The notes under the pieces were generated by a model, which saw only the letters and a list, made by a program, of their open reading frames with translations, searched no databases and had not been told where the DNA came from. From IMG/VR virus record IMGVR_UViG_3300035670_000134: DNA of 20,000 bases; one strand, given 5' to 3'. Made by a program: the position numbers and the translations under genes. Shown piece by piece: positions 1 to 20,000 of this stretch. Positions within the stretch are counted from its first letter, which is position 1, and each line of letters starts with the position of its first letter. The stretch is from an uncultured virus (IMG/VR IMGVR_UViG_3300035670_000134) (lineage: Duplodnaviria; Heunggongvirae; Uroviricota; Caudoviricetes).

Positions 1-400
1 ATCCAACACCACCGCCAACCATAAGATGATCCATAAGGAATTGGAAATCCTCAACCTTAGAAATAGTTGTCATCCAACAATTGACAAGACTAACTCCACT
101 CATCTTTCGTACCAGCGGAGTACCCAATTGCCAAAGGGCACGTCCAGCAAAAATGCCCTTTAAATTAAAGATGTAATCAAATAGGCGCTCAGCCTCTTCT
201 TTCGTATACCCAGCGCCAATCTCTTGAGCACCATTGATTGCCCTAGCAATTGTTTCAAACCAATATTCCTTACGCCCAAGAGCTTCGATATCTCTTGAAT
301 ATGTGCGGCGATAAACAATCTCGCCCATGCCGTTGAATCCCCACGGCGGGGTCTTGTCCACATACTGTGCGACAAAATCTGGTGTAATAACGTTACTCAT
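1..400 (-). CDS. nrdJ: Class II (adenosylcobalamin-dependent) ribonucleotide reductase, N-terminal part, runs off the window
   Basis: Not in the ORF track. Manual translation from ATG at 400 (GGAGG upstream) gives MSNVITPDFVAQYVDKTPPWGFNGMGEIVYRRTYSR...EYWFETIARAING...AGRALWQLGT...SLVNCW...FLMDHLMVGGGVG. The YxRTYSR, GRxLWxxGT, NC and LMxGxGVG motifs match monomeric NrdJ/RTPR. Confidence 0.9.
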   Translation of the reverse strand, partial: MSNVITPDFVAQYVDKTPPWGFNGMGEIVYRRTYSRDIEALGRKEYWFETIARAINGAQEIGAGYTKEEAERLFDYIFNLKGIFAGRALWQLGTPLVRKMSGVSLVNCWMTTISKVEDFQFLMDHLMVGGGVG

Positions 401-474
401 TCAAACCTCCAAAGTGATAGATATCTATCGTATCAACTAGGACACTACTGATAAAGAAAAAATGCTAGGGGGTA

Positions 475-1485
475 TTAAAAATTCTTCTCGTACTCGTCTA
501 GCCGATTGATGATCATATCAGCGACAGCGCCCCATGAGCGGGTTTCGTGAAGAATTCTTGCGGATTGCAGAGTATATTTTTTAAAGTCGTCGTATTCATT
601 GACGACATGCTCCATAAGATCACATAAAGCATCATAACTCGGAGAAGCCCATTGACCAGCATCAAAAGCGTACATACTACTTTGCTGATTAGCATCATCC
701 CACTCAGCTTCTAAAGGAATAGAGTAATTAGCAAAGTCAGCAGTACCAGTTAAGTTTGTGACAATGCTTGGCATTCCTGTAGCAATAGCTTCAAATGGAA
801 TCATGCCAAAGCCTTCACCCTTAGTCGGATAAACTAAGCAATGACACTTGTGGTATAACTGAACCATTTCTTCAGTTGTTAAGTTATGACTTACAGCATA
901 AATCTGAGGATGATTATAGGCAGGAACCATTCTGCCATTAAGATAAACCTCTGCATCACAAAACTTATTGTACTTTAATACAAGTTGAAAATCATCTTGA
1001 CCTTCATACAGGTCTAGGAAAGCATCAACAACAAGTTGAACATTCTTACGCTTTGATTCACCACCTACGTGTAGAAAGTTAAACTTTCCCGTAATCTCTC
1101 TATCGTATATTTCAAATTCATCTGAAATGCCGTGAGGTATAACATGAATGTTATGATGAAGATTATTCTTTTCATAAACCTCTTTTACAAATTCTGAGGT
1201 AGCCCAAAGTTCGTCACACTCCGATATAGGCTGTTTCCATGACTCAGGAACTTTAGTTGATTCCCAAGGTGTATAGCCTACAGTATAACTTCTACCAGTC
1301 TGGTAATACATAGGCTGACAGAAATTGATATGATAGGGAATATCTCTACGGTTATAGAATACACCTACCCCGCGAGATTGTAGACCCTTAATTGTACTAA
1401 TTGCGGCATTAGAATACCCTTGACTGTACCAGAGTTCTCCGCTTTCATCCACATTACTTGGCGTGAACCAACTTATTTTTTTCAT
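475..1485 (-). CDS. Glycosyltransferase, GT-B fold, family 4-like
   Basis: 336 aa with DELWATSEFVKEVY, VIPHG, FLHVG...RKN and the GT4 signature YPTKGEGFGMIPFEAIATGMPSIVT. Confidence 0.9.
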   Translation of the reverse strand: MKKISWFTPSNVDESGELWYSQGYSNAAISTIKGLQSRGVGVFYNRRDIPYHINFCQPMYYQTGRSYTVGYTPWESTKVPESWKQPISECDELWATSEFVKEVYEKNNLHHNIHVIPHGISDEFEIYDREITGKFNFLHVGGESKRKNVQLVVDAFLDLYEGQDDFQLVLKYNKFCDAEVYLNGRMVPAYNHPQIYAVSHNLTTEEMVQLYHKCHCLVYPTKGEGFGMIPFEAIATGMPSIVTNLTGTADFANYSIPLEAEWDDANQQSSMYAFDAGQWASPSYDALCDLMEHVVNEYDDFKKYTLQSARILHETRSWGAVADMIINRLDEYEKNF

Positions 1486-1494
1486 AGAACCTTA

Positions 1495-1713
1495 TTACTT
1501 AGTGTAAGTTTGCATGTCCAGACATTTTACACCCTTACGAATCAGTTTCTGTGCATCCTCCTCAGAAATTTCACAGGTAACTGGTGTCCCTCGGTAAACG
1601 CAGCGAGTAGCTGCTATGTAAAACCCATCACACTTCATAATAGAAATATAATCAGAGTCTAAAACCACGGCGGGACCGCAGTCGTCTGATTCAACGATTG
1701 CAACAATGTTCAT
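1495..1713 (-). CDS. Hypothetical protein (72 aa)
   Basis: ORF packed directly upstream of the glycosyltransferase. A TGATAACAT extended -10-like element lies 7 nt before the ATG. Confidence 0.7.
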   Translation of the reverse strand: MNIVAIVESDDCGPAVVLDSDYISIMKCDGFYIAATRCVYRGTPVTCEISEEDAQKLIRKGVKCLDMQTYTK

Positions 1714-1895
1714 AGATATATGTTATCACTCTAAGCAATAAAACGATAATGACGTTACGCGTAACACTGTCTAACGCTGTGTGCTTCGCGTATTATAGTG
1801 TGAGAAGGTATCACAGATTTTGGCGGTCCGTCTCGTTTTACGGAATTTTTTCCAAAAAGCCGGAATCTGGATGATTCAGTGATAGCATCATACCC

Positions 1896-2591
1896 ATGAA
1901 CTACGGAAACAGTGTCAAGGTTTTAAACGAAGGTGCAGTATCTCTGATTGAAGTTATGGGTAGCGACTTAGATGTTGTCAATGCTGCCAGAGTTAGTTTT
2001 TCTGCATACCAAGACGAGATGAATGATAAAGCAGCGGGTCTTGTTAATTATCTTCTTAAGAATAACCATGCAACACCGTTTGAGCATGTTTTGTTTAAGT
2101 TTTACATTAAGTGCCCAATCTTTGTTGCAAGAGAATGGTTTAGGCATAGGTGGTCTTCATTCAATGAGATGAGCATGAGATACTATGTTCCAGATTCATT
2201 AGACTTCTTTTTTCCAAGTGATGAGTCTATTCGTAAGCAAGTTGGTAAGCCGGGTCATTATACGTTTGAGAAGATTGATGATCCAGCAGTTTACGATTTT
2301 GTGACAGAAAAGTTTCAAGAAGCTTACACCGTTGCTGAAAATAACTATTATGAAATGATTGAGGCTGGTATTGCAAAAGAGATTGCAAGATCAGTCCTAC
2401 CAGTTGGTCAGTACACAGAATTTGTCTGGACGGTAAATCTACGTAGTGTAATTAACTTTCTTGCGTTAAGAAATGATGAAAACGCACAGAAAGAAATTAG
2501 ACAGTATGCAGAAGTAATTGAAAACCTTATTTATGCTCATGTGCCTGTAACAATGGAATCGTTTATTAATAACGGCAGGTCAGCGATCTAA
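1896..2591 (+). CDS. thyX: Flavin-dependent thymidylate synthase
   Basis: Motifs VVNAARVS, HATPFEH, PIFVAREWFRHRWSSFNEMSMRY (ThyX RHRxxSxxxxSxRY), EIARSVLP, NLRS and AQKEIRQYA. Confidence 0.97.
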   Translation: MNYGNSVKVLNEGAVSLIEVMGSDLDVVNAARVSFSAYQDEMNDKAAGLVNYLLKNNHATPFEHVLFKFYIKCPIFVAREWFRHRWSSFNEMSMRYYVPDSLDFFFPSDESIRKQVGKPGHYTFEKIDDPAVYDFVTEKFQEAYTVAENNYYEMIEAGIAKEIARSVLPVGQYTEFVWTVNLRSVINFLALRNDENAQKEIRQYAEVIENLIYAHVPVTMESFINNGRSAI

Positions 2592-2905
2592 TGAGAATTG
2601 TTCCTTACGATGGAGATGAAGAGATAGAGGATATTCCTACCTTATCTATCTTGATTAAAGCAATACCTTTTGAAGACGGCTATGCTCCAGCTTTTACGCT
2701 AGTTGCTCCAACTGACGATCACTTTATTTCCATTGATGAAGCAAATTGTTTAATGGATGGGATTGAAATAGCCCGTGATAGAGTCGATGAACTTATTGCT
2801 TTAATGCTACAATCTAAGATTGCGGAACGTTTTGCTGAGCAGCAAATTATCTTGTATGACCAAGATGAGGAGGACGAAGAAGATGATAATGGGGAAGGTG
2901 ATTAA
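2591..2905 (+). CDS. Hypothetical acidic protein
   Basis: Start overlaps the thyX stop (TAATG). The C-terminal tail is acidic. Confidence 0.75.
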   Translation: MRIVPYDGDEEIEDIPTLSILIKAIPFEDGYAPAFTLVAPTDDHFISIDEANCLMDGIEIARDRVDELIALMLQSKIAERFAEQQIILYDQDEEDEEDDNGEGD

Positions 2906-3170
2906 GGATTTTCCTTATCCAGAAAAAAGATGTCCTTACTGCAACACCAAACTAACTCTAGTTAATGCAATTCATTACGAAAATGATCCATATCATTTTA
3001 AAGCTTTATATTTAGATCCAAATCCTAACTGTCCGGTTTACGACGAAGGTGCATTAAAAGGATATGCTCGCATATACTATTCCTCAGAAGAGGCATACTG
3101 GTATTACGGAGATGTAAAGATTCCGGTTCAAAGATGGAATCGTGAAGACTTGTATACGATTTACAAGTAA
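2889..3170 (+). CDS. Hypothetical protein with CPYC motif
   Basis: Likely start ATG 2889 (or 2883) overlapping the previous gene. Protein reads MGKVIKDFPYPEKRCPYC...NCPVY. Confidence 0.7.
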   Translation: MGKVIKDFPYPEKRCPYCNTKLTLVNAIHYENDPYHFKALYLDPNPNCPVYDEGALKGYARIYYSSEEAYWYYGDVKIPVQRWNREDLYTIYK

Positions 3171-3191
3171 TCTGATAAAATAGAAAGTACT

Positions 3192-4241
3192 ATGCCAGTT
3201 GAAAGATGCTCAGACGGTGGGAAGCCGGGTTTTAGATTTGGTGATTCCGGTAAATGCTATACATACACGCAAGGTGATCAGGCGGGTATGAGAAGCGCAA
3301 GAGACAAGGCCCGTGCTCAAGAAAGAGCCGCTTATGCCTCTGGCTTCACAGGAAAATCGTATGACGATACTGAATACGACTTTCTTAATGAATTCCTTCT
3401 AAAAGAAGAAGTTTCAACATACGAAGAATTCCTTGAAGATGTTATCAAAGAGGCTGAGTATGAAATAGTTCTTCCGCCAGATGATCAAGAAGAAGAAGGT
3501 CATGAGCATATGATGCTTGATCGTTTAGATGCCGAAGAGAGAATGTTTGCAAACGCACTTCTTGCTATTACTCAGAAGTATGGAAAGTTTAATGCAGATG
3601 ACGAGGGTGTATGGGTAGGGTTTGAAACTGGTGAAGATAATGAAGATGCAGAGATTGGCGTAAAGTGCTCTAATTGTGTTTTTGCTCACAGCGAAAAGGT
3701 TTGTATGATTATTGAGCAAGAGATTGAGCCAAATGGTAAATGCAGGCTTGCTGTTATTCCTAAAGGTCTTGTCCAACCAGATATGGACGACGAAGACGAC
3801 GAAGATGAGGACGATGAAGAAATGGACAAGGTGACCTACGGTCGTCCCGGTCCAAATGATCCAAGAAAGACTCCTGCTAAGCCATCCGAAAGGCGTAGAG
3901 GATCTTCTAGAAACCGATCTGGTTCTGCAGAAGGCGGTTCATCTGTAACATTCTCGGATGCAGTAACACGCTCTCTTAAGACAAAGATGGATACTCATAA
4001 CGACAAGCACGGCGATGCAGCATCAAAGCGTGCTACAATGGCCGCTCTGAAAGCGGTTTACAGGCGTGGTGCTGGGGCTTTTTCAACCTCACACCGTCCG
4101 GGTATGACAAGAGGTCAATGGGCAATGGCGAGAGTCAATGCTTACCTTTATCTGCTAAGAAACGGCAGACCGTCAAATCCAAACTACAATACAGATAACG
4201 ATCTTTTGCCGAAGGGTCACCCCAGAAGCAGCAAGAAGTAA
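3192..4241 (+). CDS. Multidomain phage protein with a HiPIP-like 4-Cys segment and a basic C-terminal domain
   Basis: 349 aa. N-terminal PVERC..GKPGFRFGDSGKCYTY module, central CSNC-x7-C-x12-GKC-type segment, acidic linker, and C-terminal LKAVYRRGAGAFSTSHRPGMTRGQWAMARVNAYL, which resembles DUF5824-type viral domains from memory. Confidence 0.8.
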   Translation: MPVERCSDGGKPGFRFGDSGKCYTYTQGDQAGMRSARDKARAQERAAYASGFTGKSYDDTEYDFLNEFLLKEEVSTYEEFLEDVIKEAEYEIVLPPDDQEEEGHEHMMLDRLDAEERMFANALLAITQKYGKFNADDEGVWVGFETGEDNEDAEIGVKCSNCVFAHSEKVCMIIEQEIEPNGKCRLAVIPKGLVQPDMDDEDDEDEDDEEMDKVTYGRPGPNDPRKTPAKPSERRRGSSRNRSGSAEGGSSVTFSDAVTRSLKTKMDTHNDKHGDAASKRATMAALKAVYRRGAGAFSTSHRPGMTRGQWAMARVNAYLYLLRNGRPSNPNYNTDNDLLPKGHPRSSKK

Positions 4242-4254
4242 TAAGGAGATAAAA

Positions 4255-4626
4255 ATGATCATTAATCTACCGTACGATAATGTTGAGGTTATGAAGTCTC
4301 AGCATGAACGCATGAAGACATGGAATGAGAACATGATGAAGCAGCATGAAGCTGCTGCCTCATGGCATCAATCACAAATTGAAGAGCTTGAGAAGGCAAT
4401 GGTAAGAGTTCCTTTAGAGCCTGAGCAGAAGCCAGCACCTAGCGCAGGCGGTTCCCGTGGTTCATCGACTGATGGCCCAGATGCTGCCGCTCCTGCACCA
4501 GTTCAGGTACCGCTTGATCCTATGAAGAAGGCAGACCTGATTAGCATTCTTGAGGATCATGCCGCTCAATTTGGTGATTTTTCCAAGTCGGTTGAAGAGA
4601 TTGCTGAGCTTATCCTTGGTGAGTGA
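4255..4626 (+). CDS. Hypothetical protein
   Basis: Strong RBS TAAGGAG. Helical N-terminus and a Pro/Ala/Ser linker. Confidence 0.8.
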   Translation: MIINLPYDNVEVMKSQHERMKTWNENMMKQHEAAASWHQSQIEELEKAMVRVPLEPEQKPAPSAGGSRGSSTDGPDAAAPAPVQVPLDPMKKADLISILEDHAAQFGDFSKSVEEIAELILGE

Positions 4627-4832
4627 TGGACTCGGCAGGTATGTCCGCAATTATTGTCGCGCTTATAACGACATTAGGTGCGGTACTTGTTGCAATGTTT
4701 AACTCGCTTAGAAAAGAAAATCGGCAAGATCACAATGTCGTTAGGGACAAGCTAGAAAAATTGGATGAAGATATCAAGCATATTGATAACAAACTTGATG
4801 ATCATATTCAATGGCACCTTGACGATAAGTGA
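4623..4832 (+). CDS. Small membrane protein (one TM helix plus coiled coil; holin-like architecture)
   Basis: Hydrophobic AIIVALITTLGAVLVAMF followed by a heptad-like segment ending LDDHIQWH. Overlaps the previous stop. Confidence 0.7.
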   Translation: MMDSAGMSAIIVALITTLGAVLVAMFNSLRKENRQDHNVVRDKLEKLDEDIKHIDNKLDDHIQWHLDDK

Positions 4833-4919
4833 TATAATATAGTTCGTGGTAAAGCCCTTGGCTGTAAGTATTTCGTAAGATTATTTATGGTGCGGGGGCT
4901 TACCCATTTTCGAGGTTAT

Positions 4920-5267
4920 ATGGAAACCCCTTTTTACCCCATCGTTGAAGTTTTCTGGAAAGATCACTACGCCATCGGTGACGAGTGGTATGATGAGGTC
5001 GGGAAAAGGGATGTCAGGATTATTTCCGCTATCGGATATCTTGTTGATGAAGACGAAGACTATTACTACATTGCTGCCAACTACGATTTTGGAAATCATA
5101 CTTTTTCCTCTGGGACTGCTGTTTTAAAAAATTGCATAATAAGAAGAAGGGTACTCAGTAAAGGTAAATTTAACTATGATCAGTTTTCAGGAACAAGAGC
5201 GTCTGATGAAAATCGTAAACGCACAGCACTCTTTAAAAAATTCGGAAAAGACCCGGGCTGGAGCTAG
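4920..5267 (+). CDS. Hypothetical protein
   Basis: GAGG before ATG 4920. IVEVFWKDH...AIGYLVDEDEDYYYIA is a pattern common in small phage proteins. Confidence 0.7.
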   Translation: METPFYPIVEVFWKDHYAIGDEWYDEVGKRDVRIISAIGYLVDEDEDYYYIAANYDFGNHTFSSGTAVLKNCIIRRRVLSKGKFNYDQFSGTRASDENRKRTALFKKFGKDPGWS

Positions 5268-5613
5268 TGTTATTGTCGGCTTTAAGGATGAAAAGTCTTT
5301 AAAGCAAATTATTGCTCACTATCAAATAAATGAAGATGACGCAAAGTATTGGTGGGAGTATTTTGGCTTCTCTGGTAGTTCTGTTGAGAAGAAAACAAAG
5401 ACCCGGAAAAAGAATCATATCTTTGAGTTTCTTAAAGAGAATGCCGGTTCAGAGATTACTGTAAAAGATCTTTGTGATAAGTGTTCTATTAGCCAGCCAA
5501 CAGCATACAAGTTTGTTAACGATAATATTGGATGGTTCAAAAAAGTTAAACGAGGTTTATACCTTATTGTCGATGCTGATGAAGAAAGAAAGAAGGCAAA
5601 GAGCAATGGGTGA
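5176..5613 (+). CDS. Putative winged-HTH DNA-binding protein
   Basis: C-terminal IFEFLKEN..EITVKDLCDKCSISQPTAYKFV...FKKVKRGLY has a wHTH pattern. Confidence 0.65.
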   Translation: MISFQEQERLMKIVNAQHSLKNSEKTRAGASVIVGFKDEKSLKQIIAHYQINEDDAKYWWEYFGFSGSSVEKKTKTRKKNHIFEFLKENAGSEITVKDLCDKCSISQPTAYKFVNDNIGWFKKVKRGLYLIVDADEERKKAKSNG

Positions 5614-5902
5614 AATAGAATACGCTGTCCGTGAACATGACGTAACCAATGAAGAAGACTTAGTTCAGGGAACTGTAATGTATACAGTTTATGGTAAGAA
5701 TGGGCCTTGGCATGATATGGTTACTGGTCCCGCAGATTATTGCTGGGAGATTGTTGACGCACTTCAGTTCGTTGAGGAAATAAGAAGAGAAGAACGTAAA
5801 GTGTACGGTGAAAATGATACTGTTCGGGCACGTCGTAACCCACCAAAAACAGCCCATGTTGACACAACGAAGACAGGGTCTGTTATATACTATAAGTCAT
5901 GA
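5606..5902 (+). CDS. Hypothetical protein
   Basis: ATG 5606 overlaps the previous stop. Protein begins MGEIEYAVRE. Confidence 0.65.
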   Translation: MGEIEYAVREHDVTNEEDLVQGTVMYTVYGKNGPWHDMVTGPADYCWEIVDALQFVEEIRREERKVYGENDTVRARRNPPKTAHVDTTKTGSVIYYKS

Positions 5903-6063
5903 ACGATAAAGGTTCAGACCCCATCGGGCCAGAATCAATTATTATTCTAAGATGCTGCCGGGACTGGCCGGTTCAGGCTATGATCGCTATGAGAAAAGGA
6001 GGCAGATGTGGATTCTGCGGAAGAGATCCAGAAGTCGTCTTTGAACGATACACAAGACAGTGA
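5899..6063 (+). CDS. Small Cys-rich protein (54 aa), below the ORF-track cutoff
   Basis: ATGA overlap with the upstream stop. Translation MNDKGSDPIGPESIIILRCCRDWPVQAMIAMRKGGRCGFCGRDPEVVFERYTRQ contains CC...CxxC. Confidence 0.5.
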   Translation: MNDKGSDPIGPESIIILRCCRDWPVQAMIAMRKGGRCGFCGRDPEVVFERYTRQ

Positions 6064-6403
6064 TGAACCTTTAGAGGAAGTTCTCTCTATTTTAGGTGAC
6101 ATTGCTGCTGAGATAGAAAGCGGTGCTGAAGTTAAAATGAAGCACCCATCAGATTTTTATTATTCAGCAGCACAAGAAGTTATAGAACTCAAAGCCCGGA
6201 TTAATGAGCTCGAGATTATGCTTGATGGTGCCAAGAAAGGCGTTGAAAGATATGTCTTCGGTAAACTTGAAATCACTGACGAGCAAGGTGAAGTAATCAC
6301 TGTGCTTGATGAGTGGGTTTCTAGAGAGCTTATTGAAGGCGCAATTTCAACATATGTAATAAAGGGAATCATTAAAGGAACAGAGTATCTTGAAAACAAT
6401 TGA
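6008..6403 (+). CDS. Hypothetical acidic/coiled-coil protein
   Basis: Open frame with AAGGAGG upstream. The true start could be ATG 6137. Confidence 0.65.
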   Translation: MDSAEEIQKSSLNDTQDSDEPLEEVLSILGDIAAEIESGAEVKMKHPSDFYYSAAQEVIELKARINELEIMLDGAKKGVERYVFGKLEITDEQGEVITVLDEWVSRELIEGAISTYVIKGIIKGTEYLENN

Positions 6404-6935
6404 TAAGACATGGCAAGAAGCAGCCAATGAGGCTATTTCTCAAATCTACACGATGACTGTAGAAAAGAACTTTGATCAAAGCCAAACACTCGTTCGTTTT
6501 ATGCGTCATCGGTTTAATCAAGAAATTCAAAAGTTTGAATTTAATCAATCTATGACCGTAGAAACAGACCCTTCAGTCTGGAGCTTTATTGGTCGTCATG
6601 CTCTTAGGCTATTGTATCTTGAAGGATACTATCCTGCTCAAAACTATGTTGTAGAACTTTTGATTCGCAAGCAAAAGGATTATGGTCCTGAGAACATTGC
6701 CCGGTTTGGGAATGTGGGTCTTCTTATCAGAATGCACGACAAGATTGCCCGGTTAGAAAACATTCTTGAACGTTCCAAGAATAATTTCAACACGGCGGTT
6801 TCTGTCAATATGGTAGAGGACGAAACCATTATCGATACCCTTATCGATATTATCGGGTATTCGGCTATCGCTATCATGTGGTCAACAATCGATGCCGAGG
6901 GGCGGCGGGCCTTCCTTTACCGTGTGGCCGACTGA
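6390..6935 (+). CDS. DUF1599 / nucleotide-modification-associated domain 1 (Nmad1)-like protein
   Basis: RKQKDYGPENI...GLLIRMHDKIARLEN...DETIIDTLIDIIGYS matches the KxxDYG / RxxDKxxR / ExxxDTxxDxxxY pattern of this all-alpha family. Confidence 0.8.
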   Translation: MKTIDKTWQEAANEAISQIYTMTVEKNFDQSQTLVRFMRHRFNQEIQKFEFNQSMTVETDPSVWSFIGRHALRLLYLEGYYPAQNYVVELLIRKQKDYGPENIARFGNVGLLIRMHDKIARLENILERSKNNFNTAVSVNMVEDETIIDTLIDIIGYSAIAIMWSTIDAEGRRAFLYRVAD

Positions 6936-6946
6936 ACTACTAGGGA

Positions 6947-6992
6947 TTGCGTGCAATTGCGTGCAGTTGCGTGCAGTTGCGTGCAGTTGCGT
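6947..6992. repeat. Tandem 10-bp repeat GTGCAGTTGC, about 4.5 copies
   Basis: Directly visible: ttgc GTGCAATTGC GTGCAGTTGC GTGCAGTTGC GTGCAGTTGC gt, flanked by TAGGG on both sides. Confidence 0.95.
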
Positions 6993-7003
6993 AGGGTTGA
7001 TTA

Positions 7004-7540
7004 ATGAATCTTCAATATCTTGACTTCAAATACGGCATCCGGCCTCATGAGGCCAAATGGCTTATGTCATGCGACCATCTTGCCAAAACGTTTTCAACAT
7101 GTGCGAAACGCCAATATTTTGCCGTTATCATCGGTGACAACAAACGTTTGTTATCACAAGGATACAACGGGTCACCGCCCGGCATGGGGCATTGTAACGA
7201 AGGATATTGTCCGAGATACAAAAACGGTTCCCCGTCGGGCAGCATATATGACGACTGCATCGCCACACACGCCGAAGCAAACGCCATCATGTGGGCCGAC
7301 CCGCACGCCCGCAAAGACGCCACGCTTATTATAAATGGCTCTCCCTGCTATGGATGTGCCAAATTGATAGTTAACAGCGGCATACGGCGAATTATAGGGC
7401 AATCAGACGAAACCTACGCACAAGAGCAGCACGTATACAGCTTCCTACTTCAGAACAGAATTGACACAATTCTGCTGAAGAAAAATGAAAACCGGAAAAT
7501 CCGTCAGATTATCGATCAACACATATCGTCTATCTTGTGA
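7004..7540 (+). CDS. Deoxycytidylate (dCMP) deaminase
   Basis: STCAKRQ, GYNGSPPG..HC, HAEANAI and PCYGCAKLIVNSGI zinc-deaminase motifs. Confidence 0.93.
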   Translation: MNLQYLDFKYGIRPHEAKWLMSCDHLAKTFSTCAKRQYFAVIIGDNKRLLSQGYNGSPPGMGHCNEGYCPRYKNGSPSGSIYDDCIATHAEANAIMWADPHARKDATLIINGSPCYGCAKLIVNSGIRRIIGQSDETYAQEQHVYSFLLQNRIDTILLKKNENRKIRQIIDQHISSIL

Positions 7541-7625
7541 CTCAACCTATAGCTCCCTATTCTGTAGAGCCTAACAAAACTTAAAACCAGCTCTAACCCC
7601 CCAGATTTTTCCCAAAGTCTTCCCC

Positions 7626-7650
7626 AGCCCGGCTAACCCCCGGGCTTTTT
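7626..7650 (+). terminator. Intrinsic terminator closing the AT-rich + strand operon
   Basis: AGCCCGG/CCGGGCT stem followed by a T-run. Confidence 0.7.
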
Positions 7651-7808
7651 CCATTCCCTCAAACTTCCAGCAAAACTATCCTAAGGAAACGCCGACCCAA
7701 AACAGCAAAAAAATTTAATATATATTGGAAGAGGGTAATGCGAAGGCTCCGACCCTTGTATTTACTTGTCTTACCCTGGGTCAATCACCAACAGGGTGAG
7801 ATAGGGGG

Positions 7809-7837
7809 TTGACGTTGGGCGATGGGGTCATTACGGT
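7809..7837 (+). promoter_or_regulatory. Housekeeping-sigma promoter at the start of the GC-rich block
   Basis: TTGACG-N17-TACGGT. Confidence 0.65.
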
Positions 7838-8004
7838 TCCACTCATCGAAGCCGCCCCGGGGCACCGGGCCATAGCGGCGGAGGCCGGTCGGGGCGACCG
7901 AGCACCTAGGTGCGATGCCCCCCCGATCGGGCCGGGATCTAGGTAGCCCGGTACCCTACTGGGGGCGCATGGCGATGCGCCCACGACCCCAAAGGGGGTG
8001 TCCA

Positions 8005-8403
8005 ATGGACGCACTGCTCACGCAGGGTATGTCCAAGCCGACCCGGGATGAGTACACTGCGGCCGCTACTGCGGTCACAGAGTACGCCGGGAGCGGCGCC
8101 GCATCGAACCGGTTCGCCCGGGACGCTGGCAACGTTGCGATGTTTCTCATCGCACTCACGCTGGCCGACCGGATGGATCTCGCCCCGGCCGGACTGGCCG
8201 ACCGGCGAGACTGGGTCCGGTCGGGCGGTTCGGCAGTCACGGCCCGCGACGGTGACTGGGACCGACTGGTCCCGGGCGGTTCACGACCGGACCAACGGTG
8301 CCAGCGTCGGCTTATGTCGGCACTGGCACTGCGGACCGGCCGGGCGATCCGCCTCGACTGGGTCAACGTCGATGGGACATTCTGGCTGGTCCGGACACGG
8401 TGA
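8005..8403 (+). CDS. Hypothetical protein, paralog family A copy 1
   Basis: AAAGGGGG RBS before ATG 8005. Shares SGAASNR, SRPDQxxQRRLMSALAL and RLDW...TFxxVRT with 9440-9808. Confidence 0.85.
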   Translation: MDALLTQGMSKPTRDEYTAAATAVTEYAGSGAASNRFARDAGNVAMFLIALTLADRMDLAPAGLADRRDWVRSGGSAVTARDGDWDRLVPGGSRPDQRCQRRLMSALALRTGRAIRLDWVNVDGTFWLVRTR

Positions 8404-8409
8404 CCGACG

Positions 8410-8434
8410 GTCGGGGGGGTGCGATCCCCCCGAC
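8410..8434 (+). terminator. GC-rich hairpin after family A copy 1
   Basis: GTCGGGGGG...CCCCCCGAC inverted repeat without a U-tract. Confidence 0.5.
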
Positions 8435-8506
8435 CCGGGTCACCCCGGGAGTATCGAATACCGACCGGGCGCACGGAATGCGCCCATGACCCGAAAGGGG
8501 GACGCA

Positions 8507-8794
8507 ATGTCCACACTACAGCGTATCGGGGCCGGTTTCGGCCTCGCCTGCGGCATCATCATCGCCGCTATCGGGATGGATCTCGCATGGGATACCATCG
8601 CATCGGGCGAGTTGGTCGGGGCGTTTATCGTCCTCGCATTCGTCGCCCTGCCCGGGATGGGCACGGTCGTCGGACTCACGGTCGCCATGTACCGGGAGGA
8701 CATGGCCCGGGAGAGCCGGGAGTGCTTGGGCGGTTGGCACTGCTGGTGCCCCGCCTGTACCAACTACCGCACCGGGGTGGATCTCCCCGAATGA
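8507..8794 (+). CDS. Small two-TM membrane protein with Cys/His-rich tail
   Basis: RBS GAAAGGGGG. Two hydrophobic segments followed by CLGGWHCWCPAC. Confidence 0.75.
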   Translation: MSTLQRIGAGFGLACGIIIAAIGMDLAWDTIASGELVGAFIVLAFVALPGMGTVVGLTVAMYREDMARESRECLGGWHCWCPACTNYRTGVDLPE

Positions 8795-8799
8795 CCGGA

Positions 8800-8847
8800 A
8801 CGGCCCCGGGGCTACGGCCCCGGGGCTACGGCCCCGGGGCTACGGCC
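8800..8847. repeat. Tandem 14-bp repeat ACGGCCCCGGGGCT, about 3.4 copies
   Basis: Directly visible. Each unit contains the palindrome GCCCCGGGGC. Confidence 0.95.
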
Positions 8848-8885
8848 ATGTACCGGCCAAGGTCGGGCCGGTCGAGTAGGCCAGG

Positions 8886-9158
8886 GTATCCACAACATAT
8901 CCACAGGCTGTGGACAACGGCATATCCACATGTTTGTCCACACCTGTGGAAAACCCGAGTTATCCACAAATCCACAGGGGTTGTCCACAGGCTTATCCAC
9001 AATCCACAGATTATGGGTGATATCCACAGGGTTTTCCACAACGTTACCCCCAGAATTGTCCACAACCTGTGGAAAACACTGTGTACAACCTGTGGAAAAC
9101 CCCAGGAAATCTGTGGAAAACTTTTTGTCCACAGGGTTATCCACAGCCCTGTGGAAAA
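8886..9158. promoter_or_regulatory. Dense array of about 21 DnaA-box-like 9-mers in both orientations
   Basis: TTATCCACA at 8960, 8993, 9137. TTGTCCACA at 8934, 8981, 9056, 9125 and reverse at 8909. TTTTCCACA at 9032 and reverse at 8945, 9068, 9091, 9112, 9150. Variants at 8886, 8897, 8922, 8968, 9000, 9020, 9080. Confidence 0.9.
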
Positions 9159-9439
9159 CTTTGCCGGGTGTTGGGCGACGCTCTTTCGAAATTGCGCCCA
9201 CACCCGCAACTATGTTAAGAAACACCGTTAGAAATTGAGCAAATGTAATGTTATCGAACGTTGTTATGGTACAGGTGTTGTGAAACCAATACCATTATGC
9301 AACAGCATTATGAAACCATGTTTGGATTATGGGTAGGTTTTCTGGTTGCATTTGCAATCGAGCAGAGTTTGGAATTGGCCAATCTGACTAGATAGGCTGA
9401 CCTTGTTGGTGAACAAGCGAGCCAACAGAAAGGGGAGCC

Positions 9440-9808
9440 ATGAAGGCTCACAAGGTCAGCAAGGAAGAGCAGGAGCAGGCTCTGGCTCTCTGCACAGAGT
9501 GGAAGGAGAGCGGTGCCGCTTCGAATCGGTACAAGGTGGACAAGGCGAACGTCTTGCTCACCGCTCTCGCTCTGAGCGCGACCCGGATGAAGGTCGCTCC
9601 GGCTCCGCTCGCAGAGCGTCGGGAGGCGGTGAAGAGCGGAGCGGTGGAAGCGTTCACCGCAGAGTGGGACGCTCTGGTGGAAGGTGAGAGCCGACCCGAC
9701 CAGAAGGTGCAGCGTCGGCTCATGTCGGCTCTGGCTCTCACCGGAGCGAAGGTGCGGCTCGATTGGTGCCGCATCGGGGATACCTTCTACATCGTCCGCA
9801 CCGGCTGA
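9440..9808 (+). CDS. Hypothetical protein, paralog family A copy 2
   Basis: RBS AAGGGGAG and a possible TTGGAA-N18-TAGGCT promoter upstream. Clearly homologous to 8005-8403. Confidence 0.88.
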   Translation: MKAHKVSKEEQEQALALCTEWKESGAASNRYKVDKANVLLTALALSATRMKVAPAPLAERREAVKSGAVEAFTAEWDALVEGESRPDQKVQRRLMSALALTGAKVRLDWCRIGDTFYIVRTG

Positions 9809-9830
9809 GCCGGAGCGGTACCCTCCCACA

Positions 9831-9863
9831 AGGGAGCCGGTGCTACGGCATCGGCTCCCTTTG
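9831..9863 (+). terminator. Intrinsic terminator
   Basis: AGGGAGCCGGTGC/GCATCGGCTCCCT stem followed by TT. Confidence 0.75.
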
Positions 9864-10110
9864 TCATGTACCGGTGCCAGTCGAGCCAGGATCATCCACC
9901 AACGTTTTTAACGTTAAGAAATAAGATAAGCTACGCCCACGTTTTTAACGTTAAATTATTTACGATGTTTATTATGGGGCTTTAACGTTAACTTCAGTCA
10001 GATACACTTTATGGGATTTTAATTTAACGTTACAAGAAATAGGTTGCAATTGCTTTCGAGATTTGGTTTACTACTACTGTCCCAATGTTTCCTACCAAGG
10101 AGTGTTCGAT

Positions 10111-10491
10111 ATGTCCGATTCAATCATCCCGAATGCCATCGGAATCCAAGATTGGATTACCGATTTCCCCGTCCAGATCCTTACCGTTAACAACGGCGAG
10201 GTGCACTTCAAGGTGGAAATCTTCGGCCGGATCTGCGAAGGCCGTCTCCCCGTCGATTTCTTCAAGTTCATCCCCCCCTACAACGACGGGGGGATTCTTT
10301 GTGGAGAGTGGATTTCTCCACAAGGTTGGGCATGTGCGCCTGCAGTTTGGGCGGATGATCCGTATTCGGGGAAGCCGAGTCGGGCAGATGGACCCTGTGA
10401 TTCGTGCACCAATACTGCTGATGTAATCTGCTCAACCATCAACGAAGAGAAGAGTCTGTGCCAAGACTGTTTCGAAACCTTGTTCTTGTAA
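10111..10491 (+). CDS. Hypothetical protein with C-terminal Cys cluster
   Basis: RBS AAGGAG before ATG 10111. Contains CDSC...C...LCQDC and is followed by a terminator. Confidence 0.75.
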   Translation: MSDSIIPNAIGIQDWITDFPVQILTVNNGEVHFKVEIFGRICEGRLPVDFFKFIPPYNDGGILCGEWISPQGWACAPAVWADDPYSGKPSRADGPCDSCTNTADVICSTINEEKSLCQDCFETLFL

Positions 10492-10513
10492 CCACCTACC
10501 GTTAAGAAACGGA

Positions 10514-10542
10514 AAGACCCCGGCCATCTGGCCGGGGTTTTT
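10514..10542 (+). terminator. Intrinsic terminator
   Basis: GACCCCGGCCA/TGGCCGGGGTT stem plus T-run. Confidence 0.85.
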
Positions 10543-10734
10543 CTTACGTTAAAAACATACTAACGTTAAAAAACACGTAACGTTAAAAAATGGCGGGTGC
10601 TTCGGTGCGAATACCAGCGCCTTGCACCCGTGAGTTTTTAACGTTAACCATACTGAAATTGATTATGGGATCTTAACGTTACCCTTCAGCAAATACACTT
10701 TATGAATTACCAATTTAACGATAGAAGAAAAGTA

Positions 10735-10764
10735 TTGCGTATTGGACTCGACCATGCATAAAAT
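10735..10764 (+). promoter_or_regulatory. Cassette promoter
   Basis: TTGCGT-N18-TAAAAT preceded by an A-rich tract. Confidence 0.6.
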
Positions 10765-10816
10765 GGGCGAAGCCCGGTGGGAATGGCCCACCGGCAGGAC
10801 GGAGGGAGAACCCAAC

Positions 10817-11179
10817 GTGAAGAACGGAACAGAGTACGTCAAGGTCACGAATCTGGAGAACGGTGACAGACTGGCACCGGATTTCATCGAGAAGAATGAA
10901 AAGGTCTGGACGTCCATCATCGTGACCCACAATCTGACGTTGGACGCCGACCATGTCATCGGGAACACGTTCGTTATGAATCAATTCCGCAGGCCGGAAG
11001 TGATCGTGATCGGCACCCTGCCTGCCGGTGTGGTACAGGAATCGGAGTACGGCGATGCAGGCATCGAATTGCACGTTGAGTGCCGGTGGGATTCTCTGGA
11101 GGACGGCTACCAGTGCGCGGCCCGGGGCATCGCCGCTATCCTCGACCCGGACTGCACGTTCGAGCGTTACAAGAAGTAA
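10817..11179 (+). CDS. Hypothetical protein
   Basis: GGAGGGAG RBS before GTG 10817. Bounded by a promoter and a terminator. Confidence 0.75.
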   Translation: MKNGTEYVKVTNLENGDRLAPDFIEKNEKVWTSIIVTHNLTLDADHVIGNTFVMNQFRRPEVIVIGTLPAGVVQESEYGDAGIELHVECRWDSLEDGYQCAARGIAAILDPDCTFERYKK

Positions 11180-11200
11180 TCTACCGTTAAGAACGTCAGA

Positions 11201-11232
11201 GAGGCTCCGGTCGAAAGGCCGGAGCTTTCTTT
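11201..11232 (+). terminator. Intrinsic terminator
   Basis: GGCTCCGGTC-GAAA-GGCCGGAGCT followed by TTCTTT. Confidence 0.85.
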
Positions 11233-11420
11233 GCGTTAAAAATATTCTAACGTTAAGAACATCCTAACGTTAAGAAGGCGGGTGCTTCCGTCAGAATACC
11301 ATGACATTGCACCCGCGAGTTTTTAACGTTAACTATCCTCAAGTTTATTATGTGATCTTAACGTTAATTGTCGTCGTTACCTTTATGGGGAAAATCAATC
11401 CTAACGGTAGATTGATAGAG

Positions 11421-11450
11421 TTGCTTTTTGCTTACCAATGGAACTAGGCT
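11421..11450 (+). promoter_or_regulatory. Cassette promoter
   Basis: TTGCTT-N18-TAGGCT. Confidence 0.55.
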
Positions 11451-11487
11451 AGGGATTCCAAGCAATCCCGACCCGAAAGGAACCGCA

Positions 11488-11757
11488 ATGACGAACCGCG
11501 AAATTTCCGAACTGGCTAACAACATCGTGGACAGACTCCACGAACTGGCCGAGGCAATCGATTCGGTCTACTACGAGGAGTGCGCCGATTCGGCCTGCAC
11601 CAACGCCGAGCCTCTGAACGACACGTTCCGGGTTCTCCGTCATCTTGTTGCTACCGCCGGGCTTGTTAACGCTAGCGGTCTGTGCGACCTGTACAACAAG
11701 CCCGAATGGGTCACGGCGCATGCCTTCATGACCCTTGACTACGAGTGGAACATCTGA
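11488..11757 (+). CDS. Hypothetical protein
   Basis: GAAAGGA RBS before ATG 11488. Protein begins MTNREISELANNIVDRL. Confidence 0.75.
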   Translation: MTNREISELANNIVDRLHELAEAIDSVYYEECADSACTNAEPLNDTFRVLRHLVATAGLVNASGLCDLYNKPEWVTAHAFMTLDYEWNI

Positions 11758-11776
11758 CCGTTAAAAAGGAGAAGCC

Positions 11777-11878
11777 ATGAACCACCCGTTGGGATGGGAG
11801 TTCACCGTTAACTTCTGGATCGTGGTGCTCTGTACATGGGGCATCATCGGTCTGGTACTCAGAGGGAAGGGGGACTGA
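11777..11878 (+). CDS. 33-aa single-TM peptide, not in the ORF track
   Basis: AAGGAG RBS. Translation MNHPLGWEFTVNFWIVVLCTWGIIGLVLRGKGD ends just before a terminator. Confidence 0.6.
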   Translation: MNHPLGWEFTVNFWIVVLCTWGIIGLVLRGKGD

Positions 11879-11886
11879 ACGTTAAG

Positions 11887-11915
11887 AACCCGGGGAGGTG
11901 GACCCCGGGTTTTTT
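11887..11915 (+). terminator. Intrinsic terminator
   Basis: AACCCGGGG/CCCCGGGTT stem plus T-run. Confidence 0.85.
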
Positions 11916-12089
11916 AACGCTTGAAATATTCTTAACGTTAAAAGCTGGCGGGCGTAACGTTAAACGACGCTTAACGTTACGCCCGCAGATTTTTAACGAT
12001 AAGAAAGCACAAGTTTATTATGAGATTCTAACGTTACTATTCACTTAATACACTTTATGGATTACCAATTTAACATTACAAAAAAAGTG

Positions 12090-12117
12090 TTGACTATGTA
12101 TGCCGTTCTGCTAGGAT
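12090..12117 (+). promoter_or_regulatory. Promoter for a probably leaderless transcript
   Basis: TTGACT-N16-TAGGAT with extended TGn. ATG lies 6 nt downstream with no RBS. Confidence 0.7.
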
Positions 12118-12123
12118 TCCGGT

Positions 12124-12327
12124 ATGAAGAAATGGGAGAAGGAAATAGCCGAACTAGCAGCCGAGTTCGGCAGGGCTATCGTTAAGACAAACGGTGGTCA
12201 CTACAAACTAGTTCGCCCTGGCTCTCAACCGGTGTTCGTTTCTTCCACACCATCAGACTTCAGAACGTTAAAGAATACTCGTCGGGATCTACGGCGACAT
12301 GACAACCGGGAAGGAGGTGAACGTTAA
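12124..12327 (+). CDS. HicA-like (dsRBD-fold) toxin/mRNA interferase-like protein
   Basis: 67 aa basic protein with G..IVKTNGGHYKL..PG...VFVSSTPSD.R...N.R.DLRR, the pattern of phage HicA-like proteins with the conserved His in GH. Confidence 0.7.
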   Translation: MKKWEKEIAELAAEFGRAIVKTNGGHYKLVRPGSQPVFVSSTPSDFRTLKNTRRDLRRHDNREGGER

Positions 12328-12328
12328 A

Positions 12329-12484
12329 ATGAAGAAGATGTATTACGTCTGGAATGGCTACTACGTCGAACATCAGGGCACGAAGGAGTCCTGCGAGGAG
12401 TTCATCCGTAACGCTAAGTACATGTTCGGCACGACCGGCCTGTCCATCGTCATCCAGAAGAACGGACGTTACGTCCCCGCCTGA
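12329..12484 (+). CDS. Hypothetical small protein (51 aa)
   Basis: AAGGAGG upstream. Protein begins MKKMYYVWNGYYVEH and is followed by a terminator. Confidence 0.7.
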   Translation: MKKMYYVWNGYYVEHQGTKESCEEFIRNAKYMFGTTGLSIVIQKNGRYVPA

Positions 12485-12492
12485 ACGTTAAG

Positions 12493-12526
12493 AATCCGGC
12501 TCTTACCCCCCGAGAGCCGGATTTTT
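12493..12526 (+). terminator. Intrinsic terminator
   Basis: AATCCGGCTCT/AGAGCCGGATT stem plus TTT. Confidence 0.85.
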
Positions 12527-12858
12527 AACGCTTAGACAAAAGTTAACGTTAAAATGCGGGTGTAACGTTAAGCACACCATTAACGTTACACCCGGGGTTT
12601 TTAACGTTAAGATTCGTCTGGCTTGAGTTTATGTTTTTAACGTTAGCCCGCCCTTTATGGAGCTTAACGTTAGGCAATCGACATGAGCTTTATTAACGAT
12701 AGCCGGAAGTTAACGTTACGGGGCAAACTCGACCCAGATCACCGTAATGAGATCGTAATAATCCTGTAACGTGTCTGTCACCACAAACGCAGTCGGATTA
12801 GGTATCGTTCTAGGTGTTGGGAACAAGCCCAACACAGAGCACCGAAAGGGTGACCGAC

Positions 12859-13158
12859 ATGGCAGCGAACAAGAACAACGACTGGGCATTCGAAGAGATC
12901 GACGAGAGCGAGATCACGGCCGTGCGCCGGGGGCGCAAGAGCAACGTCGATCCGGCGTTTGTGGAGGCTCTCAAGGGGATGACCCCCGGCCGGGCGATCC
13001 GCATCCCGGCGCAGGCTCTCGATCCCAAGGCACCGACCTACAAGACCGACAAGGCCCGGGTCTCGGCCTCGCTCCGCACGGCGATGCGTGCGGCCGGTCA
13101 CACGTCGTTCACGATCGTGTTCTCCCCGGAGGGTGTCCCGCAGATCCGTCTCAAGTGA
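12859..13158 (+). CDS. Small basic putative DNA-binding protein, paralog family B copy 1
   Basis: GAAAGGG RBS, 99 aa, RRGRKS motif. 72/99 identical to 14147-14446 by manual ungapped alignment. Confidence 0.88.
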   Translation: MAANKNNDWAFEEIDESEITAVRRGRKSNVDPAFVEALKGMTPGRAIRIPAQALDPKAPTYKTDKARVSASLRTAMRAAGHTSFTIVFSPEGVPQIRLK

Positions 13159-13178
13159 CCCCCCATCCCCCCCCGGAC

Positions 13179-13208
13179 AGCCCCCGGCCAACAGGCCGGG
13201 GGTTTGTT
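13179..13208 (+). terminator. Intrinsic terminator
   Basis: GCCCCCGGCC/GGCCGGGGGT stem plus TTGTT. Confidence 0.8.
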
Positions 13209-13446
13209 CGTGGTCGAGTACTCCTAACGTTAAGAACCTCCTAACGTTAATTTTTTTTGACGATAGAATCTTAACGTTAAAGACTCATTCCTTAACGTTA
13301 AGAACGGCGGGCGTAACCGTAACAACAAGTAGTGTTACGCCCGTGGATTTTTAACGTTAAATGTTGCTATCTTTATTATGTGTTTTTAACGTTAAACCTT
13401 AGCCATAAACTTTACACCTCGACCAATTAACATTAGAAAAAAAGGC

Positions 13447-13474
13447 TTGTGATCCTGGCCTAATCTGATAACCT
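13447..13474 (+). promoter_or_regulatory. Promoter for a probably leaderless transcript
   Basis: TTGTGA-N16-TAACCT with TGn. ATG lies 6 nt downstream, the same geometry as 12090-12124 (both end GGT-ATG). Confidence 0.6.
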
Positions 13475-13480
13475 ACTGGT

Positions 13481-13795
13481 ATGCGAATGAGTGAACGTAC
13501 CCCATGTCAGAACTGCGGTCTCCGGATGGCCGTCCCCGCTGTGCTCTGCACCCGCTGTGCGGCGTCCAGAGAGATTCGGGAACAGTTTAACGTTTGGACT
13601 CCGGCCGACCTTGACCTGACCGACCTGACCCATACCGAGCGCATGCTCGCATTCATCTATTGCGTGACCGGTGACATTTCCGACTACTTCGATCACTTTG
13701 TCGTTAAGAACGACGAGGTCGAGGAAGAGGACACTCTTAACGTTTCGATCAGGTACTGTGATAATCGGATTAACTTCGGTAAATACAGGGCATAG
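13481..13795 (+). CDS. Hypothetical zinc-ribbon protein
   Basis: CQNC-x10-CTRC. Bounded by a promoter and a terminator hairpin at 13808-13835. Confidence 0.75.
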   Translation: MRMSERTPCQNCGLRMAVPAVLCTRCAASREIREQFNVWTPADLDLTDLTHTERMLAFIYCVTGDISDYFDHFVVKNDEVEEEDTLNVSIRYCDNRINFGKYRA

Positions 13796-14146
13796 TCCTA
13801 CCGTTAAAAACCCCGGCATCCAGTCGGGGCTTTTTAACGCTTAAAAATATGTTAACGTTAAAATCGGAGGGTGTAACGTTAAAAGCCCTTAACGTTACAC
13901 CCGAGCGGTTTTTAACGTTAAGATTATGAAGTTGAGTATGAATTCTTAACGTTAACCCGGCCTTTATGGGACTTAACGTTAACCAATCTCTTTATGAGCT
14001 CTTAACGATACATACTCGACCGCACTCGACCGCCTCCTGGTTGCATTTGCAACTATCGGATAGGGTGGAAATGTTGGGATGGGCGATAGCGTTTCCAATG
14101 TCACCTAAGGGACTGAAACGGAAGTAGGTCCAGAACGGAGAATGAC

Positions 14147-14446
14147 ATGGCAGGAAAGACGACTCACGGATGGGACTTCGAGGAGATCCCTGAGGACGAG
14201 ATTCAGGCGGTCAGGCGTGGACGGAAGTCCAACGTGGACCCGGCTCTGGTGGACGGACTGCGGACCCTCACGCCGGGTCGCGCCATCCGCATCCCCTCGC
14301 AGAAGTTGGACCCGACCGCGGCCAACTACCGGACGGAGAAGGCGCGCGTGTCCGCATCCCTGCGGGTCGCCATGCGCGCGGCGGGGCACACCTCCTTCGC
14401 CATCATCTTCTCGCCCGACGGCGTTCCGCAGATTCGCCTGAAGTGA
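14147..14446 (+). CDS. Small basic putative DNA-binding protein, paralog family B copy 2
   Basis: GGAG RBS, 99 aa, homologous to 12859-13158. Confidence 0.88.
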   Translation: MAGKTTHGWDFEEIPEDEIQAVRRGRKSNVDPALVDGLRTLTPGRAIRIPSQKLDPTAANYRTEKARVSASLRVAMRAAGHTSFAIIFSPDGVPQIRLK

Positions 14447-14453
14447 CCGGTGT

Positions 14454-14483
14454 GCCGGTGAGGGTCGAGTGACCCTCACCGGC
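14454..14483 (+). terminator. 13-bp perfect hairpin after family B copy 2
   Basis: GCCGGTGAGGGTC-GAGT-GACCCTCACCGGC. Confidence 0.7.
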
Positions 14484-15594
14484 CAGGGTCTACCGTTAAA
14501 TTTTTTTTCGGTCGAGTTTCTTAACGTTAAAAGCCAGGGGAGAAGAAGTTAACGTTAAGAAACAACCCGAGTCAGAACTTAACGTTAAGAACCGGCGGGC
14601 GTGACCGATTGATCGGTGAAATGACACGCCCGTTTATTTTTAACGTTAAGAATTCAAAAAGTTTAATGTATTTCCTAATCCGTTTTCTCATCATTTATCC
14701 AATCTATTAATTCTAATTACCTTTATGGGTAACGTTATGCTAATACTGGTTCGTTTTTAACGTTAAGAATGGGTTCAGGTGGAGTATGCGGTCTTAACGT
14801 TAAGTTCCTATGACTGATCTATTCCCTTACTCAATCCCTTATCTCTTGTTACCTTTATGCTCGACCTATATAGGGAGCAGTATAGGTAGCAGTATAGGTA
14901 CCTAAACCCTGGCGGATTAGATGTCTATATCTCTAGGGAATAAGAACACTTAATAGACCCCCAAAATCCCCCGCAACTTTCGTTGTATATATCATCGTTG
15001 TAATTTGGACTAATAGGGTCATTAAATCGATCACCGTCCAAATCGACACATTTCCCCCCACATTTGCCGGTTGTACGATAGTTATATCTATCAGTTCTTT
15101 TTTTATTTAACGTAGATCCCTTTATGGGCGTACCTACACTACGTTAGGTTACTGAAGACATAGATAAACCCTTACCCAACCCGGCCGGGTTAAAGTGTTC
15201 TTCTTCCTATATAGGGGTATACACACAACCAATAAGCCTATCTATTAATTTACCTAGGGATAGATAAAAAAAGGCGGGTTAAGTGTTTCTATTCTCCTAT
15301 ATAGGGGAGAACACAACACCTAACCCGCCTAATTTCTTAAAACTGTTAAAAATCCCTAGGAAAATAACAAAAAGCGTACCTTTCTGAGCAAAAACACCAG
15401 CAAATTCAACACATCCTGAGCTTTATTGTGCACATAAACCGAGAACGCTGGACACGTTTAGGGTATTTGCTGTATCAATCTATGAAGGAATTAATAGAGG
15501 TGTATCGATATCTGGGGAGTGTAGATACATCTATCTATGTATGTTCCTATATACATAATACCTACCCTAACCCCGCCGGGGTTCGTACCTCTAT

Positions 15595-15819
15595 TCAGAA
15601 AGGTTCATTCGGATCGTATTGCTTATTAGGATACGTATTCTCATGAATACCGGCATATGTTTCCCAACGGACCGACCTTATCTGATATACAACAGTCCAT
15701 CGTGTATCACAGCCAACACACTCATACTCTTCAATCATCTCATTAGGAGGCATATCCATACGTGACTGAAAATCACCATACGATTCCCCGCACTCAGGAC
15801 ACATATCAGGCTCTTTCAT
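15595..15819 (-). CDS. Hypothetical zinc-ribbon protein
   Basis: CPEC...CVGC. GGAGG precedes ATG 15819. Last gene of the minus-strand run. Confidence 0.7.
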   Translation of the reverse strand: MKEPDMCPECGESYGDFQSRMDMPPNEMIEEYECVGCDTRWTVVYQIRSVRWETYAGIHENTYPNKQYDPNEPF

Positions 15820-16009
15820 TAGCCGCCTCCATAGCATGGAAAGCACACTCGAACAGATTCACTTCATTACCCAAAGAATCAAACCAAACCCCCGAAGAAT
15901 CCTTGTAGTAATCAGAATCCCAACCCCACTCTTCAAGATTAAGGTAATCATTAGAAGCCAACCAGGCACCCAACCTTGTACCCTGAGAGAACAAAAGCCT
16001 ATTATCCAT
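15806..16009 (-). CDS. Hypothetical protein
   Basis: GGAGGAG RBS and overlapping start/stop with neighbours. Confidence 0.7.
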   Translation of the reverse strand: MDNRLLFSQGTRLGAWLASNDYLNLEEWGWDSDYYKDSSGVWFDSLGNEVNLFECAFHAMEAANERA

Positions 16010-16218
16010 CAGTACTCCTCCCCGCTAGAATCAAACAAAGAAAAAGTCCTACTCGTTGACCTAAACTCTGTATGCAGAAGATTGTCGATATGAATCAAAA
16101 CATCATCAAGATCAGGATTCTCATTACCAGAAGCAATAAGCTCCCGAACAATATCCTCAGTCACATAACGAACACTCAGAACAGCATCAAAGTATTCCGG
16201 CATATCATTCTTCATCAT
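16009..16218 (-). CDS. Hypothetical protein
   Basis: AAGGAG RBS supports a start at 16218 rather than 16305. Confidence 0.65.
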   Translation of the reverse strand: MMKNDMPEYFDAVLSVRYVTEDIVRELIASGNENPDLDDVLIHIDNLLHTEFRSTSRTFSLFDSSGEEY

Positions 16219-16225
16219 GTTCTCC

Positions 16226-16453
16226 TTATCCATTGACAACGATCCTTTTCGCAATTTCCTTAGCCGCATCTGACCAATACTCGCCACCTTTGTCCATCGC
16301 ATCAATAGGATGCTTCAAAGTAGCGACATACCATTCGAGTTCCCTAGATCCTTCAGCCCACTCACAAGCATCATCAAAACTTGCGAAAGGACCAAAAAGC
16401 TCGAACCCCTCAAAGATATTTCCCGATAAAACTATATAAATCTTATCCATCAT
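16226..16453 (-). CDS. Hypothetical protein
   Basis: GGAGGG RBS. The G...GFELFGPF...A.EW pattern is common in small phage proteins. Confidence 0.7.
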   Translation of the reverse strand: MMDKIYIVLSGNIFEGFELFGPFASFDDACEWAEGSRELEWYVATLKHPIDAMDKGGEYWSDAAKEIAKRIVVNG

Positions 16454-16649
16454 AACCCTCCGGCATAATCGAATAACTATCTTCCATAGTCATACCTAAA
16501 GTACCACCACGGTCCCACTTCACATGCAAAGTCAAAGCATCATCCTCATATAAAACAGTTCCCTTATCCCCACACTTAAGATCAGTGTAAGGATCAGTAC
16601 AATGCTGAAGAATGACCCTTCGACCGGCTAAAGTCCTATCCAAATGCAT
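16443..16649 (-). CDS. DUF4314-like small beta-barrel protein
   Basis: GRRVIL..CTDPY..L..GDKGTV...DD...LHVKWDRG..LG matches the DUF4314 pattern. GGAGG RBS. Confidence 0.75.
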   Translation of the reverse strand: MHLDRTLAGRRVILQHCTDPYTDLKCGDKGTVLYEDDALTLHVKWDRGGTLGMTMEDSYSIMPEGYDG

Positions 16650-16792
16650 AGCAAACTACCTCCACAGTCCTCTCAGACCCCTCTAATTTTGCTTCTAAGA
16701 CGAATAAAGCATGGGGCTTGCAAAACACCCCATGCCCATTCTTAAATTACAATTGTCCTTATGATAATTGTTTTGTAGTATTAGGATTATTC

Positions 16793-16990
16793 TTAGGTAT
16801 GATTCTTGAGATAAAGAACAAATTCTTCGAAAGAAAAATCTTCAAAGAGTTCCATGTTTCTTTCCTCATAGAAGTATTCGTAAAGTGCTGGAATATCGAA
16901 TTGACCAGAACCGGCCCTTCTCACAAGCACTTCACCTCCGTCAGAAACAACAATATCATCACCCATTATGATTGATGACCCATTGCTCAT
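16793..16990 (-). CDS. Hypothetical acidic protein
   Basis: Co-oriented ORF in the minus-strand run. Confidence 0.55.
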   Translation of the reverse strand: MSNGSSIIMGDDIVVSDGGEVLVRRAGSGQFDIPALYEYFYEERNMELFEDFSFEEFVLYLKNHT

Positions 16991-17231
16991 TCACAAAATC
17001 AGATGACAAATTTCGTGGATGGAAAACATAGTTGTTTCCATCGATACAGGTAAAGCTAATTTCGTGTTTATTCGCAAGCCTAAACATCATCATATCAATG
17101 CTCTGATCCAGAGCATCACCCACAGGACGACCCATATCCAAATGAACACCGTCCAGATCGGATATCAAATCATCCAACTCAATAAAAGTTTCATCATCAA
17201 ACGCCATAGTGTAAATAGTTAGATTGTTCAC
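16959..17231 (-). CDS. Hypothetical protein
   Basis: GGGAG before GTG 17231. Acidic, 90 aa. Confidence 0.6.
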   Translation of the reverse strand: MNNLTIYTMAFDDETFIELDDLISDLDGVHLDMGRPVGDALDQSIDMMMFRLANKHEISFTCIDGNNYVFHPRNLSSDFVNEQWVINHNG

Positions 17232-17248
17232 ATCACTCCCACATGTAA

Positions 17249-17452
17249 TTAGAGTTGGACCTTGAGACACCCTTGCGAGCATCCATTCTTTTGACCTTCT
17301 TCCCAGAAAAACCCACGAAGGAACTTCCTGTCACAAGAAGGGCAAACATACCACCTATTACCCATACCAATGTAACGAACATGCTTACCAATCGTCTCAT
17401 TCTTCTGCTTCTCATTGCTAGCCAACTTTGCCGGCTTCTTACCTGCCATCAC
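17249..17452 (-). CDS. Hypothetical zinc-finger protein
   Basis: CPSC...CSQGC. Overlaps the upstream stop. Confidence 0.65.
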   Translation of the reverse strand: MMAGKKPAKLASNEKQKNETIGKHVRYIGMGNRWYVCPSCDRKFLRGFFWEEGQKNGCSQGCLKVQL

Positions 17453-17778
17453 TCACCATCCTTTACTTTTGTGTGGAACATTCTATCAAGATCATCGCCT
17501 TCAAGATTCTTAATCATATCGAAATATTCTTCTTCATGAAAGAACTCTGGAAGACCGAACATAAACCCGGGACCATTACCTTCTGGATCTTGTGAAAGCT
17601 CACAGTCAAATGTGTTCTTGTCTTTATCCTCAAGAACAAGAACAGTCCAGAATGAATTATCATATTCATCGTATCGAGCCTTGACCCCGACAACTTTACA
17701 ACCAACAAGAGATTTGTAATATCCCTTGATCCAATCTGCCTGAGCAATCAAAGATCTCTTTGCACCATCATAAAGCAT
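17449..17778 (-). CDS. Hypothetical protein
   Basis: Coupled start/stop. The LSQDPEGNGPGF motif is typical of a small phage protein family. Confidence 0.75.
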   Translation of the reverse strand: MLYDGAKRSLIAQADWIKGYYKSLVGCKVVGVKARYDEYDNSFWTVLVLEDKDKNTFDCELSQDPEGNGPGFMFGLPEFFHEEEYFDMIKNLEGDDLDRMFHTKVKDGE

Positions 17779-18353
17779 CAGTAATCACCCCTACCGCAAA
17801 GAAGTTCATAGTCACCGCTTAGAACACCACGAATTGCTTTAGCCGCAATCTTTGGAGTGACAAGAGACAGATCAAAGCCAATATAAGGGTCTAGATCAAG
17901 ACCAAGATCACTTGCATATTCCTGCCAGAACCGATTGTGCTCGTCATCAGTAAATAGAGCAGCACCTTCCTCTTTTGTCAGACCAAGGTAATCACAAGCC
18001 TCAAGCAAAATAGGAAGATGAGCAGCATATGAATCAACTGTATTGTCATACAACTGACCGCCAGTACGATCTTGTACCGTTTCAGCATGTGGACGATTGA
18101 CAGCAAAATCATGCTTTAGAACAACAGCCCAGCCAGCAATACATGCAGCACTATCGCAGTCATACCCATTCATCTTCTGGATAGTATTCGTAACAAAAGG
18201 AAGATCCTTATGCTCTTCAGGATCTTCACCGTAAGTGCTAGGAACAACAGTTTCACCACGGTATGTGGAAAACCAGTTGCCCATATCAAACTTCATAGGC
18301 TTAAGGCTGTCAAGAAGATCGGCCAATAGTGACATTCTTTCTTTATTCATCAT
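17778..18353 (-). CDS. Hypothetical protein, paralog family C copy 1
   Basis: AAGGAG RBS. Reads MNKERMSLLADLLD...CDSAACIAGWAV. Confidence 0.85.
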   Translation of the reverse strand: MMNKERMSLLADLLDSLKPMKFDMGNWFSTYRGETVVPSTYGEDPEEHKDLPFVTNTIQKMNGYDCDSAACIAGWAVVLKHDFAVNRPHAETVQDRTGGQLYDNTVDSYAAHLPILLEACDYLGLTKEEGAALFTDDEHNRFWQEYASDLGLDLDPYIGFDLSLVTPKIAAKAIRGVLSGDYELLCGRGDY

Positions 18354-18365
18354 ATTCTCCTTTGA

Positions 18366-18788
18366 TCAGAGTTCCCACTCGCCACTTACAATCTTACGCA
18401 AACCATAGGCAGCACCTTTACTGCTTAAATCATCAGCACTATCTTCACCCAAACCAACCTCATAAGCATGCTCAGCCCATATACTAAGAGAAGAATAGTA
18501 AAAGAGTCGATGACGCTGTTCATCAGTAAGGTCCAAATAATTTACAGCTCTATCTTCAATAGTATTAATGTTGCAATCAACAACTTCTAAATCATTTTCA
18601 AGAGCAACAGCCCAACCAGCAATACAAGCAGCAGTATTACACTTGTAAGCAGACAAATCAACCATGTCTTGACAAAAATGATCTCCGCTATCTTCGTCAT
18701 AATCAGAAGTCCAATACTGAATATTAAACTGTTGTGGTTGAATTGTATCTAGCAGATCTGCTAGAAGCAGCATTCTTTCCTTATTCAC
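18366..18788 (-). CDS. Hypothetical protein, paralog family C copy 2
   Basis: GGAGG RBS and GTG start. Reads NKERMLLLADLLD...CNTAACIAGWAV. Confidence 0.85.
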   Translation of the reverse strand: MNKERMLLLADLLDTIQPQQFNIQYWTSDYDEDSGDHFCQDMVDLSAYKCNTAACIAGWAVALENDLEVVDCNINTIEDRAVNYLDLTDEQRHRLFYYSSLSIWAEHAYEVGLGEDSADDLSSKGAAYGLRKIVSGEWEL

Positions 18789-18948
18789 TGTAACCTCCGG
18801 TTGTTTGTGTTGATATATAGAAAAAGAATAGGCAGAAATCCTTGTCCGATAACCAGCGGATTTGACACACTTTCTCCGTCCCTAAAGAGAAGAGGGTGCA
18901 GGATTTCCTTAACGATCTGAAAGGGAGAATCGCTTAGCCTATTCTTTG

Positions 18949-19021
18949 TGCCTCTGGCAGGAGTCGAACCTGCGATCATCAGATTAGAAGTCTGTTGCTT
19001 TATCCTCTAAGCTACAGAGGC
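18949..19021 (-). tRNA. tRNA-Arg(TCT)
   Basis: Minus strand GCCTCTGTAGCTTAGAGGATAAAGCAACAGACTTCTAATCTGATGATCGCAGGTTCGACTCCTGCCAGAGGCA. Acceptor stem GCCTCTG/CAGAGGC, GGTTCGACTCC T-arm, anticodon loop CT-TCT-AA. CCA is not encoded. Confidence 0.93.
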
Positions 19022-19025
19022 ATAT

Positions 19026-19140
19026 GAGCAGTTTATACTCGTACTCAGGAGTTCCAATACCCGATAGTGTTTCATGACAGAACAACACCAAACTGCGTCT
19101 TAGGATCTCCCTAAGCACCATGCTACCGGATATTGGAAAC
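19026..19140 (-). ncRNA. Candidate structured RNA(s) immediately 5' of the tRNA
   Basis: Long stem TTCCAATATCCGGTAG/CTATCGGGTATTGGAA whose two mismatches are G-U pairs only on the minus strand, with internal stems and a downstream H-type pseudoknot. Confidence 0.55.
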
Positions 19141-19141
19141 C

Positions 19142-19504
19142 TTACTCGCGATACCAACGATACGTTGATTCAGGATTCTCGATTCTTTCAAGTTTAGTGA
19201 GAGTAGCCATCGTTGTTCTATTTCCAGACACAGAAGCGATCATGCGCCATGTGATATCGTCAAGCCTTTCCCAATGAGTCTTTACATGAGAAGAACTCAT
19301 CAAATACTGGTTGTAAAAATTAATCCTATCCATAGCCGCTTCCCAAGTCACCTTGTGGAAACGATTAGAAGTTGAATTGATCTTAACATCCCACCAATAC
19401 CAAATGGCATGATCAAAACCAGGATGACCAGTAGGACTTGCTTCTACTTCAACTTCATGATCAAAACGCTTGATAGCCCAGATAGGATATTTCAAATCAG
19501 CCAT
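19142..19504 (-). CDS. Hypothetical Trp-rich protein
   Basis: Probable start ATG 19504 (MADLKYPIW) overlapping the upstream gene. Confidence 0.65.
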   Translation of the reverse strand: MADLKYPIWAIKRFDHEVEVEASPTGHPGFDHAIWYWWDVKINSTSNRFHKVTWEAAMDRINFYNQYLMSSSHVKTHWERLDDITWRMIASVSGNRTTMATLTKLERIENPESTYRWYRE

Positions 19505-19772
19505 GAGTACATCCCAACTGCCCACAAGAACAAACAAAACCACTATAAGGCTTGAGGTCATCAATATAGTAGATGTGTTCTTTACTGTCACCGACCATAC
19601 GGATAATCAGTTGCTCTTCATTATATTCTTCACGAATAACATCACCGTAATGATCTAAAGTTGATTCTATTGGGTGACCCAAGTTTTCAAAAATGATACC
19701 GGGATAATCCTCACAGGTATAATACTCAAAAATATCAGTAACCACCACCGAAAGTCCTTTCAAACTTCTCAT
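19497..19772 (-). CDS. Hypothetical protein
   Basis: Co-oriented ORF ending CSCGQLGCTHG. Start is uncertain. Confidence 0.6.
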   Translation of the reverse strand: MRSLKGLSVVVTDIFEYYTCEDYPGIIFENLGHPIESTLDHYGDVIREEYNEEQLIIRMVGDSKEHIYYIDDLKPYSGFVCSCGQLGCTHG

Positions 19773-19884
19773 CTACAGGCTCACAGTCATGACCAAAAGT
19801 GTACTCTTCAGCGTCAAGTTCATCATTAAGATCAAACTCACGACCACACTCTAGGCATGTTCTAATGAAAAAATTATCTCTCAT
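19735..19884 (-). CDS. Small Cys/His protein (49 aa), not in the ORF track
   Basis: AAGGAG RBS. Translation MRDNFFIRTCLECGREFDLNDELDAEEYTFGHDCEPVDEKFERTFGGGY contains CxxC...HxC. Confidence 0.65.
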   Translation of the reverse strand: MRDNFFIRTCLECGREFDLNDELDAEEYTFGHDCEPVDEKFERTFGGGY

Positions 19885-20000
19885 TCCCAATCTCCTTCTG
19901 TTACTTTCTTTCCGATAATACCAAGTCCGATAATAAGAATAGTTCCAAGAATATAGTAGATCATCTCTTCTTCAAAAAGATCATGATAGAAGTTCCAATA

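Follow-up and report, generated by a model that had tools for sequence, protein, structure and literature searches.

What would a virus gain from carrying a dense set of binding sites for the initiator of its host's replication? This question is raised by a 20,000-nucleotide stretch of DNA from an uncultured virus (IMG/VR IMGVR_UViG_3300035670_000134; the whole stretch is hereafter the window), in which an array of sequences resembling DnaA boxes lies among small phage-type genes. DnaA is the near-universal bacterial replication initiator, and phages attack host replication with proteins; to our knowledge, no purely DNA-encoded DnaA-capture device has been demonstrated on a lytic-type phage.

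The box array and the phage that carries it

We found 17 matches to TTNTCCACA in the window against 0.77 expected (standard deviation 0.94), a count reached by none of 200 shuffles, and 14 of the 17 fall within 8909-9158. For the TCCACA core, we counted 33 copies where 10.7 were expected, with 20 of the 33 inside 8889-9155. The array itself (8886-9158, both strands) comprises 21 DnaA-type 9-mers, 14 on the plus and seven on the minus strand (in a box-by-box listing with NNNTNCACA). Perfect TT[AGT]TCCACA sites account for 14 of the 21 (TTGTCCACA five times, TTTTCCACA six times and TTATCCACA three times), the remainder being one TTGTACACA and six core-only boxes (ATA in three, and GTA, AAA and CAA). 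Box sequence covers 186 of the 273 bases, and the gaps between adjacent boxes measure 2-4 nt in 14 of 20 cases and 2-3 nt in ten; at a spacing of 2-3 bp there are seven tandem ‘double boxes’ and three convergent pairs, and the array also shows many inverted repeats. The first-pass annotation, which had described some 21 nine-mers lying nearly edge to edge in both orientations over about 275 bp, was thus exact, and its claim of canonical DnaA boxes on phage DNA is borne out by the 14 perfect sites and the phage-type flanks. Given the classical variants, the double-box spacing and the conservation of the cores (see below), these are almost certainly DnaA sites.

As a yardstick of density, we used bacterial loci with the pair TTGTCCACA-GGN-TTATCCACA, of which there are at least 120, and took the 75 with full flanks. 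Their densest 300 bp hold a median of three cores and reach at most 14 cores and 12 perfect boxes, whereas the array has 20 and 14 of these per 300 bp, above all 75 bacterial loci sampled. The array also displays a feature of non-origin clusters of the DBC/datA type, namely several consensus DnaA boxes clustered outside a chromosomal origin.

The carrier is probably a large lytic-type siphophage of an actinobacterium. The nearest viral record (G001; 23.7 kb, estimated by CheckV to be 23% complete) is 100% identical to positions 1-18786 of the window. The window encodes a glycosyltransferase, ThyX, a dCMP deaminase and a tRNA-Arg, and the record also encodes an intein-containing class II ribonucleotide reductase and a portal protein, all in keeping with the phage-type flanks recognized at first pass. 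Streptomyces phages of ~127-130 kb have portals that share 44-48% identity with this one (E 1e-127 to 1e-132), and both annotated portal relatives examined belong to the Stanwilliamsviridae. With this affinity of the portal and with TTGTCCACA among the boxes, the actinobacterial link suggested at first pass is plausible. A cyanophage host, hinted at by the TTTTCCACA boxes and ThyX, was dropped because the portal indicates actinophages; ThyX, with a best match of just 45% identity, was uninformative as a taxonomic marker. At the nucleotide level, megablast of the whole window against 50,697 phage records gave no match, blastn of 7600-10000 against the same records returned only a 63-nt box-repeat match in Microvirus mar31, and T5-like phages were matched by neither search.

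Independent DNA carries the same array. Logan contigs of the probable source study cover 8818-9900 without a difference and break at a 14-nt repeat left of the array, while a 1570-nt contig from a lake-water run of another study (X5) covers 8810-9209 with nine differences and two indels, runs into the same upstream genes and is ~97% identical over the array. Within the array, this contig has five substitutions and two one-base insertions, none of them in a TCCACA core, and one of the substitutions converts ATATCCACA to TTATCCACA; with cores making up ~44% of the array, roughly 2% of random placements of seven changes would, by our estimate, spare every core. In a second X5 contig, 138 letters replace 8826-9160, a length that by itself fits the short form of the array described below, suggesting that long and short forms, the latter judged by length, co-occur in one lake sample. 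Matches of 33 nt inside the array in runs X1, X2 and X4 are box pairs of other organisms and are uninformative on the phage.

The cassette boundary and its exchangeable module

Upstream of the array, the dCMP deaminase gene (7004-7540, plus strand; Pfam PF00383 at 6e-13, PHROG 174 at 1.7e-33) is the final gene of ~47% GC before a block of high-GC cassettes. It is followed by paralog A (8032-8400, plus strand, 68% GC), a member of an unannotated ~122-aa family, which was matched by tblastn of its paralog B (52% identity, E 1.6e-33) and falls in the A-type subfamily of the family alignment. The upstream unit is closed by a gene for a small hydrophobic, membrane-type protein with a Cys-rich tail (8486-8794, plus strand, with a start at 8486 or 8507; frame-specific GC3 0.84-0.90), the product of which appears from its translation to have hydrophobic stretches. 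Next come three exact tandem copies of a 14-nt GC-rich unit with the palindrome GCCCCGGGGC (8800-8847; fold -41.5 kcal/mol, z -3.5), which form a strong predicted hairpin without a T-run at the position where other cassettes have their intrinsic terminator.

Directly right of the last box lies a GC-rich hairpin (9164-9206, plus strand; fold -24.5 kcal/mol, z -4.5), the counterpart of the GGCGGGTG...CACCCGC hairpin present in every spacer. Beyond it, an AT-rich spacer (9207-9439, plus strand), likely the promoter-leader region of gene B, holds elements common to other spacers: degenerate palindromes, a second GATTATGGGT (9325-9334) and GGTTGCATTTGCAA, along with a 5′-UTR stem (GTTGG at 9405-9409 with CCAAC at 9422-9426) and a Shine-Dalgarno-like GGGGAG. 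A sigma-70 promoter and terminator scan of 7400-10200 gave counts at shuffle level, and Rfam recognized the tRNA alone and no RNA family in the spacers. Gene B (9440-9808, plus strand) belongs to the same family as A. Its structural model is confident (pLDDT 91.4) but has no recognized fold relative, the best Foldseek match having an E of 0.098 and the best VIA-align match a Z of 4.5, under the tool's stated noise level; the model shows a C-terminal helix and then a beta-hairpin, and winged-helix DNA-binding domains appear in the weak fold rows at Z 2.8-4.2. The A/B family counts 23 homologs, all from metagenomes and none with Pfam domains, and has itself no Pfam or PHROG match. There is no homolog of B in the 50,697 phage records and no family member in IMG/VR contigs (by single sequence or alignment) or in 185,579 species genomes, and it thus offered no lead to a host or a prophage.

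The composition of the region is mosaic: GC content is ~40% overall and 68% in 7800-8800, and from 9400 to 14500 the genes have 50-69% GC and the spacers between them 35-51%. This pattern of high-GC genes and AT-rich spacers is a property of the whole lineage. Within the block of small 50-69% GC genes (9909-14802), the spacers share a grammar consisting of an intrinsic terminator, two to four TTAACGTTAA palindromes, the GGCGGGTG...CACCCGC hairpin with a T-run, TTATTATGNG and, 4-9 nt further on, a palindrome followed by the next gene. The window has 43 copies of the palindrome TAACGTTA, where 0.42 would be expected, and 42 of these lie in spacers between 9909 and 14795; the TTATGNG element is strand-specific, with 13 of its 15 plus-strand matches within 9011-15122. 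The cultured relative Wakanda lacks palindrome grammar of the TAACGTTA type. The series opens with the array spacer, which retains the hairpin, GATTATGGGT (at 9325, plus a copy at 9009 in the array) and GGTTGCATTTGCAA, with DnaA boxes standing where other spacers carry palindromes. Ordinary spacers have a TAACGTTA palindrome 4-9 nt after the TTATGNG element, whereas the GATTATGGGT inside the array (9009-9018, plus strand), itself a copy of that element, has a DnaA box 2 nt after it. Because the array spacer shares the grammar of the block, the AT-rich stretch to its right is best regarded as a generic promoter spacer, with no dedicated unwinding element. The first-pass annotation had singled out this stretch, which is indeed AT-rich but not special, as all spacers across the next 5 kb are as AT-rich as 9207-9439.

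An alignment of the A/B family led to 19 metagenome loci, 17 of which cover the relevant boundary and are informative; since these include near-duplicates, the independent lineages are fewer than 17, namely about two short-form types, two box-less types and one long form. The first-pass annotation had asked whether related phages carry the array, and they do in a shorter form: a five-core cluster occupies the same syntenic place in 11 of the 17 (L124-L130, L133, L137, L140, L141). The other six are box-less, L131, L132, L134 and L138 having three TAACGTTA palindromes, and L135 and L136 having neither. The short form has, ~12 nt past the stop codon of the membrane-type gene, a 17-bp inverted repeat with two boxes (-33.9 kcal/mol, z -9.6, without a T-run), then three direct boxes 9-12 nt apart and a hairpin. 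The inverted box pair is invariant between two divergent short-form types, the surroundings of which are unalignable. The order dCMP deaminase-A-membrane gene-boxes recurs in L126, L128, L140 and L141, with B also reached except in L141. The link between the boxes and the A/B family is imperfect: L131, L132, L134 and L138 have B but no boxes, and L135 and L136 have A but no boxes.

Comparison of near-identical loci delimits the module on both sides. L133, with boxes, and L131, with palindromes, are 99.9% identical (760/761) from the hairpin right of the last box onward, and the counterpart of the 9164-9206 hairpin in the relatives is the right recombination boundary of the box module. On the other side, L135, without boxes, is 97.7% identical to L137, with boxes, up to the left edge of the cluster, where L135 has a canonical terminator with a 12-bp GC stem, a 4-nt loop and a T-run. 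These sharp boundaries in near-identical relatives indicate that the DnaA module is an exchangeable occupant of a terminator or insulator slot at the cassette boundary. We consider this slot, missed at first pass, to be the strongest local clue. The module also appears to be accessory and of variable copy number, with 0, 5 or 21 boxes.

Small clusters are also present in cultured relatives. Wakanda, Comrade and DekoNeimoidia have just 5-9 TTNTCCACA per genome, and yet three perfect TTATCCACA lie within ~280 bp in Wakanda and in DekoNeimoidia, and two lie ~200 bp apart in Comrade. A homologous gene-free gap of ~1.4 kb holds a cluster of three to four boxes in Wakanda (118,767-120,140) and Comrade (121,472-122,934), and the gap shows the same motif grammar in both, a tandem pair plus an inverted partner.

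DnaA capture, origin and other readings

We tentatively favor the view that the array is a host-DnaA binding platform that is selected, expandable and optional, set in the non-coding boundary of two transcription units, and it could quite possibly act as a non-origin DnaA-capture array, a roadblock or insulator that at high copy is also a sink. The sites, their grammar and conservation, their replacement as a module and the slot are observed; DnaA binding, roadblock and titration are what we infer. DnaA dimers would load on the seven 2-3-bp double boxes and the convergent pairs, and from there spread into a continuous nucleoprotein block over ~270 bp. Transcription arriving from the dCMP-deaminase/A/membrane-gene unit would be stopped or insulated by this block ahead of the gene B promoter region, with read-through past the array set by the free DnaA of the cell. 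Each new phage genome would bring 21 more, mostly high-affinity sites and would thereby deprive the host origin and the DnaA regulon of the protein. It is for this putative combination of local block and global drain that we liken the array to bacterial non-origin clusters (B. subtilis DBCs, E. coli datA and the asnC/mioC roadblock) and not to oriC.

Several lines of evidence argue for such capture. The 14 perfect boxes and the seven tandem pairs at 2-3 bp follow E. coli double-box grammar, the density lies above that of the 75 bacterial loci, and the majority of the sites are consensus. The cores are spared in the X5 contig, and the inverted pair does not vary across the short-form types. The slot is held by a canonical terminator or by operator-like palindromes in near-identical relatives, and the boxed inverted repeat of the relatives, just past a stop codon, lacks a T-run. 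Plasticity (five boxes in 11/17 loci, none in 6/17, 21 in the lineage of the window) and the missing origin hallmarks point the same way, and PMC11317965 supplies a printed precedent for a DnaA roadblock. Against this, 21 sites are far above what a roadblock needs, and the GC hairpin at 8800-8847, upstream of the boxes, could itself terminate transcription. With a single genome copy a sink would achieve little, and what a lytic phage would gain from it is conjecture. The boxes of the cultured relatives sit where origins are typically found, in the largest gap without genes, and the box-rich Streptomyces-type origins need not show a strong AT-rich element, so that the missing AT-rich DUE is weak evidence against an origin.

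A more far-reaching version, which strikes us as doubtful, sees in the array a DnaA switch that consists of DNA alone and titrates itself. In early infection, with a single genome copy present, abundant host DnaA would coat the 21 boxes and block read-through at the cassette boundary; later, the multiplying genomes would add 21 strong sites each until free DnaA collapses, which would silence the host origin and the DnaA regulon and lift the phage roadblock. Were this the case, the phage would count its own copy number via a host protein, without a phage-encoded inhibitor, and the rise from five to 21 boxes would reflect selection for a stronger sink.

The leading competitor, which we hold to be unlikely though deserving of serious weight, is that the array is a DnaA-dependent phage replication origin, an oriC mimic. 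DnaA might then oligomerize on the array, open the adjacent hairpin and AT-rich spacer and recruit a host or phage helicase, and the many strong boxes might let the phage outcompete the host origin for DnaA. A dense, phased, bidirectional cluster adjoining AT-rich DNA is what this reading calls for, and the boxes are of the types found in actinobacterial origins and in origins generally; the pair TTGTCCACA-GGN-TTATCCACA is common in bacteria, with Actinomycetota making up 33 of the 80 titled loci among the bacterial matches listed. Box clusters on plasmids and P1 are usually part of origins, and Wakanda and Comrade keep their three to four boxes in a conserved 1.4-kb gap that is the largest gene-free one, where an origin would typically lie. 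The DnaA-dependent primosome assembly (A) site is a hairpin with a DnaA box in its stem, a structure that inverted box pairs of the array could form and that the 17-bp stem of the relatives displays, with a box in the duplex.

The features more specific to an origin are nevertheless wanting. The DnaA-trio motif reportedly consists, after Richardson et al. in 2016, of repeats of 5′-[T/A]A[G/A]-3′; runs of three or more in register are absent from either strand of 8795-9439, and other spacers have a few chance runs of three to four. The least stable 60-mer in 9150-9440 (-73.0 kcal/mol) reaches only the 91st percentile of the window, in which 15 separate places are less stable, and the AT-rich part and the hairpin recur in every spacer of the block. 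Of the oriC-type features, then, the box cluster is present, whereas DnaA-trios and a dedicated unstable unwinding element are lacking, and the search for these elements that the first-pass annotation proposed yields an AT-rich stretch that is generic and of unremarkable stability. The other proposed sign of an origin also fails, in that cumulative GC skew shows no turn at the array, which is weak evidence as the skew follows gene orientation. None of the 35 window ORFs scanned belongs to an initiator, helicase-loader or rep family, which agrees with the earlier claim that no dnaA, dnaN or rep gene is nearby. An iteron-type origin (P1 oriR, F, R6K) finds no Rep gene with iterons beside the boxes among these ORFs, and the only other repeat of the window, TAACGTTA, is spread over all spacers of the 5-kb block and not beside the boxes alone. 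Finally, the module is missing from near-identical relatives, which have a plain terminator instead, and its box number ranges from five to 21. With no DnaA-trios, a generic AT-rich spacer and an exchangeable module with sharp boundaries, the origin reading loses its specific support. As we know of no obvious DUE described for Streptomyces-type origins, which are box-rich, the missing AT-rich DUE is in itself weak evidence against it. On balance, a DNA-encoded DnaA sink seems to suit the anatomy better than the origin that the first-pass annotation had listed as its first alternative.

It is improbable that the sites are bound mainly by a phage protein, for example one of the flanking A/B family, with the likeness to DnaA boxes arising from convergence or competition. 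A and B do flank the module in the window and in module-bearing relatives, the model of B has the terminal helix and beta-hairpin and the weak winged-helix rows mentioned above, and six of the 21 boxes lack the TT demanded by the E. coli consensus. The variants, however, are the three classical high-affinity boxes at DnaA double-box spacing, every fold match is under the stated noise level of the tool, and B and A each occur without boxes in the loci named above. Moreover, the phage records hold no B homologs, yet the cultured relatives have box clusters.

Quite improbable, too, is a T5-type function, in which boxes and inverted repeats in an early, largely untranslated zone would tether incoming DNA at membrane-bound DnaA or arrest it there as an injection stop, or would otherwise organize the entering genome. 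It is suggested by the untranslated iss region of T5-like phages, with eight boxes, pairs 3 bp apart and inverted repeats (bioRxiv 10.1101/866236), and by the similar 2-3 bp-gap pairs and inverted pairs of the array, its place bordering a block of small genes with a promoter each and the membership of its phage in the large-siphophage group. The T5 model is itself a hypothesis, there is no sequence similarity to T5-like phages, and the module is optional among close relatives.

That the array is an artefact, a chance cluster or a mis-joined piece of a bacterial oriC, can be dismissed almost outright: the break of the Logan contigs at the tandem 14-nt unit that precedes the array on its left and the strong difference in GC content between the flanks could arouse suspicion, and mis-assembly was a concern at first pass, but no shuffle reached the observed TTNTCCACA count, the nearest viral record shows 100% identity both across the 901 bases used as a query and across window 1-18786, high-GC genes with AT-rich spacers typify the whole lineage, and mis-assembly is excluded because the independent lake-water contig joins the array to the same upstream genes and 11 related loci carry boxes at the same syntenic place.

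Relation to known DnaA-box systems

The locus offers a natural series, with no, five or 21 boxes in otherwise near-identical flanks and cultured Streptomyces relatives with a small homologous cluster, and this series makes the role of phage-borne DnaA boxes directly testable. Dense box arrays are also found in unrelated viral contigs, including Microvirus mar31; because they recur there, phage use of DnaA sites looks widespread, yet it is scarcely documented in print. In the full-text literature, we found no paper on phage DnaA-box decoys and nothing joining the DnaA box with Microviridae, and the sole paper joining a Streptomyces phage with the DnaA box was unrelated.

The T5 iss hypothesis is the only printed phage precedent that we found. 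The first-pass annotation had held that lytic phages are not described with such arrays, overlooking the boxes of T5-like phages, of which eight lie in 3-bp-spaced pairs in the untranslated iss region; a role in replication is judged unlikely for them (bioRxiv 10.1101/866236). Like iss, as outlined there, the array is phage-borne and consists of paired boxes and inverted repeats in non-coding DNA among early-type genes, and boxes paired at 3 bp within inverted repeats have their equivalent in its seven tandem and three convergent pairs. Homology to T5-like phages, in contrast, is absent among the 50,697 phage records, and the portal is nearest to the Stanwilliamsviridae. The eight boxes of T5 iss, half of them non-consensus, form two inverted-repeat units by that account, whereas the 21 of the array are contiguous and mostly perfect. 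The T5 boxes are further placed inside the terminal repeat, while the array phage is seen from ~25 kb of genome (CheckV 23%).

Actinobacterial oriC resembles the array in its many boxes, including TTGTCCACA, in both orientations and at close spacing; Streptomyces-type origins are long and box-rich, at ~950 bp, and TTGTCCACA is given as the high-affinity box of S. coelicolor and M. tuberculosis in Table 1 of the same source (PMC4285127). Unlike such origins, the array has no dnaA/dnaN synteny, DnaA-trios or dedicated unwinding element, and none of the 75 bacterial loci sampled equals it in density or in perfect boxes.

To bind in vivo, E. coli DnaA requires a unit of two tandem boxes with 2 or 3 bp between them (PMC11317965), and the array has seven such pairs; the rule comes from E. 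coli DnaA, whereas the host of the array is probably actinobacterial. RNA polymerase meets a roadblock where DnaA is bound in a transcribed region (PMC11317965, citing Schaefer and Messer 1988). The asnC-mioC and guaB roadblocks resemble the array in having their boxes downstream of a transcription unit (PMC11317965). Known roadblocks, however, consist of one or two boxes on a chromosome, whereas here a phage module of five or 21 boxes replaces the terminator of relatives.

Our preferred reading places the array closest to bacterial non-origin clusters. Streptomyces has a DnaA-titrating box cluster, and the IHF site is specific to datA and DARS2, actinobacteria using a different IHF. The DBCs of B. 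subtilis, located outside oriC, retain DnaA on clustered consensus boxes (PMC3245932), and such non-origin clusters (B. subtilis DBCs, E. coli datA and DARS) are described as affecting initiation timing, with some regulating neighboring genes. Unlike all of these, the array resides on a phage and is copied along with its genome; at 21 boxes in 273 bp it is also much denser, and it occupies a terminator slot.

High-GC cassettes, spacers and paralogous genes

Between 7600 and 14500 the window is a mosaic in which genes of 50-69% GC, carried by a phage of about 40% GC, alternate with spacers whose GC content is 35-51%, and the same mosaic is present in its relatives. The palindrome TAACGTTA occurs 43 times in the window, against 0.42 expected, and all but one of these copies (42/43) belong to a 5-kb block (9909-14802), where they fall within the AT-rich spacers that separate small genes of high GC content. 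The elements of the spacers succeed each other in a constant order, namely a terminator, palindromes, a GC hairpin with a T-run and, last, TTATTATGNG together with a palindrome. This grammar is kept in the related metagenome loci L125, L126, L129, L133 and L142, the first of which displays 28 copies of the palindrome. The palindromes and the spacer grammar probably constitute the operator and promoter system of a putative phage regulator.

The genes on either side of the DnaA-box array, A (8032-8400) and B (9440-9808), are paralogues with 52% identity, which belong to a family of approximately 122 aa with two conserved subfamilies and with members from metagenomes only. The structure of this family is predicted with confidence (pLDDT 91.4), and comparison of the model with the PDB recovered no relative (best Z 4.5). 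A second paralogous pair of small high-GC genes, 12814-13155 and 14117-14443 (73% identity across 100 aa), is found in the same cassette block, which suggests that the cassettes have been duplicated and shuffled at their common spacer elements.

Leader of gene B and other regions of the window

Upstream of the Shine-Dalgarno sequence of gene B, the 5'-UTR contains a small stem (9405-9426) that is also found directly upstream of the B start codon in the related loci L124-L134. Both arms of the stem have changed with the pairing kept: the window has GTTGG/CCAAC, L125 has GTCGG/CCGAC and L124 has GTCGG/CCGGC. At -8.6 kcal/mol (z -2.1), this is a weak fold.

At the left end, positions 1-400 (- strand) encode part of a class II (B12-type) ribonucleotide reductase, the gene of which continues in locus L144 (6387-9368). 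An intein splits this gene and contains a homing-endonuclease domain of the LAGLIDADG type. Genes of the + and - strands converge on a gene-free region of 1 kb (14442-15430) that features repeats of its own, comprising TATAGG-type units and a long hairpin at ~15270-15345. This region could represent a terminus, mark where a repeat region ends or serve as a further control region.

DnaA boxes in other viruses

Two cultured Streptomyces phages of different genera, Wakanda (L158; 118,767-120,140) and Comrade (L279; 121,472-122,934), share a homologous gene-free gap of ~1.4 kb, for which we found neither an annotation nor a paper. The gap holds a tandem pair of DnaA boxes, an inverted partner and an extra box 200-255 bp off. 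In the ssDNA Microvirus mar31 (L123, MZ089777.1), an array at 1917-2085 with all boxes on one strand comprises the unit TGTGGAAAAcc, repeated exactly 11 times in tandem, with 1 further box upstream, and lies in a ~630-nt non-coding region that extends from the capsid gene to the pilot-protein gene; a literature search recovered no paper joining 'DnaA box' with 'Microviridae'. Dense arrays are also found in nine unrelated IMG/VR contigs (L097, L083, L115, L023, L025, L122, L036, L073 and L024), with 7-12 DnaA-box cores per 300 bp, mainly in tandem with 2-nt gaps. The array is followed by a G-rich GGGGAGGGG-type motif in L083, L097, L115 and L122, and the motif by an AT-rich stretch in the first three of these. 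The arrays of these IMG/VR contigs look like a recurrent module that is built differently.

Follow-up and report, generated by a model that had tools for sequence, protein, structure and literature searches.

A palindrome repeated across a shuffled phage cassette array is a putative operator within terminator–promoter modules

The 20-kb stretch of DNA analysed here (the window) comes from a phage that is a member of an uncultivated lineage with genomes of ~95–110 kb and whose host is probably one of the Actinobacteria. Part of it is an array in which small orphan genes on the + strand alternate with eight homologous spacers, each ~250–450 bp long. Directly 5′ of the array lies the second copy of family A (9440–9808, +; 122 amino acids (aa)), whose paralogue occupies 8005–8403. 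A DnaA-box-like cluster (8880–9160) comprises 14 nine-mers of the form T[TG][AGT]TCCACA at 8909–9158, and in relatives it stands immediately 5′ of the first module. The cargo, all on the + strand, begins with F27 (10111–10491; 126 aa, Cys-rich) and F28 (10817–11179; 120 aa), to which Pfam and PHROGs assigned no family. These are followed by F2 (11488–11757; 89 aa), which clusters with cargo of arrays L121, L126, L135, L149 and L163 and has a 33-aa hydrophobic open reading frame (ORF) on its 3′ side (11777–11878); a 67-aa ORF (12124–12327) of phrog_2089, a family whose function is not known, with a possibly HicA-like appearance; and F3 (12329–12484; 51 aa), common to L121, L126, L154 and L171, whose stop codon overlaps the site variant TGAACGTTAAGAA. 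The array then continues with a first copy of family B (12859–13158; 99 aa), F11 (13481–13795; 104 aa, with an N-terminal CxxC...CxxC), common to L121, and a second copy of family B (14147–14446; 99 aa). Family B is the most frequent cargo family, filling 25 of 103 cargo intervals and mostly the final one or two cassettes.

The spacers hold many copies of the palindrome TAACGTTA. In agreement with the original prediction of ~42 copies confined to 4.9 kb, 42 of the 43 exact copies in the window fall within 9909–14802, leaving one (at 388) across the remaining 15 kb; the expectation for the whole window is a mean of 0.28 with a maximum of 3, and none of 200 dinucleotide-preserving shuffles attained 43. 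The predicted ~20 one-mismatch variants were likewise recovered, with 22 inside 9900–14810 versus four outside (1750, 5517, 9039 and 9246). GC content is 48–67% in an island spanning 7500–14800 and 39–42% in its flanks. A logo of the 42 window sites and 496 sites from other arrays gives a 10-bp dyad, tTAACGTTAa, with symmetric flanks that are T-rich on the 5′ side and A-rich on the 3′ side, and the centre of TAA-NN-TTA in lineage 1 is CG in 43 of 49 cases. The nearest record (G001, a 23.7-kb fragment) repeats the 42 + 1 pattern of the window. Because the sites are grouped in eight homologous spacers with ~4–7 exact sites apiece, they do not represent 42 independent events, and spacer duplication, which the prediction had set aside as a sufficient cause, does explain part of their number.

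Every spacer contains two hairpin terminators followed by tandem promoter-like elements. On the + strand, S0 (9809–10110; four exact sites) is the first terminator/promoter module and follows the second family A copy; S1 (10492–10816) and S2 (11180–11487) share the same module; and S3 (11879–12123) has two sites within the stem of its second hairpin (11948–11986). S4 (12485–12858; seven exact sites), with a long 5′ leader, precedes the first family B copy and is a paralogue of S6 (13796–14146; six), which precedes the second, while S5 (13159–13480) has six and the terminal S7 (14447–14900; seven) marks the array end. By blastn, S7 is kept in L123, L128, L143, L147, L187 and L190 (72–76% identity over 213–260 bp), and its 67% identity to L135 over 644 bp extends into the second family B ORF. 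An element scan of S1 gave the order stop codon, ACCGTTAAGAA variant, first hairpin (T1), two sites, second hairpin plus T-run, site, N17, TATTATG-like element, site, TTTATG, site variant and TTGCGT-N17-TAAAAT.

The second hairpin (GGCGGGYG...CRCCCG plus T-run; 10590–10647, +) abuts a TTTTTAACGTTAA site, and a hairpin search located other copies on the same strand at 11275–11332, 11945–12002, 12553–12610, 13304–13360 and 14592–14649. In its 10-bp consensus stem, which precedes the T-run, 5 of the 10 base pairs vary in a compensatory manner among 25 sequences. CTTTAT is strand-biased in the arrays (224 on the coding strand versus 23 on the opposite one), and the commonest unit is site-N9-CTTTAT(TATG)-N11/12-site. 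A simple promoter scan flagged TTAACG-N17-TATTAT in three spacers, and a consensus scan found 10 promoter-like sites versus 6.8 ± 2.3 in shuffles. Judging from the order of these predicted elements, sites that bracket CTTTAT(TATG) and abut terminator hairpins form a regulatory geometry. Only ~17% of sites (~90/541), however, have CTTTAT 8–15 bp downstream, and it is harder to see plain operators in the many that lie close to a terminator or stop codon.

When the window is aligned by blastn with other arrays, identity reaches 96.2% (2909/3023) over all site columns and 94.4% (1789/1896) over those free of the search-pattern requirement, versus 69.6% (6935/9964) for other spacer columns, with 96.3% for CTTTAT columns, 83–90% for hairpin arms and 70.7% for coding sequence; the underlying local alignments were seeded by conserved words, and the lineage-1 relatives were retrieved by a pattern needing two exact sites, both of which bias these figures towards conservation. 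The invariant columns in an alignment of the eight spacers are mainly the sites, and TAACGTTA is, in these comparisons, the best-conserved part of the repeated, predicted terminator–promoter module. One-mismatch variants reported originally inside cargo ORFs are indeed present (GAACGTTA at 12263 and 12319; TAACGTTT at 13588 and 13738). The window cargo ORFs contain eight such variants versus 0.69 expected, a number attained in none of 1,000 codon shuffles, and near-sites are enriched ~10-fold inside ORFs. In 21 of 69 cargo ORFs, the stop codon overlaps a site or near-site, or one starts within ~1 nt of its end; examples are the junctions of TAA with CGTTAAGAA and of TGA with ACGTTAAGAA. The site-column identities and the variant count inside the window cargo ORFs support the earlier proposal that selection acts on the site itself, beyond spacer duplication. 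The stop-codon-adjacent sites and the near-site enrichment in ORFs fit a recombination role at least as well as regulation.

Comparison with related arrays indicates that the sites have as their main context a cassette array that is both conserved and shuffled and recurs throughout the phage lineage. An anchor pattern matched 99 metagenome stretches, and the array set was narrowed from 76 loci to the 37 with at least six sites and then to 28, once four unrelated arrays and five loci that overlap on two contigs had been set aside. Its cargo forms 29 families, the order of which differs between arrays: F27-F28-F2-F3-F0-F11-F0 in the window, F2-F3-F1-F0 in L154 and F11-F3-F1-F2 in L121. In the pairwise alignments inspected, arrays with one common cassette and a differing neighbour cease to be homologous at or near the second hairpin and its TTTTTAACGTTAA site, and four contigs lose homology to the window at 12612–12619. 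Only 12 pairs were informative on whether similarity on the hairpin side goes with the cargo upstream and similarity on the promoter side with the cargo downstream. The near-site at 12319 lies between fused ORFs. Contigs from an independent study contain joints that skip whole cassettes (11334 to 12010 and 12005 to 13369) and end next to sites, although the sides of these joints are only 23–29 nt long, lie in repeated spacers and were flagged as unreliable by the detection tool. The lineage-wide array had not figured in the original prediction.

Fourteen distant loci, retrieved through the family B protein instead of the motif, contain no TAACGTTA at all. Each has 21–72 TAA-NN-TTA sites with G..C flanks within 6 kb (4.1 kb in L212, which is cut short) and 0–7 outside, such that GTAA-NN-TTAC replaces TTAACGTTAA (TTAA-CG-TTAA); the architecture, the strand-biased CTTTATG and 2–7 elements like the second hairpin are kept. 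In four relatives rated 91–100% complete by CheckV (G002 as complete), this version is almost confined to one 3–6-kb region per genome: 8 of 10 GTAATATTAC sites lie inside 5.9 kb in G002 (108.7 kb) and 8 of 9 inside 3.4 kb in G003 (106.6 kb), as do all six GTAAGTTTAC sites inside 2.8 kb in G006 (109.2 kb) and all ten inside 3.7 kb in G005 (95 kb), with no match to a reversed-pattern control in any of the four. A motif that changes between lineages while the architecture stays constant would be the expected outcome of co-evolution with a binder encoded by the phage. A scan of 140 of the 168 G002 ORFs, which left out five boundary-crossing ORFs (among them one of 3676 aa) and 23 others, detected UvsX-like and RuvC-like proteins.

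We consider it moderately probable that the sites are of operator type, serve a phage-encoded dimeric regulator and sit in PeSL-like terminator/promoter modules that double as recombination points, with TAACGTTA (in full, tTAACGTTAa) most likely being the putative operator of this transcription regulator. The landing pad for a dimeric protein that was originally envisaged persists in this reading, given the indirect fit of the 10-bp dyad, its constraint and its lineage-specific sequence; the purposes then proposed for it do not. The array is hypervariable, its single-gene cassettes parted by copies of one module. Such a module starts at the upstream cargo stop codon, often overlapped by a site or near-site, and continues through a cargo-specific intrinsic terminator (T1), one to four sites and T2, the hairpin terminator that is conserved (GGCGGGYG...CRCCCG) and has a T-run leading directly into a site. 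After T2 comes the strand-specific, −10 box-like CTTTAT(TATG) with a further site 5–12 bp on, often a second CTTTAT unit, a sigma-70-like TTGnnn-N17-TAnnnT promoter with a site ahead of it and, at the end, a leader with a strong Shine–Dalgarno sequence and the cargo ORF. The presence of sites on both sides of the −10-like element suggests that a single factor binds all cassette promoters jointly and represses them, which could, for example, silence the array during a particular phase of infection; the extra sites close to terminators might serve as roadblocks or make binding cooperative. Since cassettes have no sequence in common apart from the modules, these are probably also the crossover points for cassette gain, loss and reordering, a role described for the PeSLs of T4-type phages.

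Alternatively, the palindrome could be a positive promoter element that switches the array on, either as the site of a phage activator or as a −35-type element that a sigma-like factor would use with CTTTAT as the −10. The spacing from a site to the CTTTAT downstream of it is indeed roughly fixed (8–15 nt, mode 9), the two are equally conserved, and a site is found ~10–12 bp upstream of the −35 in the sigma-70-like TTGnnn-N17-TAnnnT elements, where activators usually sit. We nevertheless regard this as rather unlikely, because that spacing still differs by several bp between copies, and sites also occur 3′ of CTTTAT, at stop codons and within the stems of terminators, positions that would be senseless for an activator site or a −35 element. 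Moreover, the dyad is perfect, which is unusual for a sigma-recognized element, and none of the 140 scanned ORFs of G002, a set that lacks the 3676-aa ORF, matched a family of sigma factors or RNA polymerases at E ≤ 1e-5.

It is also unlikely that the palindrome is mainly an attC-core-like recombination site, at which an enzyme would cut and join cassettes between TAAC and GTTA and for which the regulatory appearance would be secondary. The variable order and content of the cassettes, the ends of homology at the second hairpin, the sites at stop codons and between fused ORFs and the cassette-skipping joints all speak for such a site, but those joints were flagged as unreliable, and plain homologous recombination would also break at the most conserved 60 bp. 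Four to seven sites per spacer are far above what crossover needs, and no integrase or site-specific recombinase family was found in the window ORFs (Pfam, PHROGs) or, at E ≤ 1e-5 in PHROGs, in the 140 G002 ORFs scanned. Unlike integron cassettes, those of the array each have promoter-like and terminator elements of their own.

A role in RNA, in which leaders and 3′ untranslated regions would form alternative stems through pairing between their self-complementary copies of UUAACGUUAA and so control termination, processing or translation, seems very improbable. Any two copies could pair, many sites are in predicted transcribed regions and two copies make up the stem of the second hairpin in three of six window elements (11948–11986, 12557–12594 and 13874–13897). 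However, many spacers retain the structure of this hairpin with stems of unrelated sequence, so that it does not need the palindrome, sites 5′ of promoter-like elements would be outside the same transcript, and pairing requires complementarity, not the fixed sequence seen in lineage 1 with its central CG; Rfam returned no family match (a single hit at E 0.099, under its gathering score). Just as improbable are the purposes originally suggested, a decoy or sink for a host factor or defence nuclease or a platform for coating, protection or segregation: the local site density is very high and the adjoining DnaA-box-like cluster might itself titrate a host protein, but AACGTT occurs in the phage backbone about as often as expected (5 observed versus 3.5 expected), ParB, Rep or partition families were not found in the window ORFs or the G002 ORFs scanned, nothing indicates coating or segregation, the motif differs between related phages with constant CTTTATG and hairpin, and the sites, instead of forming a plain tandem array, hold precise positions with respect to the promoter-like and terminator elements.

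For an operator read by a phage-encoded regulator, the reading we prefer, the best lead to a candidate binder is a winged helix–turn–helix (wHTH)-like backbone protein of 145 aa (5176–5613, +), the one originally proposed binder to stay in consideration. Its sub-threshold HTH matches were the sole hint among 50 window ORFs, for which Pfam and PHROGs returned no above-threshold DNA-binding family, and a homologue is present in all four relatives searched (rated 91–100% complete). The putative recognition helix is identical in the four GTAA-NN-TTAC relatives and different in the window, a correlation between two groups only, which differ in phylogenetic distance too. Families A and B, also proposed at the outset, gained no support: none of the fold matches to their models (pLDDT 94.5 and 80.7, respectively) was convincing (best Z 4.3 and 5.3, respectively; Foldseek E > 0.05), and neither model gave a DNA-binding fold. 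A precedent for specific reading of a central TAACGTTA palindrome is GraA, an XRE-type HTH dimer (PMC6393540).

The octamer TAACGTTA occurs 43 times in the window, with 42 copies between 9909 and 14802 and one at 388, against a mean of 0.28 in dinucleotide-preserving shuffles, none of 200 of which reached 43. The excess of the palindrome is real and far beyond chance, and both the count and the coordinates of the original prediction, in which about 42 copies were confined to 4.9 kb, are borne out. Its one-mismatch variants (near-sites) number 22 inside 9900–14810 and 4 outside. The sequence logo describes a 10-bp dyad, tTAACGTTAa, with a T-rich 5′ flank and an A-rich 3′ flank. The sites are housed in an island of 48–67% GC (7500–14800), against 39–42% GC in the backbone, and they group into eight clusters about 680 bp apart that correspond to the intergenic spacers of small plus-strand ORFs (the cargo). 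Inter-site spacings are broad (9 to more than 60 bp), with peaks near 20, 26, 35–37 and 58–62 bp; helical phasing, which had been raised as a possibility, was not observed, as the spacings have no 10–11-bp periodicity. The four variants that had been placed inside cargo ORFs were all found. In total, the cargo ORFs of the window carry eight near-sites against 0.69 expected (0 of 1,000 codon shuffles reach eight) and no exact sites, and 62 cargo ORFs of other arrays carry 51 near-sites against 5.7 expected, these ORFs being free of exact sites by construction because their intervals were cut at sites.

All eight spacers are homologous (alignment A1) and follow one common plan of about 250–450 bp. 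Each module starts with the stop codon of the upstream ORF, often overlapped or then followed by ACCGTTAAGAA or GAACGTTAAGAA, and continues with T1, a cargo-specific, GC-rich hairpin with a T-run, and with one to four copies of TAACGTTAA. Next comes a second hairpin (hairpin 2; GGCGGGYG...CRCCCG), the T-run of which leads straight into TTTTTAACGTTAA; a (C/G)TTTATTATG-type element lies 11–13 nt 3′ of TTTTTAACGTTAA, with a further TTAACGTTA 5–6 nt 3′ of that element and often a second TTTATGG unit with another site. The module closes with an A-rich stretch, a promoter-like TTGnnn-N17-TAnnnT pair and a leader with a strong Shine–Dalgarno sequence. T1 hairpins with T-runs are predicted on the plus strand at 11201–11228 and 13811–13829; a GC-rich hairpin at 10517–10538 is listed by the scan on the minus strand, yet its T-run follows on the plus strand.

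A megablast search with the complete window found no match among 50,697 phage records; the closest record, G001, is a fragment of 23.7 kb that likewise shows the 42 + 1 pattern of sites. An anchor pattern taken from the module, TTTTTAACGTTAA-N24–29-TAACGTTA, which occurs in seven of the eight window spacers, retrieved 99 stretches in metagenome contigs, together with 2 chance matches in IMG/VR and 12 single chance matches in species-representative genomes. Loci in IMG/VR with two sites 5–35 bp apart (117, none with more than six sites) were set aside as chance matches or unrelated tandem repeats. Among 76 loci examined from the metagenome stretches, 37 hold at least six copies of TAACGTTA, with a maximum of 42. 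We left out overlapping cuts of two contigs (L136–138 and L174–175), duplicates (L177, from the contig of L176, and L166, near-identical to L135) and, from the array statistics, four loci taken as unrelated (L132, L144, L150 and L157), of which L144 was the one inspected in sequence and is a CGATAA tandem array. A contig of a metagenome-assembled genome labelled Metamycoplasmataceae was also rejected as a relative (L197:1796–3073): its 25 copies of TAACGTTA in 1.3 kb lie in iteron-like tandem units of 125–250 bp without cargo, the same 8-mer being used there as a repeated site in an unrelated architecture.

The remaining contigs have family A, family B, other cargo and the right-hand backbone in common with the window, at 65–80% nucleotide identity. 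When arrays were cut at sites and the best ORF per interval was clustered, we obtained 29 cargo families in varying order and combination, the ORF picks being automatic and some of them truncated or doubtful (for example, in intervals ending at a site). The window reads F27-F28-F2-F3-F0-F11-F0, and other arrays read F2-F3-F1-F0 (L154), F11-F3-F1-F2 (L121), F12-F2-F13-F1-F0-F0 (L135), F1-F4-F6-F9-F5-F0-F0 (L130) and F8-F14-F15-F16-F17-F1-F7-F0-... (L176). Family B (F0) is the commonest and usually occupies the terminal cassette or the terminal two. When the other arrays were aligned to the window by blastn, the alignments being local, seeded by conserved words and drawn from relatives retrieved with a pattern demanding two exact sites, identity reached 96.2% in all TAACGTTA columns (2909/3023 cells), 94.4% in the TAACGTTA columns beyond the search-pattern requirement (1789/1896) and 96.3% in CTTTAT columns (283/294); it was 83–90% in hairpin arms, 85.5% in one-mismatch variants, 69.6% in other spacer columns (6935/9964) and 70.7% in cargo coding sequence.

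Relatives that were retrieved without use of the motif gave the most informative result. Single sequences of family A and of family B detected no relatives in IMG/VR, whereas a profile built from family B (A5) recovered 14 loci (L208–L221) on contigs of 20–109 kb. TAACGTTA is absent from all 14. Each nevertheless has 21–72 TAA-NN-TTA sites in a 6-kb stretch (4.1 kb in L212, itself cut short) against 0–7 outside, strongly one-stranded CTTTATG (for example, 15 versus 3 or 9 versus 0) and two to seven hairpin-2-like elements. The dyad of these loci is GTAA-NN-TTAC, present mainly as GTAATATTAC in one group and as TGTAAGTTTACA, in both orientations, in a second. In the window and the three arrays of its own lineage that were tabulated, the flanks are T..A and the centre is almost always CG (43 of 49 TAA-NN-TTA sites in the window), so that site specificity diverges between related phages (TTAA-CG-TTAA versus GTAA-NN-TTAC).

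In four genomes rated 91–100% complete by CheckV, the lineage's own dyad is almost confined to the array: 8 of 10 GTAATATTAC sites lie in a span of 5.9 kb in G002 (108.7 kb, rated complete, with DTR ends) and 8 of 9 in 3.4 kb in G003 (106.6 kb), and all GTAAGTTTAC sites do so in G006 (6 of 6 in 2.8 kb; genome of 109.2 kb) and G005 (10 of 10 in 3.7 kb; 95 kb). A reversed-pattern control gave 0 in all of them. The two extra copies of GTAATATTAC in G002 stand distant from the array, at 97412 and 97440. What is conserved across lineages is the half-site frame (TAA, 2 bp, TTA), together with the remainder of the module; what changes is the centre of the dyad and its flanks. This is the pattern expected from a protein–DNA specificity that evolves with the phage.

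We favour, with moderate confidence, a reading in which the palindromes are operator-type sites of a phage-encoded dimeric regulator, set within the modules of a shuffled cassette array that resemble the PeSLs of T4-type phages. The change of dyad between lineages is hard to reconcile with a fixed host factor, a restriction target or a core promoter element of the host polymerase. In the modules, CTTTAT has a strand bias of 224 versus 23, which suggests a directional promoter-like element, and a promoter scan flagged TTAACG-N17-TATTAT in three spacers, its total of 10 predictions not exceeding that in shuffles (6.8 ± 2.3). Alternatively, the palindrome could act as a positive promoter or activator element, a role that we consider unlikely.

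Signs of exchange bear on a further alternative, in which the primary role of the palindrome is in recombination. In the alignments inspected, arrays that have one cassette in common but different neighbours cease to match one another at or close to hairpin 2 and the TTTTTAACGTTAA site, and in four contigs the match to the window stops at 12612–12619. L135 shows a fusion of two ORFs that form separate cassettes elsewhere, with only a conserved GACCCGAAAGG ribosome-binding stretch between them. Moreover, the stop codon is overlapped by a site or near-site, or followed by one within about 1 nt of its end, in 21 of 69 cargo ORFs. Because homology breaks near hairpin 2 and TTTTTAACGTTAA and sites coincide with stop codons, the modules are plausible crossover points, whether site-specific or simply homologous, as PeSLs are in T4-type phages (PMC2839356). 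Cassette-skipping joints in contigs of an independent study (X5) have sides of 23–29 nt inside repeats, too short to trust. Recombination as the primary role of the palindrome is, in our assessment, improbable.

Of the two remaining possibilities, an RNA-level role would have the palindrome act through the transcript. Hairpin 2 has a 10-bp consensus stem with compensatory changes at five of its ten pairs (25 copies from the window and other arrays) and a T-run next to it, and its conservation is one of structure and not of sequence; its stem is made of two TAACGTTA copies in three of the six window copies. Rfam gave a single, sub-threshold match (C0465, E 0.099), and we give an RNA-level role very little credence. 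A decoy, coating or segregation platform is just as remote. The high local density of the sites would suit one; restriction avoidance, however, was rejected (AACGTT occurs 5 times in the backbone against 3.5 expected), no Rep or ParB family was detected in the scanned window ORFs or in 140 of the 168 G002 ORFs, and, as opposed to iterons and centromere repeats, the sites are dyads dispersed through promoter/terminator modules and not tandem direct repeats.

A broader form of the operator reading would have the array serve as a phage-borne system for cassette capture and expression, in which the palindrome is both the operator of one regulator that switches all cassettes and a defined crossover point for ORF insertion and exchange, with the stop codon inside TTAACGTTAA. 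We regard this dual reading as unlikely. Were it true, uncultivated actinophages of about 100 kb would possess a 'plug-and-play' locus that is integron-like yet lacks an integrase, and its operator code would diversify from lineage to lineage in a manner resembling immunity specificity. More generally, the array offers a compact natural case of how a large phage of lytic type organizes and rewires accessory ORFan genes, each cargo gene having two predicted terminators as insulation, its own promoter-like units and one short dyad. If the dyad is an operator, about ten unrelated genes would come under one protein, and the change from TTAACGTTAA to GTAANNTTAC would be a tractable case of co-evolving protein–DNA specificity beyond the classical immunity systems. 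The modules may also mark the places at which new genes enter phage genomes, which extends the question posed by PeSLs to a different, uncultivated group, and the module (terminator, operator, promoter and Shine–Dalgarno sequence), together with its cognate regulator once found, could provide insulated expression parts for Actinobacteria.

Candidates for the binding protein were considered among the phage's own proteins. No DNA-binding Pfam family scored above threshold among the 50 window ORFs scanned. Family B, a paralogous pair at 12859–13158 and 14147–14446, matches 86 clusters in a collection of 5.8 billion proteins, all of them unnamed and metagenomic. Modelled with a pLDDT of 80.7, it is predicted to form a small alpha/beta domain whose look-alikes in the Atlas are unnamed phage proteins; as a binder it was set aside, on the basis of the predicted structure, with a best Foldseek E of 0.26 and a best VIA Z of 5.3 (a pseudouridine synthase fragment), and R3H-like rows at Z of about 4 are not meaningful. 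Family A, the pair at 8005–8403 and 9440–9808, has 23 clusters and a model of pLDDT 94.5; it too is disfavoured by its predicted fold (best Foldseek E 0.053, best VIA Z 4.3), and weak RepE/Pi-like matches of the model (Z 2.7) are not meaningful. The protein encoded at 5176–5613 has helix–turn–helix (HTH) matches below threshold, and its C-terminal 70 residues resemble winged helices of IclR, MarR and DeoR type in the Atlas (scores of about 0.8; TM 0.64–0.73 by the short partner). A single match to PDB sequences was obtained with the profile of this winged-HTH (wHTH)-like protein (E 0.22). Each of the four relatives searched encodes a homologue of it (36–39% identity). In the putative recognition helix, all four of these GTAA-NN-TTAC relatives have ISLPTFYNFYNAN where the window has ISQPTAYKFVNDN, a correspondence with the dyad that involves two groups only and is inseparable from plain phylogenetic distance. 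We put forward the wHTH-like protein as the one candidate binder, as a lead only.

Several known systems use many copies of a short site. Stoperators of Cluster A mycobacteriophages, bound by L5 gp71-type repressors, are dozens of copies of one short repressor-binding site in short intergenic regions, and among related phages their specificity and the repressor diverge in step. The array likewise has many copies of one short, constrained site in intergenic regions, with a specificity that differs between relatives. Stoperators, however, are asymmetric sites of 13–14 bp, each occupied by a monomer, that point in the direction of transcription and occur genome-wide, whereas the array sites are perfect dyads, several per spacer, in one 5-kb array. 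Ribbon–helix–helix repressors of MetJ/Arc type bind tandem 8-bp palindromic boxes (the met box is AGACGTCT), and in both MetJ operators and the array an 8-bp palindrome with a central ACGT occurs several times per control region. By analogy with met boxes, each array copy could hold one small dimer that cooperates with its neighbours, although the array boxes do not directly abut and show no helical phasing at their separations of 9 to more than 60 bp; no ribbon–helix–helix protein was detected.

Integrons carry one-directional single-gene cassettes of unknown function and variable content with an imperfect palindrome (attC) at the boundaries, AAC/GTT triplets at the junction and stop codons often inside the boundary element, and their cassettes are mostly promoterless. 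The array resembles them in its cassette organization, its structured imperfect palindrome at each boundary, its AAC/GTT triplets at the junction, its stop codons inside the boundary element and its variable content. It differs in that its boundary modules span 250–450 bp and are not of the R″-L″/L′-R′ form of attC, and in that promoter-like and terminator elements accompany every cassette. Searches for an integrase or site-specific recombinase family, the IntI type included, found none in 50 window ORFs or in 140 of 168 G002 ORFs at E ≤ 1e-5.

We found no earlier description of such arrays in full-text literature with subscription journals outside its coverage, and among the matches listed there for TTAACGTTAA, TAACGTTA and TAACGTTAA only GraA was biologically relevant, the others being primers and the like. 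GraA, a HigA-type XRE antitoxin of Pseudomonas putida, has an operator whose central element is exactly TAACGTTA, which is read by the HTH motifs of the dimer and whose mutation lowers affinity 100- to 10,000-fold; it is a single operator at one toxin–antitoxin promoter, with two dimers on one palindrome (PMC6393540). An HTH dimer is therefore able to read TAACGTTA, and the identity of the two 8-mers may be a coincidence. The scanned window ORFs have no match of XRE, HTH_3 or HigA type, and the phrog_2089 ORF at 12124–12327 has no adjacent HTH partner.

The functionally closest known system is the PeSLs of T4-type phages, described as small terminator/promoter modules upstream of ORFans in hyperplastic regions (PMC2839356, PMC4122927). 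PeSLs and the array also agree in having the stop codon of the upstream gene in the AT-rich part of the module and in offering a common sequence for cassette exchange between related phages (PMC2839356, PMC4122927). The array modules lie upstream of ORFans in a hypervariable region, include an intergenic stem–loop of predicted terminator/attenuator type and, judging from the cases inspected, probably act as exchange points. In contrast to PeSLs, the most conserved element of the array is a perfect palindrome of 8–10 bp, with four to seven copies per module, and not a sigma-70 consensus; the modules are longer (about 250–450 bp, with two terminators and two to three promoter-like units), they form one contiguous array and their palindrome changes between lineages. 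The phage group is also unrelated, as no T4 core set is seen among the 140 of 168 G002 ORFs annotated, and G002 instead has a PolIII-alpha-like polymerase, a WhiB-like ORF and DTR ends. By analogy, the array would work like PeSLs, yet outside the T4-type set, and what seems new relative to them is the strictly conserved multi-copy dyad, the longer two-terminator modules, the single contiguous array and the unrelated phage group.

The window backbone encodes a ribonucleotide reductase fragment, a GT4 glycosyltransferase, ThyX and a dCMP deaminase, and the best tblastn matches of the glycosyltransferase and ThyX are in Streptomyces phages (33–45% identity). No sign of lysogeny was found in the window. 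Genes to the right of the array lie on the opposite strand and converge on it; a tRNA-Arg gene (TCT; 18948–19021, minus strand) sits amid small backbone ORFs. PHROGs annotation of G002, covering 140 of 168 called ORFs (left out were five border-crossing ORFs, including one of 3,676 amino acids, and 23 others), identified a portal, a major head protein, a terminase, a PolIII-alpha-like polymerase, DnaB, a UvsX-like recombinase and several glycosyltransferases. The 3,676-amino-acid ORF spans 56322–67352 of G002 (cut into L222–L227), and the WhiB-like ORF lies at L225:17497–17796. G002 and the window have a gene order in common, which leads from ribonucleotide reductase through glycosyltransferase, phrog_32850, the wHTH-like protein and phrog_1485 to the array. 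WhiB-type regulators are characteristic of Actinobacteria and of the phages that infect them, and the TTGTCCACA form of DnaA boxes in the window is in keeping with the actinobacterial consensus. From the WhiB-like ORF, the Streptomyces-phage matches and these boxes, we infer that the host is probably actinobacterial.

The cargo itself is largely nameless: across 11 scanned ORFs of 8005–14446, there was no Pfam family, and the one PHROGs match was to a family of unknown function (a 67-amino-acid ORF at 12124–12327; phrog_2089, E 1.9e-13). This ORF, which may be HicA-like, overlaps the start region of the next one, and the near-site GAACGTTA lies between the Shine–Dalgarno sequence and the ATG of that next ORF. 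Cargo ORFs are 50–67% GC with GC3 up to 0.85 (7500–14800), against about 40% in the backbone (1–7500 and 14900–20000), and the arrays of GTAA-NN-TTAC lineages are not GC-rich (0.38–0.46). Ribosome-binding sites of GGAGG or GAAAGG type precede 10 of 12 listed cargo ORFs, whereas most backbone ORFs are without a Shine–Dalgarno sequence. A translation-initiation stretch, GACCCGAAAGG(N6–9)ATG, stands before unrelated cargo ORFs at 7983–8005, 8489–8507, 11470–11488 and 12846–12859 and upstream of the F2 ORF in L135, and has the look of a portable ribosome-binding cassette.

At the head of the array, 14 DnaA-box-like nine-mers (TTGTCCACA five times, TTTTCCACA six times and TTATCCACA three times) cluster on both strands within 250 bp (8909–9158). 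In L130, L153, L159, L176 and L184, the first hairpin-2 module is immediately preceded by a comparable cluster (cctgtggataac...), and blastn matches to the window cluster occur in L130, L167, L169 and L184. The cluster is a conserved array head that might serve as an origin, a DnaA sink or a regulatory element. Just after an ORF ending at 8794, three perfect tandem copies of the 14-bp ACGGCCCCGGGGCT lie within 8800–8847. At the other end, where the array and the opposite-strand genes converge, two similar GC-clamped inverted repeats with a cctatatagggg core lie at 15190–15330, and L159 and L167 retain part of this convergence zone (15268–15364) with an identity of about 80%.

Follow-up and report, generated by a model that had tools for sequence, protein, structure and literature searches.

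The window, a 20,000-nucleotide stretch of DNA from an uncultured virus (IMG/VR IMGVR_UViG_3300035670_000134), contains an array of nine small genes (A to I) and eight spacers (Table 1). Among the loci compared, genes A and B are found only in the window; B has a single homolog (94% identity) among 5.8 billion clusters and no family match. The last conserved gene before the array, f13b, is a paralog of f13a (8005-8403; 52% identical), is 68% identical to L165 1188-1589, and has no Pfam or PHROG match. The noncoding stretch at the far end of the array may adjoin a physical genome end, as suggested in part by synteny with the Streptomyces phage Annadreamy.

Table 1. Components of the array and its flanks, in order along the window
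Feature	Position	Strand	Description
DnaA-box-like 9-mers (~20)	8880..9160		TTATCCACA, TTGTCCACA, TTTTCCACA; just upstream of array; read directly
Degenerate "spacer 0"	9160-9439		Just upstream of array
Gene f13b	9440..9808	+	122 aa
Spacer 1, partial	9809..10110	+	T1, T2 right arm only, three palindrome modules, promoter TTGCAA-N17-TTTACT
Gene A	10111..10491	+	126 aa; acidic (pI 4.1); C-terminal Cys pairs
Spacer 2	10492..10816	+	Half-site CGTTAAGAA, T1 10505-10548, 2 R sites, T2 10588-10640; then TTTTTAACGTTAA, TTGATTATG, site 2, CTTTATG, TTAACGATA, TTGCGT promoter
Gene B	10817..11179	+	120 aa; GTG start; acidic; orphan
Spacer 3	11180..11487	+	T1 11190-11236, 2 R sites, T2 11274-11325; then TTAACG-N17-TATTAT, site 2, CTTTATG, CTAACGGTA, TTGCTT promoter
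Gene C	11488..11757	+	89 aa; acidic; orthologs in L151, L159, L165, L188 (45-67% identity)
Gene D	11777..11878	+	33 aa; hydrophobic; ortholog in L151
Spacer 4	11879..12123	+	T1, 1 R site, T2 stem made of two palindromes (11948-11986); then TTAACG-N17-TATTAT, site 2, CTTTATG, TTAACATTA, TTGACT-N16-TAGGAT, 6 nt, ATG
Gene E	12124..12327	+	67 aa; basic; phrog_2089, E 1.9e-13
Gene F	12329..12484	+	51 aa; directly upstream of G/I genes in most relatives
Spacer 5, variant	12485..12858	+	T1, R site, T2 with stem palindromes (12557-12594), four more sites, CTTTATG, long leader
Gene G	12859..13158	+	99 aa; basic (pI 10.0); G/I family: RGRKSNVDP ... KARVSA ... SPEGVPQ
Spacer 6	13159..13480	+	T1, 4 R sites, T2 13304-13354; then TTAACG-N17-TATTAT, site 2, CTTTACA, TTAACATTA, TTGTGA-N16-TAACCT, 6 nt, ATG
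Gene H	13481..13795	+	104 aa; acidic; N-terminal Cys pairs; 66% identical to L151 2628-2945
Spacer 7, variant	13796..14146	+	Resembles spacer 5
Gene I	14147..14446	+	99 aa; G paralog
Spacer 8, terminal	14447..14860	+	No gene after; T1, 3 R sites, T2 14594-14644, further sites, two CTTTATG
Noncoding stretch	14861..15594	+ strand block meets - strand block	CCTATATAGG x3, one CTTTATG

All eight spacers follow one ordered grammar, the recurring motif series described in the first-pass annotation. Each opens with T1, the putative terminator of the upstream gene, followed by 1-4 copies of a 14-bp palindrome, tTTTAACGTTAAAa. Next comes T2, a second strong hairpin and predicted terminator that is flanked by or built from the same palindrome. 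After T2 come two modules of the form palindrome, ~13 nt, CTTTAT, the first of which can be read as TTAACG-N17-TATTAT, and the 3' part runs from a third, degenerate palindrome through an A tract to a predicted sigma-A-type promoter (TTGnnn, N16-18, TAnnnT). The gaps measure 245-374 bp and hold 4-7 palindrome copies each. The variant spacers 5 and 7, which precede G and I, have extra sites and a long leader; spacer 1 is rightly called partial because it keeps only the right arm of T2; spacer 8 is kept in L151 and L153. Both hairpins are stable (T1 dG -14 to -33, T2 dG -21.5 to -29 kcal/mol; z -3.4 to -8.2), and a T run follows each, T1 as well as T2.

The window contains 43 copies of TAACGTTA, against a mean of 0.28 in dinucleotide-preserving shuffles, none of which (0/200) reaches 43; 42 copies lie within 9909-14802 and the remaining one at 388. 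TTTTTAACGTTAA and CTTTATG each occur ten times and TTATTATG four times. An nhmmer profile of the aligned spacers (177-column core) recovered one + strand unit in each of the eight spacers and a ninth, partial unit at 14753-14810, and gave one weak match in 133 unrelated viral loci.

The array genes very probably form insulated units. They are not all the single-gene units first proposed: C-D and E-F are pairs, so that the nine genes fall into seven units. D is predicted to be co-transcribed with C, the 19-nt gap between them carrying a half-site and a Shine-Dalgarno sequence. The cargo genes are unrelated to one another except for the paralogs G and I (72.7% identical). Across the eight aligned spacers the TTG of the -35 is invariant. 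In the window, L151, and L153, E starts 6 nt after the -10 hexamer (the L159 row of the alignment ends before the start). H starts at the same distance from its -10, and the L151 promoter of H shares this -10-to-ATG geometry; the E and H transcripts are apparently leaderless. The promoter consensus alone is weak, because a simple scan found 8 sites versus 6.5 in shuffles, and early expression, which the first-pass annotation had suggested, is predicted from this consensus only. TTAACG-N17-TATTAT, found in spacers 3, 4, and 6, may not be a general promoter, since in L150 the first "CTTTAT" element, TATTAC or TATTAG, does not end in the T of a -10. The earlier description of a modular platform, with accessory genes that would each be expressed separately and spacers far more elaborate than a promoter plus terminator, is supported.

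Some sites lie at gene boundaries. Of the 10 stop codons of the array genes and f13b, 7 (those of A, B, C, D, E, F, and H) have CGTTAA(G/A)AA immediately 3', a half-site separates the Shine-Dalgarno sequence from the start of both F and D, and in lineages with the TGTAA-NN-TTACA palindrome a half-site is often placed just 5' of the start codon. These positions could reflect an element acting in RNA, with the T1-T2 stretch or the T2 hairpin forming a small RNA and the stop and start half-sites working in mRNA. We consider this highly improbable: the T2 loop occurs in both orientations, which would alter the RNA loop sequence, no Rfam family matched, and the complete site has the symmetry of a DNA palindrome, which extends to its flanks.

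Sequence comparison places the window in an uncultured, WhiB-encoding actinophage lineage distantly related to Streptomyces phages such as Annadreamy. Two WhiB genes are present in all five related genomes (the control matched only in Corynebacterium), the DnaE-like polymerase is closest to those of Streptomyces phages (38%), and the genome layout is syntenic with Annadreamy. Relatives were collected through the G/I protein; of the loci that encode this 99-aa protein, 62 of 68 from metagenomes and all 16 viral ones carry the same kind of array. The association between G/I and the array is therefore partly built in. CTTTATG is conserved across all lineages. The palindrome is lineage-specific (TTAACGTTAA, CTAACGTTAG, or TGTAA-NN-TTACA), with a common core, T-N-TAA-NN-TTA-N-A, that occurs 40 times in L137 (2.0 in shuffles) and 18 times in L144 (1.4 in shuffles) and is absent from Annadreamy (85.7 kb). 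The sites are confined here too: 32 of 33 copies of CTAACGTTAG in the 90.9-kb record G002 fall within the first 8.5 kb, and 14 of 21 copies of TAATATTA in G005 within 5-15 kb.

Across 382 copies the palindromic site is symmetric. Relative to TTAACG-N17-TATTAT, site 1 overlaps the -35 and site 2 comes shortly past the -10, a placement that, judged from the predicted promoter, is repressor-like. We give about an even chance to the palindromes being protein operators. A Pfam scan of 120 ORFs (the small ORFs and PHROG-unnamed larger ORFs of G005, plus the - strand ORFs of the window) yielded only two WhiB-like proteins and a single weak Clr5-like match, and no regulator of the classical HTH or RHH type. 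The predicted G/I model matched no DNA-binding fold (Foldseek, none at E <= 0.001; best VIA Z, 5.1).

Dense sites confined to one place could also act as decoys, some 40 palindromes soaking up a host regulator, nucleoid protein, or defence factor. Adjoining the array in both the window and L150, which has an equivalent cluster in the same place, are ~20 DnaA boxes (9 of the 10 window matches to TTWTNCACA fall inside 8880-9160, versus 1.77 expected), and these may likewise titrate DnaA. This is quite unlikely, however, as the sites are fixed relative to each promoter and terminator, an order that a pure sink does not need, and their flanks and centre vary by sub-lineage, a better fit to a co-evolving phage protein than to a conserved host protein. 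The same DnaA boxes, and iteron-like tandem palindromes of the TAACGTTA type in unrelated viral contigs (six copies 23-26 bp apart in L021, six copies 13-30 bp apart in L051), might instead point to iterons or a partition site, bound by a replication initiator or ParB-like protein and unrelated to transcription. That is very unlikely for sites that extend over 5 kb, interleaved with every gene rather than clustered, and whose site-to-site spacing has no single period; no partition genes were seen in G005.

Relatives do not share the invariant gene order and content between spacers that would have refuted the first-pass reading. H, placed between G and I in the window, is upstream of C in L151; family f2 is found, depending on the contig, before C, after E-F, or between F and C; and A and B are, among the loci compared, restricted to the window. 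Divergence is also uneven between neighbors, L159 and L188 being 98.6% identical in G, 62% in C, 67% in F, and 44% in f2. Because DNA identity to the window is 65-78% for every relative, fine junctions were read from other contig pairs and not from the window itself. Of the 11 junctions that could be read, ten are in spacers or at gene ends. Four are at or beside a -35, one is at a stop codon, one at a start codon, and one within a gene. In the f2/G and C/G arrangements homology starts 5-7 nt upstream of the R site that precedes T2, and between L162 and four contigs it starts at TTTT-TAACGTTA, just past T2. Selection against broken genes would also leave junctions in spacers. Breakpoints at a fixed motif had been anticipated; the junctions do favor spacers and gene ends, but at several places and not at one core site. 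Shuffling is likely to run through the spacers, and the comparison with T4-like phages made at the outset holds as a way of working.

The spacers might be more active than this, serving as hot spots of cassette exchange driven by DNA structure, with an integron-like outcome but no integrase. Long palindromes (site, A tract, GC hairpin, T tract, site) would extrude as cruciforms or fold single-stranded, to be cut by a phage RuvC-like or endonuclease VII-like nuclease or copied by template switching, the palindromes marking or stabilising the structures. Three of the 11 junctions are at the edges of T2 or its flanking sites, and the T2 loop is inverted between close contigs (L156 matches L188 at 8/10 positions as reverse complement and 2/10 directly), with a second, less clear inversion between L159 and L153. 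Two contig joints from run X6 fall inside T2 hairpins (11285>11982, 11943>13334), although they may be misplaced because their sides are short (24-40 nt) and the sequence is repeated, and an X4 contig diverges right past TTAACGTTAA at 11368. The genes of G005 include, besides those for a UvsX-like protein and a Cas4-like exonuclease, genes for a RuvC-like resolvase and several nucleases. T2 is not the sole boundary, given the junctions at -35 elements, codons, and within a gene, and passive loop inversion is possible at any inverted repeat; we judge a structure-driven platform unlikely.

In integron cassette arrays, imperfect hairpins bound cassettes of variable cargo, and the array shares with them hairpins with TAAC and GTTA flanks and cassette content that varies among relatives. 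The tyrosine recombinase that such a site-specific system would use was sought, as had been advised, and neither tyrosine nor serine recombinases were found (0/5 each, with working controls) in five related genomes, three of them at least 90% complete. Every cassette has its own predicted promoter, and junctions occur at several places in the spacers rather than at a single core site. The integron analogy fails; an integron-like system is largely refuted and retains next to no chance.

Our preferred reading of the whole, insulated units with spacer shuffling and an operator-like palindrome array, has a little better than an even chance of being right. The region would be the plastic, accessory end of the non-structural arm of an actinophage, with nine small, mostly orphan genes in seven insulated units transcribed by the host RNA polymerase, probably early. 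The palindromes would be operators of one dimeric DNA-binding protein specific to the array, acting in shut-off, timing, or as a roadblock, its specificity having drifted between lineages while the TAA-NN-TTA core was kept. The repeated spacers would supply portable homology for homologous recombination, as in T4 PeSLs, by which recombination genes of the phage's own, of the kinds seen in G005, may transfer entire units within and among co-infecting relatives.

Several known systems resemble parts of this arrangement. Streptomyces phage phiC31 also repeats one conserved inverted-repeat operator in the gaps of its early region, near terminators and promoters, but it is temperate, has a known repressor, and carries one site per gap. 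The host-takeover and pre-early modules in the terminal repeats of SPO1 and T5 contain many small genes near a genome end, each with its own strong early promoter and terminator, a layout that the array may share; these modules are not known to have palindrome arrays. Stoperators are asymmetric sites bound by a monomer and are spread through the whole genome of temperate phages with one in each gap, whereas the sites here are palindromic, 4-7 per gap, and limited to one array, and neither an integrase nor a known repressor was seen. As described for Cluster A mycobacteriophages, stoperators share with the array many intergenic copies of one short site (a repressor site there, a putative one here) and sub-lineage specificity (PMC6550527, PMC9283540). 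The apparently non-temperate Cluster O mycobacteriophages have, according to their description, more than 30 copies of a 17-bp dyad repeat, whose density rises toward one end of the genome and for which a dimeric protein is the predicted binder (Cresawn et al. 2015, PMC4351075). More than 30 dyad-symmetric sites are common to both, but those repeats are described as mostly not promoter-linked, with few if any in rearrangements according to the authors, whereas the sites here keep fixed places relative to promoters and terminators and have junctions beside them.

A close parallel in organization is the promoter-early stem-loop (PeSL) of T4-like phages (Arbiol et al. 2010, PMC2839356; Comeau et al. 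2014, PMC4122927). It is described as an intergenic composite of a strong host-type promoter, an AT-rich upstream region, and a stem-loop terminator that occurs mainly upstream of orphan genes in plastic regions, and PeSL-PeSL recombination is described as explaining the insertions, deletions, and replacements by which relatives differ. Promoter and stem-loop cassettes, a plastic region, orphan genes, and recombination between relatives are common to both. The systems differ in that PeSLs belong to T4-like myoviruses and, as far as these accounts describe them, have no palindromes or CTTTATG, whereas the siphovirus-like actinophage spacers combine two predicted terminators, palindromes, and CTTTATG. 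The array would represent PeSL-like shuffled units to which a lineage-specific array of palindromic sites has been added, probably as putative operators for a dimeric regulator.

The array (approximately 9809-14860) comprises nine genes, A to I, and eight spacers, the first preceding gene A and the last following gene I. The motif TAACGTTA occurs 43 times in the window, compared with a mean of 0.28 in dinucleotide-preserving shuffles (none of 200 reaches 43), and 42 of these copies fall within the approximately 5 kb from 9901 to 14860. The spacers measure 245-374 bp, apart from the eighth, of 414 bp, which runs to 14860 and continues into non-coding DNA. G+C content is 0.39-0.46 in the spacers and 0.50-0.67 in the array genes (GC3 up to 0.86), the genes exceeding the backbone in the rest of the window (about 0.36-0.47). 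The single-gene units described in the first-pass annotation hold for most of the array, but not for C-D and E-F, two tight pairs that make the nine genes seven units.

Coordinates of the array genes and of other features in the window
Feature	Position	Strand	Basis
Ribonucleotide reductase (RNR)	2-400	-	Family search
GT4 glycosyltransferase	475-1485	-	Family search
ThyX	1896-2591		Family search
dCMP deaminase	7004-7540		Family search
G+C island (0.55-0.69)	7600-9900
Paralog 1 of island	8005-8403
95-aa membrane protein	8507-8794
DnaA-box-like cluster	8880-9160	both
Paralog 2 of island	9440-9808
Gene A	10111-10491	+	ORF reading
Gene B	10817-11179	+	ORF reading
Gene C	11488-11757	+	ORF reading
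Gene D	11777-11878	+	ORF reading
Gene E	12124-12327	+	ORF reading
Gene F	12329-12484	+	ORF reading
Gene G	12859-13158	+	ORF reading
Gene H	13481-13795	+	ORF reading
Gene I	14147-14446	+	ORF reading
Partial ninth spacer unit	14753-14810		Core profile
Non-coding region past array	14861-15594

When five spacers of the window are aligned with three orthologous ones from relatives, the elements follow a single order: a stop codon with the half-site CGTTAA(G/A)AA; a GC-rich hairpin (T1) followed by a T run (TTTTTTAACGCTT); one to four palindrome copies (R sites) of the form TAACGTTAA(A/G)AA; a second hairpin, T2 (GGCGGGYG ... CRCCCGC); TTTTTAACGTTAA, 12-14 nt and (G)TTTATTATG; (GATC)TTAACGTTA(A), 13-16 nt and (ACA)CTTTATG; approximately 10 nt and a degenerate TTAAC(G/A)(T/A)TA; an A tract (AGAAGAAAAGT); and TTGnnn, 16-18 nt, TAnnnT. 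In spacers 4, 5, and 7 the stem of T2 is itself made of two palindromes. The T1 and T2 hairpins are all stable (dG -14 to -33 kcal/mol, z -3.4 to -8.2 versus shuffles), and each is followed by a T run; both are predicted to act as terminators. A 177-column core profile detects a single + strand unit per spacer in all eight, along with the partial ninth. It gives one weak match among 133 unrelated viral loci, and 156 + strand units across all 30 metagenome loci with the window's palindrome, TTAACGTTAA, loci that also supplied three of the eight sequences from which the profile was built. Alignment, hairpin stability, and profile search thus bear out the claim that eight spacers share one ordered motif grammar, as well as the claim that the first is partial, since only the right arm of its T2 remains. 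At the gathering threshold, Rfam matches a tRNA in the window and nothing else. In two loci with TGTAA-NN-TTACA palindromes (L144, L139), the half-site often lies between Shine-Dalgarno sequence and start codon, or immediately past the stop codon; window half-sites at 12318-12331 and 11757-11779 have the same placement, reminiscent of start-associated sequences.

Promoter-like elements (an A tract and TTGnnn, N16-18, TAnnnT) precede genes A, B, C, E, and H. Ahead of E and H (12090-12126 and 13447-13483), the -10 hexamer lies 6 nt before the start codon, a geometry that recurs for the E orthologs of L151 and L153 and the H ortholog of L151, and neither gene has a Shine-Dalgarno sequence; their mRNAs are probably leaderless. 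Each unit thus appears to have its own promoter-like element and two putative terminators closing it. Host RNA polymerase would read each unit from TTGnnn-N16-18-TAnnnT, and T1 and T2 would insulate units in both directions, because an A tract precedes and a T tract follows each. PHROGs names no RNA polymerase among 99 large ORFs of a complete relative (G005), and the T7-like RNA polymerase family PF00940 has no match in five relatives, a result that is uninformative because the control for this family matched nowhere either. The first palindrome overlaps the -35 of a further element, TTAACG-N17-TATTAT, and the second lies just past its -10, a placement that looks repressor-like. The first CTTTAT element of one related locus (L150) lacks a proper -10, so the reading of the upstream TTAACG-N17-TATTAT as a promoter may not be general. 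Alongside the palindromes, CTTTATG is found on the gene strand in the majority of array loci and in every palindrome lineage. It was considered as a -10 on either strand, a mini-ORF start, and a single-subunit polymerase promoter, none of which suits all copies.

Genes G and I encode paralogous 99-aa proteins (G/I) with 32 relatives, all metagenomic except for one with an NCBI record, and none with a Pfam family. A search with an alignment of these relatives returned 16 viral and 68 metagenome loci, so that G/I is present in every array found by construction. A dense local palindrome array is present in all 16 viral loci and in 62 of the 68 metagenome loci; the six without one rank among the most distant (32-41% identity to G/I). 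The palindrome is TTAACGTTAA, as in the window, in 30 metagenome loci, CTAACGTTAG in 13, of TAATATTA types in 17, and of TGTAAG types in two, with the further forms TGTAAGTTTACA and GTAACATTAC in viral loci. In TTAACGTTAA-type loci the array ends with the G/I pair; in other lineages the G/I gene stands first or in the middle.

Sites of different lineages (tTTTAACGTTAAAa, TCTAACGTTAGA, TGTAATATTACA) keep the palindrome core while their flanks change from lineage to lineage. The pattern common to all dialects, T-N-TAA-NN-TTA-N-A, is 10- to 20-fold above shuffles in every lineage tested, and the window-type site, with the 14-bp consensus tTTTAACGTTAAAa, is symmetric over 382 copies. The palindrome is private to the array and nearly absent elsewhere in the genome: 32 of 33 copies of CTAACGTTAG lie within the first 8.5 kb of the related genome G002 (90.9 kb), and 14 of 21 copies of TAATATTA within 5-15 kb of G005. 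Annadreamy (85.7 kb), a Streptomyces phage that is distant but the closest relative with a name, has neither the common pattern nor a comparable palindrome array.

Given their repressor-like placement at TTAACG-N17-TATTAT, the palindromes may be operators for one dimeric protein that would switch the array off, or time it, a reading to which we give an even chance. No helix-turn-helix (HTH) or RHH regulator was recognized among 120 ORFs scanned with Pfam, which names two WhiB-like proteins and one weak Clr5-like protein. The AlphaFold model of G/I has a pLDDT of 83.6. Foldseek against the PDB finds nothing at E <= 0.001, and a wide VIA search reaches a best Z of 5.1, the R3H-like small alpha/beta domains (Z approximately 4-4.5) being too weak to use. 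The Atlas search gives nothing beyond viral clusters that lack names and a single cluster that includes members of the Actinomycetota, and tblastn against the phage collection finds no match. The model is thus confident, but its fold matches are uninformative; the homodimer prediction scores 0.11 (mark 0.42).

Several viral contigs that are not related to the window (L013, L015, L021, L024/L037, L041, and L051) have local TAACGTTA-type arrays of their own, with iteron-like spacing in L021 (six copies 23-26 bp apart) and L051 (13-30 bp apart). The palindrome seems to have been taken up repeatedly as a putative protein site. A scan of viral contigs for the palindrome pair returned 53 loci; some have TAACGTTA arrays of their own, and none has the window grammar. 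A second scan, for TTTTTAACGTTAA together with TTATG, returned 80 loci with at most two TAACGTTA each.

The cargo is largely orphan. Pfam names a family for none of the nine array genes and PHROGs a match for one (E, without named function); gene B has a single homolog in a collection of 5.8 billion clusters, and megablast of the array region against the phage collection finds no match. Genes A, B, C, and H encode acidic products (pI 4.1-4.9), and E, F, G, and I encode basic ones. Gene orders checked by BLASTP vary among relatives in both content and arrangement, and the core idea of the first-pass annotation, a modular accessory-gene platform, holds. Between L159 and L188, G is 98.6% identical, but C is 62%, F 67%, and f2 (another gene family) 44%; F reaches 94.5% identity between L159 and L165. 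Adjacent array genes have unequal histories.

Gene orders in the window and related loci (f13, f2, f22, f35, and f55, gene families)
Locus	Order
Window	f13, TM, DnaA boxes, f13, A, B, C-D, E-F, G, H, I
L151	f13 ... H, f22, f2, C-D, f55, E-F, G-like, distant G-like
L159	C, E-F, f2, G
L188	F, f2, C, G
L165	f13, f13, F-C, ..., f2, G, I
L150	f13, TM, DnaA boxes, seven genes (only f2, f35 recur elsewhere), G, I

Because relatives of the window share only 65-78% DNA identity with it, junctions were mapped between other pairs, with identities of 88% or more next to the break. From 44 alignment ends, with much redundancy among them, 11 independent junctions inside arrays were read. Ten of the 11 lie in spacers or gene ends. 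They form at least two classes (between T1 and R-T2, and between A tract and -35) with no one core. Breakpoints at one fixed motif, the prospect raised earlier, are not what was found: individual junctions map to the R site, to the sequence after T2, to the -35, and to stop and start codons. Homologous recombination inside conserved segments of the spacers, with selection then retaining intact units, would give such a spread, and this is the mechanism that we propose.

Independent junctions between closely related loci
Loci compared	Position of junction
f2 then G (L157, L159) vs C then G (L156, L158, L188)	Homologous from 5-7 nt before R site preceding T2
L162 vs L160, L169, L171, L173	TTTT-TAACGTTA just past T2
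L157 vs L178	Within T2 right arm
L156, L157, L158 vs L178	Immediately past half-site
L151 vs L153	Stop codon of upstream gene
L151 vs L153	Between A tract and -35; downstream f55 in one, E in other
L150 vs L162	2 nt before -35
L150 vs L162	Inside gene's 3' end
L160 vs L173	In -35
L151 vs L154	Immediately past -35
L169 vs L171	f2 deletion, CTTTATTA to next start codon

The loop of T2 is inverted between L188 and L156, matching at eight of 10 positions in reverse complement and at two of 10 directly, and probably also between L159 and L153 in the spacer before E. Loop flipping of this kind points to inversion or template switching where the inverted repeat lies. Both loop orientations occur in close contigs in the spacer before G (L156 and L158 versus L188). 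Contigs of one sequencing run (X6), from a 90-96% relative, have joints 11285>11982 and 11943>13334, both inside T2 hairpins, with differing loop letters between, and a contig of a second run (X4) departs from the window sequence right after TTAACGTTAA at 11368; we treat these breaks as suggestive but weak because their sides span only 24-53 nt in repeated DNA. For circular excision, contigs of four runs yielded two joints that go back along the sequence, both in X6 and with short sides in repeats.

A more specialized explanation is that the spacers form a dedicated, integrase-free cassette-exchange device, in which hairpin spacers would be marked by a lineage-specific palindrome-binding protein. 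The basic, fold-orphan G/I protein might then be the palindrome binder, a phage structure-specific nuclease or template switching would cut or copy at the marked spacers, and whole promoter-gene-terminator units would pass between co-infecting phages of the same palindrome dialect. If this were true, dialect would be a compatibility barrier between lineages, but we consider such a device improbable. The window has no tyrosine recombinase, in agreement with the earlier observation that no integrase is visible there; PF00589 matches in none of the five related genomes (control 14 of 14), and approximately 57 kb of the window's own genome lies outside the sequence searched. The same five genomes, three of them at least 90% complete, have no serine recombinase by a search with a working control.

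The array's genomic setting can be read largely from relatives. The nearest record, G001, is identical in sequence to window 1-18786 and contributes no further information about the array. The window also carries tRNA-Arg(TCT). G005 is a complete genome of 108,687 bp with a 123-bp end overlap that suggests circular assembly, and its layout is siphovirus-like (portal, protease, capsid, and a 2448-aa tape-measure-like protein). It encodes a DnaE-like polymerase, DnaB, a UvsX-like recombinase, a Cas4-like exonuclease, and a RuvC-like resolvase. Several 2OG-Fe(II) oxygenases, three GT4 glycosyltransferases, MazG, and a tryptophan-halogenase-like gene were also seen in G005, and DNA or virion modification is a possible role for this gene set. 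The polymerase is nearest (38% identity) to those of Annadreamy, Blueeyedbeauty, Warpy, and other Streptomyces phages (Stanwilliamsviridae). Annadreamy has the same glycosyltransferase, RNR, and portal layout, with ThyX reading toward its left genome end. All five related genomes (G002-G006) have two WhiB genes each, a family whose control matches only Corynebacterium. Approximately 20 DnaA-box-like 9-mers (TTATCCACA, TTGTCCACA, TTTTCCACA), of which TTGTCCACA is what we take to be the high-G+C Gram-positive form of the box, lie between a small membrane-protein gene and the array, a position kept in L150 (1580-1850), L162, L169, L171, and L173; the cluster may serve as a phage origin or as a sink for DnaA. 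Polymerase kinship, the Annadreamy layout, the WhiB genes, the DnaA boxes, and the leaderless geometry together point to an actinobacterial host. The G+C island ahead of the array, which compares with about 0.40 for the backbone, holds two paralogs (52% identical) and the membrane protein.

By synteny, the array forms the final block ahead of the position that corresponds to Annadreamy's physical (left) genome end; in the window, the array and a group of small - strand genes converge from either side of the non-coding region. Terminal host-takeover modules of the SPO1 or T5 type, which are located inside terminal repeats, offer a comparison for this placement. Two related loci, L153 (at 4427) and L154 (at 4499), are 99% identical over 4.4 kb and then diverge completely 5 nt past the last CTTTATG of the terminal spacer, which could be a genome end or terminal-repeat boundary. 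Past the array, a 10-bp palindrome, CCTATATAGG(GG), recurs at 14866, 15198, and 15296, preceded twice by GGCGGGTTAA(A/G)TGTT, and is also found in L151 and L153. These copies are candidate promoters of the - strand block, or a candidate packaging or end signal.

To our knowledge, the gain, loss, and expression of orphan accessory genes by lytic phages are understood in detail only for T4-like phages, through their promoter-early stem-loop cassettes (PeSLs). In PeSLs (PMC2839356), a promoter whose upstream region is AT-rich is paired with a stem-loop terminator; these cassettes sit in plastic regions upstream of orphan genes, where recombination between them leads to modular shuffling. By analogy, the array would work like these regions: its cassettes appear to hold a sigma-70/sigma-A-like promoter with an AT-rich upstream region and, in the same cassette, a stable stem-loop predicted to terminate transcription; it is plastic and lies upstream of orphan genes, and changes between relatives are bounded by cassettes. 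We place it outside the PeSL family because the phage is not a T4-like myovirus (G005 being siphovirus-like), and because its spacers are far longer and have two terminators and an added palindrome layer.

Many near-identical copies of one short intergenic site also recall the multi-copy operators of actinophages. In phiC31, operators lie in intergenic regions. Stoperators are multi-copy actinophage sites (PMC6550527; PMC9283540), and the 17-bp dyad repeats of Cluster O are of unknown function (PMC4351075). Unlike stoperators, Cluster O repeats, and phiC31 repeats, the array sites are palindromic, several per gap, and limited to one array; unlike stoperators and Cluster O repeats, which are distributed genome-wide, they are confined, with 32 of 33 within 8.5 kb of G002. 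The likeness to integrons drawn in the first-pass annotation does not survive comparison: no IntI-type tyrosine recombinase was found in the window or in the five related genomes, each unit has its own promoter-like element where integron cassettes are promoterless and share one promoter, and junctions fall at several places where integrons have one conserved attC core site. Narrow, open-access literature searches by motif or concept found nothing on this lineage or these motifs; the motif searches led to unrelated papers, with work on toxin-antitoxin systems (including GraA) ranked highest.

The structure is real and striking, and its novelty would reside in the palindrome layer atop a PeSL-like layout. 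The array offers a ready-made set of putative actinobacterial promoter and terminator parts, leaderless promoters included, and its approximately 150 spacer units with visible junctions are a data set for modular exchange. The small acidic and basic orphan proteins of the cargo are a natural place to seek new host-takeover or anti-defence functions. An unrelated lineage of uncultured actinophages has reached a PeSL-like layout with an extra palindrome layer of four to seven copies per spacer, and interest centers on this lineage-specific palindrome and its putative binding partner, a testable pair of DNA site and binder that are apparently co-evolving.

Follow-up and report, generated by a model that had tools for sequence, protein, structure and literature searches.

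The window analysed here, a 20-kb stretch of DNA from an uncultured, AT-rich, actinophage-like virus, contains an array of small GC-rich ORFs (A-L; Table 1) within a phage of ~40% GC. The genes are of the small, early, host-takeover type and include the paralog pairs A/C and J/L; the weak matches of the phage are to actinophages, not to T4-like phages. A cluster of DnaA-box-like words lies inside the array. The spacers share an anatomy that recurs in 8/8 cases in the window: a stop codon is followed by a half-box CGTTAAGAA, a first hairpin (T1), one to four palindromic boxes TTAACGTTAA, a second hairpin (H2), a run of four to seven T residues and a further box, in which TTAACG doubles as a -35 element ahead of N17 and TATTAT (the P1 motif). 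T1 is terminator-like in 34/59 spacers by a strict scan, and a GC hairpin was present in 10/10 inspected spacers that failed it. The interval between T1 and H2, about 30 to 130 nt long, holds boxes only. There are 3-6 boxes per spacer; boxes upstream of H2 have a tail of AAGAA/AAAAA, and boxes downstream of it a head of TTTTT.

Table 1. Positions in the window of the ORF array, its spacer elements and the H2 hairpins.
Feature	Position	Strand	Remarks
ORF array A-L (12 small, GC-rich ORFs)	8005..14446	+	ORFans without named function
DnaA-box-like word cluster	8880..9165	.	Context; kept in relatives
H2-0	9165..9206	+	GC-clamped hairpin directly behind DnaA-box-like cluster; RNA -23 kcal/mol, z -4.07
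Box array, palindromic TAACGTTA(A)	9909..14802	.	10-bp box, 42 copies in the array
Decayed H2	9932..9953	+	Right arm CGCCCA only, plus TTTTTAACGTTAA; T-run and box retained
T1 of gene D	10517..10538	+	Canonical GC stem, T-run immediately after
Other T1 copies	9832-9859, 11201-11228, 11889-11909, 12495-12521, 13181-13202, 13811-13829	+	
H2-1	10594..10630	+	Type a: clamp with internal loop, inner stem of 5 bp and loop GAATACCA; z -4.36
H2-2	11279..11315	+	Type a: loop GAATACCA, inner stem GTCA/TGAC; z -4.89
P1, TTAACG-N17-TATTAT	11323..11351	+	Promoter-like; the box immediately following H2-2 provides the -35; consensus scan only
H2-3	11949..11985	+	Type b: clamp and two palindromic boxes, 16 perfect pairs; z -6.33
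P1 motif copies	11993-12021, 13351-13379	+	Consensus scan only
H2-4	12557..12594	+	Type b: 15 perfect pairs; z -5.97
H2-5	13308..13343	+	Decayed type b, 10-bp basal stem; z -4.45
H2-6	13870..13903	+	Type b: 14-bp GGGTG...CACCC stem; z -7.72
H2-7	14596..14632	+	8-bp clamp, side hairpin ACCGA/TCGGT; z -4.49

A scan of the 20-kb window for CGGGYG-N15-35-CRCCCG returned seven matches where 0.03 would be expected, a count reached in 0/200 shuffles. Of the seven hairpins that a sequence-only reading had described, six are matches to this pattern (at 10594, 11279, 11949, 12557, 13308 and 14596); the other, at 13869, is a real hairpin, but the CGGG closure ascribed to it was mistaken, and because its left clamp starts AGGGTG instead of CGGGTG the basal C-G pair of H2-6 is lost. 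With the additional copy H2-0 the window holds eight H2 hairpins, all of which fold far better than shuffled sequence as RNA (z -4.1 to -7.7; 0/200 shuffles as good for each) and as DNA (z -2.7 to -8.0). The pairing of T/C in the left arm with A/G in the right arm, noted earlier, holds in 8/8 copies. Behind the hairpins, where a T-run and AACG had been reported, TTTTTAACG follows after 3-6 nt in all seven of the original copies, while H2-0 differs from these in lacking TTTTTAACG. The position of H2-0 is kept in five related loci (L084, L089, L179, L169 and L181), H2-7 has near-identical copies in three (L127, L143 and L155), and the decayed site at 9932 is a complete hairpin in a related phage contig of run X8 (joint 11273->9932).

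Relatives were sought in metagenomes with the clamp, T-run and box pattern. This search found 60 loci, of which 56 carry box arrays and are true relatives; in 596 Gb of prokaryote genomes the pattern occurred only as four single chance matches. Among 54 distinct hairpins, representing 44 interior classes, the Y:R clamp pair is Watson-Crick in 50 (T-A 33, C-G 17; the rest C.A 3 and T.G 1), a covariation with a Fisher p of 4e-10, which, like the other p-values given here, overstates independence because the H2 copies share descent. Compensatory variants of the clamp (GTGGGTG/CACCCAC and GCGGATG/CATCCGC) are also seen. The interior is variable in sequence and in length (24-46 nt), yet self-complementary, with stems of a median of 13 and up to 19 pairs in 63 hairpins. 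When 19 pairs of close variants are compared, differences amount to 0.317 per unpaired and 0.072 per paired position, so that paired positions change 4.4 times less, and 10 of the 13 two-sided changes keep the pair. Across 28 aligned hairpins both-side changes occupy 31 cells, against 18.0 +/- 3.5 in shuffles (0/500 reach this value), and the share of paired cells is 70.9%, falling to 32-52% when the partner is slid. The proposal that structure, and not sequence alone, is selected is well supported by the pairing kept through change in the relatives. The two copies at 10594 and 11279 do have the loop GAATACCA in common on different inner stems, as had been read; this 8-nt loop is invariant while the stems around it vary and covary, and copies in the two orientations number 9 and 17, on the same outer scaffold.

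H2 is coupled to the promoter motif: 29 of the 31 distinct P1 motifs have an H2 directly upstream, among them the first P1 motif after the DnaA-box cluster. The order of the window gene homologs differs between contigs. Joints lie in the spacers in contigs of runs X6 and X8 (10600->11290, 11285->11982, 11943->13334 and others), although contig joints at repeats could in part be assembly chimeras. Several variant joints fall within H2, but the breakpoints that separate variants have no single place in the spacer and lie also in T1, the boxes and the promoter region, a scatter that fits general homologous exchange.

We give about an even chance to the reading in which H2 is the stem-loop half of a terminator-promoter cassette, similar to the PeSLs of T4-type phages, that punctuates small early ORFan genes; its role is most likely that of a back-up transcription stop and a gene-swapping seam. 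RNA escaping T1 would fold H2, the GC clamp of which, extended by G.U, would end 1-3 nt before the U-run, and from this geometry we infer that H2 acts as a second intrinsic terminator. It would in this way shield the next early promoter from upstream read-through, while the repeated spacers, H2 included, may supply short homologies for the loss, gain and reordering of cassettes between related phages. Among the functions that the sequence-only reading had proposed, a second terminator class fits best. The T-run begins 1-3 nt behind the G.U-extended stem in 49/63 hairpins, and two window copies pass the terminator scan, in which H2-3 is terminator-like. When 3-nt flanks are included, G.U pairs number 52 on the + strand versus 31 (p 0.03) and the + strand is the more stable in 38 versus 22 hairpins (Wilcoxon p 0.007); this + strand bias is modest and is present once the basal G.U pair is counted, the outermost pair being G.U in 17/28 and G-C in 9/28 aligned hairpins.

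Several observations count against this reading. The hairpin core alone has 20 G.U on the + strand versus 26 on the - strand, and the - strand is the more stable in 30 versus 21, so that there is no strand bias, whereas the T1 control leans to the + strand (8 versus 3). A second terminator is not obviously needed, because T1 already looks competent in most spacers. The gap between stem and T-run is 1-5 nt, and since a T-run also precedes boxes that have no hairpin, it may belong to the promoter and not to a terminator. Apical loops of 10-23 nt, poor for termination, are found in 10/63 hairpins, and only 3/8 P1 sites in the window pass the promoter scan. The invariant GAATACCA loop in both orientations is unexplained by a plain terminator.

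The occurrence of this loop in both orientations gives some weight to a role of H2 at the DNA level, which we nevertheless consider rather unlikely. H2 would then act as a cruciform or single-strand hairpin, with its base, and in type a also the 8-nt loop, read by a protein of the phage or the host; possible roles are structure-specific cassette recombination, a supercoil sink beside a strong promoter, or a priming or nicking site. A conserved base around an interior of changing length retains its geometry only when folded, the core stems are almost purely Watson-Crick and free of strand bias, and the loop stays constant over covarying stems in either orientation. The flanks are partly symmetric, with box and A-run to the left and T-run and box to the right, and the joints inside H2 would agree with recombination there. 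Against this, the symmetry is incomplete, because the minus-side T-run is missing in 26/63; the outermost G.U pair and the flanks favour the + strand; and the long loops would extrude poorly from duplex DNA. Breakpoints also lie elsewhere in the spacer, no recombinase was found in three partial records, and the loop of a hairpin can also be flipped by a mutational micro-inversion, as known from the chloroplast literature. For the PeSLs, the authors of one study speculated that the stem-loop may be a target of recombination proteins (PMC2839356).

It is improbable that H2 is an RNase III-type processing and 3'-stabilising hairpin in read-through early transcripts. The stems are long, and pairing of the flanking box and A-run with the T-run and box could extend them to more than 25 bp; one H2 per spacer of an early-type array, and the type a layout of lower stem, internal loop and upper stem, would also suit such a site, the known example being the hairpins that separate early genes in T7. 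However, little RNA should reach H2, because a canonical terminator precedes it, and H2 goes with the promoter motif downstream of it and not with the upstream gene end; the two loop orientations are unexpected for an RNA site.

Another alternative would deny H2 any function in its own right and take it as a by-product of the palindromic boxes beside it. Three copies do have TAACGTTAA in both arms, as described (16, 15 and 14 perfect pairs), but these 14-16 bp stems are a by-product of two copies of the palindromic box, which occurs 43 times, and add nothing to the evidence for structure. In 16/63 hairpins the stem is made of two boxes with a spacing of 16-18 nt, which is also that of tandem boxes outside hairpins, and the left arm was lost in one window spacer. 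For H2 as a whole this explanation is very unlikely and is already disfavoured by the clamp covariation, the slower change at paired sites and the 47/63 hairpins that pair without boxes in the stem.

An attC-like identity, with H2 belonging to an integron-like cassette system in which a folded single strand serves a site-specific recombinase, is highly improbable. The analogy drawn in the sequence-only reading holds in form only: a conserved base with a self-complementary centre of variable length, one hairpin per cassette, a mosaic cassette content and a box containing AAC|GTT, which recalls the integron core sites. Membership fails on the features tested, since the cassettes have their own terminators and predicted promoters, type b stems are perfect, consistent extrahelical bases are absent, and breakpoints are scattered and not at one fixed position. 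The box occurs several times per spacer and not once on each side, the core-site consensus GTTRRRY fits, by eye, behind only 1-2/7 window copies, and no PF00589 (tyrosine recombinase) match was present in three records (G001-G003) that are only 20-55% complete. Equally hard to credit is the suggestion of a small RNA that is transcribed from the boxes between T1 and H2 and is either encoded or terminated by H2: a stable hairpin conserved in relatives with a T-run behind it would be in keeping, but a promoter consensus scan found no + strand promoter-like site in this box-filled interval of variable length, Rfam gave no match, and from the -10-like TAAAAT present in two spacers the RNA would begin within the left arm.

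Among known systems, H2 resembles tandem or bidirectional Rho-independent terminators in its GC-rich stem base, its downstream T-run, the A-run upstream of many copies and its position behind another terminator at a gene end; it differs from them in the gap before the T-run, in unusually long stems, in a clamp sequence kept across copies and genomes, and in its tie to a downstream promoter motif, which holds also at sites away from any gene end, as after the DnaA-box cluster. In T7, RNase III sites form one irregular hairpin per early-gene spacer, and no terminators are known between these genes. The likeness to H2 lies in the single irregular hairpin per early-block spacer and in the type a architecture, whereas H2 follows a terminator and immediately precedes a promoter motif. 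The first-step-transfer region of T5, like the present array, sets a block of early genes beside an untranslated region with many repeats, inverted repeats, palindromes and a set of DnaA boxes (Davison, bioRxiv 10.1101/866236); the likeness is one of context.

A PeSL of a T4-type phage combines a G-run/C-run stem-loop with an AT-rich stretch and a sigma70-like promoter; a tested PeSL stem-loop terminates transcription, and PeSL-PeSL recombination makes indels (Arbiol et al., 2010, PMC2839356; Comeau et al., 2014, PMC4122927). PeSLs and the H2 spacers are alike as intergenic repeats in a plastic region rich in small ORFans, in the succession of G-run/C-run stem-loop, AT-rich stretch and sigma70-like -35/-10, and in indels and swaps between related phages with crossovers in the repeats. 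PeSL stem-loops are thought, and for one PeSL shown, to stop upstream transcription; termination and mini-circles belong to the PeSL side of the comparison, whereas for H2 termination is predicted. The PeSL lineage is T4-like whereas here the weak matches are to actinophages; a canonical T1 precedes the stem-loop, giving two hairpins per spacer; a 10-bp palindromic box fills the spacers and supplies the -35; and the interior of the hairpin is long, varies between copies and in part consists of boxes, with one subclass having an invariant 8-nt loop in either orientation. The window spacers most likely vary a design already described for T4-like phages.

The GC-clamped hairpin H2 recurs through the spacers between the small genes of the window: the clamp pattern CGGGYG-N15-35-CRCCCG has seven matches, against 0.03 expected. 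Six of these coincide, to within one base, with copies marked in the sequence-only reading, while the seventh, at 9165-9206 and directly 3' of a cluster of DnaA-box-like words, is a copy missing from it. The hairpin which that reading placed near 13869 is real, with a 14-pair stem at 13870-13903, but it begins AGGGTG and not with the CGGG(T/C)G ascribed to it. A decayed copy is found at ~9932, with the right arm alone, and a variant phage carries a complete hairpin at this place. Measured against shuffles, all eight window copies gave fold z-scores of -4.1 to -7.7 as RNA and -2.7 to -8.0 as DNA. The curated set of 63 distinct hairpins comprises 17 of type a, with an 8-nt loop, 16 of type b, with two boxes (the 10-bp palindrome of the spacers), and 30 others; the median hairpin has 13 pairs and a folding energy of -20 kcal/mol. 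An Rfam search, proposed in the sequence-only reading, was run and returned no family at H2: tRNA alone scored above the gathering threshold of the covariance models in the window, and none of the six weak matches obtained in E-value mode overlaps an H2.

The pairing of the clamp was assessed with a search pattern that permitted all four Y x R combinations. In 54 distinct hairpins this pair proved to be T-A 33 times, C-G 17 times, C.A three times (two of them register artefacts) and T.G once (Fisher p 4e-10, 44 interior classes); the copies are related by descent, so that this and the following covariation figures are not independent trials, and their direction is uniform. Two-sided changes occur at other clamp positions as well (GTGGGTG/CACCCAC, GCGGATG/CATCCGC). 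In 28 hairpins of equal length the basal seven pairs are intact in every row, the outer pair being G.U in 17 and G-C in nine; two-sided changes exceed those of all 500 shuffles, and the paired share is halved when the partner is slid. Across 19 pairs of close variants, differences are 4.4 times commoner at unpaired than at paired positions, and ten of the 13 two-sided changes retain the pair. A symmetric 14-pair structure imposed on the aligned hairpin set was discarded, as the basal eight pairs alone fit and internal loops offset the inner stems. The T/C to A/G covariation between the arms is as first described, and together with the conservation of paired positions among relatives it upholds the earlier view that structure, not merely sequence, is selected; judged by these comparisons, H2 is real and its pairing is selected.

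One part of the original argument loses its force. The three copies with perfect stems of 14-16 bp exist, and each consists of two boxes 16-18 nt apart with the clamp on both sides. The box is itself palindromic, so adjacent boxes automatically form an inverted repeat, and long perfect stems that arise in this way add no support for structure. What carries the case for structure is the clamp, together with the interiors that contain no boxes.

The spacers share a common anatomy. Behind the stop codon stand a half-box, (C)CGTTAAGAA, and T1, a canonical GC stem with a T-run immediately after it; then come one to four copies of the palindromic box TTAACGTTAA, often 17 nt apart, then H2 and, 3-6 nt on, TTTTTAACGTTAA. 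Some 15-17 nt beyond TTTTTAACGTTAA stands TTTATTATG, succeeded by a further box, an oriented CTTTATG motif, a degenerate box and, last, a -35/-10-like pair near the start codon. The TTTTTAACG reported behind the hairpins is likewise present. The consensus scan calls TTAACG-N17-TATTAT sigma70-like, and the box behind H2 would thus be the -35 of a promoter-like motif, P1; three of the eight window sites pass the scan threshold. For gene H the pair near the start codon is TTGACT-N16-TAGGAT, 6 nt before the ATG. A -10-like hexamer lies at this distance from the ATG of both gene H (TAGGAT, 12090-12126) and gene K (TAACCT, 13440-13483), which suggests that their mRNAs are leaderless; leaderless mRNAs are common in actinobacteria.

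These motifs are strongly oriented with the genes and almost absent outside the block. In the block CGTTAAGAA occurs 14 times against three for its complement; CTTTATG/CTTTATT is found ten times forward and never in reverse at 9800-15150, and CTTTAT 288 times forward against 36 in reverse in 147 kb of oriented relatives, usually 16-24 nt behind a box. The CTTTAT motif does not fit TAnnnT as a -10 and may be a site for another factor. There are 43 window copies of TAACGTTA against 0.28 expected, and 42 of the 43 copies of the palindrome TTAACGTTAA lie within 9909-14802. Half-boxes (CGTTAAGAA / CGTTAAAA) follow stop codons immediately, sit at the F-G and H-I junctions within operons, and also occur in certain coding sequences. 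Relatives carry box variants: CTAACGTTAG in L089, whose later spacers have hairpins of quite different sequence in the same place, and the non-palindromic TTAAGGTTAA/TTAACCTTAA in L153 and L183.

H2 is tied to the promoter-like motif rather than to the gene end. It stands directly upstream of 29 of 31 distinct P1 motifs; only the decayed copy in the window and a single L150 site depart from this, and the first P1 after the DnaA-box cluster has an H2 upstream though no gene end is near. By a strict scan, 34 of 59 H2 have a T1-like terminator no more than 200 nt upstream; of the remaining 25, ten were inspected, and in each the stop codon is followed by a GC hairpin, whose T-run is weak or displaced in several. 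The P1 coupling and this survey yield the rule of two hairpins per spacer, T1 going with the gene end and H2 with the promoter. In the likeliest reading H2 is the stem-loop within a terminator-promoter cassette by which early promoters would be insulated, and the spacer bearing it would also be a recombination seam for cassettes.

For the terminator role taken by itself, the sequence features leave the chances roughly even. The T-run begins 1-3 nt past the G.U-extended stem in 49 of 63 H2, in a set that was anchored on the T-run. The hairpin core has 20 G.U pairs on the plus strand and 26 on the minus strand, with no strand bias, while 17 T1 stems, taken as control, lean to plus (8 vs 3). With 3-nt flanks, G.U pairs number 52 on plus and 31 on minus (p 0.03), and the plus strand is the more stable in 38 H2 against 22 (Wilcoxon p 0.007), a lean that derives from the basal G.U beside the T-run; on the minus side 26 of 63 H2 have no T-run. 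The plus-strand lean and the missing minus-side T-runs fit a plus-strand RNA hairpin ending in a U-run. The terminator scan was passed by two of the eight window copies. Against a plain terminator count the apical loops of 10-23 nt in ten of 63 H2, the T-run that also stands ahead of boxes without a hairpin, and the type a loop GAATACCA, which stays constant over a covarying closing pair (CG 13, AU 4, UA 1). This loop is common to two different inner stems, as the sequence-only reading had it, and 26 of its 32 occurrences are H2 loops. It faces either way relative to transcription (9 vs 17), both orientations being found on the same outer scaffold in rows of the alignment. Such indifference to orientation keeps a role for H2 at the DNA level in play; we regard this main rival as unlikely.

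Contigs of related phages bear on the proposed seam. DNA contigs of four runs were compared with the window stretch, and those from freshwater and lake runs show several joints, which fall inside spacers in X6 and X8, with the proviso for all of them that short-read contigs can be chimeric at repeats. One joint skips 689 nt from inside the H2 at 10594 to inside that at 11279, so that cassette E is absent; another runs from the latter to the end of the H2 at 11949, with a new, perfectly pairing interior in which loop GAATACCA is kept. Further joints link the H2 at 11949 to that at 13308, or one T1 to another, or lie within the promoter region, and in one the coding part of gene D, and nothing else, is replaced. 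Breakpoints are scattered along the spacer, which fits homologous exchange between repeats and not a fixed site. Gene content, traced by tblastn with the window's proteins, is mosaic among relatives, and homolog order differs between contigs: the window reads C D|E|F G|H I|J|K|L, as against K||F G|H L L in L153, C|F|||J L in L143 and K H|F in L126.

Relatives were sought by several routes. Scans of viral contigs gave two related contigs only, L084 and L089, with a neighbour protein 58% and 36% identical, respectively. The hairpin pattern matched 22 loci in viral contigs, one of them real; the promoter pattern matched 28, of which two are real, neither of them new; and the two-box pattern matched 53. 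Other viruses do have box clusters, but the seven box-richest of these loci lack the clamp hairpin. Protein L as a locus query matched 62 stretches, none of which was confirmed. Both L084 and L089 have the order dCMP deaminase gene, GC-rich ORFan block, DnaA-box cluster, GC-clamped hairpin, T-run, box and TTTATTATG, and repeat the GC contrast; the cluster followed by H2 is also seen in L179, L142, L164, L169 and L181. Clamp, T-run and box together were found at 60 metagenome loci, 56 of them with box arrays and with at most seven matches per contig. With overlaps removed, the working set came to 147 kb and comprised 39 contigs together with L084, L089 and the window. Comparison of the array with 50,697 phage records by megablast and blastn gave no relative, and DNA similarity to cultured phages is weak, with 1-3% of the query covered, in the left flank, by Streptomyces, Gordonia and one Actinomycetia phage. 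The nearest virus record, G001 (~23% complete), has 84% of words in common with the window and the same hairpins. In another AT-rich viral contig, L050, six TAACGTTAA(A) boxes with the same flanks stand in a single intergenic region (2677-2810), and no clamp hairpin accompanies them; this 8-mer also forms separate clusters in other viruses, L044, L053, L042 and L080.

The array lies in a block of up to 69% GC (7560-14900) inside a phage of ~40% GC, between AT-rich flanks of ~37-44% GC with phage genes. None of the 12 small ORFs has a Pfam match, and gene H alone matches a PHROG, one of unknown function. Early genes are possibly tuned to a GC-rich host, with later genes relying on phage tRNAs. 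Genes J (12859-13158) and L (14147-14446) are paralogs; their cassette family is the most widespread one, and 22 distinct homologs were counted in metagenome contigs, often in adjacent pairs. An AlphaFold model of the family (pLDDT 81.7) matched no PDB fold at E <= 0.001. The J/L protein is a conjectural candidate for a regulator that binds the box. The words clustered ahead of the first H2 are of the TTATCCACA, TTGTCCACA and TGTGGAAAA types, which we take to be DnaA-box-like. The cluster recalls the injection-stop region of T5, for which eight DnaA boxes are reported (bioRxiv 10.1101/866236). Between the array and the converging minus-strand genes, 14650-15450 is non-coding and has its own repeat set; this stretch may mark a genome end, or serve as an origin or as a control site of the late region.

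Table. Genes, repeats and promoter-like sites located in the window
Feature	Position	Strand	Remark
ThyX-like gene	1896-2591		name taken from annotated phage matches
Tandem repeat TTGCGTGCAG x4.6	6947-6992		between ORF ending 6935 and deaminase gene; perfect or near-perfect
dCMP deaminase gene	7004-7540		
Small ORFs A-L (12)	within 7560-14900	+	GC-rich block
Tandem repeat ACGGCCCCGGGGCT x3.4	8800-8847		right behind gene B; perfect or near-perfect
Dense DnaA-box-like word cluster	8880-9165		between genes B and C
P1 TTAACG-N17-TATTAT	11323, 11993, 13351		sigma70-like; consensus scan
CCTATATAGGGG-type direct and inverted repeats	14865, 15205, 15295		
Tandem repeat TATAGGTAGCAG x2.7	14869-14900		
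Inverted repeat	15267-15335		
tRNA	18949-19021		
Family-4 glycosyltransferase gene		-	window flank

The DNA-level reading can be made specific: as folded DNA, H2 would be recognised on either strand by a phage or host protein through the GC clamp (and, in one subclass, the 8-nt loop), promoting exchange of self-contained early-gene cassettes. We think this improbable; if true, a lytic phage would have a counterpart of integron attC, the cassette recombination site, that is structure-specific and integrase-free. The attC analogy drawn in the sequence-only reading extends to the form alone, and three defining features fail, namely core sites, extrahelical bases and promoterless cassettes beside an integrase gene. 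The core sites of attC are RYYYAAC ... GTTRRRY at the hairpin base; by eye, GTTRRRY fits behind one or two of seven window copies. Here the box is a full palindrome present three to six times per spacer, type b stems are perfect over 14-19 pairs with no bulge conserved across types, and promoter-like sites and terminators are present in every cassette. PF00589 matched none of the partial virus records G001-G003 (20-55% complete), in which PF04542 and the control, PF00940, were also blank. A promoter upstream of H2, which would make the hairpin a 5' leader, was rejected since the only -10-like words there would start the RNA inside the left arm. Extragenic palindromes of the REP/BIME type spread across the intergenic regions of a whole genome, whereas the seven pattern matches are all confined to 9165-14632 and the remaining 14.5 kb of the window has none, and 596 Gb of prokaryote genomes gave four single chance matches to clamp, T-run and box and no true H2 copies.

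The better comparison is with the promoter-early stem-loops (PeSLs) of T4-type phages. A PeSL is described as a polyG/polyC stem-loop followed by AT-rich sequence and a strong early promoter of sigma70-like type, and such units recur between ORFans in hyperplastic regions; terminator activity was tested for the stem-loop of one, and recombination between PeSLs led to indels and mini-circles (PMC2839356, PMC4122927). The H2 spacers, too, are intergenic repeats in a plastic region of small ORFans; their clamp (GGCGGGYG/CRCCCGCC) is followed by a T4-7 run and then TTAACG-N17-TATTAT, and related phages differ by indels and swaps with crossovers in the repeats, in contigs that may be chimeric there. 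They differ from PeSLs in having a separate terminator in front, a palindromic box filling the spacers, long and diverse interiors and an orientation-free loop, and T4-type descent is not seen, the sole weak DNA matches being to Streptomyces and Gordonia phages. The PeSL idea, that repeated terminator-promoter modules insulate tiny early genes and act as swap seams, would thereby reach an uncultured and unrelated group of phages that is widely distributed in metagenomes of aquatic and subsurface origin. For testing phage insulators there is a large natural set of variants, with at least 54 different hairpins in 44 interior classes, while the orientation-free invariant loop, the 43-copy palindromic box and the GC-rich ORFan block by a DnaA-box cluster are leads on how an AT-rich phage takes over a probably GC-rich host. 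H2 with P1 has the layout and population behaviour of a PeSL and is not one by descent; among described systems, PeSLs are the closest.
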